Positions 1 to 51,721 of a stretch of 51,721 bases of DNA are shown one piece after another (the first letter of the stretch is position 1; every line of letters starts with the position of its first letter). The position numbers were made by a program, and so were the translations under genes. Under the pieces are notes generated by a model that worked only from the letters and a program-made list of their open reading frames with translations, was not told the origin of the DNA and did not search any database. The DNA lies in NCBI GenBank assembly GCA_016937995.1, contig JAFGVM010000063.1, positions 1 to 51,721 on the forward strand, read 5' to 3'. This DNA is from Candidatus Delongbacteria bacterium (GTDB lineage Bacteria; UBA4055).

Positions 1-1061
1 TCACAAAGCTCTTCTAATCTGAGTTCATCATTATCTTCCTTGCCGAAAAGAAGCACATCATCACCATTAAAAGCTTCGCCATCCGGTCCGACATCGACCA
101 TCATCTGATCCATGCATACATTCCCGACAACAGGATATCTTTTACCTCTGATGATCACTTCACCTCTGTTGGAAAGGAGTCTGTTATAACCGTCTCCATA
201 GCCTATAGGAAGTGTAACTATCCTTGTCTGCTTATCGCTGGTATAAGTGTGATTATAGCTCACACCTGTTCCTTCTGCAATAACCTTGAAGTATGAAACC
301 TTTGTCAAAAGAGTCATCACCGGTTTAAGCTCTCCTTCGAACCCTTTTGGAAGGTCACTGTATCCGTAAAGCATCAGTCCCGGTCTTACCATATTATAAT
401 GAGAATCTTTGAAATTTATAATTCCCGCTGAATTTGCACAGTGAACGAATTTTGTAGGCAGATGATGCATTGCCATCATATTTAAAATATTATCAAATCT
501 CTTTATCTGTTTCTCAGTGAATTCTTTATCATTATCTGACTTTGCAAAATGAGTGAAAACACCTTCAACAATGATATTCTCTGAGTTATATGTTTCCTCA
601 ATAAATCTCTCTGAATTATACCAGTGAACTCCAAGTCTTTCCATACCTGTGTCTATCTTGATATGAACTTTAGCTTTTTTACCGAGAGATACTGCCGTCT
701 GGCTAATTGCAGTAGTCTTATCCATAGATGAAGTTGTAATATCGATATCATATTTTATAAATTCAGGGATCTGTTCAATATTGATTCCACCCATGACAAG
801 AATAGGGGTATCAATACCGTTCTCTCTGAGAAATATACCTTCCTCTAAGAATGCCACACCAAAATAATCCACACCGAGTTTTATAAGTTGTTTGGCTATA
901 GTAAGCATACCATGACCATAAGCATTTGCTTTAATAATACCCATCACCTTAACATTATCACCGATAAAGGTTTTTACGATCTGATAATTATTCCTCAGAT
1001 TCGCAAGATCGATAATCGCTCTTGTCGGTCTGTTCTGATATGCCTGAATTTGTTTGTTCAT
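1..1061 (-). CDS. alr: Alanine racemase (3' end runs off the window)
   Basis: Not in the ORF track. Manual translation from ATG at 1061 gives MNKQIQAYQNRPTRAIIDLANLRNNY...MGIIKANAYGHG (PLP-lysine motif), VHIKIDTGMERLG, VEGVFTHFAKSD, HCANSAG, MVRPGLMLYG, PIGYGDG, VVGNVCMDQMMVD. Confidence 0.95.
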   Translation of the reverse strand, partial: MNKQIQAYQNRPTRAIIDLANLRNNYQIVKTFIGDNVKVMGIIKANAYGHGMLTIAKQLIKLGVDYFGVAFLEEGIFLRENGIDTPILVMGGINIEQIPEFIKYDIDITTSSMDKTTAISQTAVSLGKKAKVHIKIDTGMERLGVHWYNSERFIEETYNSENIIVEGVFTHFAKSDNDKEFTEKQIKRFDNILNMMAMHHLPTKFVHCANSAGIINFKDSHYNMVRPGLMLYGYSDLPKGFEGELKPVMTLLTKVSYFKVIAEGTGVSYNHTYTSDKQTRIVTLPIGYGDGYNRLLSNRGEVIIRGKRYPVVGNVCMDQMMVDVGPDGEAFNGDDVLLFGKEDNDELRLEELC

Positions 1062-1089
1062 TGTGTTTGTCCTATTTTAAATCCCTTCC

Positions 1090-1115
1090 GGACGAACACA
1101 TGGGTTCGTCCCTAC
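1090..1115 (-). repeat. GTAG-type REP-like hairpin
   Basis: Minus strand reads GTAG-GGACGAAC-ccatgt-GTTCGTCC: a perfect 8-bp stem preceded by the GTAG tetranucleotide; intergenic. Confidence 0.7.
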
Positions 1116-1116
1116 A

Positions 1117-1147
1117 ACTTATCACTTATAACTTACCACTTATCACT
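1117..1147. repeat. Degenerate heptamer tandem repeat (ACTTATC)x~4.4
   Basis: acttatc acttata acttacc acttatc act, just downstream of the mnmE stop. Confidence 0.8.
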
Positions 1148-1151
1148 ATCT

Positions 1152-2462
1152 TTATTTCCCTATGCAAAAACTCCCGAAGATATTATTAATGATATCCATA
1201 CTCGTCGTCTCACCTGTGATCTCACCAAGAGTATCAAGAGCCTGTCTCATATCAACTATTACCACCTCATTATTCTGTCCCTGCTGAATAGACATCTTCG
1301 CCTGTTCAAGCTGAGAAACAGTCTCTTTTAAGATATTCAGATGGCGCACATTCGAAATATAATACGGTCTATATGTTAGTTCTTCGTCGATAACATTTTT
1401 CACTATTTTGTGTTTTAACTCTTCAATTCCTGATCCTGTTTTACAGCTGATCTTCACTGAATTTTCATCAATTATAACATCCTCTAGGTCGGTTTTATTA
1501 TAAACTTTTATTACGTTCCCAGCGTATTCATCCTCTGATGGATCGGTAGAATCGATCACATGTAGAACAATATCAGCTTCTTCGATTATCCTCCGAGACC
1601 TGCTGATACCTTCATTTTCAATGATATCCTCTGTCTCTCTGATACCTGCTGTGTCAAATATCCTTAAAAGATAACCGTTCACTTCTATCTTTTCTTCAAT
1701 AACATCTCTCGTGGTTCCTGCAATATCAGTTACGATAACCCTATCAGATTTCAAAAATGCGTTCATCAGAGAAGATTTACCCACATTAACATCACCGACT
1801 AAAGCAACTTTGATCCCATCCCTGAAAATTCTACCTTTCTGATATCCCTGAATAAATTTATTTATAACTTCAACAGCAATATCTATCTTACCTGTAATCT
1901 CATCGTTAGGAGTAAAATCAAGATCTTCATCTGCAAAATCAAGCTCAAGTTCCAAGATTGACATAAGCTCTATCAGCATTGCATTTATTTTCTTCAATTC
2001 CTCCGACAGTCCGCCTTTAAGCTGCTCTGTTGATGAAATATATGCAGCATCACTTTCAGAGTTTATCAGATCGATCACAGCCTCAGCCTGAACAAGATCC
2101 ATTTTTCCGTTCATGAACCGTTTCTCTGTAAATTCTCCAGGTTTAGCTTCTCTGATATTCTTTTCCAGGTATAAAGCTTCAAGTATCTTTCTGACAATTA
2201 TCGGAGATCCATGACAGAATATCTCTGCTGATTCCTCTCCTGTATAGGAATGTCCTTCTTTGAAAAAAGCAACTGTAACCTGATCAATAAACTCTCCTTC
2301 ATTAAGAAAGTCTGTCAGATAAAGTTTGTTGTATACTATCTCATGCAATTTTTCTTCAATGGACAAATATTCTTTCACTGTTTTTATTGTATCATTACCG
2401 GAAAGTCTTATTACGGAAATACCTGCTTTTCCCGGAGCTGATGCCAAAGCTGCTATGATCAT
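1152..2462 (-). CDS. mnmE: tRNA modification GTPase MnmE/TrmE
   Basis: SYTGE, PGEFT..RFMNGKMDLVQAEAV, G1 GDVNVGKS, G2 IAGTTRD, G3 DTAG, G4 NKTD, C-terminal FCIGK. Confidence 0.97.
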   Translation of the reverse strand: MIIAALASAPGKAGISVIRLSGNDTIKTVKEYLSIEEKLHEIVYNKLYLTDFLNEGEFIDQVTVAFFKEGHSYTGEESAEIFCHGSPIIVRKILEALYLEKNIREAKPGEFTEKRFMNGKMDLVQAEAVIDLINSESDAAYISSTEQLKGGLSEELKKINAMLIELMSILELELDFADEDLDFTPNDEITGKIDIAVEVINKFIQGYQKGRIFRDGIKVALVGDVNVGKSSLMNAFLKSDRVIVTDIAGTTRDVIEEKIEVNGYLLRIFDTAGIRETEDIIENEGISRSRRIIEEADIVLHVIDSTDPSEDEYAGNVIKVYNKTDLEDVIIDENSVKISCKTGSGIEELKHKIVKNVIDEELTYRPYYISNVRHLNILKETVSQLEQAKMSIQQGQNNEVVIVDMRQALDTLGEITGETTSMDIINNIFGSFCIGK

Positions 2463-2603
2463 AATTACCTGCTATTTATATATCGCATTTTGAGATAATA
2501 TAAGATATTAACATTGTTCTTACAATTGTAATATTATTTTTGCATTAATTTGTATATGTCATTGGGAAGGTAATTGACCTGTGGCAATCTATATTAGTGT
2601 TTT

Positions 2604-2627
2604 GGATTCAAGATATTGAATCCTTAC
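2604..2627 (-). repeat. REP-like hairpin (GTAA-prefixed variant)
   Basis: Minus strand GTAA-GGATTCAA-tatc-TTGAATCC, perfect 8-bp stem; intergenic between hypD and mnmE. Confidence 0.5.
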
Positions 2628-2640
2628 GAACTTGATAATT

Positions 2641-2673
2641 GGACATTCCTACCTGTCCCGATTTATCGGGATG
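2641..2673. repeat. Overlapping palindromes just downstream of the hypD stop (possible terminator or REP-like element)
   Basis: GGACA...TGTCC (2641-2658) overlaps TCCCGAT-tt-ATCGGGA (2656-2671). No clear U-tract. Confidence 0.5.
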
Positions 2674-2680
2674 TTGGATA

Positions 2681-5047
2681 TTACAATGCAACGCATTGCT
2701 CTGTTCGTTCAATGATCTCATCCTGTAGATCCTTTCCAAGATTATTAAAATAGTCACTATATCCAGCAACTCTAACGATTAGATCACCGTAATTCTGAGG
2801 ATGAAGCTGAGCATCTCTTAACGTATCTGCATTCACAACATTGAACTGCAGATGATGTCCGTTCATATTAAAATAAGTTCGCACTATATCTTTAATAGCA
2901 GTAATGCCTTTTGGATCGTTGAATATCTCAGGTGTGAATTTCTGATTCAGAAGAGTACCTCCTGTCTTCAAATGATCCATTTTTGAAGCTGATTTCAATA
3001 CTGCCGTAGGACCTTTCACATCAGCTCCCTGTACGGGTGAAATACCTTCAGAAAGTGGCTTGCCTGCTTTTCTACCATCTGCAGTAGCACCGATCACAGA
3101 ACCGAAATATACATGACTGGTCGTAGGCAGCATATTTATCCTGTATTTACCTCCAATAGCATTAGGTCTTCCGTTCACCGAATCATGAAAAGTATTGAAT
3201 ACTTCCTGCATCAGTGAGTCAGGATAATCATCATCATTACCATATTTCCGGGTTTTATTTTTTACGATACTATGAAGAATTTCATATCCGTCAAAATTAT
3301 CATCAATAGCTCTGATCATGGATTGCATAGTGAATCTTTGATCATCAAAAACATGCTGCTTTATACTGGAAAGACTGTCTGTAATAGTTCCTGTACCAAC
3401 TCCCTGAATGTAAGATGAATTATACCTTGCTCCTCCTGCATTGTAATCTTTACCTGTAGAGATACAATCATCTATAATGACTGACAGAAATGGAGCAGGC
3501 ATTGTTTCTGCGTAAAGTTCTGCGATTTTGTTACTTCCTTCGATCTTGATATCTATGAAATATTTTAACTGTTCTTTGAAAGCTGTCATCAGCTCTTCGA
3601 ATGAACCGAAGAACATAGCATCACCGGTACCTATTCCGATCAGCTTCTGAGTATAATTATCGTATCCGTTATGCAAAGTAAGATCAAGTATCTTTGTAAG
3701 ATTGAAATAACCATGAAGAATATATGCTTCCTTTCCGAATGCTCCGGTCTCAACACAGCCGCTTGTACCACCGTCTCTGGCATCTTCGATAGATTTACCC
3801 ATGTTGAGCATTTCCTGTATCACTGCATCCGCATTAAATATTGAAGGCTGTCCTGCACCTTTCTTGAGGATATGTAAAGCTCTCTCAATGAATTTGTCAG
3901 GATTTTTCTCACTGAGCTGAATATTTGAACTTGGTTGAAGTAATCTCATCTCATCTATACAATCAAGTACCATATAAGACATATCATTCACAGCATCAGA
4001 ACCGTCAGTTTTTAAACCACCTGAATTGATATTTGCAAAATCGGTATATGTTGCACTTTCCAGTAGAGTAAATCCTACCTTGGGAGGTGCAGGCTGATTA
4101 TTGAATTTTATCCAGAAGAGATTAAGGAGTTCGTAGGCAGATTCTTTTGTCAGACTTCCGTCCTTTAATCCTTCCTCGTAGAACGGTTGCAGATGCTGAT
4201 CCAGTCTTCCAGGATTAAAAGCATCCCAGGTGTTCAGCTCTGTTGTTACACCAAGATGAATGAACCAGTAAGCCTGTAAAGCTTCATGGAAATTTCTTGG
4301 AGCATTTGCAGGAACATGCTTACATACTTCAGCTATATTTTCAAGTTCTATTTTTCTCTGAGGATCATTCTCTGTCGAGGCTAATTCCATAGCTTTTTCT
4401 GAATGACGTTCTGCAAATCTGATAATTGCATCACAAGTGATATACATAGCTTTAAGCTGCTCTATTCTATCTAACTTATCAGGATCACTACCGGCCTGGA
4501 ATTTTTCTATAGAATATTTTATCTCTGATTTGAACTGATTGAAACCCTTTATGAAAATTTTCTTATCAGCTACAGTGTGACCGGGTGCTCTCTGTTCCAT
4601 AAATTCAGTAAAAACTCCTGCTTGGTAAGCATCCATCCACTCTTCAGACATACTTTCTAATATCCGATGTCGGATAGATCTCTTTTCCCAGTATGGCTTT
4701 ATTTTTTTATTATGGATCTTATAAGCGTTTTTATCAACTTTAAAACTGATCTTTTCCCTGTGATTCATTACATCAAAATCTTTCTTCGTATGACAACAGA
4801 GTTCAGGAAATGTTGGTGCTCCGGCCGGGCTGTCACCTTTTTCGCCTACTATGAGTTCACCATCATTGATGCAGACAGGTTTTTTCTCTAAAATATCTTT
4901 AAAAGTTAATGCTCTTAAAACAGGAGTTGAAACTTTCCCTTCGTTCTTAATATACGTATCAGTTACGATCTCGCCCCGACCGATCCAAATATGCGGTATA
5001 GCTTCTAAACTTTGTTTTCTTAATTTTTCAACTCTTTCCGTAAGCAA
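2681..5047 (-). CDS. hypD: Glycyl radical enzyme, trans-4-hydroxy-L-proline dehydratase type
   Basis: Gly-radical loop IVRVAGYS; Cys loop GGTSGCVE; HypD-like motifs TFPELCCH, EQRAPGHTV, WDAFNPGRLDQ, ESATYTDFANIN, MLPTTSHVYFG. Start moved to TTG at 5047 after a GGAGGA RBS (788 aa). Confidence 0.85.
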   Translation of the reverse strand: MLTERVEKLRKQSLEAIPHIWIGRGEIVTDTYIKNEGKVSTPVLRALTFKDILEKKPVCINDGELIVGEKGDSPAGAPTFPELCCHTKKDFDVMNHREKISFKVDKNAYKIHNKKIKPYWEKRSIRHRILESMSEEWMDAYQAGVFTEFMEQRAPGHTVADKKIFIKGFNQFKSEIKYSIEKFQAGSDPDKLDRIEQLKAMYITCDAIIRFAERHSEKAMELASTENDPQRKIELENIAEVCKHVPANAPRNFHEALQAYWFIHLGVTTELNTWDAFNPGRLDQHLQPFYEEGLKDGSLTKESAYELLNLFWIKFNNQPAPPKVGFTLLESATYTDFANINSGGLKTDGSDAVNDMSYMVLDCIDEMRLLQPSSNIQLSEKNPDKFIERALHILKKGAGQPSIFNADAVIQEMLNMGKSIEDARDGGTSGCVETGAFGKEAYILHGYFNLTKILDLTLHNGYDNYTQKLIGIGTGDAMFFGSFEELMTAFKEQLKYFIDIKIEGSNKIAELYAETMPAPFLSVIIDDCISTGKDYNAGGARYNSSYIQGVGTGTITDSLSSIKQHVFDDQRFTMQSMIRAIDDNFDGYEILHSIVKNKTRKYGNDDDYPDSLMQEVFNTFHDSVNGRPNAIGGKYRINMLPTTSHVYFGSVIGATADGRKAGKPLSEGISPVQGADVKGPTAVLKSASKMDHLKTGGTLLNQKFTPEIFNDPKGITAIKDIVRTYFNMNGHHLQFNVVNADTLRDAQLHPQNYGDLIVRVAGYSDYFNNLGKDLQDEIIERTEQCVAL

Positions 5048-5048
5048 T

Positions 5049-5885
5049 TTATCCTCCAACAACAGTCTTGAATCCTGCTGATACAAAAATGTTCTTTATC
5101 TCATTTATTCTTTCATCACTAAGCTTGATCCTCGTATCCATTTTATGATGTAAACCAAGTTTAATATATTTATTTTTTTCATAACCGTGATATGATAAAA
5201 GATTTATCTGTTCAAAATTAATTCCATTGAGAAATTCTATAATTTCTGAAATATTTTTCTCAGTATCGTTGATACCGGGTATCAGAGGAAACCTTATAAA
5301 GATCCTTGTATTTTTCTCAGAAAGATATTTGAGATTAGCAAGTATACTTTCGTTGCTTGAACTGGTGTGCTTTTTATGAATATCATTATCAATGAATTTC
5401 AGGTCATAAAGATACAGGTCAACAAATTCATTTATTTTTTCAAAACTTTCAATCTTTGCATAACCGCAGGTGTCTATAACGGTATGAATACTATTCTCTT
5501 TGCATTTCTTTAGGATCTCAAGCAGAAATTCACTTTGCATTAATGGTTCACCACCTGAGAAAGTCACTCCCCCGTTCGAAGTTTCGAAATAATCCATGTC
5601 TTTATATATCTCTGTAAAAAGTTCATCTACAGACATGTCCTGACCGATCACTTCAATTGCATTTGCAGGACATTTTTCTGCAGTGGAAATATCTCTGACA
5701 CCTTTGCAGATCAAACATTCCAGACATTTTTCTTTATCAAATGTAACTTGAATACTTTTATCGAAACTTTCAGGATTATGACACCAGATACATCTCAACG
5801 GACATCCTTTAAGGAAGACTGTAGTCCTTATTCCCGGACCGTCATGTAACGAAAATCTCTGTATGTTAAATATTGTGCCTTTCAT
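5049..5885 (-). CDS. Glycyl-radical activating enzyme (radical SAM)
   Basis: HDGPGIRTTVFLKGCPLRCIWCHNPES (CxxxCxxC), GGVTFSGGEP, PLIPGIND. Start moved to ATG at 5885 after an AAGGA RBS; adjacent to the GRE. Confidence 0.95.
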   Translation of the reverse strand: MKGTIFNIQRFSLHDGPGIRTTVFLKGCPLRCIWCHNPESFDKSIQVTFDKEKCLECLICKGVRDISTAEKCPANAIEVIGQDMSVDELFTEIYKDMDYFETSNGGVTFSGGEPLMQSEFLLEILKKCKENSIHTVIDTCGYAKIESFEKINEFVDLYLYDLKFIDNDIHKKHTSSSNESILANLKYLSEKNTRIFIRFPLIPGINDTEKNISEIIEFLNGINFEQINLLSYHGYEKNKYIKLGLHHKMDTRIKLSDERINEIKNIFVSAGFKTVVGG

Positions 5886-5900
5886 ATATCCTTTTTTATT

Positions 5901-5935
5901 GTCATCCTCGGGCTGCTCGCAGAACCGGGGATCCA
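5901..5935 (+). repeat. GTCAT-type palindromic repeat element
   Basis: GTC-ATCCTCGG-gctgctcgcagaa-CCGGGGAT-cca: a GC-rich stem with an inner CTGC/GCAG stem, in an AT-rich intergenic region. Confidence 0.55.
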
Positions 5936-5946
5936 TTTGTTACAAG

Positions 5947-5973
5947 AGGGGTCGAATGGAAATCGACCCCTAC
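5947..5973 (-). repeat. GTAG-type REP-like hairpin
   Basis: Minus strand GT-AGGGGTCGA-tttccat-TCGACCCCT: perfect 9-bp stem, element starts with GTAG. Confidence 0.7.
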
Positions 5974-5999
5974 ATTGTCAATTGTCAATTGTCAATTGT
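5974..5999. repeat. Heptamer tandem repeat (ATTGTCA)x~3.7 overlapping the aminotransferase stop
   Basis: attgtca attgtca attgtca attgt; on the minus strand it encodes T-I-D-N-stop. Confidence 0.85.
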
Positions 6000-7097
6000 A
6001 AATTCTTTTATCCGCTTCCCCGCCTCAACAATCTCTTCCTCATATCTGGCTATATTGAATCTTACATATTTCTTCCCATTATCCGAGAAATGAATTCCCG
6101 GAACTGTTGCAACTTTCTTCTTCTCGTAAAGGTCCATAGAGAACTTTAATCCGTCATCATATTTCTCCGGTAACTTTGCCCATATAAAATATCCACCGTC
6201 GATATTTGTAAAAGTAAAACCACAATCAATTAATATATCACTCAGAAGAAGAAAAGAAGTCTTTATCTTTTTTCTTAGATCTGACACATATACTTTTCCG
6301 AAATCATATTTTTCTAAATATAAAGCAATCGCTTCCTGCAAAACAGACGGAGCACATAATCCTGTATAATCATGGATCAGCCTTATCTTTTCCATATGTT
6401 CTTTTGAACAGATAAAATATCCTACTCTCCAACCTGTGATCGAAAGTAGCTTTGAAAAACTGTTAACATAAAAGAAATTCTCACTTTGAAAAGTAGGCAT
6501 AAATGGCGATTCTGAGAAATAAAGTTCACTGTAAACCGAATCAGCTATAACAAATACTCCATACTTCTCAGCAATTTCTTTCAATTTTAAAATTTCTACT
6601 TCTGACCAGATCGTTCCTAAAGGATTTCCCGGTGAATTAAAGAAAATCACGCCTACATTCTCTTCTTCTATGAATTTTTCTAATTTATCAAAATTAATTG
6701 ATCCATCCTCACACATTGGAAACACTTTGAATTCCCTTTCAAATATCCCTGGAAGTCTACTGTAGCTTTCATACACTGGATCGAAACCCATAGCTGTTTT
6801 TCCTTTATCTATAATTCCGTTGAGGTATGTAAAAATAAGTGAGACAGCTTCAGTTGCACCGTTCACTACCATTATATTGTCTTCAGTGAAACCACTATAT
6901 TTTTGCTTTAACAAGTTAATAAGTTTATGGTTACCGTTTCCAGGAGCATATTGATGAAGATTCTCTGTTGCAATATCTCTGAGTATATCTAAAAGTTCTT
7001 TAGGTGGTGGAAAACCTGGAATTCCCTGGGCTAAATTTATACCACCGTATTTTTTCACTTTGTTACTCATCAAGCTTATATATGATATTTTTTCCAT
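5985..7097 (-). CDS. PLP-dependent class I/II aminotransferase (YbdL/AspC-like)
   Basis: INLAQGIP, QYAPGNG, NSPGNPLG, DSVY, SFSKLLSITGWRVGY (PLP lysine), YVRFN. Confidence 0.9.
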   Translation of the reverse strand: MEKISYISLMSNKVKKYGGINLAQGIPGFPPPKELLDILRDIATENLHQYAPGNGNHKLINLLKQKYSGFTEDNIMVVNGATEAVSLIFTYLNGIIDKGKTAMGFDPVYESYSRLPGIFEREFKVFPMCEDGSINFDKLEKFIEEENVGVIFFNSPGNPLGTIWSEVEILKLKEIAEKYGVFVIADSVYSELYFSESPFMPTFQSENFFYVNSFSKLLSITGWRVGYFICSKEHMEKIRLIHDYTGLCAPSVLQEAIALYLEKYDFGKVYVSDLRKKIKTSFLLLSDILIDCGFTFTNIDGGYFIWAKLPEKYDDGLKFSMDLYEKKKVATVPGIHFSDNGKKYVRFNIARYEEEIVEAGKRIKEFTIDN

Positions 7098-7267
7098 TTA
7101 TAGTTTCCCCTTTGTTGTTGATACCCTCTAAATTAATGATTTAAACTGCATTATCCAAGTAATTACTTGTTCTTTAACAATGCTTTTTTTAACTTTACTA
7201 TTAGATAATAATAAATTATATTCTTTACCTTGTAAAACTAAAGTTAAATACAGCAGTATAACCTTGC

Positions 7268-8350
7268 ATGAATATATTTAAGAACATATTCGGTCAAAAA
7301 ACGATAACTGAGAATTTTTCATCCGCGATCATGAACAGTAAACTTCATCATGCTTATTTATTCTCAGGACCGGCAGGAGTAGGTAAAGAAGCAGTTGTCA
7401 TGGAAATAATTAAAATAATGAATTGTTTGGACAATACTGATAAAAGTGCTTGCGGAGTTTGCTCGTCATGTAGTGAGTTCGGGGAATTAAGGTCAGATGA
7501 TCTGATGTATATCTTTCCCAAATCAATTAAAAAGAGCGACAGTGAAAAGACCGTTAGAGAAATGAACAAAATGATCTCTGACAATTTAAAACTCAAAGGA
7601 TTAAAGAACGGTTATTTTAAGCTTCCATTCAAACTCGGCAGATTCATTACTTTGGATCAGATAAATGAGATAAAGTATTTTTCTCAATTCAATTCACTTT
7701 CAAAATACAGTAAATTTGTTGTCATCTCAAATGCTGATAAAATGAACAAAGAGGCTCAGAACGCCTTATTGAAAATACTGGAAGAACCTCCCAAAAATAT
7801 GTACTTTTTTTTAATCACAGAAAACCCTGCTGTTATTCTGGATACGATCATATCCAGATGTCAAAACATATCATTCCCTTTACTGAATGAGAAAGACATT
7901 CTGAATTACAGCAAAAAATTCTTTCCGGATATCGATGAAGAAACCTCAAAGGAACTGGCTTCATTATCTCTGGGCTCGATCGATAAATTCAATATGCTAC
8001 TCACAGAACAGGGAAACAATCTGATAAATTATCAAAGTGAGATCGTAAGATTGTTTTTAACAACTACTCCACCTGAGACTTTACAATTGATAGATACATT
8101 CATTGAAGATGCAAAGTCAATGTCTGATGATGATATAGATTTTGTAATATACGGTGCAGTTGAAAAATTAATTATTGATTCATTTAAAGCTGACAAGGAA
8201 ACTTCGTCAGAATATATCAGCAATATAATTACTCATTTTCAAAGATTCAATTACATGTACAGAAGGAACATCAATCCAAAACTATTGATGATAAATTTAT
8301 ATTTTAACTACAGGGAAGAAATAAAGAAATGGAAAACAAATCTGAAATAG
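7268..8350 (+). CDS. holB: DNA polymerase III delta' subunit
   Basis: HAYLFSGPAGVGK, CGVCSSC zinc module, AQNALLKILEEPP, TIISRC; upstream of a PSP1 gene as in the usual holB-yaaT synteny. Confidence 0.88.
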   Translation: MNIFKNIFGQKTITENFSSAIMNSKLHHAYLFSGPAGVGKEAVVMEIIKIMNCLDNTDKSACGVCSSCSEFGELRSDDLMYIFPKSIKKSDSEKTVREMNKMISDNLKLKGLKNGYFKLPFKLGRFITLDQINEIKYFSQFNSLSKYSKFVVISNADKMNKEAQNALLKILEEPPKNMYFFLITENPAVILDTIISRCQNISFPLLNEKDILNYSKKFFPDIDEETSKELASLSLGSIDKFNMLLTEQGNNLINYQSEIVRLFLTTTPPETLQLIDTFIEDAKSMSDDDIDFVIYGAVEKLIIDSFKADKETSSEYISNIITHFQRFNYMYRRNINPKLLMINLYFNYREEIKKWKTNLK

Positions 8351-9327
8351 ATATGACTCAAAATATTCTTTCACCAACAAGTGATATAGCTGACCTTGAT
8401 ACAAATGAAAGAAAAGAATTTTTGATCGAGACAAATTTTAAAGGTATTAGAAAAGCTTATTTTTTAAACCCCAAAGCTATTCCGTTAAAAGTCGGAGAAT
8501 TCATCATTGTAGATTTTGAAAATGGTGAGGATATGGGTATAGTAAGTGCTATAGTAAACCGACAGTTCAAAAGAGAAAATATTGAAGTTGAAGGCAATAT
8601 AATCAGAAAAAGCAACCAGATCGATATCAGAAGATTGAACGAGAACCGTAATATTGAAAACAGCATTTTAATTAATGCCAGAAAACAGGCAAAAGCTCAT
8701 GGTCTTGAAATGAAATTCATTGATATTGAGTATAAATTTGACAGGAAAAAGTTGGTGTTCTTTTTCACAGCTGATGGAAGAGTTGATTTCAGGGAACTTG
8801 TTAAAACATTCGCTGCAGAATATAAGACAAGGATCGAGCTCCGCCAGATCGGAGTTCGAGATGAAGCTCAGAAAATAGGCGGTATCGGTATATGCGGAAG
8901 AGAACTCTGCTGTTCTCAATTCCTGACTAACTTTGTTTCAATAAATGTTTCTATGGCAAGAGAACAAAATCTATTTGTAAAACCGGAAAAGTTTTCTGGA
9001 CCATGCGGAAAACTGATATGCTGTTTAAAGTATGAGCATGATTATTATTTGGATGAGAAAAAAGGATTACCGGAAATAGGATCAGAGATAAAAACAAAGC
9101 ATGGTAAAGCAACGATTTCATTCATTGATGTTTTCAACAGCACTGTAACTATAGACTACCACTCAGGTGAAACAGAAATTATCACCAAAGAAATATTTAT
9201 CAAAAAACTGAACAAAGAATTTAAGATCATAAAAAATGCTTCTCAACATCCAAATCATTCAAATGGAGAATGTGCTGACTGCCCGAAGAACTCAACTAAC
9301 AAAGATGTTGAAAAAAGCAGCAAATAA
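8329..9327 (+). CDS. ricT: PSP1-domain protein (RicT/YaaT family)
   Basis: FFFTADGRVDFRELVK, TRIELRQIGVRDEA, GICGRELCCS, SGPCGKLICCLKYE. Confidence 0.9.
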   Translation: MENKSEIDMTQNILSPTSDIADLDTNERKEFLIETNFKGIRKAYFLNPKAIPLKVGEFIIVDFENGEDMGIVSAIVNRQFKRENIEVEGNIIRKSNQIDIRRLNENRNIENSILINARKQAKAHGLEMKFIDIEYKFDRKKLVFFFTADGRVDFRELVKTFAAEYKTRIELRQIGVRDEAQKIGGIGICGRELCCSQFLTNFVSINVSMAREQNLFVKPEKFSGPCGKLICCLKYEHDYYLDEKKGLPEIGSEIKTKHGKATISFIDVFNSTVTIDYHSGETEIITKEIFIKKLNKEFKIIKNASQHPNHSNGECADCPKNSTNKDVEKSSK

Positions 9328-9367
9328 ATTGTCTCAAAATTCGCAGTAATTAAATACTGGAGCTAAA

Positions 9368-10921
9368 GTGTCAAAAAGAACAGAAATACAAAAATATTCA
9401 AAAATAGTAAACAATCAGGATAAGATCAATTACCTGATAAAATCCAACCGTATAATCTATGGTGAACTGATGAATACCGTTATCTATTATGAAAGTAACA
9501 CTCTGTTACCCAAAACAGGTATTTTGATACAAGAAGATGATTCTTTAGTTTTTTACGGTTCGAAATCTATACTTGAGAAAGAATATCTTATAAAATTTGA
9601 TTACGAGAACATTATTCTCGCTAAAAATACAGGTTTTACTATTAATTTCGTTAACGCAGAATTTGACAAAAAAAAGGATAAGTGCAAGTTCAGTATTGCC
9701 TGGGAAGATTATGTAACAAAAAACATAAAACCTGACTTCATTTTTCGACTCAGTATGAAGATAAAAGACAAGCTGATCAGAAAAGCAATTAATCTTCTGA
9801 AGAATTTTGATACTTCGAACGAGGCTTATGTTTATTATCACAGAATATTAAATGAAAAAATATATGACATTAACTTCTTGATCGAGTTCATGAACCTCAT
9901 ACAAATAGAAGCTGAATCAGAATCTGAAGGTATTAGTGATCTGTATACGAAGTATATCGAAAAGAAGAAAAGGTTTCTGATAAATACATATCCCGAGCAT
10001 CAAAATACAATTGAAAAACATTTGAGAACTGATTCTGAAACAAAGCAGCAGGTTCAAAGATCAGAAATTCTTGCGAATTTCAAAGTTGATCAGGAAGAAT
10101 TATTTACTGAGAACGAGACTGAAAAAGTAAAAGTGGAAAAACTTCTTCAGATACCTGGGATCCAAAAAATGATAGATGATAAGATCGAGGAAAAGGTTGA
10201 AAATACAAAAAAGCAGCTGTTAAAAGATTATCATGAAAAGGTGGATGCATATTCATCAAGGCTTTCAATTGAAAAAGATATTTATAGAGAGATAATAAAA
10301 GATAACATTTCTATAATCAAATACCTTGATCAGGCTAAAATTGACACTGATAAATTGATAGACAACATTATGGATTTTTATTTCAGATACAAAATCCTGA
10401 ATGAAAAATTACCAGATTCTTTTACGATAGACCAAAAAAGACCTGATCAGGGGAAAAATACTCTGCTTAATATTCTTGAAACTCTCTCAATGGACTATTT
10501 AAAAATTATCGATCCTTACTTTTTCCCATCAGAACTTGAACTTTTAAACGACATACCATCAGATATAGAAATAAAGATTATTACTTACGCAGTATCCCAA
10601 AAAAGTTATGCAGACAAATTAAATCTCTTTAAAGAGAAACTCGATTATTTAAGAAGAGAAAGAATGGGAGATATTTCAGTAAAACTTATAAAGTTTCAAA
10701 ACAGGGATCAGACACCTCTACATGATAGGGCCATTTTTTCAAAAGACTGGGGTATAAGTCTTTCTAATTCCTTGTCTCAGATAGGATTGAATCACGATAT
10801 TCTTGTCAGAAGAATTTTCAACACTGATCAGGAGGTACAGGATTTTGATGACTTCTGGTATATCGTAAATGAAATGAAAAGAGGTGGTAAGACCCTTAAA
10901 GTGAAAGTTATAGATCTGTAA
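9368..10921 (+). CDS. Hypothetical protein: coiled-coil middle region and C-terminal PLD-like (DPY...HDR) domain
   Basis: 517-aa ORF, GTG start with a GGAG RBS. The C-terminal IIDPYF...IEIKIIT...LHDRAIF...GISLSNSLSQIG pattern resembles HDR-variant PLD-fold domains (MIT_C-like). Confidence 0.55.
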   Translation: MSKRTEIQKYSKIVNNQDKINYLIKSNRIIYGELMNTVIYYESNTLLPKTGILIQEDDSLVFYGSKSILEKEYLIKFDYENIILAKNTGFTINFVNAEFDKKKDKCKFSIAWEDYVTKNIKPDFIFRLSMKIKDKLIRKAINLLKNFDTSNEAYVYYHRILNEKIYDINFLIEFMNLIQIEAESESEGISDLYTKYIEKKKRFLINTYPEHQNTIEKHLRTDSETKQQVQRSEILANFKVDQEELFTENETEKVKVEKLLQIPGIQKMIDDKIEEKVENTKKQLLKDYHEKVDAYSSRLSIEKDIYREIIKDNISIIKYLDQAKIDTDKLIDNIMDFYFRYKILNEKLPDSFTIDQKRPDQGKNTLLNILETLSMDYLKIIDPYFFPSELELLNDIPSDIEIKIITYAVSQKSYADKLNLFKEKLDYLRRERMGDISVKLIKFQNRDQTPLHDRAIFSKDWGISLSNSLSQIGLNHDILVRRIFNTDQEVQDFDDFWYIVNEMKRGGKTLKVKVIDL

Positions 10922-10945
10922 ATTAAATTCAAGGTAACAAAATAC

Positions 10946-13555
10946 ATGAAATCAGCAAATCAGATTAGACAGGAATTCATTGACTATTTCGTCAGTAAAG
11001 GACACACGAAAGTTCTTTCTTCACCCGTAATCCCTCTGGACGACCCGACATTATTATTTACAAATGCAGGTATGAACCAGTTTAAAGATATATTCCTCGG
11101 AACAGGTAAAAGAGAGTATACCAGAGCTGTCAACAGTCAGAAAGTTATCAGAGCAGGTGGAAAACACAATGATCTTGATGAGGTCGGAAAAGATTCCTAC
11201 CATCATTCATTCTTTGAAATGCTCGGGAACTGGTCATTCGGGGATTATTACAAAAAAGAAGCTATCGAATGGGCATGGGATCTCTTAACTAATGTTTGGA
11301 AATTACCAATTGATAAGCTATTCGCAACAGTTTACACTACTGATGATGAAGCTTTTGAACTTTGGAAATCAATAACCAGTATTGACAATTCCAGAATTTC
11401 CAGACATGGAGAAAAGGATAATTTCTGGTCAATGGGAGACACTGGACCATGCGGTCCATGTAGTGAAATTCACTATGACCGTGGTGAAGAATATTGTAAT
11501 TTAAAAAATGTGCCGGGTCATGTATGTGCTGTGAATGGTGATTGTGACAGAATAATTGAGATCTGGAACCTTGTCTTCATTCAATTTAATCGTGATCAGG
11601 ACGGCAAACTTATCGACCTTCCAGCAAAACATGTTGATACAGGAATGGGATTTGAGAGGATCTGTCAGATCCTGCAGGGTCAGGACTCAAACTATCACAT
11701 TGATATTTTCAAAGATATTATTTCATTCATTGAAAAAATCTCATCTGTAAAATATTCTGCTGATGAAAACGGAACTCCTCACAGAGTGATCGCAGACCAT
11801 GCCAGAGCATTGTTATTTTCAATTTCTGATGGAGGTATGCCGTCAAATGAAGGAAGAGGTTATGTTATCAGACGTATACTCAGAAGAGCTTCGAGATTCG
11901 GTAATAAGCTGGGACTTAATGAACCGTTTATATATAAGGTGGTTGAAAAAGTTGCAGAAGTTATGGGTGGAGAATTTTCTGAAATTAAAACTCATTTGAC
12001 TCACGCCCAAAAAATTATAAAAGCAGAGGAAGTATCATTTCTGAAAACTCTCTCAAAAGGTATTGAACTTTTCAATAAAATAGCTCTGGATATGACTGAA
12101 AAAAAGATCTCAGTTGTTGATGGTGAAACAGTTTTTAAACTTTATGATACTTTTGGTTTTCCTGTAGACCTTACTGAGCAAATGGCAGAAGAGATCGGTT
12201 ACACAATTGACTCACAAGGGTTTGAAATTGCAATGAATAAGCAAAAAGATCAATCCAGAAGTAATCAAAAGTTCAAAAATACTGAGGAAACTAACTGGAT
12301 AGAACTCAATGACAGTATTTTTACTGAATTCATTGGTTATACAACTTTAGAATGCACTTCAGAGATTGTTAAATATTCTATTGATGATAAATTTTTACGA
12401 ATAATCCCGGCTGTCTCATGTTTATATGCTGAATCAGGAGGGCAGGTTGCAGATAAAGGATCTATTGAATTAAACGGAACAAAACTTATTGTTCGTGATG
12501 TTCAGAAGGATGGTGAATATTTCGTCATAAAAACTGATCTAAGCAAAGAACCGATCAATATCATTAAAGATACTCAGTTAAAAATGACAGTTGATAAAAT
12601 TTTCAGAAAAAATGTAAGAGCTAATCACAGTTCAGCCCATCTTTTACAATCAGCTATCAAACAGGTTCTTGGTGATCATATTGCACAGGCTGGTTCTTAT
12701 GTGGATGACCAGGGATTCAGGTTCGATTATTCTCATTATGATAAACTTTCTGATGAACAGTTAAGAGATATCGAGGTCATAGTGAACGGGTATGTTAAAG
12801 ACAACTATGTAATAAATACAGAGGTTTTACCTTTCGATGTTGCAAAAAAACAAAATATAACAGCTTTATTCGGAGAGAAATACGGAGACATGGTAAGGGT
12901 AATTAGAATGGGTGATGCTTCAGCTGAATTATGTGGGGGAACTCATGCTGAAAGAACCGGGGATATAGGTTATTTCAAGATACTTACAGAATCAAGTATA
13001 GCAGCAGGAATAAGAAGGATCGAGGCAGCAACAGGCCAAAAAGCGGTTGAGAAAGCTTTATTCCATAAGTCAATTGTAGAGTCAATAAAAGATTCTATGT
13101 CTGTTAAGGAACATCAGATCATTGAGAGAATTGATAAATTGAATGATGACAAAAGAGAGCTTGAGCGTAACATTAATGATCTGAATGAACAGATCGCCTT
13201 ATCCCAGGTAGCAGAATTGATAAATAAAAAGATATCTATTAATGGTATAAATGTGATATCAGCTTTAGTTAAAGTTAACGATAACCGTATATTGAAAACT
13301 GTAGCAGAAAACATTAGATCAACTATGTCAATGGGAATAATCTTACTTGGAGCGGATATAGGTGGTAAAGCTGCTTTGGTTTGTGCAGTAACAGATGATC
13401 TTAAAGATAAAATTAAAGCTGGTCAAATAATCGGCCAGATCGCTAAAATGGTCGGTGGCGGTGGCGGTGGTGCTCCTCATCTTGCAACTGCAGGCGGAAA
13501 AGATGTTTCAAAATTAAAGGAAGCTATAGAAAGTGTGAAAGGAATGTTATCATAA
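10946..13555 (+). CDS. alaS: Alanine--tRNA ligase
   Basis: DPTLLFTNAGMNQFK, FFEMLGNWSFGDY, DTGMGFER, editing domain HSSAHLL / ELCGGTH, C-terminal GGGGGG...ATAGG. Confidence 0.98.
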   Translation: MKSANQIRQEFIDYFVSKGHTKVLSSPVIPLDDPTLLFTNAGMNQFKDIFLGTGKREYTRAVNSQKVIRAGGKHNDLDEVGKDSYHHSFFEMLGNWSFGDYYKKEAIEWAWDLLTNVWKLPIDKLFATVYTTDDEAFELWKSITSIDNSRISRHGEKDNFWSMGDTGPCGPCSEIHYDRGEEYCNLKNVPGHVCAVNGDCDRIIEIWNLVFIQFNRDQDGKLIDLPAKHVDTGMGFERICQILQGQDSNYHIDIFKDIISFIEKISSVKYSADENGTPHRVIADHARALLFSISDGGMPSNEGRGYVIRRILRRASRFGNKLGLNEPFIYKVVEKVAEVMGGEFSEIKTHLTHAQKIIKAEEVSFLKTLSKGIELFNKIALDMTEKKISVVDGETVFKLYDTFGFPVDLTEQMAEEIGYTIDSQGFEIAMNKQKDQSRSNQKFKNTEETNWIELNDSIFTEFIGYTTLECTSEIVKYSIDDKFLRIIPAVSCLYAESGGQVADKGSIELNGTKLIVRDVQKDGEYFVIKTDLSKEPINIIKDTQLKMTVDKIFRKNVRANHSSAHLLQSAIKQVLGDHIAQAGSYVDDQGFRFDYSHYDKLSDEQLRDIEVIVNGYVKDNYVINTEVLPFDVAKKQNITALFGEKYGDMVRVIRMGDASAELCGGTHAERTGDIGYFKILTESSIAAGIRRIEAATGQKAVEKALFHKSIVESIKDSMSVKEHQIIERIDKLNDDKRELERNINDLNEQIALSQVAELINKKISINGINVISALVKVNDNRILKTVAENIRSTMSMGIILLGADIGGKAALVCAVTDDLKDKIKAGQIIGQIAKMVGGGGGGAPHLATAGGKDVSKLKEAIESVKGMLS

Positions 13556-13573
13556 ATCAACTCAGGGAATTTT

Positions 13574-14524
13574 ATGTATAATGATAAAACGATTTCTGTC
13601 GTTGTACCATGTCATAACGAGGAAACTCAGATCGGGACAGTAATAAAAACTATGCCGGATTTTGTCGATAAAATAGTGATCATAGATGACTTGAGTAGAG
13701 ATAAGACAGTTGAAGTTATAAAAGAATATTTATCAAAGGATAAAAGAATTATTCTTATAGAGCATGAGAAGAATCAGGGTGTTGGTGGTGCTATTGCTTC
13801 GGGATATAAATGGTCACGGGATAATGACATCGATGTTGCAGTAGTATTTGCAGGCGATGCTCAAATGGATCCCAATGACCTTCCAAATATCCTTGATCCG
13901 GTCGTTTCTGGAGAAGTTGATTATTCTAAAGGCAATAGATTATTCACAGGTGAAGCTTTTAGCAAAATACCAAAAGTAAGATATTTTGGGAATTCAGTAC
14001 TGTCACTGCTGACAAAGATAGCTTCCGGTTATTGGCATGTTGCTGACTCTCAATCAGGTTATACTGCAATTAATAAAAAAGCTCTTAAAACAATTGATTG
14101 GGATAAATTGTACAGGCGATACGGCCAACCAAATGATCTATTGGTTAAACTAAACATCTACAATTTTAAAGTTAGAGATGTGCTAATAAATCCTGTCTAT
14201 GATGTTGGAGAAAAATCTGGTATTAAAGTAAGAAAAGTTCTTTTTACACTATCCTGGTTGTTATTAAAATTATTTATTTATAGAATGAAAGAAAAATACA
14301 TAATCAGAGATTTTCATCCTTTAGTTCTATTCTATTCTTTTGGGATTAGTTTATTTGCATTATCAATTCCACTGCTTATACGTATGCTTTACTATGCGTT
14401 TGTAATTGGCGGTAATATTCCTAAGATCAACTTTTTGACCTGGATGTTAACAGTAATAATGGGAGTTCAGTTCGTTCTGTTCGCAATGTGGTTCGATATG
14501 GAGAGTAATAAGGAATTGAAATAA
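13574..14524 (+). CDS. GT2 glycosyltransferase, polyprenol-phosphate sugar synthase-like, with C-terminal TM helices
   Basis: VVVPCHNEE, IIDDLSRD, NQGVGGA, AGDAQMDP, KGNR, DSQSGY; hydrophobic C-terminus. Confidence 0.9.
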   Translation: MYNDKTISVVVPCHNEETQIGTVIKTMPDFVDKIVIIDDLSRDKTVEVIKEYLSKDKRIILIEHEKNQGVGGAIASGYKWSRDNDIDVAVVFAGDAQMDPNDLPNILDPVVSGEVDYSKGNRLFTGEAFSKIPKVRYFGNSVLSLLTKIASGYWHVADSQSGYTAINKKALKTIDWDKLYRRYGQPNDLLVKLNIYNFKVRDVLINPVYDVGEKSGIKVRKVLFTLSWLLLKLFIYRMKEKYIIRDFHPLVLFYSFGISLFALSIPLLIRMLYYAFVIGGNIPKINFLTWMLTVIMGVQFVLFAMWFDMESNKELK

Positions 14525-14548
14525 TTGGTTTTTAATCTTGGTAAAACT

Positions 14549-15340
14549 ATGAAAAAAATTATATCTTTGGGAATTTTGATAATAGTAATTATTTTATTGC
14601 TTTTAGCAAAATACTCTAATATTGATCCCGATAATATTACAAACCACAAAAACTCTTATCATTCCATAAATTCATTATTTGACGATATGAATTATGATCA
14701 AACAAGCAGTGATATCATTCTTTTTGATAATTTTTATGATAAAGACATTTCTGACTGGGATATCAATTATCAAAATTCAAAAGGGTGGGCTTATGATTTT
14801 AAGGACAGCACAGGAATTATAGTTAAGGATATAATTAACGAATCTTTTAGTAAAGACCTATATGGTCCTTGGGCAAATGTTATTTTAAATAAAATGATCC
14901 CTGAAAAAGACAGCCTAACATTTGTTTCAAAAATTTCTTGGGATTCGTTTTCAGAAGAAACCGCTATGCAGCATATTTATTTTTCCTTTAAGGATGAAAA
15001 AAATAAAGAAATATTTTTCTTTGGTTATAATGATCCTTACATTAGCTATAAGGGAGGTATTTTAACAAAATTTTGTGACACTGATTATTATTGGCATAAA
15101 AAAAGAGAGCTTAATCTTAAAGGTAATTGTTTATTAAAAATGATTAAACAAGGAAATCGTATAAAATTATTTTATAATGATGAATTATTAAATGCATCTA
15201 CTATCAAAAGCAGTATTAAATATGTTAATATAATTTTTGGTTTTTTCCCTTCTATCAATTACAAAGATTCAGATCTAAAATCAACTTTTGGAACACTATG
15301 TGTAGAGTATATAAACATTTCAGAATATATGAATCATTAA
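14549..15340 (+). CDS. Exported or membrane-anchored hypothetical protein (beta-rich, possibly lectin-like)
   Basis: ATG at 14549; MKKIISLGILIIVIILLLL N-terminal anchor, then alternating beta-strand pattern. The fold is a guess. Confidence 0.55.
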   Translation: MKKIISLGILIIVIILLLLAKYSNIDPDNITNHKNSYHSINSLFDDMNYDQTSSDIILFDNFYDKDISDWDINYQNSKGWAYDFKDSTGIIVKDIINESFSKDLYGPWANVILNKMIPEKDSLTFVSKISWDSFSEETAMQHIYFSFKDEKNKEIFFFGYNDPYISYKGGILTKFCDTDYYWHKKRELNLKGNCLLKMIKQGNRIKLFYNDELLNASTIKSSIKYVNIIFGFFPSINYKDSDLKSTFGTLCVEYINISEYMNH

Positions 15341-15347
15341 ATTAACT

Positions 15348-16127
15348 ATGGTGAAAGTATTTATCGATTTTACAATTAAGGCATATAAAAGGTACTTATT
15401 GATTTTATTGGACAAAAAAATTAATTTTTATACTTTTTCAGAATTTGTTAATTCGCAAATTGCTATTGATGAATTCATACTTATCAGACACGATGTTGAC
15501 CGGAAACCTTATAATGCTCTTATAATGGCTCAGATGGAAAATAGAATGGGAATTAAGTCAACTTATTATTTTAGACATAAAAAACATACTTTCATTCCCG
15601 AAATTATTAAAAGTATTCAAAGTTTAGGTCATGAGATAGGTTATCACTATGAAAATTTATCAGATTCTAACGGAAATTTATCTATAGCATTAGATGATTT
15701 TAAATCAAAATTGAAAACTTTTAGAAATATTGTACCTATAAAAACAATATCTATGCATGGCAAACCATTGAAGAAATTCGACAATAGGGATATGTGGAAA
15801 AATAATAAAGAATTCTTGAATGATTGTGGAATTGTTGGTGAGATATATCTTGACATCAACTACAATCAAATTGCATACATCAGTGATACTGGAAGAAATT
15901 GGTCTCAGAATAAATCAAATCTCAGAGATAAAGTTAATTCAAGTGTTATAACAGATTTCCACTCCAAATTAGAACTAATAGAATTTCTAAAAAATAACAA
16001 GAATAAGAAGATCGTTTTTCAAACTCATCCTGAAAGATGGACAGATAATTGTTTTGAATGGACAGGGCAATTGTTAAAAGATAAAGTGATAAACATTATT
16101 AAATCAATAATACAATATGAGAAATAA
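15348..16127 (+). CDS. Polysaccharide deacetylase-like (CE4/NodB-fold) protein
   Basis: IRHDVD, STYYF, GHEIGYHY, SMHG, YISDTG, QTHPERW metal-binding pattern. Confidence 0.7.
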   Translation: MVKVFIDFTIKAYKRYLLILLDKKINFYTFSEFVNSQIAIDEFILIRHDVDRKPYNALIMAQMENRMGIKSTYYFRHKKHTFIPEIIKSIQSLGHEIGYHYENLSDSNGNLSIALDDFKSKLKTFRNIVPIKTISMHGKPLKKFDNRDMWKNNKEFLNDCGIVGEIYLDINYNQIAYISDTGRNWSQNKSNLRDKVNSSVITDFHSKLELIEFLKNNKNKKIVFQTHPERWTDNCFEWTGQLLKDKVINIIKSIIQYEK

Positions 16128-17112
16128 AGAACTATATATCGATTTTTGCAAATCTGAAAAGAACATACCCATTTTCAATCAATATTGGTGGCTAGATGCA
16201 GTATGTGGAAGTTCAAATTGGAATGTTATACTGGTTGAAAATGATAATTCTATTATTGCAGCTCTTCCCTATTATCTTAACAAGACTTTGTTTTTCAAAT
16301 TTATAATTCAACCAATACTTACTCCATTTTGTGGTGTCTTTATTAAATATCCTAACAATCAAAAATATTCAAAAAAATTATCCTACGAAAAATCTATAAT
16401 TAATAATATAATTAAGGATCTTAACTCTCTTGAAATATCGTATTTTGACCAATATTTTCATTATGATTTCACTAACTGGTTACCTTTTTTTTGGAAAGGT
16501 TTTCAAGAAACTACAAGATACACTTATGTTATTGATGATATAAGAGATCATGAAAAAGTATATTCAGATTTTTCAAATGGTAAAAAGAAAAATATCAATA
16601 AAGCTAAAAACGAAATTGAAGTTAAATTTGATCTAGATCCGGAAATATTTTATCAAAATCATAAATCGACATTAGGCAAACAAAGTGAAGAGATCATTTA
16701 CTCGCTGGATACTTTCTTGAAAATTTATAAAATAACAGTAGAAAATGATTGTGGAAAGATAATATATGCAATTGACAAAAACGGTAATATTCATAGCGCA
16801 ATATTCTTTGTTTGGGATGCACAAAGTGGTTATGATCTAATCAGTACTATTGATCCAGATCTCAGAAATAGTGGGTCAGCATCTCTACTCATATATAAAA
16901 TCATTGAATATCTATCTGATAAAACGATTAAATTCGACTTTGAGGGTAGTATGATCGAAAATGTTGAACATTCTTTCAGGCAATTTGGAGCAGTTCAAAA
17001 GAAGTATTTTAATATTTATAAAGGTAATCCTTTGTTAAGAACTGCAAAGGAATTTCTTAGAAACAATAAAAAGTTATTCAATAAAGTAGAGAAATTTTTA
17101 ATTAAAAGGTAA
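16117..17112 (+). CDS. GNAT/FemAB-like (BioF2-type) acyl- or aminoacyltransferase
   Basis: IFNQYWWLDAVC, RYTY, SGSASLL, FDFEGSM..VEHSFRQFGA. Confidence 0.75.
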   Translation: MRNKELYIDFCKSEKNIPIFNQYWWLDAVCGSSNWNVILVENDNSIIAALPYYLNKTLFFKFIIQPILTPFCGVFIKYPNNQKYSKKLSYEKSIINNIIKDLNSLEISYFDQYFHYDFTNWLPFFWKGFQETTRYTYVIDDIRDHEKVYSDFSNGKKKNINKAKNEIEVKFDLDPEIFYQNHKSTLGKQSEEIIYSLDTFLKIYKITVENDCGKIIYAIDKNGNIHSAIFFVWDAQSGYDLISTIDPDLRNSGSASLLIYKIIEYLSDKTIKFDFEGSMIENVEHSFRQFGAVQKKYFNIYKGNPLLRTAKEFLRNNKKLFNKVEKFLIKR

Positions 17113-17118
17113 TACATT

Positions 17119-17562
17119 ATGAAATATTTTAGATTTATTCTCAGAGTTTTAGGAAAGAATTTTTTCATACATAAAATCAGAATTATTTTACTGAGATTCA
17201 GCGGTATAACAATTGGTAACGATTCTTACGTAAACATGAATGTGCATTTTATAGACAATTACAGAGGAAATGCTATTAAGATCGGTAATCGAGTTGCTAT
17301 CGCTCCAGGAGCTACTTTTATTGCAGACTCTGATCCAAACAATTCCAAACTAAATTTAATTAAAAAGTATCTTGTTAAAGGTGAAATAATAGTTAAAGAT
17401 GATGCCTGGATCGGCTCCAATGTTATTATTATGCCTAATATTATTATCGGAGAAAAATCTATAGTAGGAGCAGGTTCTGTAGTTACAAAAAATGTCGAAG
17501 ACAACACAATAGTTGCTGGAAATCCTGCTAAAGTAATAGGAAATGTTGACCTTGAAAGATAA
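17119..17562 (+). CDS. Hexapeptide-repeat (LbH) sugar O-acyltransferase
   Basis: IKIGNRVAIAPGA, DDAWIGSNVIIMPNIIIGEKSIVGAGSVVTKNV, GNPAK. Confidence 0.88.
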   Translation: MKYFRFILRVLGKNFFIHKIRIILLRFSGITIGNDSYVNMNVHFIDNYRGNAIKIGNRVAIAPGATFIADSDPNNSKLNLIKKYLVKGEIIVKDDAWIGSNVIIMPNIIIGEKSIVGAGSVVTKNVEDNTIVAGNPAKVIGNVDLER

Positions 17563-18601
17563 AACTATAAAAAATATTTTAATTGATGTTGGACACCCGG
17601 CTCATGTTCATTTATTTAAGAATTTTCTGTTTTATCTACAAAATTCTGATTTGTATAATGTTAAAATTTCTGCAAGAAATAAAGATATTGTATCAGCACT
17701 TTTGAATAACCTTAATATAGAATATATCTCTTTATCAACACCTAAGAAAGGATTTTTCGGAATTATAAGTGAAATATGCAGTCGATTCTTCTATGTACAA
17801 AAATTGATCAAGAAACATAAAATTGATATTGTTTTTACTTCTACTGAAGTTTCTGCTATATTTGCTATGCGTGGCATTCCAAATTATTTCTTTGCTGAAG
17901 ATGATGATGATCTTATGAAAGTGTATACATCTCTTATATATTTTTTTACGTCGAACATAGTAAATCCAACTTGTTTAAGATTTTCTAAATGGAAAAAGAA
18001 AAGAATTTTACATAATTCATACCATGAATTAGCATATTTGCATCCTAATAACTTTATTCCTGATGTAAATATTTTAGATAAATATGATCTTAAGCCATAC
18101 AAATTTATAGTGATTAGACATTCTGCTCTTGATGCTCATCATGATAAAGGAGCTAAAGGTTTGCAGGGTAAACTCTGGAGTGACATTGAGGAAATAATTA
18201 AAGATCATCCTCAAGTTGTTACAAAAGAAAATTCCAAAAGTCATCAGATCGATCCCTGGGATATGCATCATGTTTTAGCTTATGCAAAACTTGTAATTTC
18301 TGATTCTCAAACCATGACAGCTGAAGCGGCAGTATTGGGAGTACCTTCGATAAGATATAATACTTTTGTTGGCAGAATCAGTTACCTGGAAGAATTAGAA
18401 CATAAATATGATCTAACTTACGGTTTCTTACCTGAAAGAGATGAAGATAAATTACTTGATACATTAAAGGATATGTTGGAACAAACCGATCTGAAAGAAC
18501 TATGGCAAAAGAAAAAAAATAAAATGCTAAGTGAAAAAATTGATCTTAATAATTGGATGATAGATCTTTTTGAAAATGAGATCACAAAAGCGAGGAAATG
18601 A
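17543..18601 (+). CDS. DUF354 family protein (GT-B-like)
   Basis: IDVGHPAHVHLFKN, YHELAYLHP, SDSQTMTAEAAVLGVPSI. Confidence 0.8.
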   Translation: MLTLKDKTIKNILIDVGHPAHVHLFKNFLFYLQNSDLYNVKISARNKDIVSALLNNLNIEYISLSTPKKGFFGIISEICSRFFYVQKLIKKHKIDIVFTSTEVSAIFAMRGIPNYFFAEDDDDLMKVYTSLIYFFTSNIVNPTCLRFSKWKKKRILHNSYHELAYLHPNNFIPDVNILDKYDLKPYKFIVIRHSALDAHHDKGAKGLQGKLWSDIEEIIKDHPQVVTKENSKSHQIDPWDMHHVLAYAKLVISDSQTMTAEAAVLGVPSIRYNTFVGRISYLEELEHKYDLTYGFLPERDEDKLLDTLKDMLEQTDLKELWQKKKNKMLSEKIDLNNWMIDLFENEITKARK

Positions 18602-18602
18602 G

Positions 18603-19160
18603 ATGGCTGAAGAGCTCAGGCTAAAAAAGTTAGCTAAACTTATATCCGGTAAAAATAAAATCCTCGATCTTGGTTGTAGCGCAATTCCCAATATTTATCT
18701 TAAGAATAGAGAAGTAATCGGAGTTGATCTGGTTGATAAAGATCTACCAGATAATTATACTGACCTTAAGATCTGCAATGTACTTGATTTACATAAAACA
18801 TTTTCGAATGATAATATCGATGGTATCGTAGCCGGAGAGATTTTAGAACATGTTGAAGATCCTATCGCTTTTCTTAGAGAATGTTATAACACTTTGGAGG
18901 ATAGTGGAATGATCGTTCTATCTACTCCAAATCCAAATTCGTTCATTGAAAGACTATTAACCCTTAACTTATCGAGGAATTATTTTTATACTAAGGATCA
19001 TATAATGCTTTATCCTCAGAGATGGCTTATAAGGATGATGGAAATTGCCGGTTTTACAGAAATCAAACTGTATTCCGGTGGTATGATATTTCCATTTTTC
19101 TCTTTAATCCCATTCCCAAGACCTTGGTGTTACCAAACTATTGCAACTGGGAAAAAATAA
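18603..19160 (+). CDS. Class I SAM-dependent methyltransferase
   Basis: ILDLGCS, VIGVD, AGEILEHVEDP, VLSTPN. Start set at ATG 18603. Confidence 0.85.
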   Translation: MAEELRLKKLAKLISGKNKILDLGCSAIPNIYLKNREVIGVDLVDKDLPDNYTDLKICNVLDLHKTFSNDNIDGIVAGEILEHVEDPIAFLRECYNTLEDSGMIVLSTPNPNSFIERLLTLNLSRNYFYTKDHIMLYPQRWLIRMMEIAGFTEIKLYSGGMIFPFFSLIPFPRPWCYQTIATGKK

Positions 19161-19164
19161 TCTG

Positions 19165-20145
19165 ATGAAAAATTTACTGATATATATTGTCACTGCTCTA
19201 TTGATCTACTTTGTAATATCTCATTATATTACATCTGAGCAAATAGAATTATTGCAAAATGTTTCTTTGTTTCAAATAGCTATCTCAATACTGATAGCTT
19301 TAATGATCTTCACTGTTAGCGGTAATCAGTTTTCGTATATTTTGTTCAAAAGTACTAAAACTAAGTTAAGTATTCCAGACAGAATAGGATTTCCTACAGC
19401 AAGGAATTTGTGGAGTTATATTATCCCTTTCCAGGGATCTTTTGCATATTCTTTGGCTTTTATAAAATTCAAATACAAAGTAAATTTAAAAGATGGACTA
19501 TCAATTAATATTTACCTTTTACTTTTCAACTTCTTCTTTACAGGATTAGTAGGAATCTACTATTCTCTACAGTCAAATTCATTACCGGTGTTATTTCTAA
19601 TTATATCCATATCACTATTGTCTATTCCGCTACTTCTATTACTTTTCGACAGAGTTCTTAAGAATATTAAAACCCCTGAATTTAAAATATTAAAGTTCTT
19701 GATCGATAACCTATCAAAAGTATCAACAGGTATAACAATACTATGGAAAGATCTAAAATTTACAGCATATGTTTTTTTATTTAATGTTATCCATACAATA
19801 GTTACAATTATTTGGTTTTACTGGACAGTTCATATTTTCAATCTGGATATTGATATTATTTCAGTAATTTTCTTAGCACTGATTTTAAAGATTTCATTAA
19901 TATTCAGACTAACACCCGGTAATCTGGGTGTAGAGCAATTGATTTATGGAGGGATATTCGCTCTTATGAACTATGATCCTAAGATCGGTGTACTTATATC
20001 ATTGTTTCATAAGTCGATTACGATTATTATATCATTGACTGTGGGATCTTTGTTCACTTTTATAAACTTCAAATATTTTAGTTTCAGCACAATATTAAAC
20101 TTCTTAAAACAACAAGATCAGAGGAAAAATGAACCTGCTAAATAA
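19165..20145 (+). CDS. LPG-synthase TM / UPF0104 (AglD-like) flippase-type membrane protein
   Basis: About 8 hydrophobic segments; TPGNLGVEQ matches the TPGGLG..E family motif. Start set at ATG 19165. Confidence 0.7.
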   Translation: MKNLLIYIVTALLIYFVISHYITSEQIELLQNVSLFQIAISILIALMIFTVSGNQFSYILFKSTKTKLSIPDRIGFPTARNLWSYIIPFQGSFAYSLAFIKFKYKVNLKDGLSINIYLLLFNFFFTGLVGIYYSLQSNSLPVLFLIISISLLSIPLLLLLFDRVLKNIKTPEFKILKFLIDNLSKVSTGITILWKDLKFTAYVFLFNVIHTIVTIIWFYWTVHIFNLDIDIISVIFLALILKISLIFRLTPGNLGVEQLIYGGIFALMNYDPKIGVLISLFHKSITIIISLTVGSLFTFINFKYFSFSTILNFLKQQDQRKNEPAK

Positions 20146-21910
20146 CAGACCACTATTAGTATTTATACTTTTTTTATCCATATTTCTATTATTTTCAAAC
20201 GGAAAAGTAACATCTTCAATGGATGTTGACGTACTGCGCTATTCACAGAATCTGATCGATACCGGATCTATCGGATCAGAATCCAAACTGTCAAACGGTA
20301 CGGTCTATAGTCCAAAAACACATTTGTTCTATCCACTTGAAGGTATAGGAATAATTTTACCTGTCGCATTTATTTCAAAATTATCTCAATTTTTCAATAT
20401 TGACTCTACCTTCCTGATCTTTTCTTCTGGGAGTATCCTTTTTGCCCTGGCAATGATGTTCATGTATAAATTATTCTCACTATTGGTTTCCAACCGGAAA
20501 TCTCTATTATTTGTTCTTGCAATAGGTTTAGCTACTCCAGTTTTTGTTTTATCAAAGATGCTTTTCCCGGAACCTTTTGTTATGTTTGCTATATCAGGTT
20601 CACTATATTACTATTTTAAGTTCAGCATAAAGAGATCTGAAATTTCTTTATTATACTGTGGCTTACTCACAGGTTTGACATTGATCATGCGACCGGATTC
20701 TCCGATCTTTTATTCATTGATGATCATTCTTGTTTTAGTTAAACTCTTTAATTATAAAGCAAGTACAAAAAAATATTTGTATTTCTTTGCAGGTATTGTT
20801 GTATTTACAACTGTTTTCTTTTTTAACAATTACTTAAAATTCGGATCTTTCATTGAAACAGGCTATACAGTAAACAAATACCACCGTAATGAAGTTATAA
20901 CTGCACTTCAATCCGACATTATTGAACTCCCAGATAGAATACAGTCAAAGTTAATAACTGCTCAGGAAGCAGTTAAGGCTGATAAAAATTCTAATATTTC
21001 AAAACAACTTGTAAGTGAATACTATTCCTTGGATAAATCTCTCAAAGATAAAAATTCATATCTGCTAGATCTTAAAGAAAATGAAAAATTCAGGATAAAT
21101 GATGTACTTGCTGCAAAGGGGGATGAAGGTTTTGCTCGTTTATTAAAAGATTATTTTTACGGTTTATACCTAATATTAATTTTCCCTAACCGGGCAATAT
21201 TCTTCCTGTCTCCCATTTTCCTATTTGTCGTCTTTGGGATTAAAGGTTTTTATGAACGCTTCAAACTTGAAAGTATATTTTATTCACTGATCTTTTTTGC
21301 ATACCTTTCATTATATGCTCTTAGAGCTCCTTATGGATATAGTGGTACTGCAGCTTGGGGGATCAGGTATATGTTACCTATGTTTTTGATCTTATCCCTA
21401 TTCTTAACTGGGGTTGATAAATTTTTAAACCCAGATCATCCGAAGTATAAATTGTTTAAATACAGTTTCCTCAGTCTATTGGTCTTATCAGCTCTTTTCC
21501 AGATTATCGGTAGTGCAATAAATTATCAGCATGTTCAAATGCCACTTGAGAATGTTATTACACAAGTTTACGGAAAAGAAAACATCAGAATGTCACGTAT
21601 CCAGCTTATGACAAAAGCAAACTCATCACTTTTACTGAATAATGCTCAAATATTAACCGGAAATGTACCAGAAGTTATCAAACCGCATTTGTCAGAAGAT
21701 GTGATAAAATATAATATCAAACCACAATATACTAATAATTCAGGTCCAAACGACTGGTTCTTCTATGATCTAGTTATAGCCGAACAAAAGCAATTGACCG
21801 GGAATTTGAAGAATCCTTCAAACTATAAGTTATTGTTCTTTGTTCTTATTATGCTTGCGATTGGTAGCTCCTACTATGTAATTAGGGGGAAAAAAATTAT
21901 TAAGACTTGA
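20129..21910 (+). CDS. Polytopic GT-C-like (ArnT/PMT family) glycosyltransferase
   Basis: Acidic residues after TM1 (SMDVD), LFPEP, IMRPD, NYLKFG...TGY, FFLSP, AWGIRYMLP; about 11-12 TM segments. Confidence 0.65.
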   Translation: MNLLNNRPLLVFILFLSIFLLFSNGKVTSSMDVDVLRYSQNLIDTGSIGSESKLSNGTVYSPKTHLFYPLEGIGIILPVAFISKLSQFFNIDSTFLIFSSGSILFALAMMFMYKLFSLLVSNRKSLLFVLAIGLATPVFVLSKMLFPEPFVMFAISGSLYYYFKFSIKRSEISLLYCGLLTGLTLIMRPDSPIFYSLMIILVLVKLFNYKASTKKYLYFFAGIVVFTTVFFFNNYLKFGSFIETGYTVNKYHRNEVITALQSDIIELPDRIQSKLITAQEAVKADKNSNISKQLVSEYYSLDKSLKDKNSYLLDLKENEKFRINDVLAAKGDEGFARLLKDYFYGLYLILIFPNRAIFFLSPIFLFVVFGIKGFYERFKLESIFYSLIFFAYLSLYALRAPYGYSGTAAWGIRYMLPMFLILSLFLTGVDKFLNPDHPKYKLFKYSFLSLLVLSALFQIIGSAINYQHVQMPLENVITQVYGKENIRMSRIQLMTKANSSLLLNNAQILTGNVPEVIKPHLSEDVIKYNIKPQYTNNSGPNDWFFYDLVIAEQKQLTGNLKNPSNYKLLFFVLIMLAIGSSYYVIRGKKIIKT

Positions 21911-21935
21911 CAATAAAATAGTATTATGCTATTAT
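21907..21935 (+). promoter_or_regulatory. Sigma70-type promoter for the secreted protein gene
   Basis: TTGACA-17 bp-TATTAT with an extended -10 TG; overlaps the previous stop codon; GGGG RBS-like run before ATG 21994. Confidence 0.65.
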
Positions 21936-21993
21936 AATTCTATATCAACGCAATTAAAAAGTACCTGTCATACTCAAACTCACAGGGGAAGCT

Positions 21994-23523
21994 ATGAAAA
22001 ATACTATTCTAATCGCACTAATTTTAATTTCGATCTCTATTTCTCATGCGACTATAATTGACACTCCGACAGTATCAGGTAGTTGGGATATCACCTCTTC
22101 TCCTTATGAGATATATTGTGATATCGAAATACCTAACGGAGAAACATTATCAATAGAACCGGGAGTAGAAGTAATTTTTTTTGGACATTATAGATTAAAT
22201 GTTCAAGGTAAAATTATTGCAACTGGGACTGAAGATCATAACATATTTTTCAAGGCAAATAATACTGAAGATGGTTAGATGGGTATTAGATTTGTAAAAA
22301 CTCCTCTAACAAATGATACTTCAGAAATTTCATTCTGTACAATTACTGATGGGAACGCTAATATCTGGGACGACATCTATTCTTTCCTTGGCGGCGGTAT
22401 ATTCATGTGGGATTATTCAAAATTACATATAAAAAATAATTTATTTATAAGTAATCGGGCCGGTGCAGGATCAGCAGTTGCTTTATGGAATTCCAGCCCA
22501 GAAATTTCTAATAACATTTTCAGAGCAAATTGTTCTGGATATGAAGGACTTGAAGGTTCTTCCGGGTCTGCTACAATTGATTGCTTATTTGGAAGTAGTC
22601 CTATAATAAAAAACAACCTGATAGAGCAAAACTGGCTGGTTGGAGAAGATTGGGCTCAAGGTGCAGCAATAAGACTTAAAGCAGAAAGTAATGCAAGAAT
22701 TCAAAACAACATCATCCGAGAGAACTATATTATTTCAAACGGAAATGAAGCTGAAGGAATTGCAATGTACATTCATTCTTCAGATCCGGTCATATTGAAA
22801 AATTTGATATATGACAATTATGTCTATCCAACTTTTTCACTTGGTGACGGAGGCGCTCTCTGGTTTTATGATTCTAACGCAAAAGTAATTAATAACACCA
22901 TTAAGACAAATATTGCAAGTGATGGTGGAGCTTTATACTTTTACAGTTCTTCACCTGATTTTCATAATAACATTATACGAGGAAATGAAGCGACTGTAGG
23001 AGATCAAATTTACTTAAAAGATTCTAATTGTGATCCAAACTTTTACCACAACAATATTGAAGGCGGTTATGATTGCTTGTACGGTCCCGGTATGAGTTCT
23101 TTTACAGGTGCATGGATAAACAATATAGACGAAGATCCCAAATATGAAGATCAGGGAAATGGGATCACTTTCGATCTTGCTACTGACTCACCTTGTATTG
23201 ATTCAGGAACTTTAGAATATATTTCAGATGTTATTTTGGAGGAAATTGATCTTTTAGGAAATGATAGAATATCAGGTCAGAATATTGATATGGGTGCTGT
23301 CGAATCATTTGTAAAAGCGCCAACAAATCTTTATTTTGAAAATAATGGAACTTCAGTTACTTTAAACTGGGATCTTGATCCGTTGGTATCATCTTACAAT
23401 ATTTATTATTCAGATTCACCTTTCGGTGAATTTATACTTCTTGATACTATTACTACAAATTCTTACCAAATTCCAGTAAACGAAAGTATAAAATTCTTTT
23501 ATGTTATTTCGAATAGAAATTAA
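21994..23523 (+). pseudogene. Secreted right-handed beta-helix protein interrupted by a single in-frame TAG (22276-22278)
   Basis: The 94-aa and 414-aa ORFs abut in the same frame. Signal peptide, SPY..IEPGV..GW-type N-domain, GGA/N-rich beta-helix repeats, SPCIDSG..DLLGNDR..IDMGAVE (choice-of-anchor-Q-like) and an FN3-like tail. Confidence 0.65.
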
Positions 23524-23547
23524 ATCTACAACAATATTTGAATTTGT

Positions 23548-23574
23548 AAAAAGCAGCTGATTTAGCTGCTTTTT
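23548..23574. terminator. Bidirectional intrinsic terminator between convergent genes
   Basis: AAAAAGCAGCT-gattt-AGCTGCTTTTT. Confidence 0.8.
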
Positions 23575-24518
23575 CTTTTTGATGATATCGAAATTATAGT
23601 CCCGATATAAAATCTTATTATCGCACCTGGTGCTGCTCTCAAAATTATACCGAAATCCTTTTTATTTTGAGAAATATAAATAATGAACATTATATAAAAA
23701 AACAGTAGTACTCCAATCGCATAGTTCGGATATAGGTAAACAAGAACTAATATGAAAATATGTACCAAATAGTAAAAAATCGAAAACAAATTAAATTTCG
23801 ATAAATGAAAATTGGCCCACTCTTTACCAACTTTTATTAATTTCAATTTTGGATTTCTGTCTAATTTCGAAACATAATTTATATCGATCTTAGTATGAGC
23901 AAGTAATTTTGTTTTTCTTTCATATACGATCTTTTTATATATGAACTCTTCACTATGCTCTATAGGAATACCTTCTTCAGCTATAGATAGGAACATTTCT
24001 TTATTGATACCAAAAAATTTAGTCGTTTTATATATTTTCTTGAAGTTCTTTTTTGTTATCCATAATTCTTCACCATGCTTTTTTTGCGGATAATACGGAT
24101 TGTACAATTTTTCTCTAAAAATATAGATCAGAGCATCCTGATTTGAACGGTATTTATCAATATTCAATTCACCTGCAATGATCGGGAGATAACCAATAGC
24201 ATTTATATTCTTTAATAAATCTTTTTTAACTACTGTTCTCTGATTAATGAAAATAAGATTATCGTATGTCGCATTTTTTGCTCCGACAATAGCGGATTCA
24301 ATAAAACCGATCCTTTTTCTGAGTCCTATTACCCGAATGTCATAACCTGCGACTATCCTGAAAGTTCTATCAGTAGAAGCATCATTTACAACGATAACTT
24401 CATACTTATCTTCAGGATAATCAATATTCCTAATCGCATCCAAACACCTGAACAATGTTTCTTCACCGTTAAATACAGGTATGATAATAGAAATTTGCAT
24501 TCTTACTTTTCTCTCCAT
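23562..24518 (-). CDS. GT2-like glycosyltransferase with degenerate DxD and C-terminal TM helices
   Basis: ISIIIPVFNGEETL, VIVVNDASTD; the expected DxD position reads FINQR. Start may be 24500. Confidence 0.75.
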   Translation of the reverse strand: MERKVRMQISIIIPVFNGEETLFRCLDAIRNIDYPEDKYEVIVVNDASTDRTFRIVAGYDIRVIGLRKRIGFIESAIVGAKNATYDNLIFINQRTVVKKDLLKNINAIGYLPIIAGELNIDKYRSNQDALIYIFREKLYNPYYPQKKHGEELWITKKNFKKIYKTTKFFGINKEMFLSIAEEGIPIEHSEEFIYKKIVYERKTKLLAHTKIDINYVSKLDRNPKLKLIKVGKEWANFHLSKFNLFSIFYYLVHIFILVLVYLYPNYAIGVLLFFYIMFIIYISQNKKDFGIILRAAPGAIIRFYIGTIISISSKRKSS

Positions 24519-25246
24519 TTTTTTAGATCTTCATAATCCGTAAGATCGATCTTCAATGGTGTTATCGTGATCTCATTTTCAAGGATATATCTGTCATCAT
24601 CATCTCTTTCATAGTCCAGTTCTTTTTCTGGTCCACCGGCAAAAAAATAATTTTTACCTAAGTGGTTGTGTTCTGCGTATAATTGGAAAAAATTACCTAA
24701 TCCCTGTCTACAATATATAGGCGGTTTACTATAATCAGGTTCAGTAGGAATATTAATGTTCAAAATTGAACTGTTCTCCTTCATAAATTCAAAGTTCTTC
24801 TTTATAAAATCCTTTACAAATACAGCTGCATCTTTAAATTTATTATCCTGATAAGAATAAAGTGAAACTGCTATACCCGGGATATTAAAAAATGCACCTT
24901 CAATTATTGCTGCCACTGTACCGCTATAATGCACACTGATACCGTTATTTGATCCTTTGTTTATTCCTGAAACTACCAGATCAATTTTACCATTGTAAAG
25001 ATTTTGCAATGCCAGCTTTACACAATCTACGGGAGTTCCGTTCACACTAATTCCCTTCAAATCCTTATCAGCCACTTTATGTATCAGCAAGGGTTGATTA
25101 ATAGTTATTTTGTGTGAAGTTCCACTATGCTCTTCACTGGGCGCAACTATAAATATATTAAATTCATCCTTTAATGCATAGTATAATTCTTTAATACCGT
25201 CAAAAAAGATTCCGTCATCATTGGTCAGTAAGATATTAAGCTTCAA
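24503..25246 (-). CDS. surE: 5'/3'-nucleotidase SurE
   Basis: ILLTNDDG, GTPVDCV, SGINKGSN, YSGTVAA, ITITPL. Confidence 0.95.
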   Translation of the reverse strand: MKLNILLTNDDGIFFDGIKELYYALKDEFNIFIVAPSEEHSGTSHKITINQPLLIHKVADKDLKGISVNGTPVDCVKLALQNLYNGKIDLVVSGINKGSNNGISVHYSGTVAAIIEGAFFNIPGIAVSLYSYQDNKFKDAAVFVKDFIKKNFEFMKENSSILNINIPTEPDYSKPPIYCRQGLGNFFQLYAEHNHLGKNYFFAGGPEKELDYERDDDDRYILENEITITPLKIDLTDYEDLKKWREK

Positions 25247-26087
25247 CTTTTACTCCCGAATTCAGTATTTCACTGGCAACAAATAGAGAATCTTTATTTT
25301 CCTGCACATCATGAACTCTGAATATTCTTGCACCGTTAATATAAGCTATCACATTAGAAGCTAAAGTGCCATTCAGTCTGTTATTTACATCTTTCCCGTT
25401 TATCTCACCTATAAAGCTCTTTCTTGATGTACCAATCAGCAAAGGACATCCCAGATCCATAAAAGAACGAAGTTGACTTAATATGGTTTTATTCCCAATA
25501 ATATCTTTACCGAATCCAATTCCGGGATCCAGTATTAAAGCCTCTTTTTTCATGCCAGCATTCATTGCCTTAAGGATCGAATTTTTGAGAAAATCTTTTA
25601 TTTCAACAATTATATCATCGTATTCTGTGTAAGATTGCATTATTTTCGGATCTCTCTTCATATGCATTAGACACAAACCGGCACCATATTCATTTGTTAA
25701 CCTGGCAATATCATCAGATACTGAAAGTCCGGTAATATCATTTATAATATCTGCACCTGATTTGAGTACTTCCAATGCTACTTTAGGTTTATAAGTATCT
25801 ACACTTAGGCAAATTTGAAATCTGGAATTGATCTTTTCAACAATTTTTAATATTCTCTCGATCTCTTCTTCTGCTGAAACTCTATCTGAACCCGGCCTTG
25901 ATGATTCCCCTCCGACATCAATAATATCCGCTCCCTCATTGATCATTCTTTCACAGTGAAATAAAGCAGAATCCTCAGAACTGAATTTTCCTCCGTCAGA
26001 AAAAGAGTCGGGTGTAATATTCAGGATTCCCATGATAACAGGGGATCGTTGCAGATCAAATTGATATTTTCCGGCTTTAAATATCAC
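25236..26087 (-). CDS. folP: Dihydropteroate synthase
   Basis: MGILNITPDSFSDGG, DVGGESSRPG, DPGIGFGK, GTSRKSF, RVHDV. Confidence 0.97.
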   Translation of the reverse strand: MIFKAGKYQFDLQRSPVIMGILNITPDSFSDGGKFSSEDSALFHCERMINEGADIIDVGGESSRPGSDRVSAEEEIERILKIVEKINSRFQICLSVDTYKPKVALEVLKSGADIINDITGLSVSDDIARLTNEYGAGLCLMHMKRDPKIMQSYTEYDDIIVEIKDFLKNSILKAMNAGMKKEALILDPGIGFGKDIIGNKTILSQLRSFMDLGCPLLIGTSRKSFIGEINGKDVNNRLNGTLASNVIAYINGARIFRVHDVQENKDSLFVASEILNSGVKVEA

Positions 26088-28146
26088 TTTTCAGATCCGC
26101 TCCGTACATTTTAATACCAGAAGATTCAAGGTTCAGTAACTCATCTATCTCACTACCTGATAAAGTTTCTTTTTCCAGCAAAGCTTCTGCAAGCTTATCA
26201 AGCAATTCTCTATTTTCACCTATTACTTTCTTTGTTCTCTCCATTGCACTGAAAATTATTTTTTGTACGGCTGTATCTATCTTCTTTCCTATCTCTTCAG
26301 ATATAGTTGAAGTTCTTGTCAATTCTTTTCCAAGGAATGGATTATCGTTCTTCACCCCGTAATGAATAGGTCCTATCTCCTCTGACATTCCCCACTCGCA
26401 CACCATTTTACGTGCAATGTCTGTAGCTCTCTCAATATCATTGCTCGCACCTGTAGTTATATCGTTGAATACGATCTCCTCAGCGACTCTTCCTCCGAAC
26501 AGATGCAACAGCTTACTGTAAATATAAGTTTTAGAGTAACTATGCTTTTCTTCGATCGGAAGATAATGAGTCAATCCCATTGCCCTTCCTCTAGGGATTA
26601 TAGTAACTTTATGAACAGGATCACTTCCTTCTGTTAGTTTAGCTATCAGAACATGACCAGCTTCGTGATATGCTGTTATTTTCTTTTCTTCTGGATTTAT
26701 GACAGCTGATTTCCTCTCAACACCCATCATGACTTTGTCTTTAGCATCCTCAATGTCAAGAAGCTCAACTTTTTTCTTACCTCTTCTAGCAGCAAAAAGA
26801 GCAGCCTCATTAATTATACTTGCCAGATCCGCTCCTGATAAACCTGGAGTTCCTTTTGCAATAACATTAAGGTCAATATCATCCGCTGCTTTTATCTTTT
26901 TTGAATGAACGATCAGGATCTCTTCCCTTGCTTTAACATCCGGTCTGTCTACAACTACATGCCTGTCAAATCTACCAGGTCTCAAAAGTGCAGGATCAAG
27001 CACATCCGGCCTGTTAGTTGCAGCAATTACGATCACGTTATCCTCTGTATCAAATCCATCCATCTCAACAAGTAACTGATTTAAAGTCTGTTCACGCTCA
27101 TCATTACCACCACCTATACCTGTACCTCTGTGTCTTCCCACCGCATCTAGCTCGTCAATAAAAAGTATGCAGGGTGAACTTTTCTTGCTTTGTATAAATA
27201 GATCTCTCACCCTTGATGCACCAACACCAACGAACATTTCCACAAAATCCGCACCGGATATTGTAAAAAATGGTACTCCAGCTTCTCCTGCTACTGCTTT
27301 TGCCATGAGTGTTTTACCTGTTCCCGGAGGACCTGTTAATAAAACACCTTTAGGGATTTTAGCACCTATATTAATGAATTTTTCTGGTTTCTTTAAAAAT
27401 TCTATTACTTCTGAAAGCTCCTCCTTTGCTTCTTCTGATCCAGCTACATCTTTGAATGTAATTTTATTTTTTTCCTGATCGACCAGTCTTGCTTTACTTT
27501 TTCCAAAAGTAAATATTCCTTTACCTCCCTGTGCTCCACCACCCTGCATTCTTTTCATCAGATAAATCCACAGGAAAATAAATAATACCCACGGAAGCAT
27601 TGTTATAAGAAAATCAGATACACCATATTCTTCTTTGACCAATTCAACCTTAATACCTTTTGTAGTCAACAGATCAGCAGTTTCTTTTGTTACTGAAGGA
27701 ACGATAAGTTTAAATTTTGTATATTTTTTGCTACTGCCTTTAGGAATTTCAATTTCAGATACAAAGTCTCCTGTCACCTCTGCATTTGAACCGACATTTG
27801 TAATTTTAACAGATTTTATATTGTCAAGCAACCCGTTAAACTCATTGTAAGAAAGCTCTTTTAACTTGGAATCCTTATCCATAAAATTCATTGCAATTAA
27901 AGCAATTGCGATCACAACCATCCAGATAATAAATGTCTTTGAACCTTTTTTCCAGAATTTGCCATCATCTTCGATCTTAAATCCTCTTTTGCCGTCAGGT
28001 CTGTTGGATAATTTTTCGTTTTCTTTGATCTTTTTGAACTCTTCAAGGATCTTTTCTTCACGATCCTTATTTATCTGATCAGACTCTTCTTTTTTAGGTT
28101 TATCTGATGATTTTTCTTCTTTCATTTTTTTATCTTCTTCTTCCAT
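26077..28146 (-). CDS. ftsH: ATP-dependent zinc metalloprotease FtsH
   Basis: Two TMs, [38 protein letters not shown]. Confidence 0.98.
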
Positions 28147-28158
28147 TTATCTGTCCGT

Positions 28159-28692
28159 TTATTTTGCTAGTTTGAGGATTCTGTTTATATTTCGTCCTTT
28201 TTGTGCATAGTCCAACCCATACCCGATGATAAAATCATTCCCGATCTTAATTCCCGAGTAATCAGGTCTTTCTAGTGATGAGTCTTCTTTGTAAAAAAGA
28301 AAACAGGATCTTATACTCCTAGGATTTTTTTTCGTGAAATGATCTTTTAAAAAACTTAATGTTAAACCGGTGTCCAGGATATCATCTATTAAGATCACAT
28401 CCTTATCTTCAATATTGATCCCGGTATCCAAGGTAAGTTTTACCTCACCTGTAGATTTTAAACTATCCCCGTAGCTGGTTACTTTCACATAATCTATTGT
28501 AATATTTTCTGGTAATTTGAAAACGATATCGTTCATAAAAGGTATTGCACCATTTAATACACCGATAATAACTAAATTAGAATAATCCGAATAATCATTG
28601 ATTATTTCTGAAGATATCCTGTTTACTGCGACCTTAAGTTCTTTTTCTGAAATATATTCGTCAAAATATTTATCGTTTAAAATCACCACCAT
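28159..28692 (-). CDS. hpt: Hypoxanthine phosphoribosyltransferase
   Basis: VILIDDILDTGLTL PRPP motif, FIIGYGLDY; hpt-ftsH-folP synteny. Confidence 0.92.
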   Translation of the reverse strand: MVVILNDKYFDEYISEKELKVAVNRISSEIINDYSDYSNLVIIGVLNGAIPFMNDIVFKLPENITIDYVKVTSYGDSLKSTGEVKLTLDTGINIEDKDVILIDDILDTGLTLSFLKDHFTKKNPRSIRSCFLFYKEDSSLERPDYSGIKIGNDFIIGYGLDYAQKGRNINRILKLAK

Positions 28693-28740
28693 ATGACCTC
28701 ATTGATCCAGTTGACTTATGTATATTAATATAAGCTTTAG

Positions 28741-28769
28741 AAGTTATTAAAGGGAGCATCAAAAGTCAA
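28741..28769 (-). promoter_or_regulatory. Possible sigma70 promoter upstream of hpt
   Basis: Minus strand TTGACT-17 bp-TAACTT. Confidence 0.4.
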
Positions 28770-28809
28770 GATATAAAACAAAACGTAATCTTTATTAAAA
28801 AAAAGAGTT

Positions 28810-29790
28810 TTAGTTGAGTGACCTGATAATTTCTTCTATAATTTTATCCGGAGTTATTCCTTCAGCTTCAGCTCTGAAATTAGGAATGATCCTGTGTCTG
28901 AGTACAGGTTTCGCAACTTTAAGAATATCAGATTTTTCTGGAGTTTTTCTTCCATTAAAAACAGCATTTATCTTAGCAGCGATCACAAGGAACTGCCCTG
29001 CTCTTGGTCCTGCACCCCAACTAACAGTTTCTTTAGTAAATTTAGGTGAATTTTCCTGATCTGGTCTTGTTCTTCGAACTATATCAACTGCGAACTCAAC
29101 AATTGTATCAGTAACCGGAATTCGTTTTACAAGATCCTGGATCTCAACAATGTCAGATTTACTTAATACTTTCTCAACATCAACTTCAACCCCTGAAGTA
29201 GTATCCTTAACGATATTCACTTCACTGATATGATCAGGATAATCAATAACAAGATTAAATAAAAATCTATCTAACTGAGCTTCCGGCAAAGGATAAGTTC
29301 CTTCCTGTTCAATTGGATTTCTTGTTGCCATAACAAAAAAAGGCTCATCTAACTTATACGTAACATTTCCCGCGCTTACTTCTTTTTCCTGCATTGACTG
29401 CAATAAAGCCGACTGAGTTTTTGGGGGTGTTCTATTTATTTCATCTGCAAGAATGATGTTACTGAATATAGGACCTTTTATAAAGCGGAATTCTTTTTCA
29501 CCTGTTGAGATGTTTTGCTCTAATATTTCAGTTCCTATAATGTCTGACGGCATCAGATCAGGTGTAAATTGTATCCTTTTAAAATCAAGGTCCAGTGTTT
29601 TAGCTATAGTTGTTATCATTAAGGTTTTTGCTAAACCTGGAACACCGGTAAGCATAACATGTCCACCTGCAAAAATCGCAATCAGAAGACCATCAATAAT
29701 GTCCTTCTGTCCAATGATTTTCTTCTCTATATTTTGAAGTATTTTGTTCCTTGAATCAATTAGGTTCTCTATTCTCTCAAGATCATTCAT
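28810..29790 (-). CDS. MoxR family AAA+ ATPase
   Basis: GVPGLAKT, RIQFTPDLMPSDI, LADEINRTPPKTQSALL, EGTYPLPEAQLDRF. Confidence 0.95.
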   Translation of the reverse strand: MNDLERIENLIDSRNKILQNIEKKIIGQKDIIDGLLIAIFAGGHVMLTGVPGLAKTLMITTIAKTLDLDFKRIQFTPDLMPSDIIGTEILEQNISTGEKEFRFIKGPIFSNIILADEINRTPPKTQSALLQSMQEKEVSAGNVTYKLDEPFFVMATRNPIEQEGTYPLPEAQLDRFLFNLVIDYPDHISEVNIVKDTTSGVEVDVEKVLSKSDIVEIQDLVKRIPVTDTIVEFAVDIVRRTRPDQENSPKFTKETVSWGAGPRAGQFLVIAAKINAVFNGRKTPEKSDILKVAKPVLRHRIIPNFRAEAEGITPDKIIEEIIRSLN

Positions 29791-29794
29791 AAAA

Positions 29795-30559
29795 TTATAA
29801 GTCCTTGAACATTTCGATTTCTTCTATTGTTTTACCAATGTTCTTCAATTCGAATTCTGCAGAAACCTTCAATGGACTATCAGGATATTGTTTTATAAAT
29901 TCCAAATACTCTCTTTTGGCATTTTCAAGATCTTCCAGATTATTATGGTAAGTAAAAGCTATCAAAAATTTAACATTAGATACTTTTTCATTATTTGGAA
30001 ACAGCTTTAAAAACAAGTTGTAGTCCTCAATTGCATGTGCATACATTCCGATATAAGCATATTCCTGAGCCTCAGTGAATAATTCTTCAGGTGTTCTTTC
30101 ATACTTTTTATCTTTGATATCATGATTCAGCTTGCTGACATAAATTTGCTCGTTATTCTTATATAATCGCTCTCTTTTTTTCATGCCGTTTTTATGATAT
30201 TCTATTCCCAGCCCTGTTCCGTTGGCATCAAGATTTCTTTCAAATTCAAGCTCACCTGTTTCATAGTATTCTTTTCCGTTCCCTGTCCTTATTCCATTAG
30301 ACATATTATATTCAGCTTTAATTTTGCCTGTACGGAAATATTCCTTTTGAATACCATCCTGCTTACCTGCAACATAGTTGTATTCACCCAACACTGTTGT
30401 ACTGTCATAATATGCTTTCACTGCACCATTGACCTTTTCTGCTGATATTTTATCCCCGTTATCAAAAAATACAAAATTATCCTTTCTTCCCTTTCTAACT
30501 ATCTCTGCATTAAGGATCATCACAGATACCAATACTAAAATAAGTAATCTTCCAAACAT
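29795..30559 (-). CDS. Exported protein with MORN-variant repeats and a C-terminal TPR (BamD/YbgF-like) region
   Basis: Signal peptide; repeated G..KEY(Y/F)..G.. units; TPR-like FLKLFPN...EFIKQYPDS. Confidence 0.7.
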   Translation of the reverse strand: MFGRLLILVLVSVMILNAEIVRKGRKDNFVFFDNGDKISAEKVNGAVKAYYDSTTVLGEYNYVAGKQDGIQKEYFRTGKIKAEYNMSNGIRTGNGKEYYETGELEFERNLDANGTGLGIEYHKNGMKKRERLYKNNEQIYVSKLNHDIKDKKYERTPEELFTEAQEYAYIGMYAHAIEDYNLFLKLFPNNEKVSNVKFLIAFTYHNNLEDLENAKREYLEFIKQYPDSPLKVSAEFELKNIGKTIEEIEMFKDL

Positions 30560-30607
30560 TTTAAAACCCCGCTCATTTTTAATTTTCAGCTTAATTAAAG
30601 ACTAATA

Positions 30608-30636
30608 AATATAATTACACAACCTATATTAGTCAA
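30608..30636 (-). promoter_or_regulatory. Possible sigma70 promoter
   Basis: Minus strand TTGACT-17 bp-TATATT, upstream of the ATG at 30559. Confidence 0.5.
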
Positions 30637-30714
30637 TGAATTTATTAAACTTAAAACAGGCTGAATTGTTCAGAGATGAATAATAATATTTAAATATGGT
30701 AACTTGTGAATAAT

Positions 30715-31986
30715 TTACTGTAGAACATTTACGACATAATTCCTTAGAAGCTTAAGTCGTCCTTTATCAGGATGCTCTTCCAAGATATTCTCATAATCGT
30801 TTTTCAACATTTCAAAAATGCGTTCAGCTATATCATATCTTTTTAGGATCACAGCTGTTCTCAGGTACAAGATCATAAGTTCATTGCTTTTATCTTCACT
30901 GTAAGAACCTAATACTTCCTCATAATATCCGTGATCAAAAAGAATATTCAATGTAACTTTTTTATCATTATCGTTTTTTGTAATATCCTGAATATCTCTG
31001 AAGTTAAGTTCTTCAAACCTGTAAACTATTTCCTTTCTTCTGTCTAGTGATAATTTCCATTTTTTAAGTTCCTCAAGAAGATATCCTTCATGGATTTGCT
31101 TTGCATAATTTATAACTTCTTCTGCGAGATAGCCTTTATCCAGCAACAAAAGACATTTGATCTCGTAGATAAGAGATGAATACTCGAATGGATAATATTG
31201 ATCTGAAAGTTCACTGTTAACCTGGGAAAAATACTCGTACGATCCTTTTATCTTACCGGTATGGTATAGGTCCACAGCGTATAAATACCTGATATATTTG
31301 CTTTTTGGATAAGATAATATAAGTTTGGAAGTATACCTGAGAGAAGATATATGATCTAATAGGATATTAGAATAAAATTTTGACAGGAAAAGACTGGATT
31401 CATCTTTGAAAAGATCTCCATGATCAGATATATAATCCAGCATTTTCAAGCTGTTCTTCACATCACCTTTATAGCCCAATATATTTTTTATCCAGAAACT
31501 GTCCTGAAAGAAAAGAACAGAAACTAGACTAGACAACATATAGGTAAATCCGGAATCTACTGTTCCATATTTTTCTTCTATATTTTTTGAAAGTCTGAAA
31601 TTACTTCTGAACCTTGAAAAATCTCCAATGGAAGTTTCAGAAGAATTGACATATAAAATCATGGAATTAAGTATTGAAACTAATATGTCTTTTTCATAGG
31701 TGTTCAGTCCTGTGATAAAATCATTCTCGATATCATCGATCGTTCTCTCTACATTTTCGTTGAAAATATCGGTATCTATCTCTTCTCCCATTCTAAATCT
31801 CTGAAGATCAAAATAAATATCTGATATTATATACCATTTATTCTCAATGGACACTGGTGTAACCAGTTCTTTTTCTTCATTTAAAATTTTATGATTATTT
31901 TTTAAAAAGAATTCTGTAAAACTGTCCGATTTGACATTATTGGATAGGAGCAGGGTCAGGAAAAATAGAATTTTGATCGAATTCAC
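30715..31986 (-). CDS. Exported helical (TPR-like) hypothetical protein
   Basis: GTG start, signal-peptide-like N-terminus, all-helical pattern; no catalytic motif recognised. Confidence 0.55.
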   Translation of the reverse strand: MNSIKILFFLTLLLSNNVKSDSFTEFFLKNNHKILNEEKELVTPVSIENKWYIISDIYFDLQRFRMGEEIDTDIFNENVERTIDDIENDFITGLNTYEKDILVSILNSMILYVNSSETSIGDFSRFRSNFRLSKNIEEKYGTVDSGFTYMLSSLVSVLFFQDSFWIKNILGYKGDVKNSLKMLDYISDHGDLFKDESSLFLSKFYSNILLDHISSLRYTSKLILSYPKSKYIRYLYAVDLYHTGKIKGSYEYFSQVNSELSDQYYPFEYSSLIYEIKCLLLLDKGYLAEEVINYAKQIHEGYLLEELKKWKLSLDRRKEIVYRFEELNFRDIQDITKNDNDKKVTLNILFDHGYYEEVLGSYSEDKSNELMILYLRTAVILKRYDIAERIFEMLKNDYENILEEHPDKGRLKLLRNYVVNVLQ

Positions 31987-32603
31987 TAATCTGGGTTCTT
32001 TGATAATTTATCTTTTCTCTTTTGAACTACTTTCGGATATAACTTTTCCATACAAGACGGACAAATACTGTGACTAAAACTTGCATCAGAGTGATCTTTT
32101 AGATAATCTTCGATCTGCTCCCAGTAGCCTTTATCATTCCTGATATTCTTGCATGAAGCACAAATATGCATTAACCCGCTTAATTGTTTTACTTCGTTCA
32201 ATGCTTTTGTAAGCTTCAAATTCATTTCTTTTTCCTTATCAAAATTTATTCTGAAGTTGGAGAATAGTATTCCAACTAATGAGAATGAAAGAAGCCTGAT
32301 AAAACTGTTCCAGTATCTGAAAAATTCTGAATAATATGACTGAGCCGCAATACTGTCTGCATAAAACCATATTAATGTAGCTAGTAATGAAAACAGGATC
32401 GCGTAATTTCTTCCCATATACCAGCCGGCAAAAAGTATCGGTAGATAATAGAAAACAAAAAATCCAAATTGAGGACCTGTGGCATAATCGAGGATACCGA
32501 TCAGAATTAAAGCTATTATTGCGGAAAAAATACTTTTATTTTTATCTTTTGATATCTCAAAATAATGGAACTTAATTTTACTGTAAAATTCTGTTGTGTT
32601 CAT
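31986..32603 (-). CDS. Membrane protein (DUF4118-like TM bundle) with coiled coil and C-terminal Cys4 domain
   Basis: 3-4 TMs (D..TG..FFVFYYLPI), then ICASCKNIR..YWEQIE.Y...FSHSICPSC. Confidence 0.7.
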   Translation of the reverse strand: MNTTEFYSKIKFHYFEISKDKNKSIFSAIIALILIGILDYATGPQFGFFVFYYLPILFAGWYMGRNYAILFSLLATLIWFYADSIAAQSYYSEFFRYWNSFIRLLSFSLVGILFSNFRINFDKEKEMNLKLTKALNEVKQLSGLMHICASCKNIRNDKGYWEQIEDYLKDHSDASFSHSICPSCMEKLYPKVVQKRKDKLSKNPD

Positions 32604-32635
32604 AACTGTCGTCCCTTTGATTGAGATAAGTTTAT

Positions 32636-34024
32636 TTAGTAAGAAACATCGATCAGCTCTATAGGGTAATTTCCATCAAAGCATGCAAAACAGAAATTAT
32701 CATCAGTATTATTTACACATTTAGAAAGATTATCCTGCTTCATATATTTTAGTGAATCCACCCTGAAAAAATCAACCATTTCCTCAACATTCATCTTGTT
32801 CGCAAGAAGCTCTTCTTTAGTATTTGTGTCAAGTCCATAAAAACAAGGATATTTTACTTGAGGAGAAGCTATTCTAAGATGTATCTCTTTCACACCGGCA
32901 TTCTTAAGCATTCCCACAATCTTCCTCATTGTAGTACCCCTTACTATAGAATCATCAACCAGAACAATCCTCTTATCTTTTAATCTTGATACAACAGGAT
33001 TGAACTTCTGCTTTACACTTTCATCTCTACCGTGCTGACTTGGTTTTATGAAAGTTCTACCAACATAGTGATTTCTTATCAAAGCCATCTCAAAGGGAAT
33101 ATTCTTAGACTGGGCATATCCTAATGCCTGAATATTTGATGAATCAGGAACTGCTACAACTACATCTATTTCCAGATCTTTATCTCTTTCAGCCAAAGAT
33201 CTACCCATAGCCTTTCTAGCTTCATAAACTGAAAGTCCGTATTGATTACTATCGGGCATTGAAAAATATACAGGTTCAAAAACACAATGAGCACAACCTT
33301 TTCTACCACCTCTTAATTCTACGACATCAAGCTGGAATCTTTCGATCTTATTATCTCCGAAAACATGAATTATCTCACCCGGTTTTACCTCTTCAATATC
33401 TGTTGCTCTTAAAATATCTAAACCTTTAGATTCTGAAGCGAATGCATATCCAGTTTCAGTTTTACCGAAGGAAAATGGTCTAACACCGTATGGGTCTCTG
33501 AAGACCCACATTTCATTTCTTCCAATAAGAACTGTTGAGAAAGCACCTTTGAATTTCTCCATCACCATTTTAATGCTGTCAACAACAGAATTTCCTTTAA
33601 CAATATGATTCCATACGATGAACCTTAGTATCAACTCCCCATCATTCCCACTGTTAAAATTAACGCTCTTAGCTTGTAATTCTTCAGTTAGAGTTTTATA
33701 ATTTGTTATATCACCGTTACTTGCCAATGCAAATATCGTACCTTCTAAAGTCTCAATAACGTGAGGTTGTGAGTTATTAACGTCACAAGTACCTCTGGTC
33801 GGGTATCTTACATGACCTACAGCTATCTTACCCGGGAAATCTTTTAATTTTTCCTCTGTAAAATTATCTTTTACTAATCCAAGCCCTCTGGTCAGCTTGA
33901 TCTGATTACCGTTACTAACAGCAAGTCCACAACTTTCCTGTCCCCTGTTCTGTATTGCAAATAATCCAAGCATTGTATCAAAAGCTGCTTCTTCCGAGTT
34001 AAAAACACCTACTACACCACACAT
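32636..34024 (-). CDS. purF: Amidophosphoribosyltransferase
   Basis: N-terminal MCG, QNRGQES, GHVRY, VDDSIVRGTT, Fe-S cysteines CVFE/PCFYG/CFACF. Confidence 0.95.
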   Translation of the reverse strand: MCGVVGVFNSEEAAFDTMLGLFAIQNRGQESCGLAVSNGNQIKLTRGLGLVKDNFTEEKLKDFPGKIAVGHVRYPTRGTCDVNNSQPHVIETLEGTIFALASNGDITNYKTLTEELQAKSVNFNSGNDGELILRFIVWNHIVKGNSVVDSIKMVMEKFKGAFSTVLIGRNEMWVFRDPYGVRPFSFGKTETGYAFASESKGLDILRATDIEEVKPGEIIHVFGDNKIERFQLDVVELRGGRKGCAHCVFEPVYFSMPDSNQYGLSVYEARKAMGRSLAERDKDLEIDVVVAVPDSSNIQALGYAQSKNIPFEMALIRNHYVGRTFIKPSQHGRDESVKQKFNPVVSRLKDKRIVLVDDSIVRGTTMRKIVGMLKNAGVKEIHLRIASPQVKYPCFYGLDTNTKEELLANKMNVEEMVDFFRVDSLKYMKQDNLSKCVNNTDDNFCFACFDGNYPIELIDVSY

Positions 34025-34106
34025 TTTTTATCCTTTTGGTTAAAGGTTATTTATTTCGTAAAGAAGATAAATTTTATAGAGAACAATATCAAGCAAAGAT
34101 ATATTT

Positions 34107-34709
34107 TTATTTTAATTCTTTTACTACGTAATTCAGTGACTTTTTAAGAGGCCCTTCACTTATTTTCTTAGGATATCCTACAGGTATAACTGCCATGAAC
34201 TCACCTTTTTCTTCTCCTAAAAATGACAATACCTTGTTTTTTACCAGGAACATGATCCCAAGCCATACACTTCCTAAACCTAACGAAGTGGCTGCTAAAA
34301 GCAGATTCTCAGTTGCTGCTGCTGAACTTTGGATCTCCATGGTTCTAAAAAAATCATTTGAAAGGTCTTTTTCTACTTTGAATAGGTCATTTCCGTGTTC
34401 TATCAGAGATCCGGTATTAACAACGGCTATAACGACCGGTGCACTTTCAATACTTCTGGCAGCCATCCTTAGTATTGATGAAGAAGGTTTAATGAAGTTT
34501 GATGAGCTGTCAGCCACGAGTTGGGCAAGGTCATGCTTTTTTTTCTCTTTTATGACAATGAATTTCCAGGATTGTTTGTTATGGGCAGATGGTGCCTGAT
34601 TCGCCGCATCAAGAATATTCTTGATCAATTCATCATTAACATTTTCATCTGTAAACTGCCTGACACTATGTCTTTGATAAATATTGTTAATAATTTCGTT
34701 TTGTTTCAT
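34107..34709 (-). CDS. Nitroreductase family protein
   Basis: RHSVRQF, APSAHNKQSWKF, LLAATSLGLGSVW, PVGYP. Confidence 0.92.
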   Translation of the reverse strand: MKQNEIINNIYQRHSVRQFTDENVNDELIKNILDAANQAPSAHNKQSWKFIVIKEKKKHDLAQLVADSSSNFIKPSSSILRMAARSIESAPVVIAVVNTGSLIEHGNDLFKVEKDLSNDFFRTMEIQSSAAATENLLLAATSLGLGSVWLGIMFLVKNKVLSFLGEEKGEFMAVIPVGYPKKISEGPLKKSLNYVVKELK

Positions 34710-34730
34710 TACTTTTCCACATTTTCCGAA

Positions 34731-35222
34731 TTATTGTGATAAACTGTCAATTATTTCTCTTGCCCATTTCTTAGCTTCAGAAGCATCTTTTTCTTTCTCA
34801 TGTTTCAAAGGATCTTTAAAACCTATTTTCCCAAGGATCGTATTTCCCTCTAATTTCTTTTCCATTTTTTCAAATATTTTCCCCGGTCCACCTCCATGAC
34901 AACAAAAAATACCTATCTGTTTATTTTTTAGTTCAATTTTTGAAAAAAAAGTCCTTAATGCAGGTGCGAACGTCCATGCCCAGACGGGTGTTCCTATTAT
35001 TATCGTGTCATAAGAAGATGGGTCTAAATCGAAGGGTTGTATTTCAGGCTCAGCTTTCATCATTGACTGCTTTCCGCCAGAAAATATTTTCATGAAATTA
35101 TTCCTTGTAATTTCTTTTACCGGTTTTAATTCTAGAATGTCAGCACTTATCTCTTGTGCAATATTTTCCGATATAAATTTGGTATTTCCGTCCAATGAGT
35201 AGTAAACAACTAATTTCCTCAT
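34731..35222 (-). CDS. Flavodoxin-like protein
   Basis: VYYSLDGNTK, IGTPVWAW, FCCHGG. Confidence 0.9.
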   Translation of the reverse strand: MRKLVVYYSLDGNTKFISENIAQEISADILELKPVKEITRNNFMKIFSGGKQSMMKAEPEIQPFDLDPSSYDTIIIGTPVWAWTFAPALRTFFSKIELKNKQIGIFCCHGGGPGKIFEKMEKKLEGNTILGKIGFKDPLKHEKEKDASEAKKWAREIIDSLSQ

Positions 35223-35239
35223 ACTATTCTCCCGATCTT

Positions 35240-35827
35240 TTATTTACCAATGTAAGTGATCTTGATCAATATTGAATCTGTGGATTTCAGGATCAATTTT
35301 TCAGTTCCACTATCAATCAAGTGGAATAAATTTTGTTTAGGCAGTGTCAACTCGTTATTTCCAATTAATATTATTGAGTCTTTCTCATGATTATAGACAA
35401 ATAATTCATCACTGTCTTTTTCAATTTCACTTTCTCCACTTAGAATTTCAACTGATGTTCTGCATTTCTCTCTGAGTGACATTACATTAAAATCTTTGAT
35501 CTCACCATTGATCAGTGTTGCATTTGTTCTGAGCTCTCCGGAAAAATTTGCCACATCAAGTATATCCCGAAGCTCTCTTCTGCTTCCGTCTGAGTGAACA
35601 AGATCAAGCCCGTTACCTTCAAGCATCAACAGATACCTTTCATAACCTGAGAATTCAGAGAAAGGACCATCAGTCTTAACACCTGCAATACTTATCCTCC
35701 AGATAAAGTTCCCGTAGCCCTGAATATATTTAATGATAAGTTCGTTTGTCGTTCCAAGACCATTCCTCCACGGAACGCTTTTGAAAAGATTAGGCGGTAT
35801 TATTTTATAGAATATACCTTTATTCAT
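35240..35827 (-). CDS. HutD/Ves family cupin-like protein
   Basis: PWRNGLGTT.E, WRISIA, PFS.F.GY.R, DFNVM. Confidence 0.88.
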   Translation of the reverse strand: MNKGIFYKIIPPNLFKSVPWRNGLGTTNELIIKYIQGYGNFIWRISIAGVKTDGPFSEFSGYERYLLMLEGNGLDLVHSDGSRRELRDILDVANFSGELRTNATLINGEIKDFNVMSLREKCRTSVEILSGESEIEKDSDELFVYNHEKDSIILIGNNELTLPKQNLFHLIDSGTEKLILKSTDSILIKITYIGK

Positions 35828-36153
35828 TTTTTCTTCTTTTTTTTAGGTTTCGGCTCAGGTAACTGGTTGTATGAAATTTTCAGAAGTCTAGACAACCACT
35901 CTCTGTCCTCAATTTGTTCCCCGATCAGAAAACTGTTTTTTGCACCAGGATACGGAGGAACTTCATCAGGTACCCCAATGAACTTTCTCCCGTTATCTGT
36001 GGGTTTTATGAACAAATTGTTGTCACAGATCAATCCTACGATCTTCTTGTTAATATAAATACCATATTCACCGAACATTTTTTTATAACTAATCTCATGC
36101 TCAGAATCTATCTGACCAATTACATAATCAACAAATTCCTGATCTGAAGCCAT
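35824..36153 (-). CDS. TfoX/Sxy N-terminal domain protein
   Basis: KKMFGEYGIY, LICDNNLFIKPT, PPYPGAK, basic tail. Confidence 0.88.
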   Translation of the reverse strand: MASDQEFVDYVIGQIDSEHEISYKKMFGEYGIYINKKIVGLICDNNLFIKPTDNGRKFIGVPDEVPPYPGAKNSFLIGEQIEDREWLSRLLKISYNQLPEPKPKKKKKK

Positions 36154-36266
36154 ACATTTTCCCTATTCCAAAATTATTAACAATCCAATGTATAGAATTT
36201 AGGTAGTATTTTGCAATATTAAAATACATTGAAAAAATCTATTTTTTTTCGTATTTTCCAAATCCA

Positions 36267-37172
36267 ATGGAAAAAGAAAGTTATAAAAAATATTTAGATC
36301 CTACATTCATCTCAAATTATTCGAACCTGAAGCTTACAACAGATATGGTTTTAGAAGGATTTATCCTTGGGATTCATTCAAGTCCTATGAAAGGTTTCAG
36401 TGCTGAATTTTCACAGCATAAGCAATACAATCCGGGTGATCCAACAAGATTCATTGACTGGAAAATATTTGGCAAAACGGAGAAGTATTACATAAAACAA
36501 TACGAAGATGAGACAAATCTTTATGCTAATATTTTTCTGGACAAGACTCTTTCAATGTCTTACAAAGCTGAAGGTTCTAAATATTCCAAATTAGATTATG
36601 GTAAACAACTTGCTGCAGCGATCTCAGGGATATTTATAAACCAGAAAGATTCTGTGGGATACGGAACTATTGCCAATAAACTGAAAATATACATACCGCC
36701 GAAATCTTCAAGACAACAGCTAAAAACTCTATTGGTTAATATCGATAAAAATGATACTTACGATTCTGACAGAACTGTAGATTCATATGAAGAAATAAGT
36801 TTGAAACTGATAAAATCAGGAATAACGGTAATTATTTCAGATTTTTTAGAGGAACCTGATAGAATTATTTCCAACATTCTTCTTCTGAAAAAAAGAAAAC
36901 AGGATATAATTATTTTTATGATAGCCGATGATTATGAGTACAATCTTGAATTTAAAAATAACTCAACCTTCATTGATTCGGAAACGGGAGAAAAATTAGT
37001 AGTTAAACCTTCCCAGTTGAAAATAAATTACAAAGGAATTTACGATGAACTTATCCATAAATATAAAAAGACCTTTTCCGAAAACAAAATTTACTTTAAA
37101 TTTGTTACAACTAAAACCCCATTTGATATTCCTTTGAGGGAGATAGTGTTAATAAGATCGAAAAGAATGTAA
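36267..37172 (+). CDS. DUF58 (vWA-like, MoxR partner) protein
   Basis: [32 protein letters not shown]. Confidence 0.9.
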
Positions 37173-37192
37173 AATTAACTATTGGAGATATA

Positions 37193-38617
37193 ATGACAAA
37201 TTACATTAATGAGAACTTACCTTATAAAGTTAAAGATATATCTTTGGCGGATTTTGGAAGAAAGGAAATTAACATTGCAGAGCATGAAATGCCCGGACTT
37301 ATGTCTATCAGAAAGAAATTCTCTGCAACAAAACCATTAAGGGATGTAAGAATTACAGGATCGTTGCACATGACCATACAGACTGCTGTTCTTATTGAAA
37401 CACTAGTGGACCTTGGGGCAGAAGTAAGATGGGCAAGTTGTAATATATTTTCAACTCAGGACCATGCAGCTGCCGCAATTGCCGAAAGAAATATACCTGT
37501 ATTTGCATGGAAAGGTGAAACTTTGGAAGAATTCTGGTGGTGTACTGCCCAGTCTTTATCCTTTCCGGGTGGCAAAGGACCTCAGCTGATAGTTGATGAC
37601 GGTGGTGATGCAACATTGATGATCCATAAGGGTTATTATGCTGAGAAAGATCCTTCGAAGTTAGTTATTTCTGAAAATATGGCAATGGATGAGAAAGAAC
37701 TGTTAAAAGCTTTGAAGCTAATGTTAGATGAAACTCCTCAAAAATGGCATGAAGTTGTAAAAGATCTTAAAGGTGTTTCAGAAGAAACTACCACTGGTGT
37801 TCACAGATTGTATAAAATGCACGAGAATAAAGAATTACTTATACCTACGATCAATGTGAACGACTCTGTCACAAAATCTAAATTTGATAATCTTTATGGT
37901 TGTAGAGAATCTTTACCTGACGGTATTAAACGTGCTACTGATGTAATGCTTGCAGGTAAAGTGGCAGTTGTTTGCGGTTATGGTGATGTAGGAAAGGGTT
38001 CAGCCCGTTCTTTGAAAAATTATGGATCAAGGGTTATAGTTACCGAGATAGATCCTATATGTGCTTTACAGGCGGCAATGGAAGGTTACGAAGTGTCAAC
38101 AGTTGAGGATACATTGGGAGAAGGTGATATTTATGTCACAACTACCGGAAATAAAGATGTTATTACTCTTAACCATATGTTGAAGATGAAAGATCAGGCC
38201 ATAGTTTGCAATATAGGACATTTTGATAATGAGATACAGGTTGATCCACTTGAAAATTCCCCCGAATTATTAGAGAAGATAAATATAAAACCGCAAGTTG
38301 ATAAGTATAAGTTCAAGAATGGGAATGAAATATTTTTACTTGCTGAAGGAAGACTGGTAAATCTTGGTTGTGCGACCGGACATCCGTCTTTTGTCATGAG
38401 TAACTCATTTACAAATCAGGTTCTTGCTCAAATAGATCTTTGGGAAAATAATTATGAAGTAGGAGTATATAGATTATCTAAACAAGCAGATGAAGAAGTT
38501 GCTAGATTACATTTGGAAAAGATCGGTGTTAAGTTAACAAAATTATCTAAGGAACAGGCTGATTATATCGGGGTTGATCCTGAGGGTCCTTACAAACCTG
38601 ACCATTATAGATATTAA
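37193..38617 (+). CDS. ahcY: Adenosylhomocysteinase
   Basis: [55 protein letters not shown]-terminus. Confidence 0.98.
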
Positions 38618-38624
38618 ATGATCC

Positions 38625-38650
38625 AAAAAGTGCAGATAACTGCACTTTTT
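38625..38650. terminator. Bidirectional intrinsic terminator
   Basis: AAAAAGTGCAG-ataa-CTGCACTTTTT between convergent ahcY and the kinase gene. Confidence 0.85.
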
Positions 38651-41151
38651 TATTTTAAGATATTTTTAACCTTGATTGAAAGATCGGTAATATTAAACGG
38701 CTTTTGAATAAAACCACTCCCTCCATTTTCGAGGATCTTGGTTATTTTATTTGTAACACTATAACCGCTTGAAACCAGTACTTTTACTTTCGGATCGATC
38801 TTTTTCAATTCTCTGAATATTTCTTCACCATCCATTTTCGGCATTATCATATCAAGTATAACAAGCTTGATGTTCTCATGCTCTTTTTTAAATATATCCA
38901 ATCCATCCGTACCGCTCATCGCCAAAATAGGTAAATAATTTAAACTTTTCAAAACTTCTGAAGTTGTTTCCAAAACCAATTTTTCATCATCGATTATTAA
39001 AACTTTCTGATTATCACCATAAATTAACTCCTTAGGATCAAAATCATTTTCATCCAGATCTTTTTGAGTGACAGGAAGAAAAATATCAAATATAGTTCCG
39101 ATACCTTTCGTACTGTGCAGAGTTATGATCCCGTTATGGTTTTTAACGATGCCGAATACCGAAGAAAGACCTAGACCGGTTCCTTTTTCTCTATGCTTTG
39201 TCGTAAAGAATGGATCAAACACTCTTTTCTGTGTCTCTTTGTCCATACCTATACCATTATCTTTGATCGATATCTTGATATATTCTCCTGTTGGTAGATT
39301 GTAAGGTTCAACAAAGTCAGAATTCAGAATTACATTTTTTGTTTCAACATATATCTCACCTTTGGAAACAATTGCCTGTGATGCGTTAACCATGATGTTC
39401 AAAATGATCTGATGCATCTGAGTTTTATCAGCCTCTATATTCTTTAGATCCTTATCAAGATTCTCTACAGTTGTTATATCTTTATTTGTGCGAATAAAGA
39501 ATTTCAGTACTGAATTGATTATTTCATTCATATTCAAAGATATAAGATCATACTTGCCACCTTTAGCGATACCAAGCATTTGTTTAGCTAAATTGGATGC
39601 GCTGTCTATATAATTTTCGATCTTTCCCAACTTTTCCGAGCTTTTTTCATCTTCATTGAGTTTTAATTTTAATATGGAGATATTTCCCTGAATACCCATA
39701 AGAATATTATTGAAATCATGTGCAATTCCGGCTGCGAGGTTACCCAAGGCTTCCATTTTTTCAGAATGTTGCATTTTCTCCTGAAATAATCTTTCTCTAA
39801 CTTCAGCTTTCTTATACTCATTAATGTCGGTGCCTATGATCTGAAATTCTGTAATAATACTTTCTGAATTAAATATTGCCCTGACTGTCCAATAGCACCA
39901 AAATTCGTCTATTCCTTTTTTAATCGAATGTTCAAAATTAGTTATCGGATTTTCCAGTGTTAATTTATCCACAAGTCTGACTATTTTGTTCTTATCATCC
40001 TTAAAAAACAGATCATAAATATTGTTGTTCTTAAGTTTTATTTTATCAGTCTTAAAAATATTTACTGCTGTTCTGTTAAAGAACAATATTCTGCCATCTT
40101 TATCAAATCTGCAAATTATTGATGTAATATCTTTTATGATGGCTCTGCAAAGCCTTCTGCTTTCTCTGAGAGATTTTTCTGTTAACTTTCTTTGTTCCCG
40201 GTCATGGATCAAATTATTGTAAGAAGTTATTTTATTTATAGTGTAAAATATCCCTGCTATCAACAGAATTACGATCAATACAGCTTTATAGATAAACTCA
40301 TGCATTTCAGCAATTATTGAACCCTCGTCAATAGAATAAAATATTTTCCAGTAGTTTCCGTATGGCAAATTAAGCTTTATATGAAATCCTATCTTTTTCT
40401 TTGAATCTATCTTGTATTCAATATCCCCTTCATCTTCAGACAGAACTCTTTTTACAACATCAGAAAAATCATCATTTCTCATATTTATTTCATACATACT
40501 ATTTCCATTCTCGGAAATATAATTACTGTTCAGGATTATACCTTTAGCACTTACAACCCGTCTCTCAACTTCACGTTTTTGCAATAATATTTTATCCACA
40601 TACTTATTCAACAGTTCATCAAAGGAAATTAAATACGCGATCGAACCGTTATATTTATCATCAACAAATATTGGATAGTGGATAACTATCGATCTATAAC
40701 CCTGAACTGCATCAAAGACGTCACTTATAACTGGTTCATGAGTGGACAATATTTTTTTCATATGGTCCTGATAGGCGATATTGACACCTAATGCTTTTTC
40801 ATTGTAAGGATAGGTGTATATTATGTTCGCATTGGAATCTGTTCTTGTGATCGCTCTGACAAAACCACCATTTACTTCTATATACATCTTGCTTAACCAG
40901 TCAAGGTCCCCTACCTGTTTAAAATATTTGATAGATTTTCTTTCAGACTTCATCTGGAGATCTTTAGCTATCATATCAAGCTGGGTTTCTATTCCGACAG
41001 AAGTTTGATATGCCAGCATTTTATATTCAGCAAGTTCCTGCTCTATTGACTTATTCTTCATGTCAGTATAGTGTGAATAGAAAACATATGAAAAAGAGAT
41101 CACGAACAATATTGCAATTATTACAGATATACTTACCCTTTTATCACTCAT
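38650..41151 (-). CDS. Hybrid sensor histidine kinase (TM-Cache-TM-PAS-HisKA-HATPase-REC)
   Basis: AHDFNNIL H-box, DNGIGM, FDPFFTTK, GTGLGLS; receiver IIDDE...LDMIMP...FIQKPF. Confidence 0.93.
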   Translation of the reverse strand: MSDKRVSISVIIAILFVISFSYVFYSHYTDMKNKSIEQELAEYKMLAYQTSVGIETQLDMIAKDLQMKSERKSIKYFKQVGDLDWLSKMYIEVNGGFVRAITRTDSNANIIYTYPYNEKALGVNIAYQDHMKKILSTHEPVISDVFDAVQGYRSIVIHYPIFVDDKYNGSIAYLISFDELLNKYVDKILLQKREVERRVVSAKGIILNSNYISENGNSMYEINMRNDDFSDVVKRVLSEDEGDIEYKIDSKKKIGFHIKLNLPYGNYWKIFYSIDEGSIIAEMHEFIYKAVLIVILLIAGIFYTINKITSYNNLIHDREQRKLTEKSLRESRRLCRAIIKDITSIICRFDKDGRILFFNRTAVNIFKTDKIKLKNNNIYDLFFKDDKNKIVRLVDKLTLENPITNFEHSIKKGIDEFWCYWTVRAIFNSESIITEFQIIGTDINEYKKAEVRERLFQEKMQHSEKMEALGNLAAGIAHDFNNILMGIQGNISILKLKLNEDEKSSEKLGKIENYIDSASNLAKQMLGIAKGGKYDLISLNMNEIINSVLKFFIRTNKDITTVENLDKDLKNIEADKTQMHQIILNIMVNASQAIVSKGEIYVETKNVILNSDFVEPYNLPTGEYIKISIKDNGIGMDKETQKRVFDPFFTTKHREKGTGLGLSSVFGIVKNHNGIITLHSTKGIGTIFDIFLPVTQKDLDENDFDPKELIYGDNQKVLIIDDEKLVLETTSEVLKSLNYLPILAMSGTDGLDIFKKEHENIKLVILDMIMPKMDGEEIFRELKKIDPKVKVLVSSGYSVTNKITKILENGGSGFIQKPFNITDLSIKVKNILK

Positions 41152-41302
41152 AGAATTTTTCTCGTTAAATATTCCCCCTACATGTCAATAATATATAGTT
41201 TAAAGATTGTAAAAACAATATGCGAATTATTATAATTTGATTTTATCCGGATTTTAGCTTAAATTATCTATTCACTTAAATAATTATCTCCCGGAATAGA
41301 AC

Positions 41303-42364
41303 ATGATAAAGTATTTTTTGATCTTTTTTCTTCTCACTTTTTCTGCTGGATCATTACTTTACTCAGAGGATCAAAAAATATCTAAAAAAAATAATAAGAC
41401 TGAATATTTGGTCCTACCGTTCGGGTATTATAATCCAACCACCAATTTTGGCTTTGGACTATATTCAATTTTTTTATTTAAAGAAAACTCCAACAGTGAA
41501 AGATCTAGATTGAGAACTGAAATCTCCTACACGCTAAATGATCAGATAATTTTTAGGTATAAATCTTTTTTCTATTTGCAGAATTCCAGACTTTTAATGA
41601 AAGCAAATGTGAAAAAATTCATTTCCAACTATTATGGATTGTCGAACAATTCTGACAATGACAAAGAATCTTATTCCTACTTCAGTACGGATTTTATTCT
41701 TGACTTTAACCGGGATTTACATAAACATTTTTCCTACTCACTTCTATATGACCTTGATCTGTTTCATATAACTAAGTACGATGAAGGAGGAATGCTGGAA
41801 TATGACGGTTTCAATTATGATAAGATAAAATTTAATAATTGCCTAGGGTTTGGTTTTAATTATGAAAATGTCTCAAATAAATTCTTCCGGAACGGAATTT
41901 CTGCTGATATACAATATTTAACATCTTCAAGGATAATCGGCAGTGATAATAATTTTTCTGTATTTAACACTGATGTTAAGTATTTCCTTGCATATAAACA
42001 GAGCTCCATAAATCTTCAATCAGCCTCGAGATTCACCTTTGGAAATGTGCCTTTTACCAAATTATCATCTCTGGGAGGTACTGATAATTTAAGAGGTTAT
42101 CCAGATAAAAGATTTACTGACATGAATATGATATTATTTCAGAGCGAATTCGATTTCAGGATCTATAAAAAAGTATCCGGTTCATTATTCTATTCATTCG
42201 GAGATGTTTTTGATCCTTTCTCAGACTTAAGATTCAATAAATTGAAACAGGGTTACGGTATTGGTTTACTTTATGATCTTTTAGGTACAGCTATCAGAGT
42301 TGATGTAGCCACATCCCCTGAAAATGATATCCAGATCATAGCTACCGGAAATAGAGCTTTTTAA
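41303..42364 (+). CDS. Omp85/BamA-TamA superfamily outer-membrane barrel without POTRA domains
   Basis: Signal peptide, LGG..NLRGY loop-6 motif, GYGIG..., terminal Phe; only 353 aa. Confidence 0.75.
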   Translation: MIKYFLIFFLLTFSAGSLLYSEDQKISKKNNKTEYLVLPFGYYNPTTNFGFGLYSIFLFKENSNSERSRLRTEISYTLNDQIIFRYKSFFYLQNSRLLMKANVKKFISNYYGLSNNSDNDKESYSYFSTDFILDFNRDLHKHFSYSLLYDLDLFHITKYDEGGMLEYDGFNYDKIKFNNCLGFGFNYENVSNKFFRNGISADIQYLTSSRIIGSDNNFSVFNTDVKYFLAYKQSSINLQSASRFTFGNVPFTKLSSLGGTDNLRGYPDKRFTDMNMILFQSEFDFRIYKKVSGSLFYSFGDVFDPFSDLRFNKLKQGYGIGLLYDLLGTAIRVDVATSPENDIQIIATGNRAF

Positions 42365-42393
42365 AATAAAATAACCCCGTCGAACGGAGTTAC
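42364..42393 (-). terminator. Intrinsic terminator for the acc/carboxyltransferase operon
   Basis: Minus strand TAACTCCGT-tcg-ACGGGGTTA followed by TTTTATTT. Confidence 0.65.
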
Positions 42394-42418
42394 ATCAAAA
42401 GATTACATTACATATCAA

Positions 42419-44386
42419 TTATTTCTTATAAGCTATCAATGGCTGATCTTTTACCACACTGTCACCATCTTTACAAAGTACTGCAGTGATCTCACAATCA
42501 AATGGTGCTTCAATACCATTGAACAGTTTCATAGCTTCCACAATACATATTTTTTGCCCTGCAGTCACCTTATCACCCGTTTTGACCAGCTCAGGTTTTC
42601 CAGGACCGTCCGCTATGTAAAAAGTCCCGACCAAAGGTGAATTAATTGTATTGGTATGTTCACTTTTTTCAACAATATTTTCTTCAATGATATCTTCTTC
42701 AACAATAGTTTCTTCAGGAGTTTGAGGAGTTTCAACTTTTTTTGCAGCTTGAGGAACGACAATACCATCAGCTCCTATAGATATTGCAAAATCCCCTTTG
42801 GAAATTGTTAAACCGTCAGCATTCATCCCTGCCGCTGCACTGATTATTGAACTGAGTCCTTTATAATCATCTTTATGTAGTAATTTAGCAGGTTTCTTTT
42901 TTTCAGATTCATTTTTTTTAATTTCTTTAACCACATGCTTGTCAGATCTTTCAATTTCCTGCAATTCAATATCGGCTGGTACTGGATCACGTTCATCTTC
43001 AGGTTGAGAACGCCATTTAAAATATGCCATAGCAGTTTCAGGGAAAATACAATAGGAAATAATATCTTCCTCGCCGTGAATTAATTCAGGGTCCAGTTCA
43101 TCAGCTATCGTTGGAAGCATGGGCTTTATATCATCTGCAGGACGATGATCGATCGGTTTCTCTTTTCCCAATATCATTTTTACAAATTTGTTATCTAAAG
43201 GAACAGGTGACCGACCGTACTTACCACGAACATAATCCTTTACTTCGTTAGGAACTATTTTATATCTTTCCCCGGATAATACGTTCATAACTGCTTGTGT
43301 TCCTACTATCTGGCTTGTAGGTGTAACTAAGGGACAATATCCCAGATCAGCTCTGACCTTTATAACCTCGTCTAAAACAGCAGGTAATTTATGGAGTGAA
43401 TTCTGAATTTCCAATTGGGATTTAAAATTAGATATCATCCCTCCTGGTATTTGATGTATCAAAATCCCAGGATCAACCGTTTCAATTGCCTGGGCATTTT
43501 TCATAATTCTTTTTGGTTTTAGATCCTCGAAATATTTTGCTACCTTTAACAAAGCATCGAAATCGAGATTTGCTGAATAGCTGGTCTCATTAAATATAGC
43601 TGCCAAAGTTTCAACAGGTGGTTGAGCATTTATTCCGGCCATAGATGATATAGCACAATCGATAGCTCCCGCTCCTGCTCTAACACCTTCCACGTAAGCA
43701 GGTATGGCCATTCCGCTTGTACCGTGACAATGAAGTTGGATCGGGATTCCAATTTCTTTATTCAACGCGGTAACTAATTTTTCAGCTGTTAAAGGTGATA
43801 ATATTCCTGCCATATCCTTAATACAAATTGAATCTATTCCCAGGTCCATCTGGTCTTTTGCATCTTTAACATATTTTTCAATAGTATGAACAGGAGAGAT
43901 CGTATATGCGAGGGTTCCCTGTGCATGTCCACCGTATTTTTTAACTGCTTTTATTGCAGCTTCAAGGTTTCTTACATCGTTCAAAGCATCAAATATTCTG
44001 AAAATATCAATTCCATTTTTACAGGCGAGTTCTACAAATTTATCCACGACATCATCAGAATAATTCTTATAACCCACTATATTCTGTCCCCTAAGCAACA
44101 TTTGTAAGGGTGTGTTTTTTGCGTGTTTTTTAATTTCTCTTAATCTCTCCCATGGGTTTTCTCTTAGGAACCTCAGACATACATCAAAAGTAGCTCCACC
44201 CCACATTTCAAGAGAATAATACCCGACATTATCTATAACATCGATAATATCCAGCATATCTTTTGTTCTCATCCTGGTAGCCCAAATGGACTGATGTGCA
44301 TCTCTAAGTGTTGTATCAGTTATTCTTAGAGGAATATCATGCAGTGAATTTGTTTTACTTTTTTCAGTTTTAGATCTTATAGTCAT
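42419..44386 (-). CDS. Pyruvate/oxaloacetate carboxyltransferase (PycB/OadA/5S-type) fused to an AccB-like biotin carrier
   Basis: TLRDAHQS, EMWGGATFD, IKDMAG, LHCH, QIPGGMISN, LVTPTSQIVG; C-terminal SPLVGTFY...CIVEAMKLFN. Start moved to ATG 44386 after an AAGGTGA RBS. Confidence 0.9.
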   Translation of the reverse strand: MTIRSKTEKSKTNSLHDIPLRITDTTLRDAHQSIWATRMRTKDMLDIIDVIDNVGYYSLEMWGGATFDVCLRFLRENPWERLREIKKHAKNTPLQMLLRGQNIVGYKNYSDDVVDKFVELACKNGIDIFRIFDALNDVRNLEAAIKAVKKYGGHAQGTLAYTISPVHTIEKYVKDAKDQMDLGIDSICIKDMAGILSPLTAEKLVTALNKEIGIPIQLHCHGTSGMAIPAYVEGVRAGAGAIDCAISSMAGINAQPPVETLAAIFNETSYSANLDFDALLKVAKYFEDLKPKRIMKNAQAIETVDPGILIHQIPGGMISNFKSQLEIQNSLHKLPAVLDEVIKVRADLGYCPLVTPTSQIVGTQAVMNVLSGERYKIVPNEVKDYVRGKYGRSPVPLDNKFVKMILGKEKPIDHRPADDIKPMLPTIADELDPELIHGEEDIISYCIFPETAMAYFKWRSQPEDERDPVPADIELQEIERSDKHVVKEIKKNESEKKKPAKLLHKDDYKGLSSIISAAAGMNADGLTISKGDFAISIGADGIVVPQAAKKVETPQTPEETIVEEDIIEENIVEKSEHTNTINSPLVGTFYIADGPGKPELVKTGDKVTAGQKICIVEAMKLFNGIEAPFDCEITAVLCKDGDSVVKDQPLIAYKK

Positions 44387-44396
44387 TTTAGTCACC

Positions 44397-45341
44397 TTAT
44401 TTGTTGAAAACACCAATTTTGGAATATTTTTCGAATCTTTGTTTGATTATCTTTGATTCAGAGTAACCTTTGTACTTTTTTAAATACTTTATCAGAATTT
44501 TTTGTACTGATCGGGAAATCGCTGCATAATCGTTATGAGCACCACCTGTAGGTTCTTCAATTATTTCGTCAACAATTCCAAGTTCTTTTAATGGACCTGC
44601 TGTTATCTTCAATGCTTCAGCAGCTTTTTCGGCCATTGCGCCGTCTCGCCAGATTATTGAAGCACAACCTTCAGGAGAGATCACTGAATAGATGGAATGT
44701 GAAAGCATCAGTATTGAATCCCCGACCCCGATACCCAGTGCTCCACCGCTTCCACCTTCTCCAGAAACAACACAGATAATAGGAACTTTTATCTGGGCCA
44801 TCTCTACAAGGTTTCTGGCTATAGCTTCAGCCTGACCTCTTTCTTCTGCTTCCAATCCGGGAAAAGCTCCGGGAGTGTCGATAAAACTTATGATCGGTAC
44901 GTTATATTTTTCAGCCAGTTTCATTAACCTCAGCGCTTTTCTATAGCCTTCAGGTTTTGCCATTCCGAAATTACGTTCAACATTCTCGGATACATTTTTA
45001 CCCTTATTATGACCGATCAACATTACTGGAGCTCCATCAATCCTTGCAAATCCACCTATTAATCCTCGGTCATCCGCGAATCGACGGTCTCCGTGAAGTT
45101 CTATAAAATCGGTGAAGACCAATGTAATATAATCAGCGAAAACCGGTCTTTGATGATGTCTGGCGATCTGAACTGTTTCCCAAGGTGTGAGATTTGAAAA
45201 TTCAATCTCTTTTCTCGAATCTATCATTTTTTCTAGTTTTGATATTTGATCAGAAAACTCTTCATCCTGTGCTTCGGTCATATTTCTTAATTTTTCCAGC
45301 ATCTTTTCCATTTCAGATACTGAGGTCTCTTTTTTTGGCAT
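44397..45341 (-). CDS. accA: Acetyl-CoA carboxylase carboxyltransferase alpha
   Basis: ELHGDRRFADD, FGMAKPEGYRKALR, IDTPGAFPG..AEERGQ, GEGGSGGAL, SVISPEGCASI. Confidence 0.96.
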   Translation of the reverse strand: MPKKETSVSEMEKMLEKLRNMTEAQDEEFSDQISKLEKMIDSRKEIEFSNLTPWETVQIARHHQRPVFADYITLVFTDFIELHGDRRFADDRGLIGGFARIDGAPVMLIGHNKGKNVSENVERNFGMAKPEGYRKALRLMKLAEKYNVPIISFIDTPGAFPGLEAEERGQAEAIARNLVEMAQIKVPIICVVSGEGGSGGALGIGVGDSILMLSHSIYSVISPEGCASIIWRDGAMAEKAAEALKITAGPLKELGIVDEIIEEPTGGAHNDYAAISRSVQKILIKYLKKYKGYSESKIIKQRFEKYSKIGVFNK

Positions 45342-45352
45342 TTACTTCCTCT

Positions 45353-46180
45353 CTATCTGTTATAGAATGATAATACCTGATACAAGGTATTTTTCATACT
45401 GGATCTGTTTGCGATCAAGTCGACAAATCCATGCTCCAGTAAATACTCAGAGGTCTGAAAATCATCAGGTAATTTCTGCTTGATCGTATTTTCAATAACT
45501 CTTCTTCCGGCAAATCCGATAACAGCTCCCGGTTCTGCAATATTAATATCACCAACAGTCGCGAAAGACGCTGAAACTCCACCGGTGGTAGGATCTGTTA
45601 ATACAGAAATAAATGGAACTTTACGCTCATCAAGTCTTGATATGCCTGCACAGGTTTTTGCCATTTGCATCAAAGAAAGTATCCCTTCATGCATCCTGGC
45701 TCCACCGGAGGCTGAGAATATTATTAACGGTATTTTCTTTTCATAGGAATAGTTAGAAGCCAATAATATCTTTTCACCCGTTCCGGAACCCAGGCTTCCA
45801 CCCATGAATCTGAAATCCATGACAGCTACAACTACTTTTAAACCATTTATCTTACCTGTACCTGTTACAATAGCCTCGTTCAGACCTGTTTTTTTTCGAG
45901 TATTTTCCACCTTAACAGCATAACTCTCTTTTGCATCTGTGAACTTTAAAGGATCAGCAGGATAAATTGAGATATTCAATTCCTCAAAAGTACCTGAATC
46001 CAGTATCAATCCTATCCTTTCGTATGAAGTTATTTTGGAATGATAATTACATTTAGGACAAACATTAAGATTATTATGCCAGTCTTCCCTGAATATATGA
46101 TTACCGCACCTTGGACACTTGATCCATATATCTGCGGATCTATTCTCAGTTCTTTTTTTTGATTTACTAAACCAAGCCAT
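45353..46180 (-). CDS. accD: Acetyl-CoA carboxylase carboxyltransferase beta
   Basis: WIKCPRC...VCPKC zinc finger, FMGGSLG, SGGARM.EG, PTTGGVSAS, IGFAGRRVI. Confidence 0.96.
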   Translation of the reverse strand: MAWFSKSKKRTENRSADIWIKCPRCGNHIFREDWHNNLNVCPKCNYHSKITSYERIGLILDSGTFEELNISIYPADPLKFTDAKESYAVKVENTRKKTGLNEAIVTGTGKINGLKVVVAVMDFRFMGGSLGSGTGEKILLASNYSYEKKIPLIIFSASGGARMHEGILSLMQMAKTCAGISRLDERKVPFISVLTDPTTGGVSASFATVGDINIAEPGAVIGFAGRRVIENTIKQKLPDDFQTSEYLLEHGFVDLIANRSSMKNTLYQVLSFYNR

Positions 46181-46221
46181 TAGTTTTACCTGCTTTATTA
46201 TTTTTTAAAAGAAGATTAAAA

Positions 46222-46419
46222 CTAGTTTTCAACAACTCCGTTTATCTCGGTCATAAAATCTTCAACTTTGATTCCGTGTGCGATCAATCCGTCCTCTAAA
46301 CTCTCAAAGCTTGCAGCCATACAGCCTATACATCCTAAGTTGTACTTTACAAATACCGGGTGTGTCTGTGGATATTCTTTTAAAATATCTGTTATTGACA
46401 TTTCTTTTTTGATCTTCAT
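46222..46419 (-). CDS. DUF1858 / redox-disulfide small protein
   Basis: I.DIL..YP...VF..Y.LGCIGC.AA.FESLEDG..AHG. Confidence 0.85.
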   Translation of the reverse strand: MKIKKEMSITDILKEYPQTHPVFVKYNLGCIGCMAASFESLEDGLIAHGIKVEDFMTEINGVVEN

Positions 46420-46437
46420 TTTTATCTCCTTATAATT

Positions 46438-46794
46438 TTAATTGTTCAAAAGTTTATCTCTTGCTTCAAGGGCCAGTCTCAGGCTGTGTGATTTCTTTTC
46501 AGGAATTCCTCCAAGAAGTTCATCCATTTGTTCAAATGTTATACTCTTCGCATCCTGAATAGTTTTACCTATCAACATTGTACTTAATAATGAAAATGCA
46601 GTAATGGTTCCACTGCATGCTTTAAGCTTATACTTAAAGTCAATTATAATACCGTTATCTATTTTTGCAAAAGCCTGAACAGTATCGAAACATCCACCCT
46701 CTTCATTTTTTACTGAACATTTTGAATCTGCTCCTTCAATAACTCCAATATTTTTTGGAGCTGCAAAATGCTCCATATAAGTTTTTGAATACAT
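46438..46794 (-). CDS. IscU/NifU-N-like scaffold protein lacking the third Cys
   Basis: MYS..YMEHF..PKNIG, GCFD, ACSG, LGGIPEKKSHS. Start set at ATG 46794. Confidence 0.8.
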   Translation of the reverse strand: MYSKTYMEHFAAPKNIGVIEGADSKCSVKNEEGGCFDTVQAFAKIDNGIIIDFKYKLKACSGTITAFSLLSTMLIGKTIQDAKSITFEQMDELLGGIPEKKSHSLRLALEARDKLLNN

Positions 46795-46798
46795 GTGA

Positions 46799-48061
46799 TT
46801 ATTTTCCCTGCATGATTTTTTCGATCTCATTAATTTCTACCGGTATCGATCTTGAAAGATTCTCATGTCCGGTCGAAGTAACTAAAATATCATTTTCCAA
46901 TCTTATACCGATACCTTTTTCCGCTATATATATACCTGGTTCTACAGTAATAACATTGTTTTTTACCAGTGGTTTATTTCTGTCGCCCACATCGTGAGTA
47001 TCAAGACCGAGAAAATGGCTAACACCATGGTAATAATAAGAGGATAATTCCTCTTTCTTTTTAAGTATCTTAAGCTTCTTTAATCCTTTGAACAGAACAT
47101 CTTTGGATATTTCCTGCAGTTCCATCAATGTAACTCCGGGTTTTACTGCCTTAGTAACTTCTTTCAGAGCAGTAAGGACAACATCATAATATTTTTTTTG
47201 ATTTTCACTGAACTTCCCCTTTACTGGGAAAGTCCTTGAAATATCCGCTGCGTAATTTTTATATTCAGCACCGGTATCTATAAGTATCAGATCGTTCTTT
47301 TGTGTTTTCTTATCATTTTGTTCATAATGTAAAATAGTTGCATCTTTCCCTGAAACTGCGATTGTTTGAAATGCAGGTTGTTTTGAGCCATTTTTAACGT
47401 AATTATAAAGCAAAATAGCCTCACATTCATTTTCAGTAATCCCGGTCCTAGTCTTAGACAGCAGATCTCTTATAGCAATTTCAGTAATCTCAACAGCTCT
47501 TTTCATCATTTTTATTTCATATGGGCTTTTTATACTCCTCATTTCATCTATTATCTTATTAACAGCTGATATCTTAATAAAGTTGAATCTTCTTCTTAAG
47601 TTTGAAGCGAATACTTGGGTGTATGACGGTATTATCTCATCAACTGTACTTTCGTTATACATGTATACATTTTCAATTCCGTAGCCACTGAAAAGCAATG
47701 TATAAATATCCCCCAGTTCCTTGATACTGTTTATACTCTTTATTCCTGAAATTTTAATTATCTCTTCATCTGTAAAATCTTTACCTATCCACTTTTCCAA
47801 ATTTTTATCCAGTATATTTCTGTAGATCCTGGAGGTTGTAACTCCCCCGATCTTTGTCATTACAAGAACTGCTCGGTTAAGTTCCAAACCAGTAAAATAG
47901 AAGAAATTACTGTCCTGCCTGAATTTGTAGAAAGTATCAGCGTTCTTTATTTTGTTTACGGAAGACATAATGAATACTACAGAATTATCATCTACTTTAT
48001 TGAACAGCTTTTTTCTGTTTGAAATAAAAAATGTTTTCGGGAATTCTAGGTTCTTCAGCAT
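46799..48061 (-). CDS. pepP: Xaa-Pro aminopeptidase (M24B)
   Basis: FRQDSNFFYFTG, LIDTGAEY..YAADISRT, HGVSHFLGLDTHD, TVEPGIY, GIRLENDILV. Confidence 0.9.
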   Translation of the reverse strand: MLKNLEFPKTFFISNRKKLFNKVDDNSVVFIMSSVNKIKNADTFYKFRQDSNFFYFTGLELNRAVLVMTKIGGVTTSRIYRNILDKNLEKWIGKDFTDEEIIKISGIKSINSIKELGDIYTLLFSGYGIENVYMYNESTVDEIIPSYTQVFASNLRRRFNFIKISAVNKIIDEMRSIKSPYEIKMMKRAVEITEIAIRDLLSKTRTGITENECEAILLYNYVKNGSKQPAFQTIAVSGKDATILHYEQNDKKTQKNDLILIDTGAEYKNYAADISRTFPVKGKFSENQKKYYDVVLTALKEVTKAVKPGVTLMELQEISKDVLFKGLKKLKILKKKEELSSYYYHGVSHFLGLDTHDVGDRNKPLVKNNVITVEPGIYIAEKGIGIRLENDILVTSTGHENLSRSIPVEINEIEKIMQGK

Positions 48062-48078
48062 TTTTGATCCTTATTGAT

Positions 48079-50466
48079 TTATTTGTAAATATCATCGTCA
48101 TCAAAGAAATTTTCGTCTGGGTAATCTTCCCTTTCTATTTCAAATTTCTTTGCACCCTTGTTGAAACCATACTCACTCTCTTCATTCTGACCTTCATGAT
48201 CATCTTCATCAGTGTTAGAAGAATCTTCAGTCAGGAATTCCTCATTGTTAAATGTATTACTGTCTCTTTCTATCACGACATCTTCGACAGTTGGGAATGA
48301 AATTCTAAAAATAGTTCCCTCGTTCATTTTAGACCTTACATCTATAGCACCTTTATAATCCTCTACAATGCTTTTAACAATGCTCAATCCCAGTCCCAGT
48401 CCTTTTCCCATTTCTTTGGTAGTGTAAAACGAATCGAAAATCCTGCCTATGTCAGATTCATTAATTCCATAACCGTTGTCTTCTATTTCGAGAATTATAT
48501 TCTTATTCTCGAATTTTGTGGATATCCTGATAACTCCCTGATCAGAATGAAGACCTTTTTGAGATATAGCATCTTTAGCATTTGACAGTAGATTAAAAAG
48601 TATCTGTGCGATCTCCTGATAGTTACATCTTAACAAAGGAAGCCTTGGATGAAGATCAAGATCGACAGTTGCATTATATTTAATATTATTCTTGACAAGT
48701 ATCAGTACGTCCTTAATGATCTCATTAACCGAATTAGGAGTATATTCTCTGCTGAAGTAGCTCATTTTCGAAGTACTGTTGACTATCTGCTCAATAATAC
48801 CGATAGATTTCTTATTACTGTTAACGAGACTTTTAAGATCATTAAATACTCTGCTGATCTCATGTTTTTTAACTAACTTTTTAATTTCAAGGGCAACTTT
48901 TTTATCTGTGGTTTTAACTTTAATTAGATCATAAATGAACAAAGTTAGATCGTTAAGACTAAGCCTGATATTATCCAATGATAGTTTTATTACCTGACTG
49001 GGATTTCTTATTTCATGGGTTATCCCGGCTAATAGTGTGCCTAGAGATACCATTTTGTCCAATCTTGAAGCATCTTTTTCAGAGTGAAGTAATTTTTCAT
49101 TGGACTCATTCAATTTATCAGTTGTGATCTTTATCTCTTCGTTCAATTTTTTATTCAATGCTTCGATCTCAAGTGAATATTTGTTCAGCAGTTCCTGTCT
49201 GGTAGACTTGAGCTTGTAAGATCTGTAAACAAAGTACAGAACCAGAACGGACAGCAAGAATATTATGAGAAAAAAATTGTTGATGCTTTTTTGTTTTTCA
49301 AGATTGGATAATGCATACTGATTATCTCTGATCTGGGAATAAAGCTGTTTTTCTTTCTGTTCCAGATTGTATTTTTTTTCAAGCTCAGCTATTTTATGTT
49401 CTTTTTCTGAATCAAGTATCTCGCTGTTTACTCTGTTATATTCCTGAAGATTGGAGAAAGCATTTTTAAAATTATTTGAAGCTGAATCAGCTTTAATAAT
49501 AAATTGAAGATTATTCCTAACCATCACTTTGACGCCCATCTCTTCAAATGCTTTTTTACTCTTATTTAAATATTTTTTTGCCGTAACGAATTTTTTTGTA
49601 ATAAAGTATGCTTTGCCATAATTGTGATCAGTTAATCCTAATCCGTAATTATCATTAACTTTTTTGAAAATGGCAGAAGCTGATCTTAAATTTTTTACCG
49701 CTTCATTAAATTTACCCAGCTCAATATAAATATCTGACATATTGTTCATTATGATAGCCTGATAATGCTCGAGCTTCTCATTTTCATAGATCTTCAGAAC
49801 CTTTTTTAAGTTATTTAAAGCTTCGTCTAGTTTCCCTTGATGACTGTAAACTACAGATATGTTATTCAGAACTTTAGCTACATCCATTATATTCAGTAAG
49901 GATCGGTAGATGTCCAGGGCTTCGTTAAGATTCTCCAGCGCTTTATCATAATCTTTCATTTCATCAAAAACCAGTCCAATATCATTTAAGGCTTCAGCTC
50001 TGGAAAAATTATCGCTGATGTTATCGGCATACTTAAGTGACTTATAGAAGAATATCAGAGCATTATTATAGTCCGACAATTGATAGTATGACTGACCTAT
50101 TTCCTTGGTCAGTGTTATTATCATAGGTTTGTCTAACAGTTCCTCATAAATTTTAAGAGAGGATCTGTATTCGTCAACTGATTCGACATATTTACTTTGA
50201 TCAAAAAGCAGATTCCCTTTTTCATAGTGGATCTTTGCTTTCATATCGATCTTGCCGTACTCGACTGCCAGACCTTGAGCCTCTTCAAGAAGCTCAATAG
50301 CTCTAACTGAATTATCGGTAGATATTTTCTCAGCTAACTGGATCAGCAATCCTATCTTCTGATCACCTGAAGCTGTGTTTATAAGATTTTCCAGAGAATC
50401 TTTCTCTTGAGCATATATTAAAACTATTGCAAATAAAAGTATAATTCCAATTAACGATCGCTTCAT
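48079..50466 (-). CDS. TPR-repeat sensor histidine kinase
   Basis: Signal peptide, periplasmic TPRs (LNDIG, LNNIS, MNNMS), TM, THEIRNP H-box, DNGYGI, FYTTK, GLGLGLS; acidic tail. Confidence 0.92.
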   Translation of the reverse strand: MKRSLIGIILLFAIVLIYAQEKDSLENLINTASGDQKIGLLIQLAEKISTDNSVRAIELLEEAQGLAVEYGKIDMKAKIHYEKGNLLFDQSKYVESVDEYRSSLKIYEELLDKPMIITLTKEIGQSYYQLSDYNNALIFFYKSLKYADNISDNFSRAEALNDIGLVFDEMKDYDKALENLNEALDIYRSLLNIMDVAKVLNNISVVYSHQGKLDEALNNLKKVLKIYENEKLEHYQAIIMNNMSDIYIELGKFNEAVKNLRSASAIFKKVNDNYGLGLTDHNYGKAYFITKKFVTAKKYLNKSKKAFEEMGVKVMVRNNLQFIIKADSASNNFKNAFSNLQEYNRVNSEILDSEKEHKIAELEKKYNLEQKEKQLYSQIRDNQYALSNLEKQKSINNFFLIIFLLSVLVLYFVYRSYKLKSTRQELLNKYSLEIEALNKKLNEEIKITTDKLNESNEKLLHSEKDASRLDKMVSLGTLLAGITHEIRNPSQVIKLSLDNIRLSLNDLTLFIYDLIKVKTTDKKVALEIKKLVKKHEISRVFNDLKSLVNSNKKSIGIIEQIVNSTSKMSYFSREYTPNSVNEIIKDVLILVKNNIKYNATVDLDLHPRLPLLRCNYQEIAQILFNLLSNAKDAISQKGLHSDQGVIRISTKFENKNIILEIEDNGYGINESDIGRIFDSFYTTKEMGKGLGLGLSIVKSIVEDYKGAIDVRSKMNEGTIFRISFPTVEDVVIERDSNTFNNEEFLTEDSSNTDEDDHEGQNEESEYGFNKGAKKFEIEREDYPDENFFDDDDIYK

Positions 50467-50690
50467 TTTAAAGTCTCCCTCGCATACGTGTGCGTTAAGA
50501 ATAAGATGTTAATTTATGTTTTTTATACAAAATTCACAAGTTAATAAATGTAAAAAATCCCGGACATATTATTTTAAACAGAACGATCATTTTGATATTA
50601 AAGCATTATCCAACTCAATATATTTTTTAATCTTGCAAAACGGAATAATAATTCTCATTATTAATAGTCAAGAAATTAAAGGAGTTGATT

Positions 50691-51641
50691 ATGCGCAGCG
50701 AGGATTTCAATAAAGCTTTCGAAACATATTCAAAGATCAAGAAAAATATACTGACAGTGTTCAAAGGTGATCCGTTCAATATAGATCTATTGCTTAGCGG
50801 TTATTTCACTAACGGTCATATTTTGCTTGAAGATTATCCCGGTACAGGTAAAACAACTTTGGCAAAAGCTCTGGCACTGTCTATTCAAACAGATTTTAAG
50901 AGAATTCAGTTCACACCGGATCTTTTACCAACAGATATAACCGGAGTTAATGTTTTTAATGTAAAGGATCAAAATTTTTATCTACAGAAAGGTCCTGTAT
51001 TTACTAACATACTTTTAGCGGATGAGATCAACAGAACAACTTCCAGAACTCAATCAGCCTTACTTGAAGCAATGGAGGAAAAGCAGGTCACTATAGACGG
51101 AACAATATATCCATTAAGTGATGATTTTTTTGTTGTTTCAACACTGAATCCAGCGGAACTTCAGGGAACCTATCCACTACCTGAATCACAGATAGACAGG
51201 TTTGCACTTCGATTCTCACTTGGATATCTATCTAAAAAAGAAGAAGTAGAAATGCTTGAAATGAAAAATCCATCAAAACCATTAGCAGAACTTTCATCAT
51301 GTTCCACAAGAGATGAAATTCTTCAAGTCAGAGCAGTTCTGGATGAAATAACAGTTCATGATGATATAAAGGATTTTATAGTTGAGCTTGTAAGAAGAAC
51401 AAGATCATACGATGGAATTCTTATAGGTGCAAGCCCGAGAGCATCAATTGCCCTACAGAAATTATCCAAAGTACTGGCATTATCCGAAAATAAACAGTTC
51501 GTCACCCCGGACCATGTTATAAAACTGGCACCTTTTGTTCTTGGTCATAGATTAATATTCGATCAATTCGTTAATGATGAAGAGACAAAACAGATAGATA
51601 TTATCGACAACATTATCAAAGAAACCCCTGTTCCGAAGTAA
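50691..51641 (+). CDS. MoxR family AAA+ ATPase (second paralog)
   Basis: LEDYPGTGKT, RIQFTPDLLPTD, LADEINR, QGTYPLPESQIDRF; ATG at 50691 after AAGGAG. Confidence 0.95.
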   Translation: MRSEDFNKAFETYSKIKKNILTVFKGDPFNIDLLLSGYFTNGHILLEDYPGTGKTTLAKALALSIQTDFKRIQFTPDLLPTDITGVNVFNVKDQNFYLQKGPVFTNILLADEINRTTSRTQSALLEAMEEKQVTIDGTIYPLSDDFFVVSTLNPAELQGTYPLPESQIDRFALRFSLGYLSKKEEVEMLEMKNPSKPLAELSSCSTRDEILQVRAVLDEITVHDDIKDFIVELVRRTRSYDGILIGASPRASIALQKLSKVLALSENKQFVTPDHVIKLAPFVLGHRLIFDQFVNDEETKQIDIIDNIIKETPVPK

Positions 51642-51721
51642 GAAGTAAGAAGTAAGAAGTAAGAAGTAAGAAGTAAGAAGTAAGAAGTAAGAAGTAAGAA
51701 GTAAGAAGTAAGAAGTAAGAA
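51635..51721 (+). repeat. Perfect heptamer tandem array (GAAGTAA)x12+ running off the window end
   Basis: 12 exact copies plus GAA; the first copy contains the moxR TAA stop. Confidence 0.95.

Follow-up and report, generated by a model that had tools for sequence, protein, structure and literature searches.

How does a bacterium that carries the genes for FAS II make malonyl-CoA when its genome holds no recognisable biotin carboxylase? Acetyl-CoA carboxylase with an ATP-dependent biotin carboxylase is regarded as universal among bacteria and as indispensable for starting fatty-acid synthesis; antibiotics are aimed at the enzyme, and metabolic reconstructions assume it as standard. The question is raised by a three-gene operon on contig C8 of a Candidatus Delongbacteria MAG (G000; 96.95% complete, 99 contigs), in which accD and accA are followed by a gene that joins an oxaloacetate/pyruvate carboxyltransferase to a biotin carrier. 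A preliminary description of the window (the whole stretch of 51,721 nucleotides that was analysed) had proposed from these genes a candidate ATP-independent oxaloacetate:acetyl-CoA transcarboxylase. The gene content of G000, of its family and of an unrelated family, f166, supports this proposal, and each computational check suggested in that description came out in its favour: the three proteins probably constitute a heteromeric enzyme of this kind, which would supply malonyl-CoA.

Organisation of the operon

The tight packing and terminal hairpin first described for the three genes are borne out in detail (Table 1). Eleven nucleotides separate the accD stop codon from the ATG of accA, which has GAGGAAG upstream of its start, and 10 nucleotides separate the accA stop from the ATG of the fusion gene. 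The longest open reading frame for the fusion (42419-44416, minus strand) begins at a TTG and would encode 665 aa; the ATG at 44386, which is preceded by AAGGTG, is the likely start and gives the 655-aa form used here. The terminator-like hairpin lies 25 nt past the fusion stop; the region contains six terminator-like sites, against 2.8 +/- 1.7 in shuffled sequences. Both genomes of the same genus keep this gene order, with 83-85% identity, and a single-protein search of genome contigs matched only the relative from that genus. The GC fraction of the operon is 0.378 and that of the window 0.335, with other parts of the window reaching 0.37.

The window had also been described as free of accC/pycA, oadB and oadG. 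Indeed, no gene for biotin carboxylase, OadB or OadG was found in its annotated part (37193-51641).

Table 1. Features of the accD-accA-fusion operon, in positions of the window; residue numbers refer to the 655-aa form of the fusion.
Feature	Position	Strand	Description	Models
accD	45353-46180	minus	275 aa, carboxyltransferase beta subunit, N-terminal Zn ribbon	TIGR00515, PF01039, PF17848
accA	44397-45341	minus	314 aa, carboxyltransferase alpha subunit	TIGR00513, PF03255
Fusion gene	42419-44386	minus	655 aa, 5S/PycB/OadA-type carboxyltransferase, linker and AccB-type biotin carrier	
Oxaloacetate/pyruvate carboxyltransferase domain	42992-44329	minus	fusion residues 20-465	
RDAHQS motif	44288-44305	minus	contains metal ligand D29	
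KDMAG motif	43805-43819	minus	contains metal ligand K190	
HCH motif	43718-43732	minus	contains metal ligands H219/H221	
Charged, low-complexity linker	42650-42991	minus	fusion residues 466-579; partly inside the TIGR00531 match	
AccB-type biotinoyl domain with thumb	42431-42649	minus	fusion residues 580-652	
Biotinyl-lysine K620	42527-42529	minus	in EAMK	
Intrinsic-terminator-like hairpin	42371-42393	minus	10-bp stem, 3-nt loop, then TTTATTTT; stem plus T run	

Carboxyltransferases and biotin carrier

Does the operon encode what both half-reactions would need? AccD scores 379.5 bits against TIGR00515 (cut-off 317), and AccA scores 435.5 bits against TIGR00513 (cut-off 319) and 461.9 bits against PF03255. 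The carboxyltransferase on the CoA side is therefore of the split AccA/AccD form; its match to the mmdA model TIGR01117 reaches only 48-62 bits.

Profile searches find HMGL-like, PYC_OADA and Biotin_lipoyl domains in the fusion. Its carboxyltransferase part, within the N-terminal 465 residues, scores 474 bits to V. cholerae OadA (2nx9), 473 to PycB (5ks8) and 423 to the Propionibacterium 5S subunit (1rqb), and all four metal ligands of this 5S-type domain (D, K, HxH) are identical to those of 2nx9 in the alignment columns. As a whole, the protein passes the 'pyruvate carboxylase subunit B' model PRK09282, with 770 bits against a cut-off of 402, but it stays below the equivalog cut-off of the oadA model TIGR01108 (688.7 bits, cut-off 756.5) and below that of PRK14040 (614 bits, cut-off 892). 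Judged from these matches, the catalysts for both half-reactions look intact.

The carrier has a different affinity. The BCCP model TIGR00531 matches the final 130 residues of the fusion with 90 bits, short of its whole-protein cut-off of 115, with model positions 21-155 matched to residues 526-654 or thereabouts. Against E. coli BCCP (1bdo/3bdo) the carrier scores 55 bits in a gap-free alignment that takes in the thumb; the scores to 1.3S (1dcz) and to the PycB carrier are lower, at 34 bits and 24-29 bits. By these comparisons, the carrier is of the AccB type with a thumb, the type that serves AccA/AccD, and not of the PycB, OadA or 1.3S type. Strict spacing of the carrier motif is found in 114 of the 120 closest clusters; five more have the same length, and one is a truncated sequence.

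Absence of biotin carboxylase

No biotin carboxylase was found in G000 by three routes. PF02785 (Biotin_carb_C) has no match, TIGR00514 matches only Ddl and PurD, and tblastn with a real AccC returns only Ddl, at 27% identity. Nor did tblastn reveal a separate AccB in G000, where the carrier of the fusion is the only AccB-like match. Beyond this genome, absences rest on one tool in a two-stage search, which found no biotin carboxylase in the 16 family genomes (the whole phylum sample); 11 of these genomes have a completeness of 90% or more. The identical search was positive in 324 of 401 sampled genomes and in 13 of 14 control genomes. FAS II is present throughout much of this group: fabD and fabF each occur in 14 of the 16 family genomes, G000 among them. 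Malonyl-CoA is probably made without ATP here, because both the organism and its sequenced relatives lack the biotin carboxylase half of the usual enzyme.

Is the operon the only possible origin of malonyl-CoA in this genome? On C20, G000 additionally encodes a 12S-type carboxyltransferase together with a small biotin protein, and on C41 a 5S paralog that stands alone. FAS II is also present in the other six genera of the family, which have neither accA nor the fusion. On these grounds, the cluster is not the sole conceivable source.

Recurrence in other lineages

The preliminary description had allowed that similar fusions may exist in other anaerobes. Fusions of this kind do occur in other lineages. 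In f166, a family of another phylum, 11 of 13 genomes carry a close fusion and none of the 13 has biotin carboxylase; in the rest of that phylum, close matches to the fusion number 0 of 138 and biotin carboxylase is found in 120 of 138. Five f166 genomes (90-97% complete) were examined further, and each has exactly one AccD-like and one AccA-like carboxyltransferase together with fabD, while OAD_beta was found in none of the five. AccA, AccD and the fusion are the sole components of biotin enzymes detected there. In these genomes the fusion alone gives a strong biotin-domain match, the others reaching at most 27 bits, with one exception: a 48.7-bit match in a 449-aa frame of genome G333. The genes are dispersed in f166, with the fusion and accA about 23 kb apart in genome G180.

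Fusions of 60-66% identity occur in many organisms of the Fibrobacterota, Spirochaetota and Lentisphaerota. More distant ones, at 50% identity and with an AccB-type carrier, are found in the lineages f8 and G343 alongside accB-accC; since these organisms carry both, the fusion by itself does not imply ATP independence.

A wider reading is slightly more likely than not: whole lineages (this Delongbacteria genus, f166 and possibly the carriers among Fibrobacterota, Spirochaetota and Lentisphaerota) would run FAS II without an ATP-dependent acetyl-CoA carboxylase, with AccD, AccA and the 5S-AccB fusion, fed by oxaloacetate from PEP carboxykinase, as the sole source of malonyl-CoA. The form may have originated from a PycB-like subunit which took up an AccB carrier in order to share AccC and then persisted after AccC was lost.

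As an unfused parallel system, f10 (G024 and G193) was considered and rejected. The 5S-only gene of G024 lies in a cluster with a citrate transporter and citrate lyase, and it is an ordinary OadA given its place in the citrate lyase cluster. Among the best 120 longer homologs of the fusion, the fused forms are all single-chain pyruvate carboxylases apart from one OadA-OadB fusion, and the absence of a Carboxyl_trans-5S fusion from this set is weak evidence.

Alternative explanations

Could the fusion instead act as alpha subunit in a Na+-translocating oxaloacetate decarboxylase and pass carboxybiotin on to a membrane beta subunit, with accA and accD as mere neighbours or as part of a malonyl-CoA decarboxylase on the same pump? 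The 5S part resembles V. cholerae OadA as closely as it does PycB, and JGI labels homologs 'oxaloacetate decarboxylase alpha'. The preliminary description noted no oadB or oadG in the window; elsewhere in the genome, contig C37 encodes an OAD_gamma-like protein and one beta subunit, which scores 482 bits against TIGR01109. However, these are the only beta and gamma-like genes of G000, and both lie in an mmdA-gamma-BCCP-mmdB operon that is complete and encodes a carrier of its own. The score below the oadA cut-off, the AccB-type carrier and the lack of a beta subunit in the five f166 genomes examined all argue against a pump, and the genuine OadA of G024 has no fused carrier and sits in a citrate lyase context. 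This explanation is unlikely.

Somewhat less likely still is an ordinary ATP-dependent system in which the biotin carboxylase is unassembled, too divergent or non-homologous, and in which the fusion provides a carrier common to acetyl-CoA and pyruvate carboxylases. G000 is an incomplete MAG in 99 pieces, and the coexistence of a related fusion with accB-accC makes carrier sharing plausible somewhere. Sharing with a distant AccC, the alternative raised at the outset, fits f8 and G343; it does not fit G000. Against this explanation stands the absence of biotin carboxylase from the 16 family and 13 f166 genomes by a search that succeeds in nearly all controls, and tblastn finds none either. Three orphan ATP-grasp matches were considered as hidden biotin carboxylases and rejected: Ddl (C28), PurD (C2) and an ATP-grasp_3 protein (C14). 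The last of these, which could be counted in favour of an overlooked enzyme, lacks Biotin_carb_N and Biotin_carb_C and adjoins an Orn/DAP-type (PLP) decarboxylase and a urea-transporter/M23 protein.

The same three proteins might also work in the opposite direction, converting malonyl-CoA and pyruvate to acetyl-CoA and oxaloacetate in malonate or malonyl-CoA catabolism or in anaplerosis. Biotin-dependent malonate decarboxylases, such as MadC/MadD of Malonomonas rubra, use AccA/AccD-like carboxyltransferases, and free reversibility of the chemistry (see below) would permit it. However, the annotated part of the window has no malonate-related gene, malonate decarboxylase models score 26-58 bits, far under their cut-offs, and no other source of malonyl-CoA was seen, yet FAS II requires one. 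Operation in this direction is very improbable.

Least probable of all is that a membrane beta subunit running in reverse carboxylates the biotin of the fusion at the expense of the Na+ gradient, with AccA/AccD then forming malonyl-CoA and the 5S domain oxaloacetate: G000 does encode a beta subunit, and reversal of biotin-dependent Na+ pumps was reportedly described by Dimroth and Hilpert in 1984, but the subunit is absent from the five f166 genomes examined, nothing ties the cluster on C8 to the operon on C37, and ion-motive force would be spent although PEP carboxykinase can give oxaloacetate.

Proposed reaction

How would an ATP-independent transcarboxylase operate? From the gene set we infer as follows what reaction takes place, in which direction it runs and how the parts are physically coupled. 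G000 encodes BirA, which would biotinylate K620 of the fusion. The 5S-type domain would transfer the C4 carboxyl group of oxaloacetate to biotin and release pyruvate, the AccB-type carrier would swing over to AccA/AccD on its linker of about 115 residues, and AccA/AccD would pass the carboxyl group to acetyl-CoA and so form the malonyl-CoA that FabD and FAS II use. Oxaloacetate could come from PEP and CO2 through the ATP-type PEP carboxykinase that G000 also encodes, with a gain of ATP. Malonyl-CoA would then carry no ATP cost except what pyruvate kinase would have returned.

In cells, pyruvate usually far exceeds oxaloacetate. The corresponding methylmalonyl-CoA reaction lies near equilibrium, at about -2 +/- 10 kJ/mol, and is freely reversible, according to PMC8085960. 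On both counts, flux towards malonyl-CoA would probably need a strong pull from fatty-acid synthesis.

Comparison with known systems and significance

The reaction itself is already known, from reports on Entamoeba and Giardia and as a side activity in Propionibacterium. No report of a bacterial enzyme of this kind was found in the literature searched; bacterial 5S-carrier fusions may be discussed by Jordan et al. 2003. The enzyme of Entamoeba histolytica and Giardia intestinalis, known as an 'ACC/pyruvate carboxylase fusion', is eukaryotic and a single polypeptide, whereas three separate genes are found here. PMC8136499 reports that the Entamoeba transcarboxylase produces malonyl-CoA by oxaloacetate:acetyl-CoA transfer.

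Each bacterial relative shares some parts with the operon and differs in others. As in heteromeric AccABCD, AccA and AccD exceed their equivalog cut-offs and the carrier aligns with that of E. coli; by contrast, AccC is absent from G000 and the phylum sample, and AccB is fused behind a 5S-type carboxyltransferase. The N-terminal part resembles that of two-subunit pyruvate carboxylase, but there is no PycA, the carrier is only distantly similar to that of PycB, and the operon partner is accD-accA and not pycA (compare genome G035, where biotin carboxylase lies directly upstream). The OadA/OadB/OadG pump has the same metal ligands; here, however, no oadB or oadG is adjacent, and close homologs occur in genomes without a beta subunit.

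If the proposal is true, some anaerobes obtain malonyl-CoA without ATP cost, coupled to oxaloacetate decarboxylation. It would account for FAS II genomes without accC (41 of 385 sampled genomes outside the family have fabD and no biotin carboxylase match), and automatic annotations, which now call such proteins 'AccB', 'PycB' or 'OadA', would need correction. Metabolic engineers currently borrow the promiscuous Propionibacterium enzyme; the operon would offer them a compact natural three-gene module with ACC-type parts specific for acetyl-CoA.

The Propionibacterium transcarboxylase (methylmalonyl-CoA carboxytransferase, EC 2.1.3.1; 12S, 5S and 1.3S) likewise couples two half-reactions through one biotin carrier without biotin carboxylase or ATP, a coupling that is proposed here from the genes. 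It accepts acetyl-CoA as well, with carboxyl transfer from oxaloacetate to acetyl-CoA as a side activity, according to PMC8085960 and PMC12502205. Its 5S subunit is homologous to the carboxyltransferase domain of the fusion. On the CoA side, it has a single-chain 12S in place of split AccA/AccD, and its carrier is a free 1.3S, in contrast to the thumb-bearing AccB type fused to 5S. Besides the operon, G000 has a separate 12S, 1.3S-like and 5S-like set.

The operon and its surroundings

The preliminary description placed accD, accA and the fusion gene side by side, tightly spaced and ending in a terminator, and this layout was borne out: all three reading frames were recovered, the accD stop lies 11 nt from the accA start, the accA stop lies 10 nt from the fusion ATG, and a hairpin with a T run follows. 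The probable start of the fusion is the ATG at 44386, preceded by AAGGTG, which gives a protein of 655 aa. The 353-aa reading frame just downstream matches nothing in Pfam, and its one weak hit is to the Omp85 family (56 bits vs a cut-off of 200).

Features of the operon, its surroundings and related loci (the window is contig C8 of genome G000; G024 is a genome of the comparison set)
Feature	Contig	Position	Strand	Details
Xaa-Pro aminopeptidase gene	window	46799-48061	minus	upstream of accD
NifU-like scaffold gene	window	46438-46830	minus	upstream of accD
DUF1858 ORF	window	46222-46419	minus	65 codons; end 41 nt short of accD
accD	window	45353-46180	minus	TIGR00515 379.5 bits, cut-off 317; Zn ribbon present (NCBIfam, Pfam)
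accA	window	44397-45341	minus	TIGR00513 435.5 bits, cut-off 319 (NCBIfam)
Fusion ORF	window	42419-44416	minus	HMGL-like, PYC_OADA and Biotin_lipoyl domains
Hairpin	window	42393-42371		10-bp, with T run
353-aa ORF	window	41303-42364	plus	just downstream of operon, opposite strand
ATP-grasp_3/PylC-like protein	G000 C14	5815-10624		orphan, 399-aa frame; position is that of its gene cluster
mmdA operon	G000 C37	about 34400-38300		mmdA, OAD_gamma-like (196 aa), BCCP (153 aa), Na+-pump-beta
12S-type carboxyltransferase and biotin protein	G000 C20			biotin protein of 111 aa
5S paralog	G000 C41			stand-alone, 552 aa, carrier absent
accD-accA and OadA-like regions	G024 C1	1037000-1056000 and 2248000-2267000

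Anatomy of the fusion protein

What kind of protein is the fusion? It scores above the cut-off of the 'pyruvate carboxylase subunit B' domain model (770 bits vs 402) and under that of the oadA equivalog (688.7 vs 756.5). When aligned to solved proteins, residues 20-465 reach 474 bits against V. cholerae OadA (2nx9), 473 bits against the beta subunit of a two-subunit pyruvate carboxylase (5ks8) and 423 bits against the Propionibacterium 5S subunit (1rqb). An aspartate (in RDAHQS), a lysine (in KDMAG) and two histidines (in HCH) fill the OadA metal-ligand columns of the alignment; the residue roles are those reportedly assigned in the 2nx9 paper.

The AccB model TIGR00531 matches the last 130 residues (90 bits), and the biotinyl lysine is K620, within EAMK. 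The C-terminal 73 residues align without gaps to E. coli BCCP (55 bits), and the alignment covers the stretch that makes up the 'thumb' in carriers of the AccB type. Matches to transcarboxylase 1.3S (34 bits), the gamma subunit of methylmalonyl-CoA decarboxylase (38 bits) and the PycB carrier (29 bits) begin only past the thumb segment, and ordinary PycB-type proteins of the genome sample (families f21, f11 and f22) have a shorter carrier that lacks it.

Of the 120 nearest clusters (built at 90% identity; 60-100% identical to the fusion, with that of the window included), 114 show AccB-type spacing by strict motif and five more by eye, and the last is a truncated partial sequence; 118 retain all three catalytic motifs. 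Cultured carriers of such fusions include Fibrobacter succinogenes, Chitinivibrio alkaliphilus and Spirochaeta isovalerica. The public names of these homologs vary, and include 'acetyl-CoA carboxylase biotin carboxyl carrier protein', 'pyruvate carboxylase subunit B' and 'oxaloacetate decarboxylase alpha'.

Biotin-dependent enzymes in the rest of the genome

Does the genome encode a biotin carboxylase outside the window? The assembly (2.75 Mb, 99 contigs) is 96.95% complete, and a domain search of the genome gave zero Biotin_carb_C matches. The only proteins picked up with TIGR00514 (accC) and CPSase_L_D2 were D-Ala-D-Ala ligase, PurD and an ATP-grasp_3 protein. In tblastn, a genuine AccC taken from a different genome matched Ddl alone, at 27% identity, and the sole match of a genuine AccB was the C-terminus of the fusion. 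A biotin carboxylase, whose lack the preliminary description had seen in the window, was thus not found in the genome by HMM or tblastn, nor was a separate accB by tblastn. The ATP-grasp_3 gene is followed by one for an Orn/DAP-type PLP decarboxylase and another for a 691-aa protein that joins a urea transporter to Peptidase_M23, an unusual cluster.

The absence of oadB holds for the annotated part of the window and not for the genome, where a beta subunit is encoded in the mmdA operon of contig C37. This operon is complete from mmdA to the Na+-pump beta subunit, lies directly after groES-groEL, and is a methylmalonyl-CoA-type decarboxylase Na+ pump. The 12S-type set on C20 and the 5S paralog on C41 together look like a classical transcarboxylase. 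The genome also encodes BirA, at 134 bits against a cut-off of 83, and a PEP carboxykinase of the ATP type (692 bits).

Relatives in the same phylum

The nearest named proteins to the fusion come from 'Candidatus Delongbacteria' MAGs. The family sample of 16 genomes, which is the whole phylum as sampled, includes 11 at 90% completeness or more. Biotin_carb_C was found in none of the 16, fabD scored over its cut-off in 14, and fabF was likewise counted in 14. Since FAS II genes are present and biotin carboxylase is not, the sampled phylum needs malonyl-CoA but shows no recognisable means of ATP-dependent biotin carboxylation.

True accA and an ortholog of the fusion (83-85% identity) are limited to the window's genus (three genomes), with the gene order conserved. 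The six other genera (13 genomes) have two 12S-type carboxyltransferases per genome and, in 11 of the 13, the 5S paralog; every one of the family's 15 other genomes has 12S-type carboxyltransferases. The 12S-type/5S set may be the source of malonyl-CoA in the six genera without accA, and the window's genus has a dedicated ACC-type set in addition.

An independent lineage

Full-length matches to the fusion of at least 57% identity were confined, in a sample of 401 genomes, to the window's genus and f166, an unrelated family in another phylum. From that phylum, 151 genomes were sampled, 13 of f166 and 138 others. Biotin carboxylase was found in none of the 13 f166 genomes, whereas 120 of the 138 others have it; the close fusion is present in 11 of the 13 and, one partial 47% match aside, in none of the 138.

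Five f166 genomes, 90-97% complete, were studied more closely. The Carboxyl_trans matches of each comprise a single AccD-like and a single AccA-like one, and none of the 12S type; fabD is present in all five and OAD_beta was found in none. The fusion is their only strong biotin-domain match, the rest scoring at most 27 bits, with the exception of a 48.7-bit match in a 449-aa frame of one genome (G333). With neither biotin carboxylase nor the decarboxylase beta subunit, carboxyl transfer between oxaloacetate/pyruvate and acetyl-CoA/malonyl-CoA is the only chemistry left for AccD, AccA and the fusion in these genomes. The genes of this family are unclustered, accA lying about 23 kb from the fusion in G180. 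The f166 proteins fall outside the named lineages: an unnamed protein is their best match (about 70%), and Fibrobacter and Chitinivibrionales follow at 61-63%.

Proposed mechanism and precedent

In the first proposed step, the 5S domain would convert oxaloacetate and biotinyl-K620 to pyruvate and carboxybiotin; in the second, AccA/AccD would use carboxybiotin and acetyl-CoA to give malonyl-CoA and biotin. Oxaloacetate would be supplied by PEP carboxykinase from PEP and CO2, with the formation of ATP. As the path from PEP through oxaloacetate to pyruvate would return as much ATP as pyruvate kinase, malonyl-CoA would come free of cost. PMC8085960 puts the standard free energy of the homologous Propionibacterium reaction at about -2 +/- 10 kJ/mol and states that the Propionibacterium transcarboxylase also accepts acetyl-CoA. 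The main physiological doubt is that, so close to equilibrium, the reaction would depend on a favourable ratio of oxaloacetate to pyruvate or on FAS pulling strongly.

The preliminary description had read the operon as a candidate ATP-independent oxaloacetate:acetyl-CoA transcarboxylase, and comparative genomics makes this the best-supported explanation; judged by sequence, AccD, AccA and the fusion probably form such an enzyme. The kind of enzyme and its reaction are already known. According to PMC12502205, the oxaloacetate to malonyl-CoA reaction of the Propionibacterium 12S/5S/1.3S enzyme has been used in engineering. A natural enzyme of this function is described in PMC8136499 as reported in Entamoeba histolytica and inferred in Mastigamoeba (citing Clark 2007 and Barbosa-Cabrera 2012), and a Giardia fusion enzyme (Jordan et al. 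2003) is mentioned in PMC7985675 as a possible malonyl-CoA supplier (also cited in PMC3199775). What would be new here is the bacterial form, with a split ACC-type carboxyltransferase and a fused AccB-type carrier. A full-text literature search returned no description of a bacterial AccA/AccD plus 5S::AccB system, and no account of FAS II bacteria lacking accC; how bacteria with fabD but no biotin carboxylase match make malonyl-CoA seems to go undiscussed in the papers covered. The finding casts doubt on the assumption that ATP-dependent acetyl-CoA carboxylase is universal among FAS II bacteria.

Counter-examples and the wider sample

The 385 genomes outside the family (G016-G400) were tallied by hand, and the fractions describe the sample only. 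No biotin carboxylase match was found in 61 of the 385, and 41 of these 61 have fabD. Of the 61, 50 fall within the first 330 handles, and 10 of these 50 have a true AccA; at least nine of the 41 combine fabD and true AccA with no Biotin_carb_C match. Three genomes from two families of this kind, G019 and G188 of f5 and G357 of f179, have classical 12S-BCCP-5S operons.

The essentially closed, 2.4-Mb genome G024 has no biotin carboxylase match, and its accD-accA adjoins pfkA and fabD. It was rejected as a parallel case: its OadA-like gene, which is carrier-less, belongs to a citrate lyase cluster, with a 2-hydroxycarboxylate transporter on one side and citG-citE-citF on the other.

In two genera of the phylum of G180, g373 and g374 (12 genomes of 5.5-6.7 Mb, several of them single-contig), Biotin_carb_C was found in none of three and none of nine genomes, respectively, and the close fusion is likewise absent.

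A fusion of the AccB type that is more distant, at 50% identity, is present in family f8, in the gene order dnaE-accA-sua5-fusion, and in genome G343, alongside a normal accB-accC pair. The fusion of f8 and G343 may be a PycB charged by AccC, and the case suggests how an AccB-type carrier joined the 5S domain.

One metagenomic protein, P0122 (1272 aa), is an OadA-OadB fusion, its single chain combining HMGL-like, PYC_OADA and OAD_beta domains.
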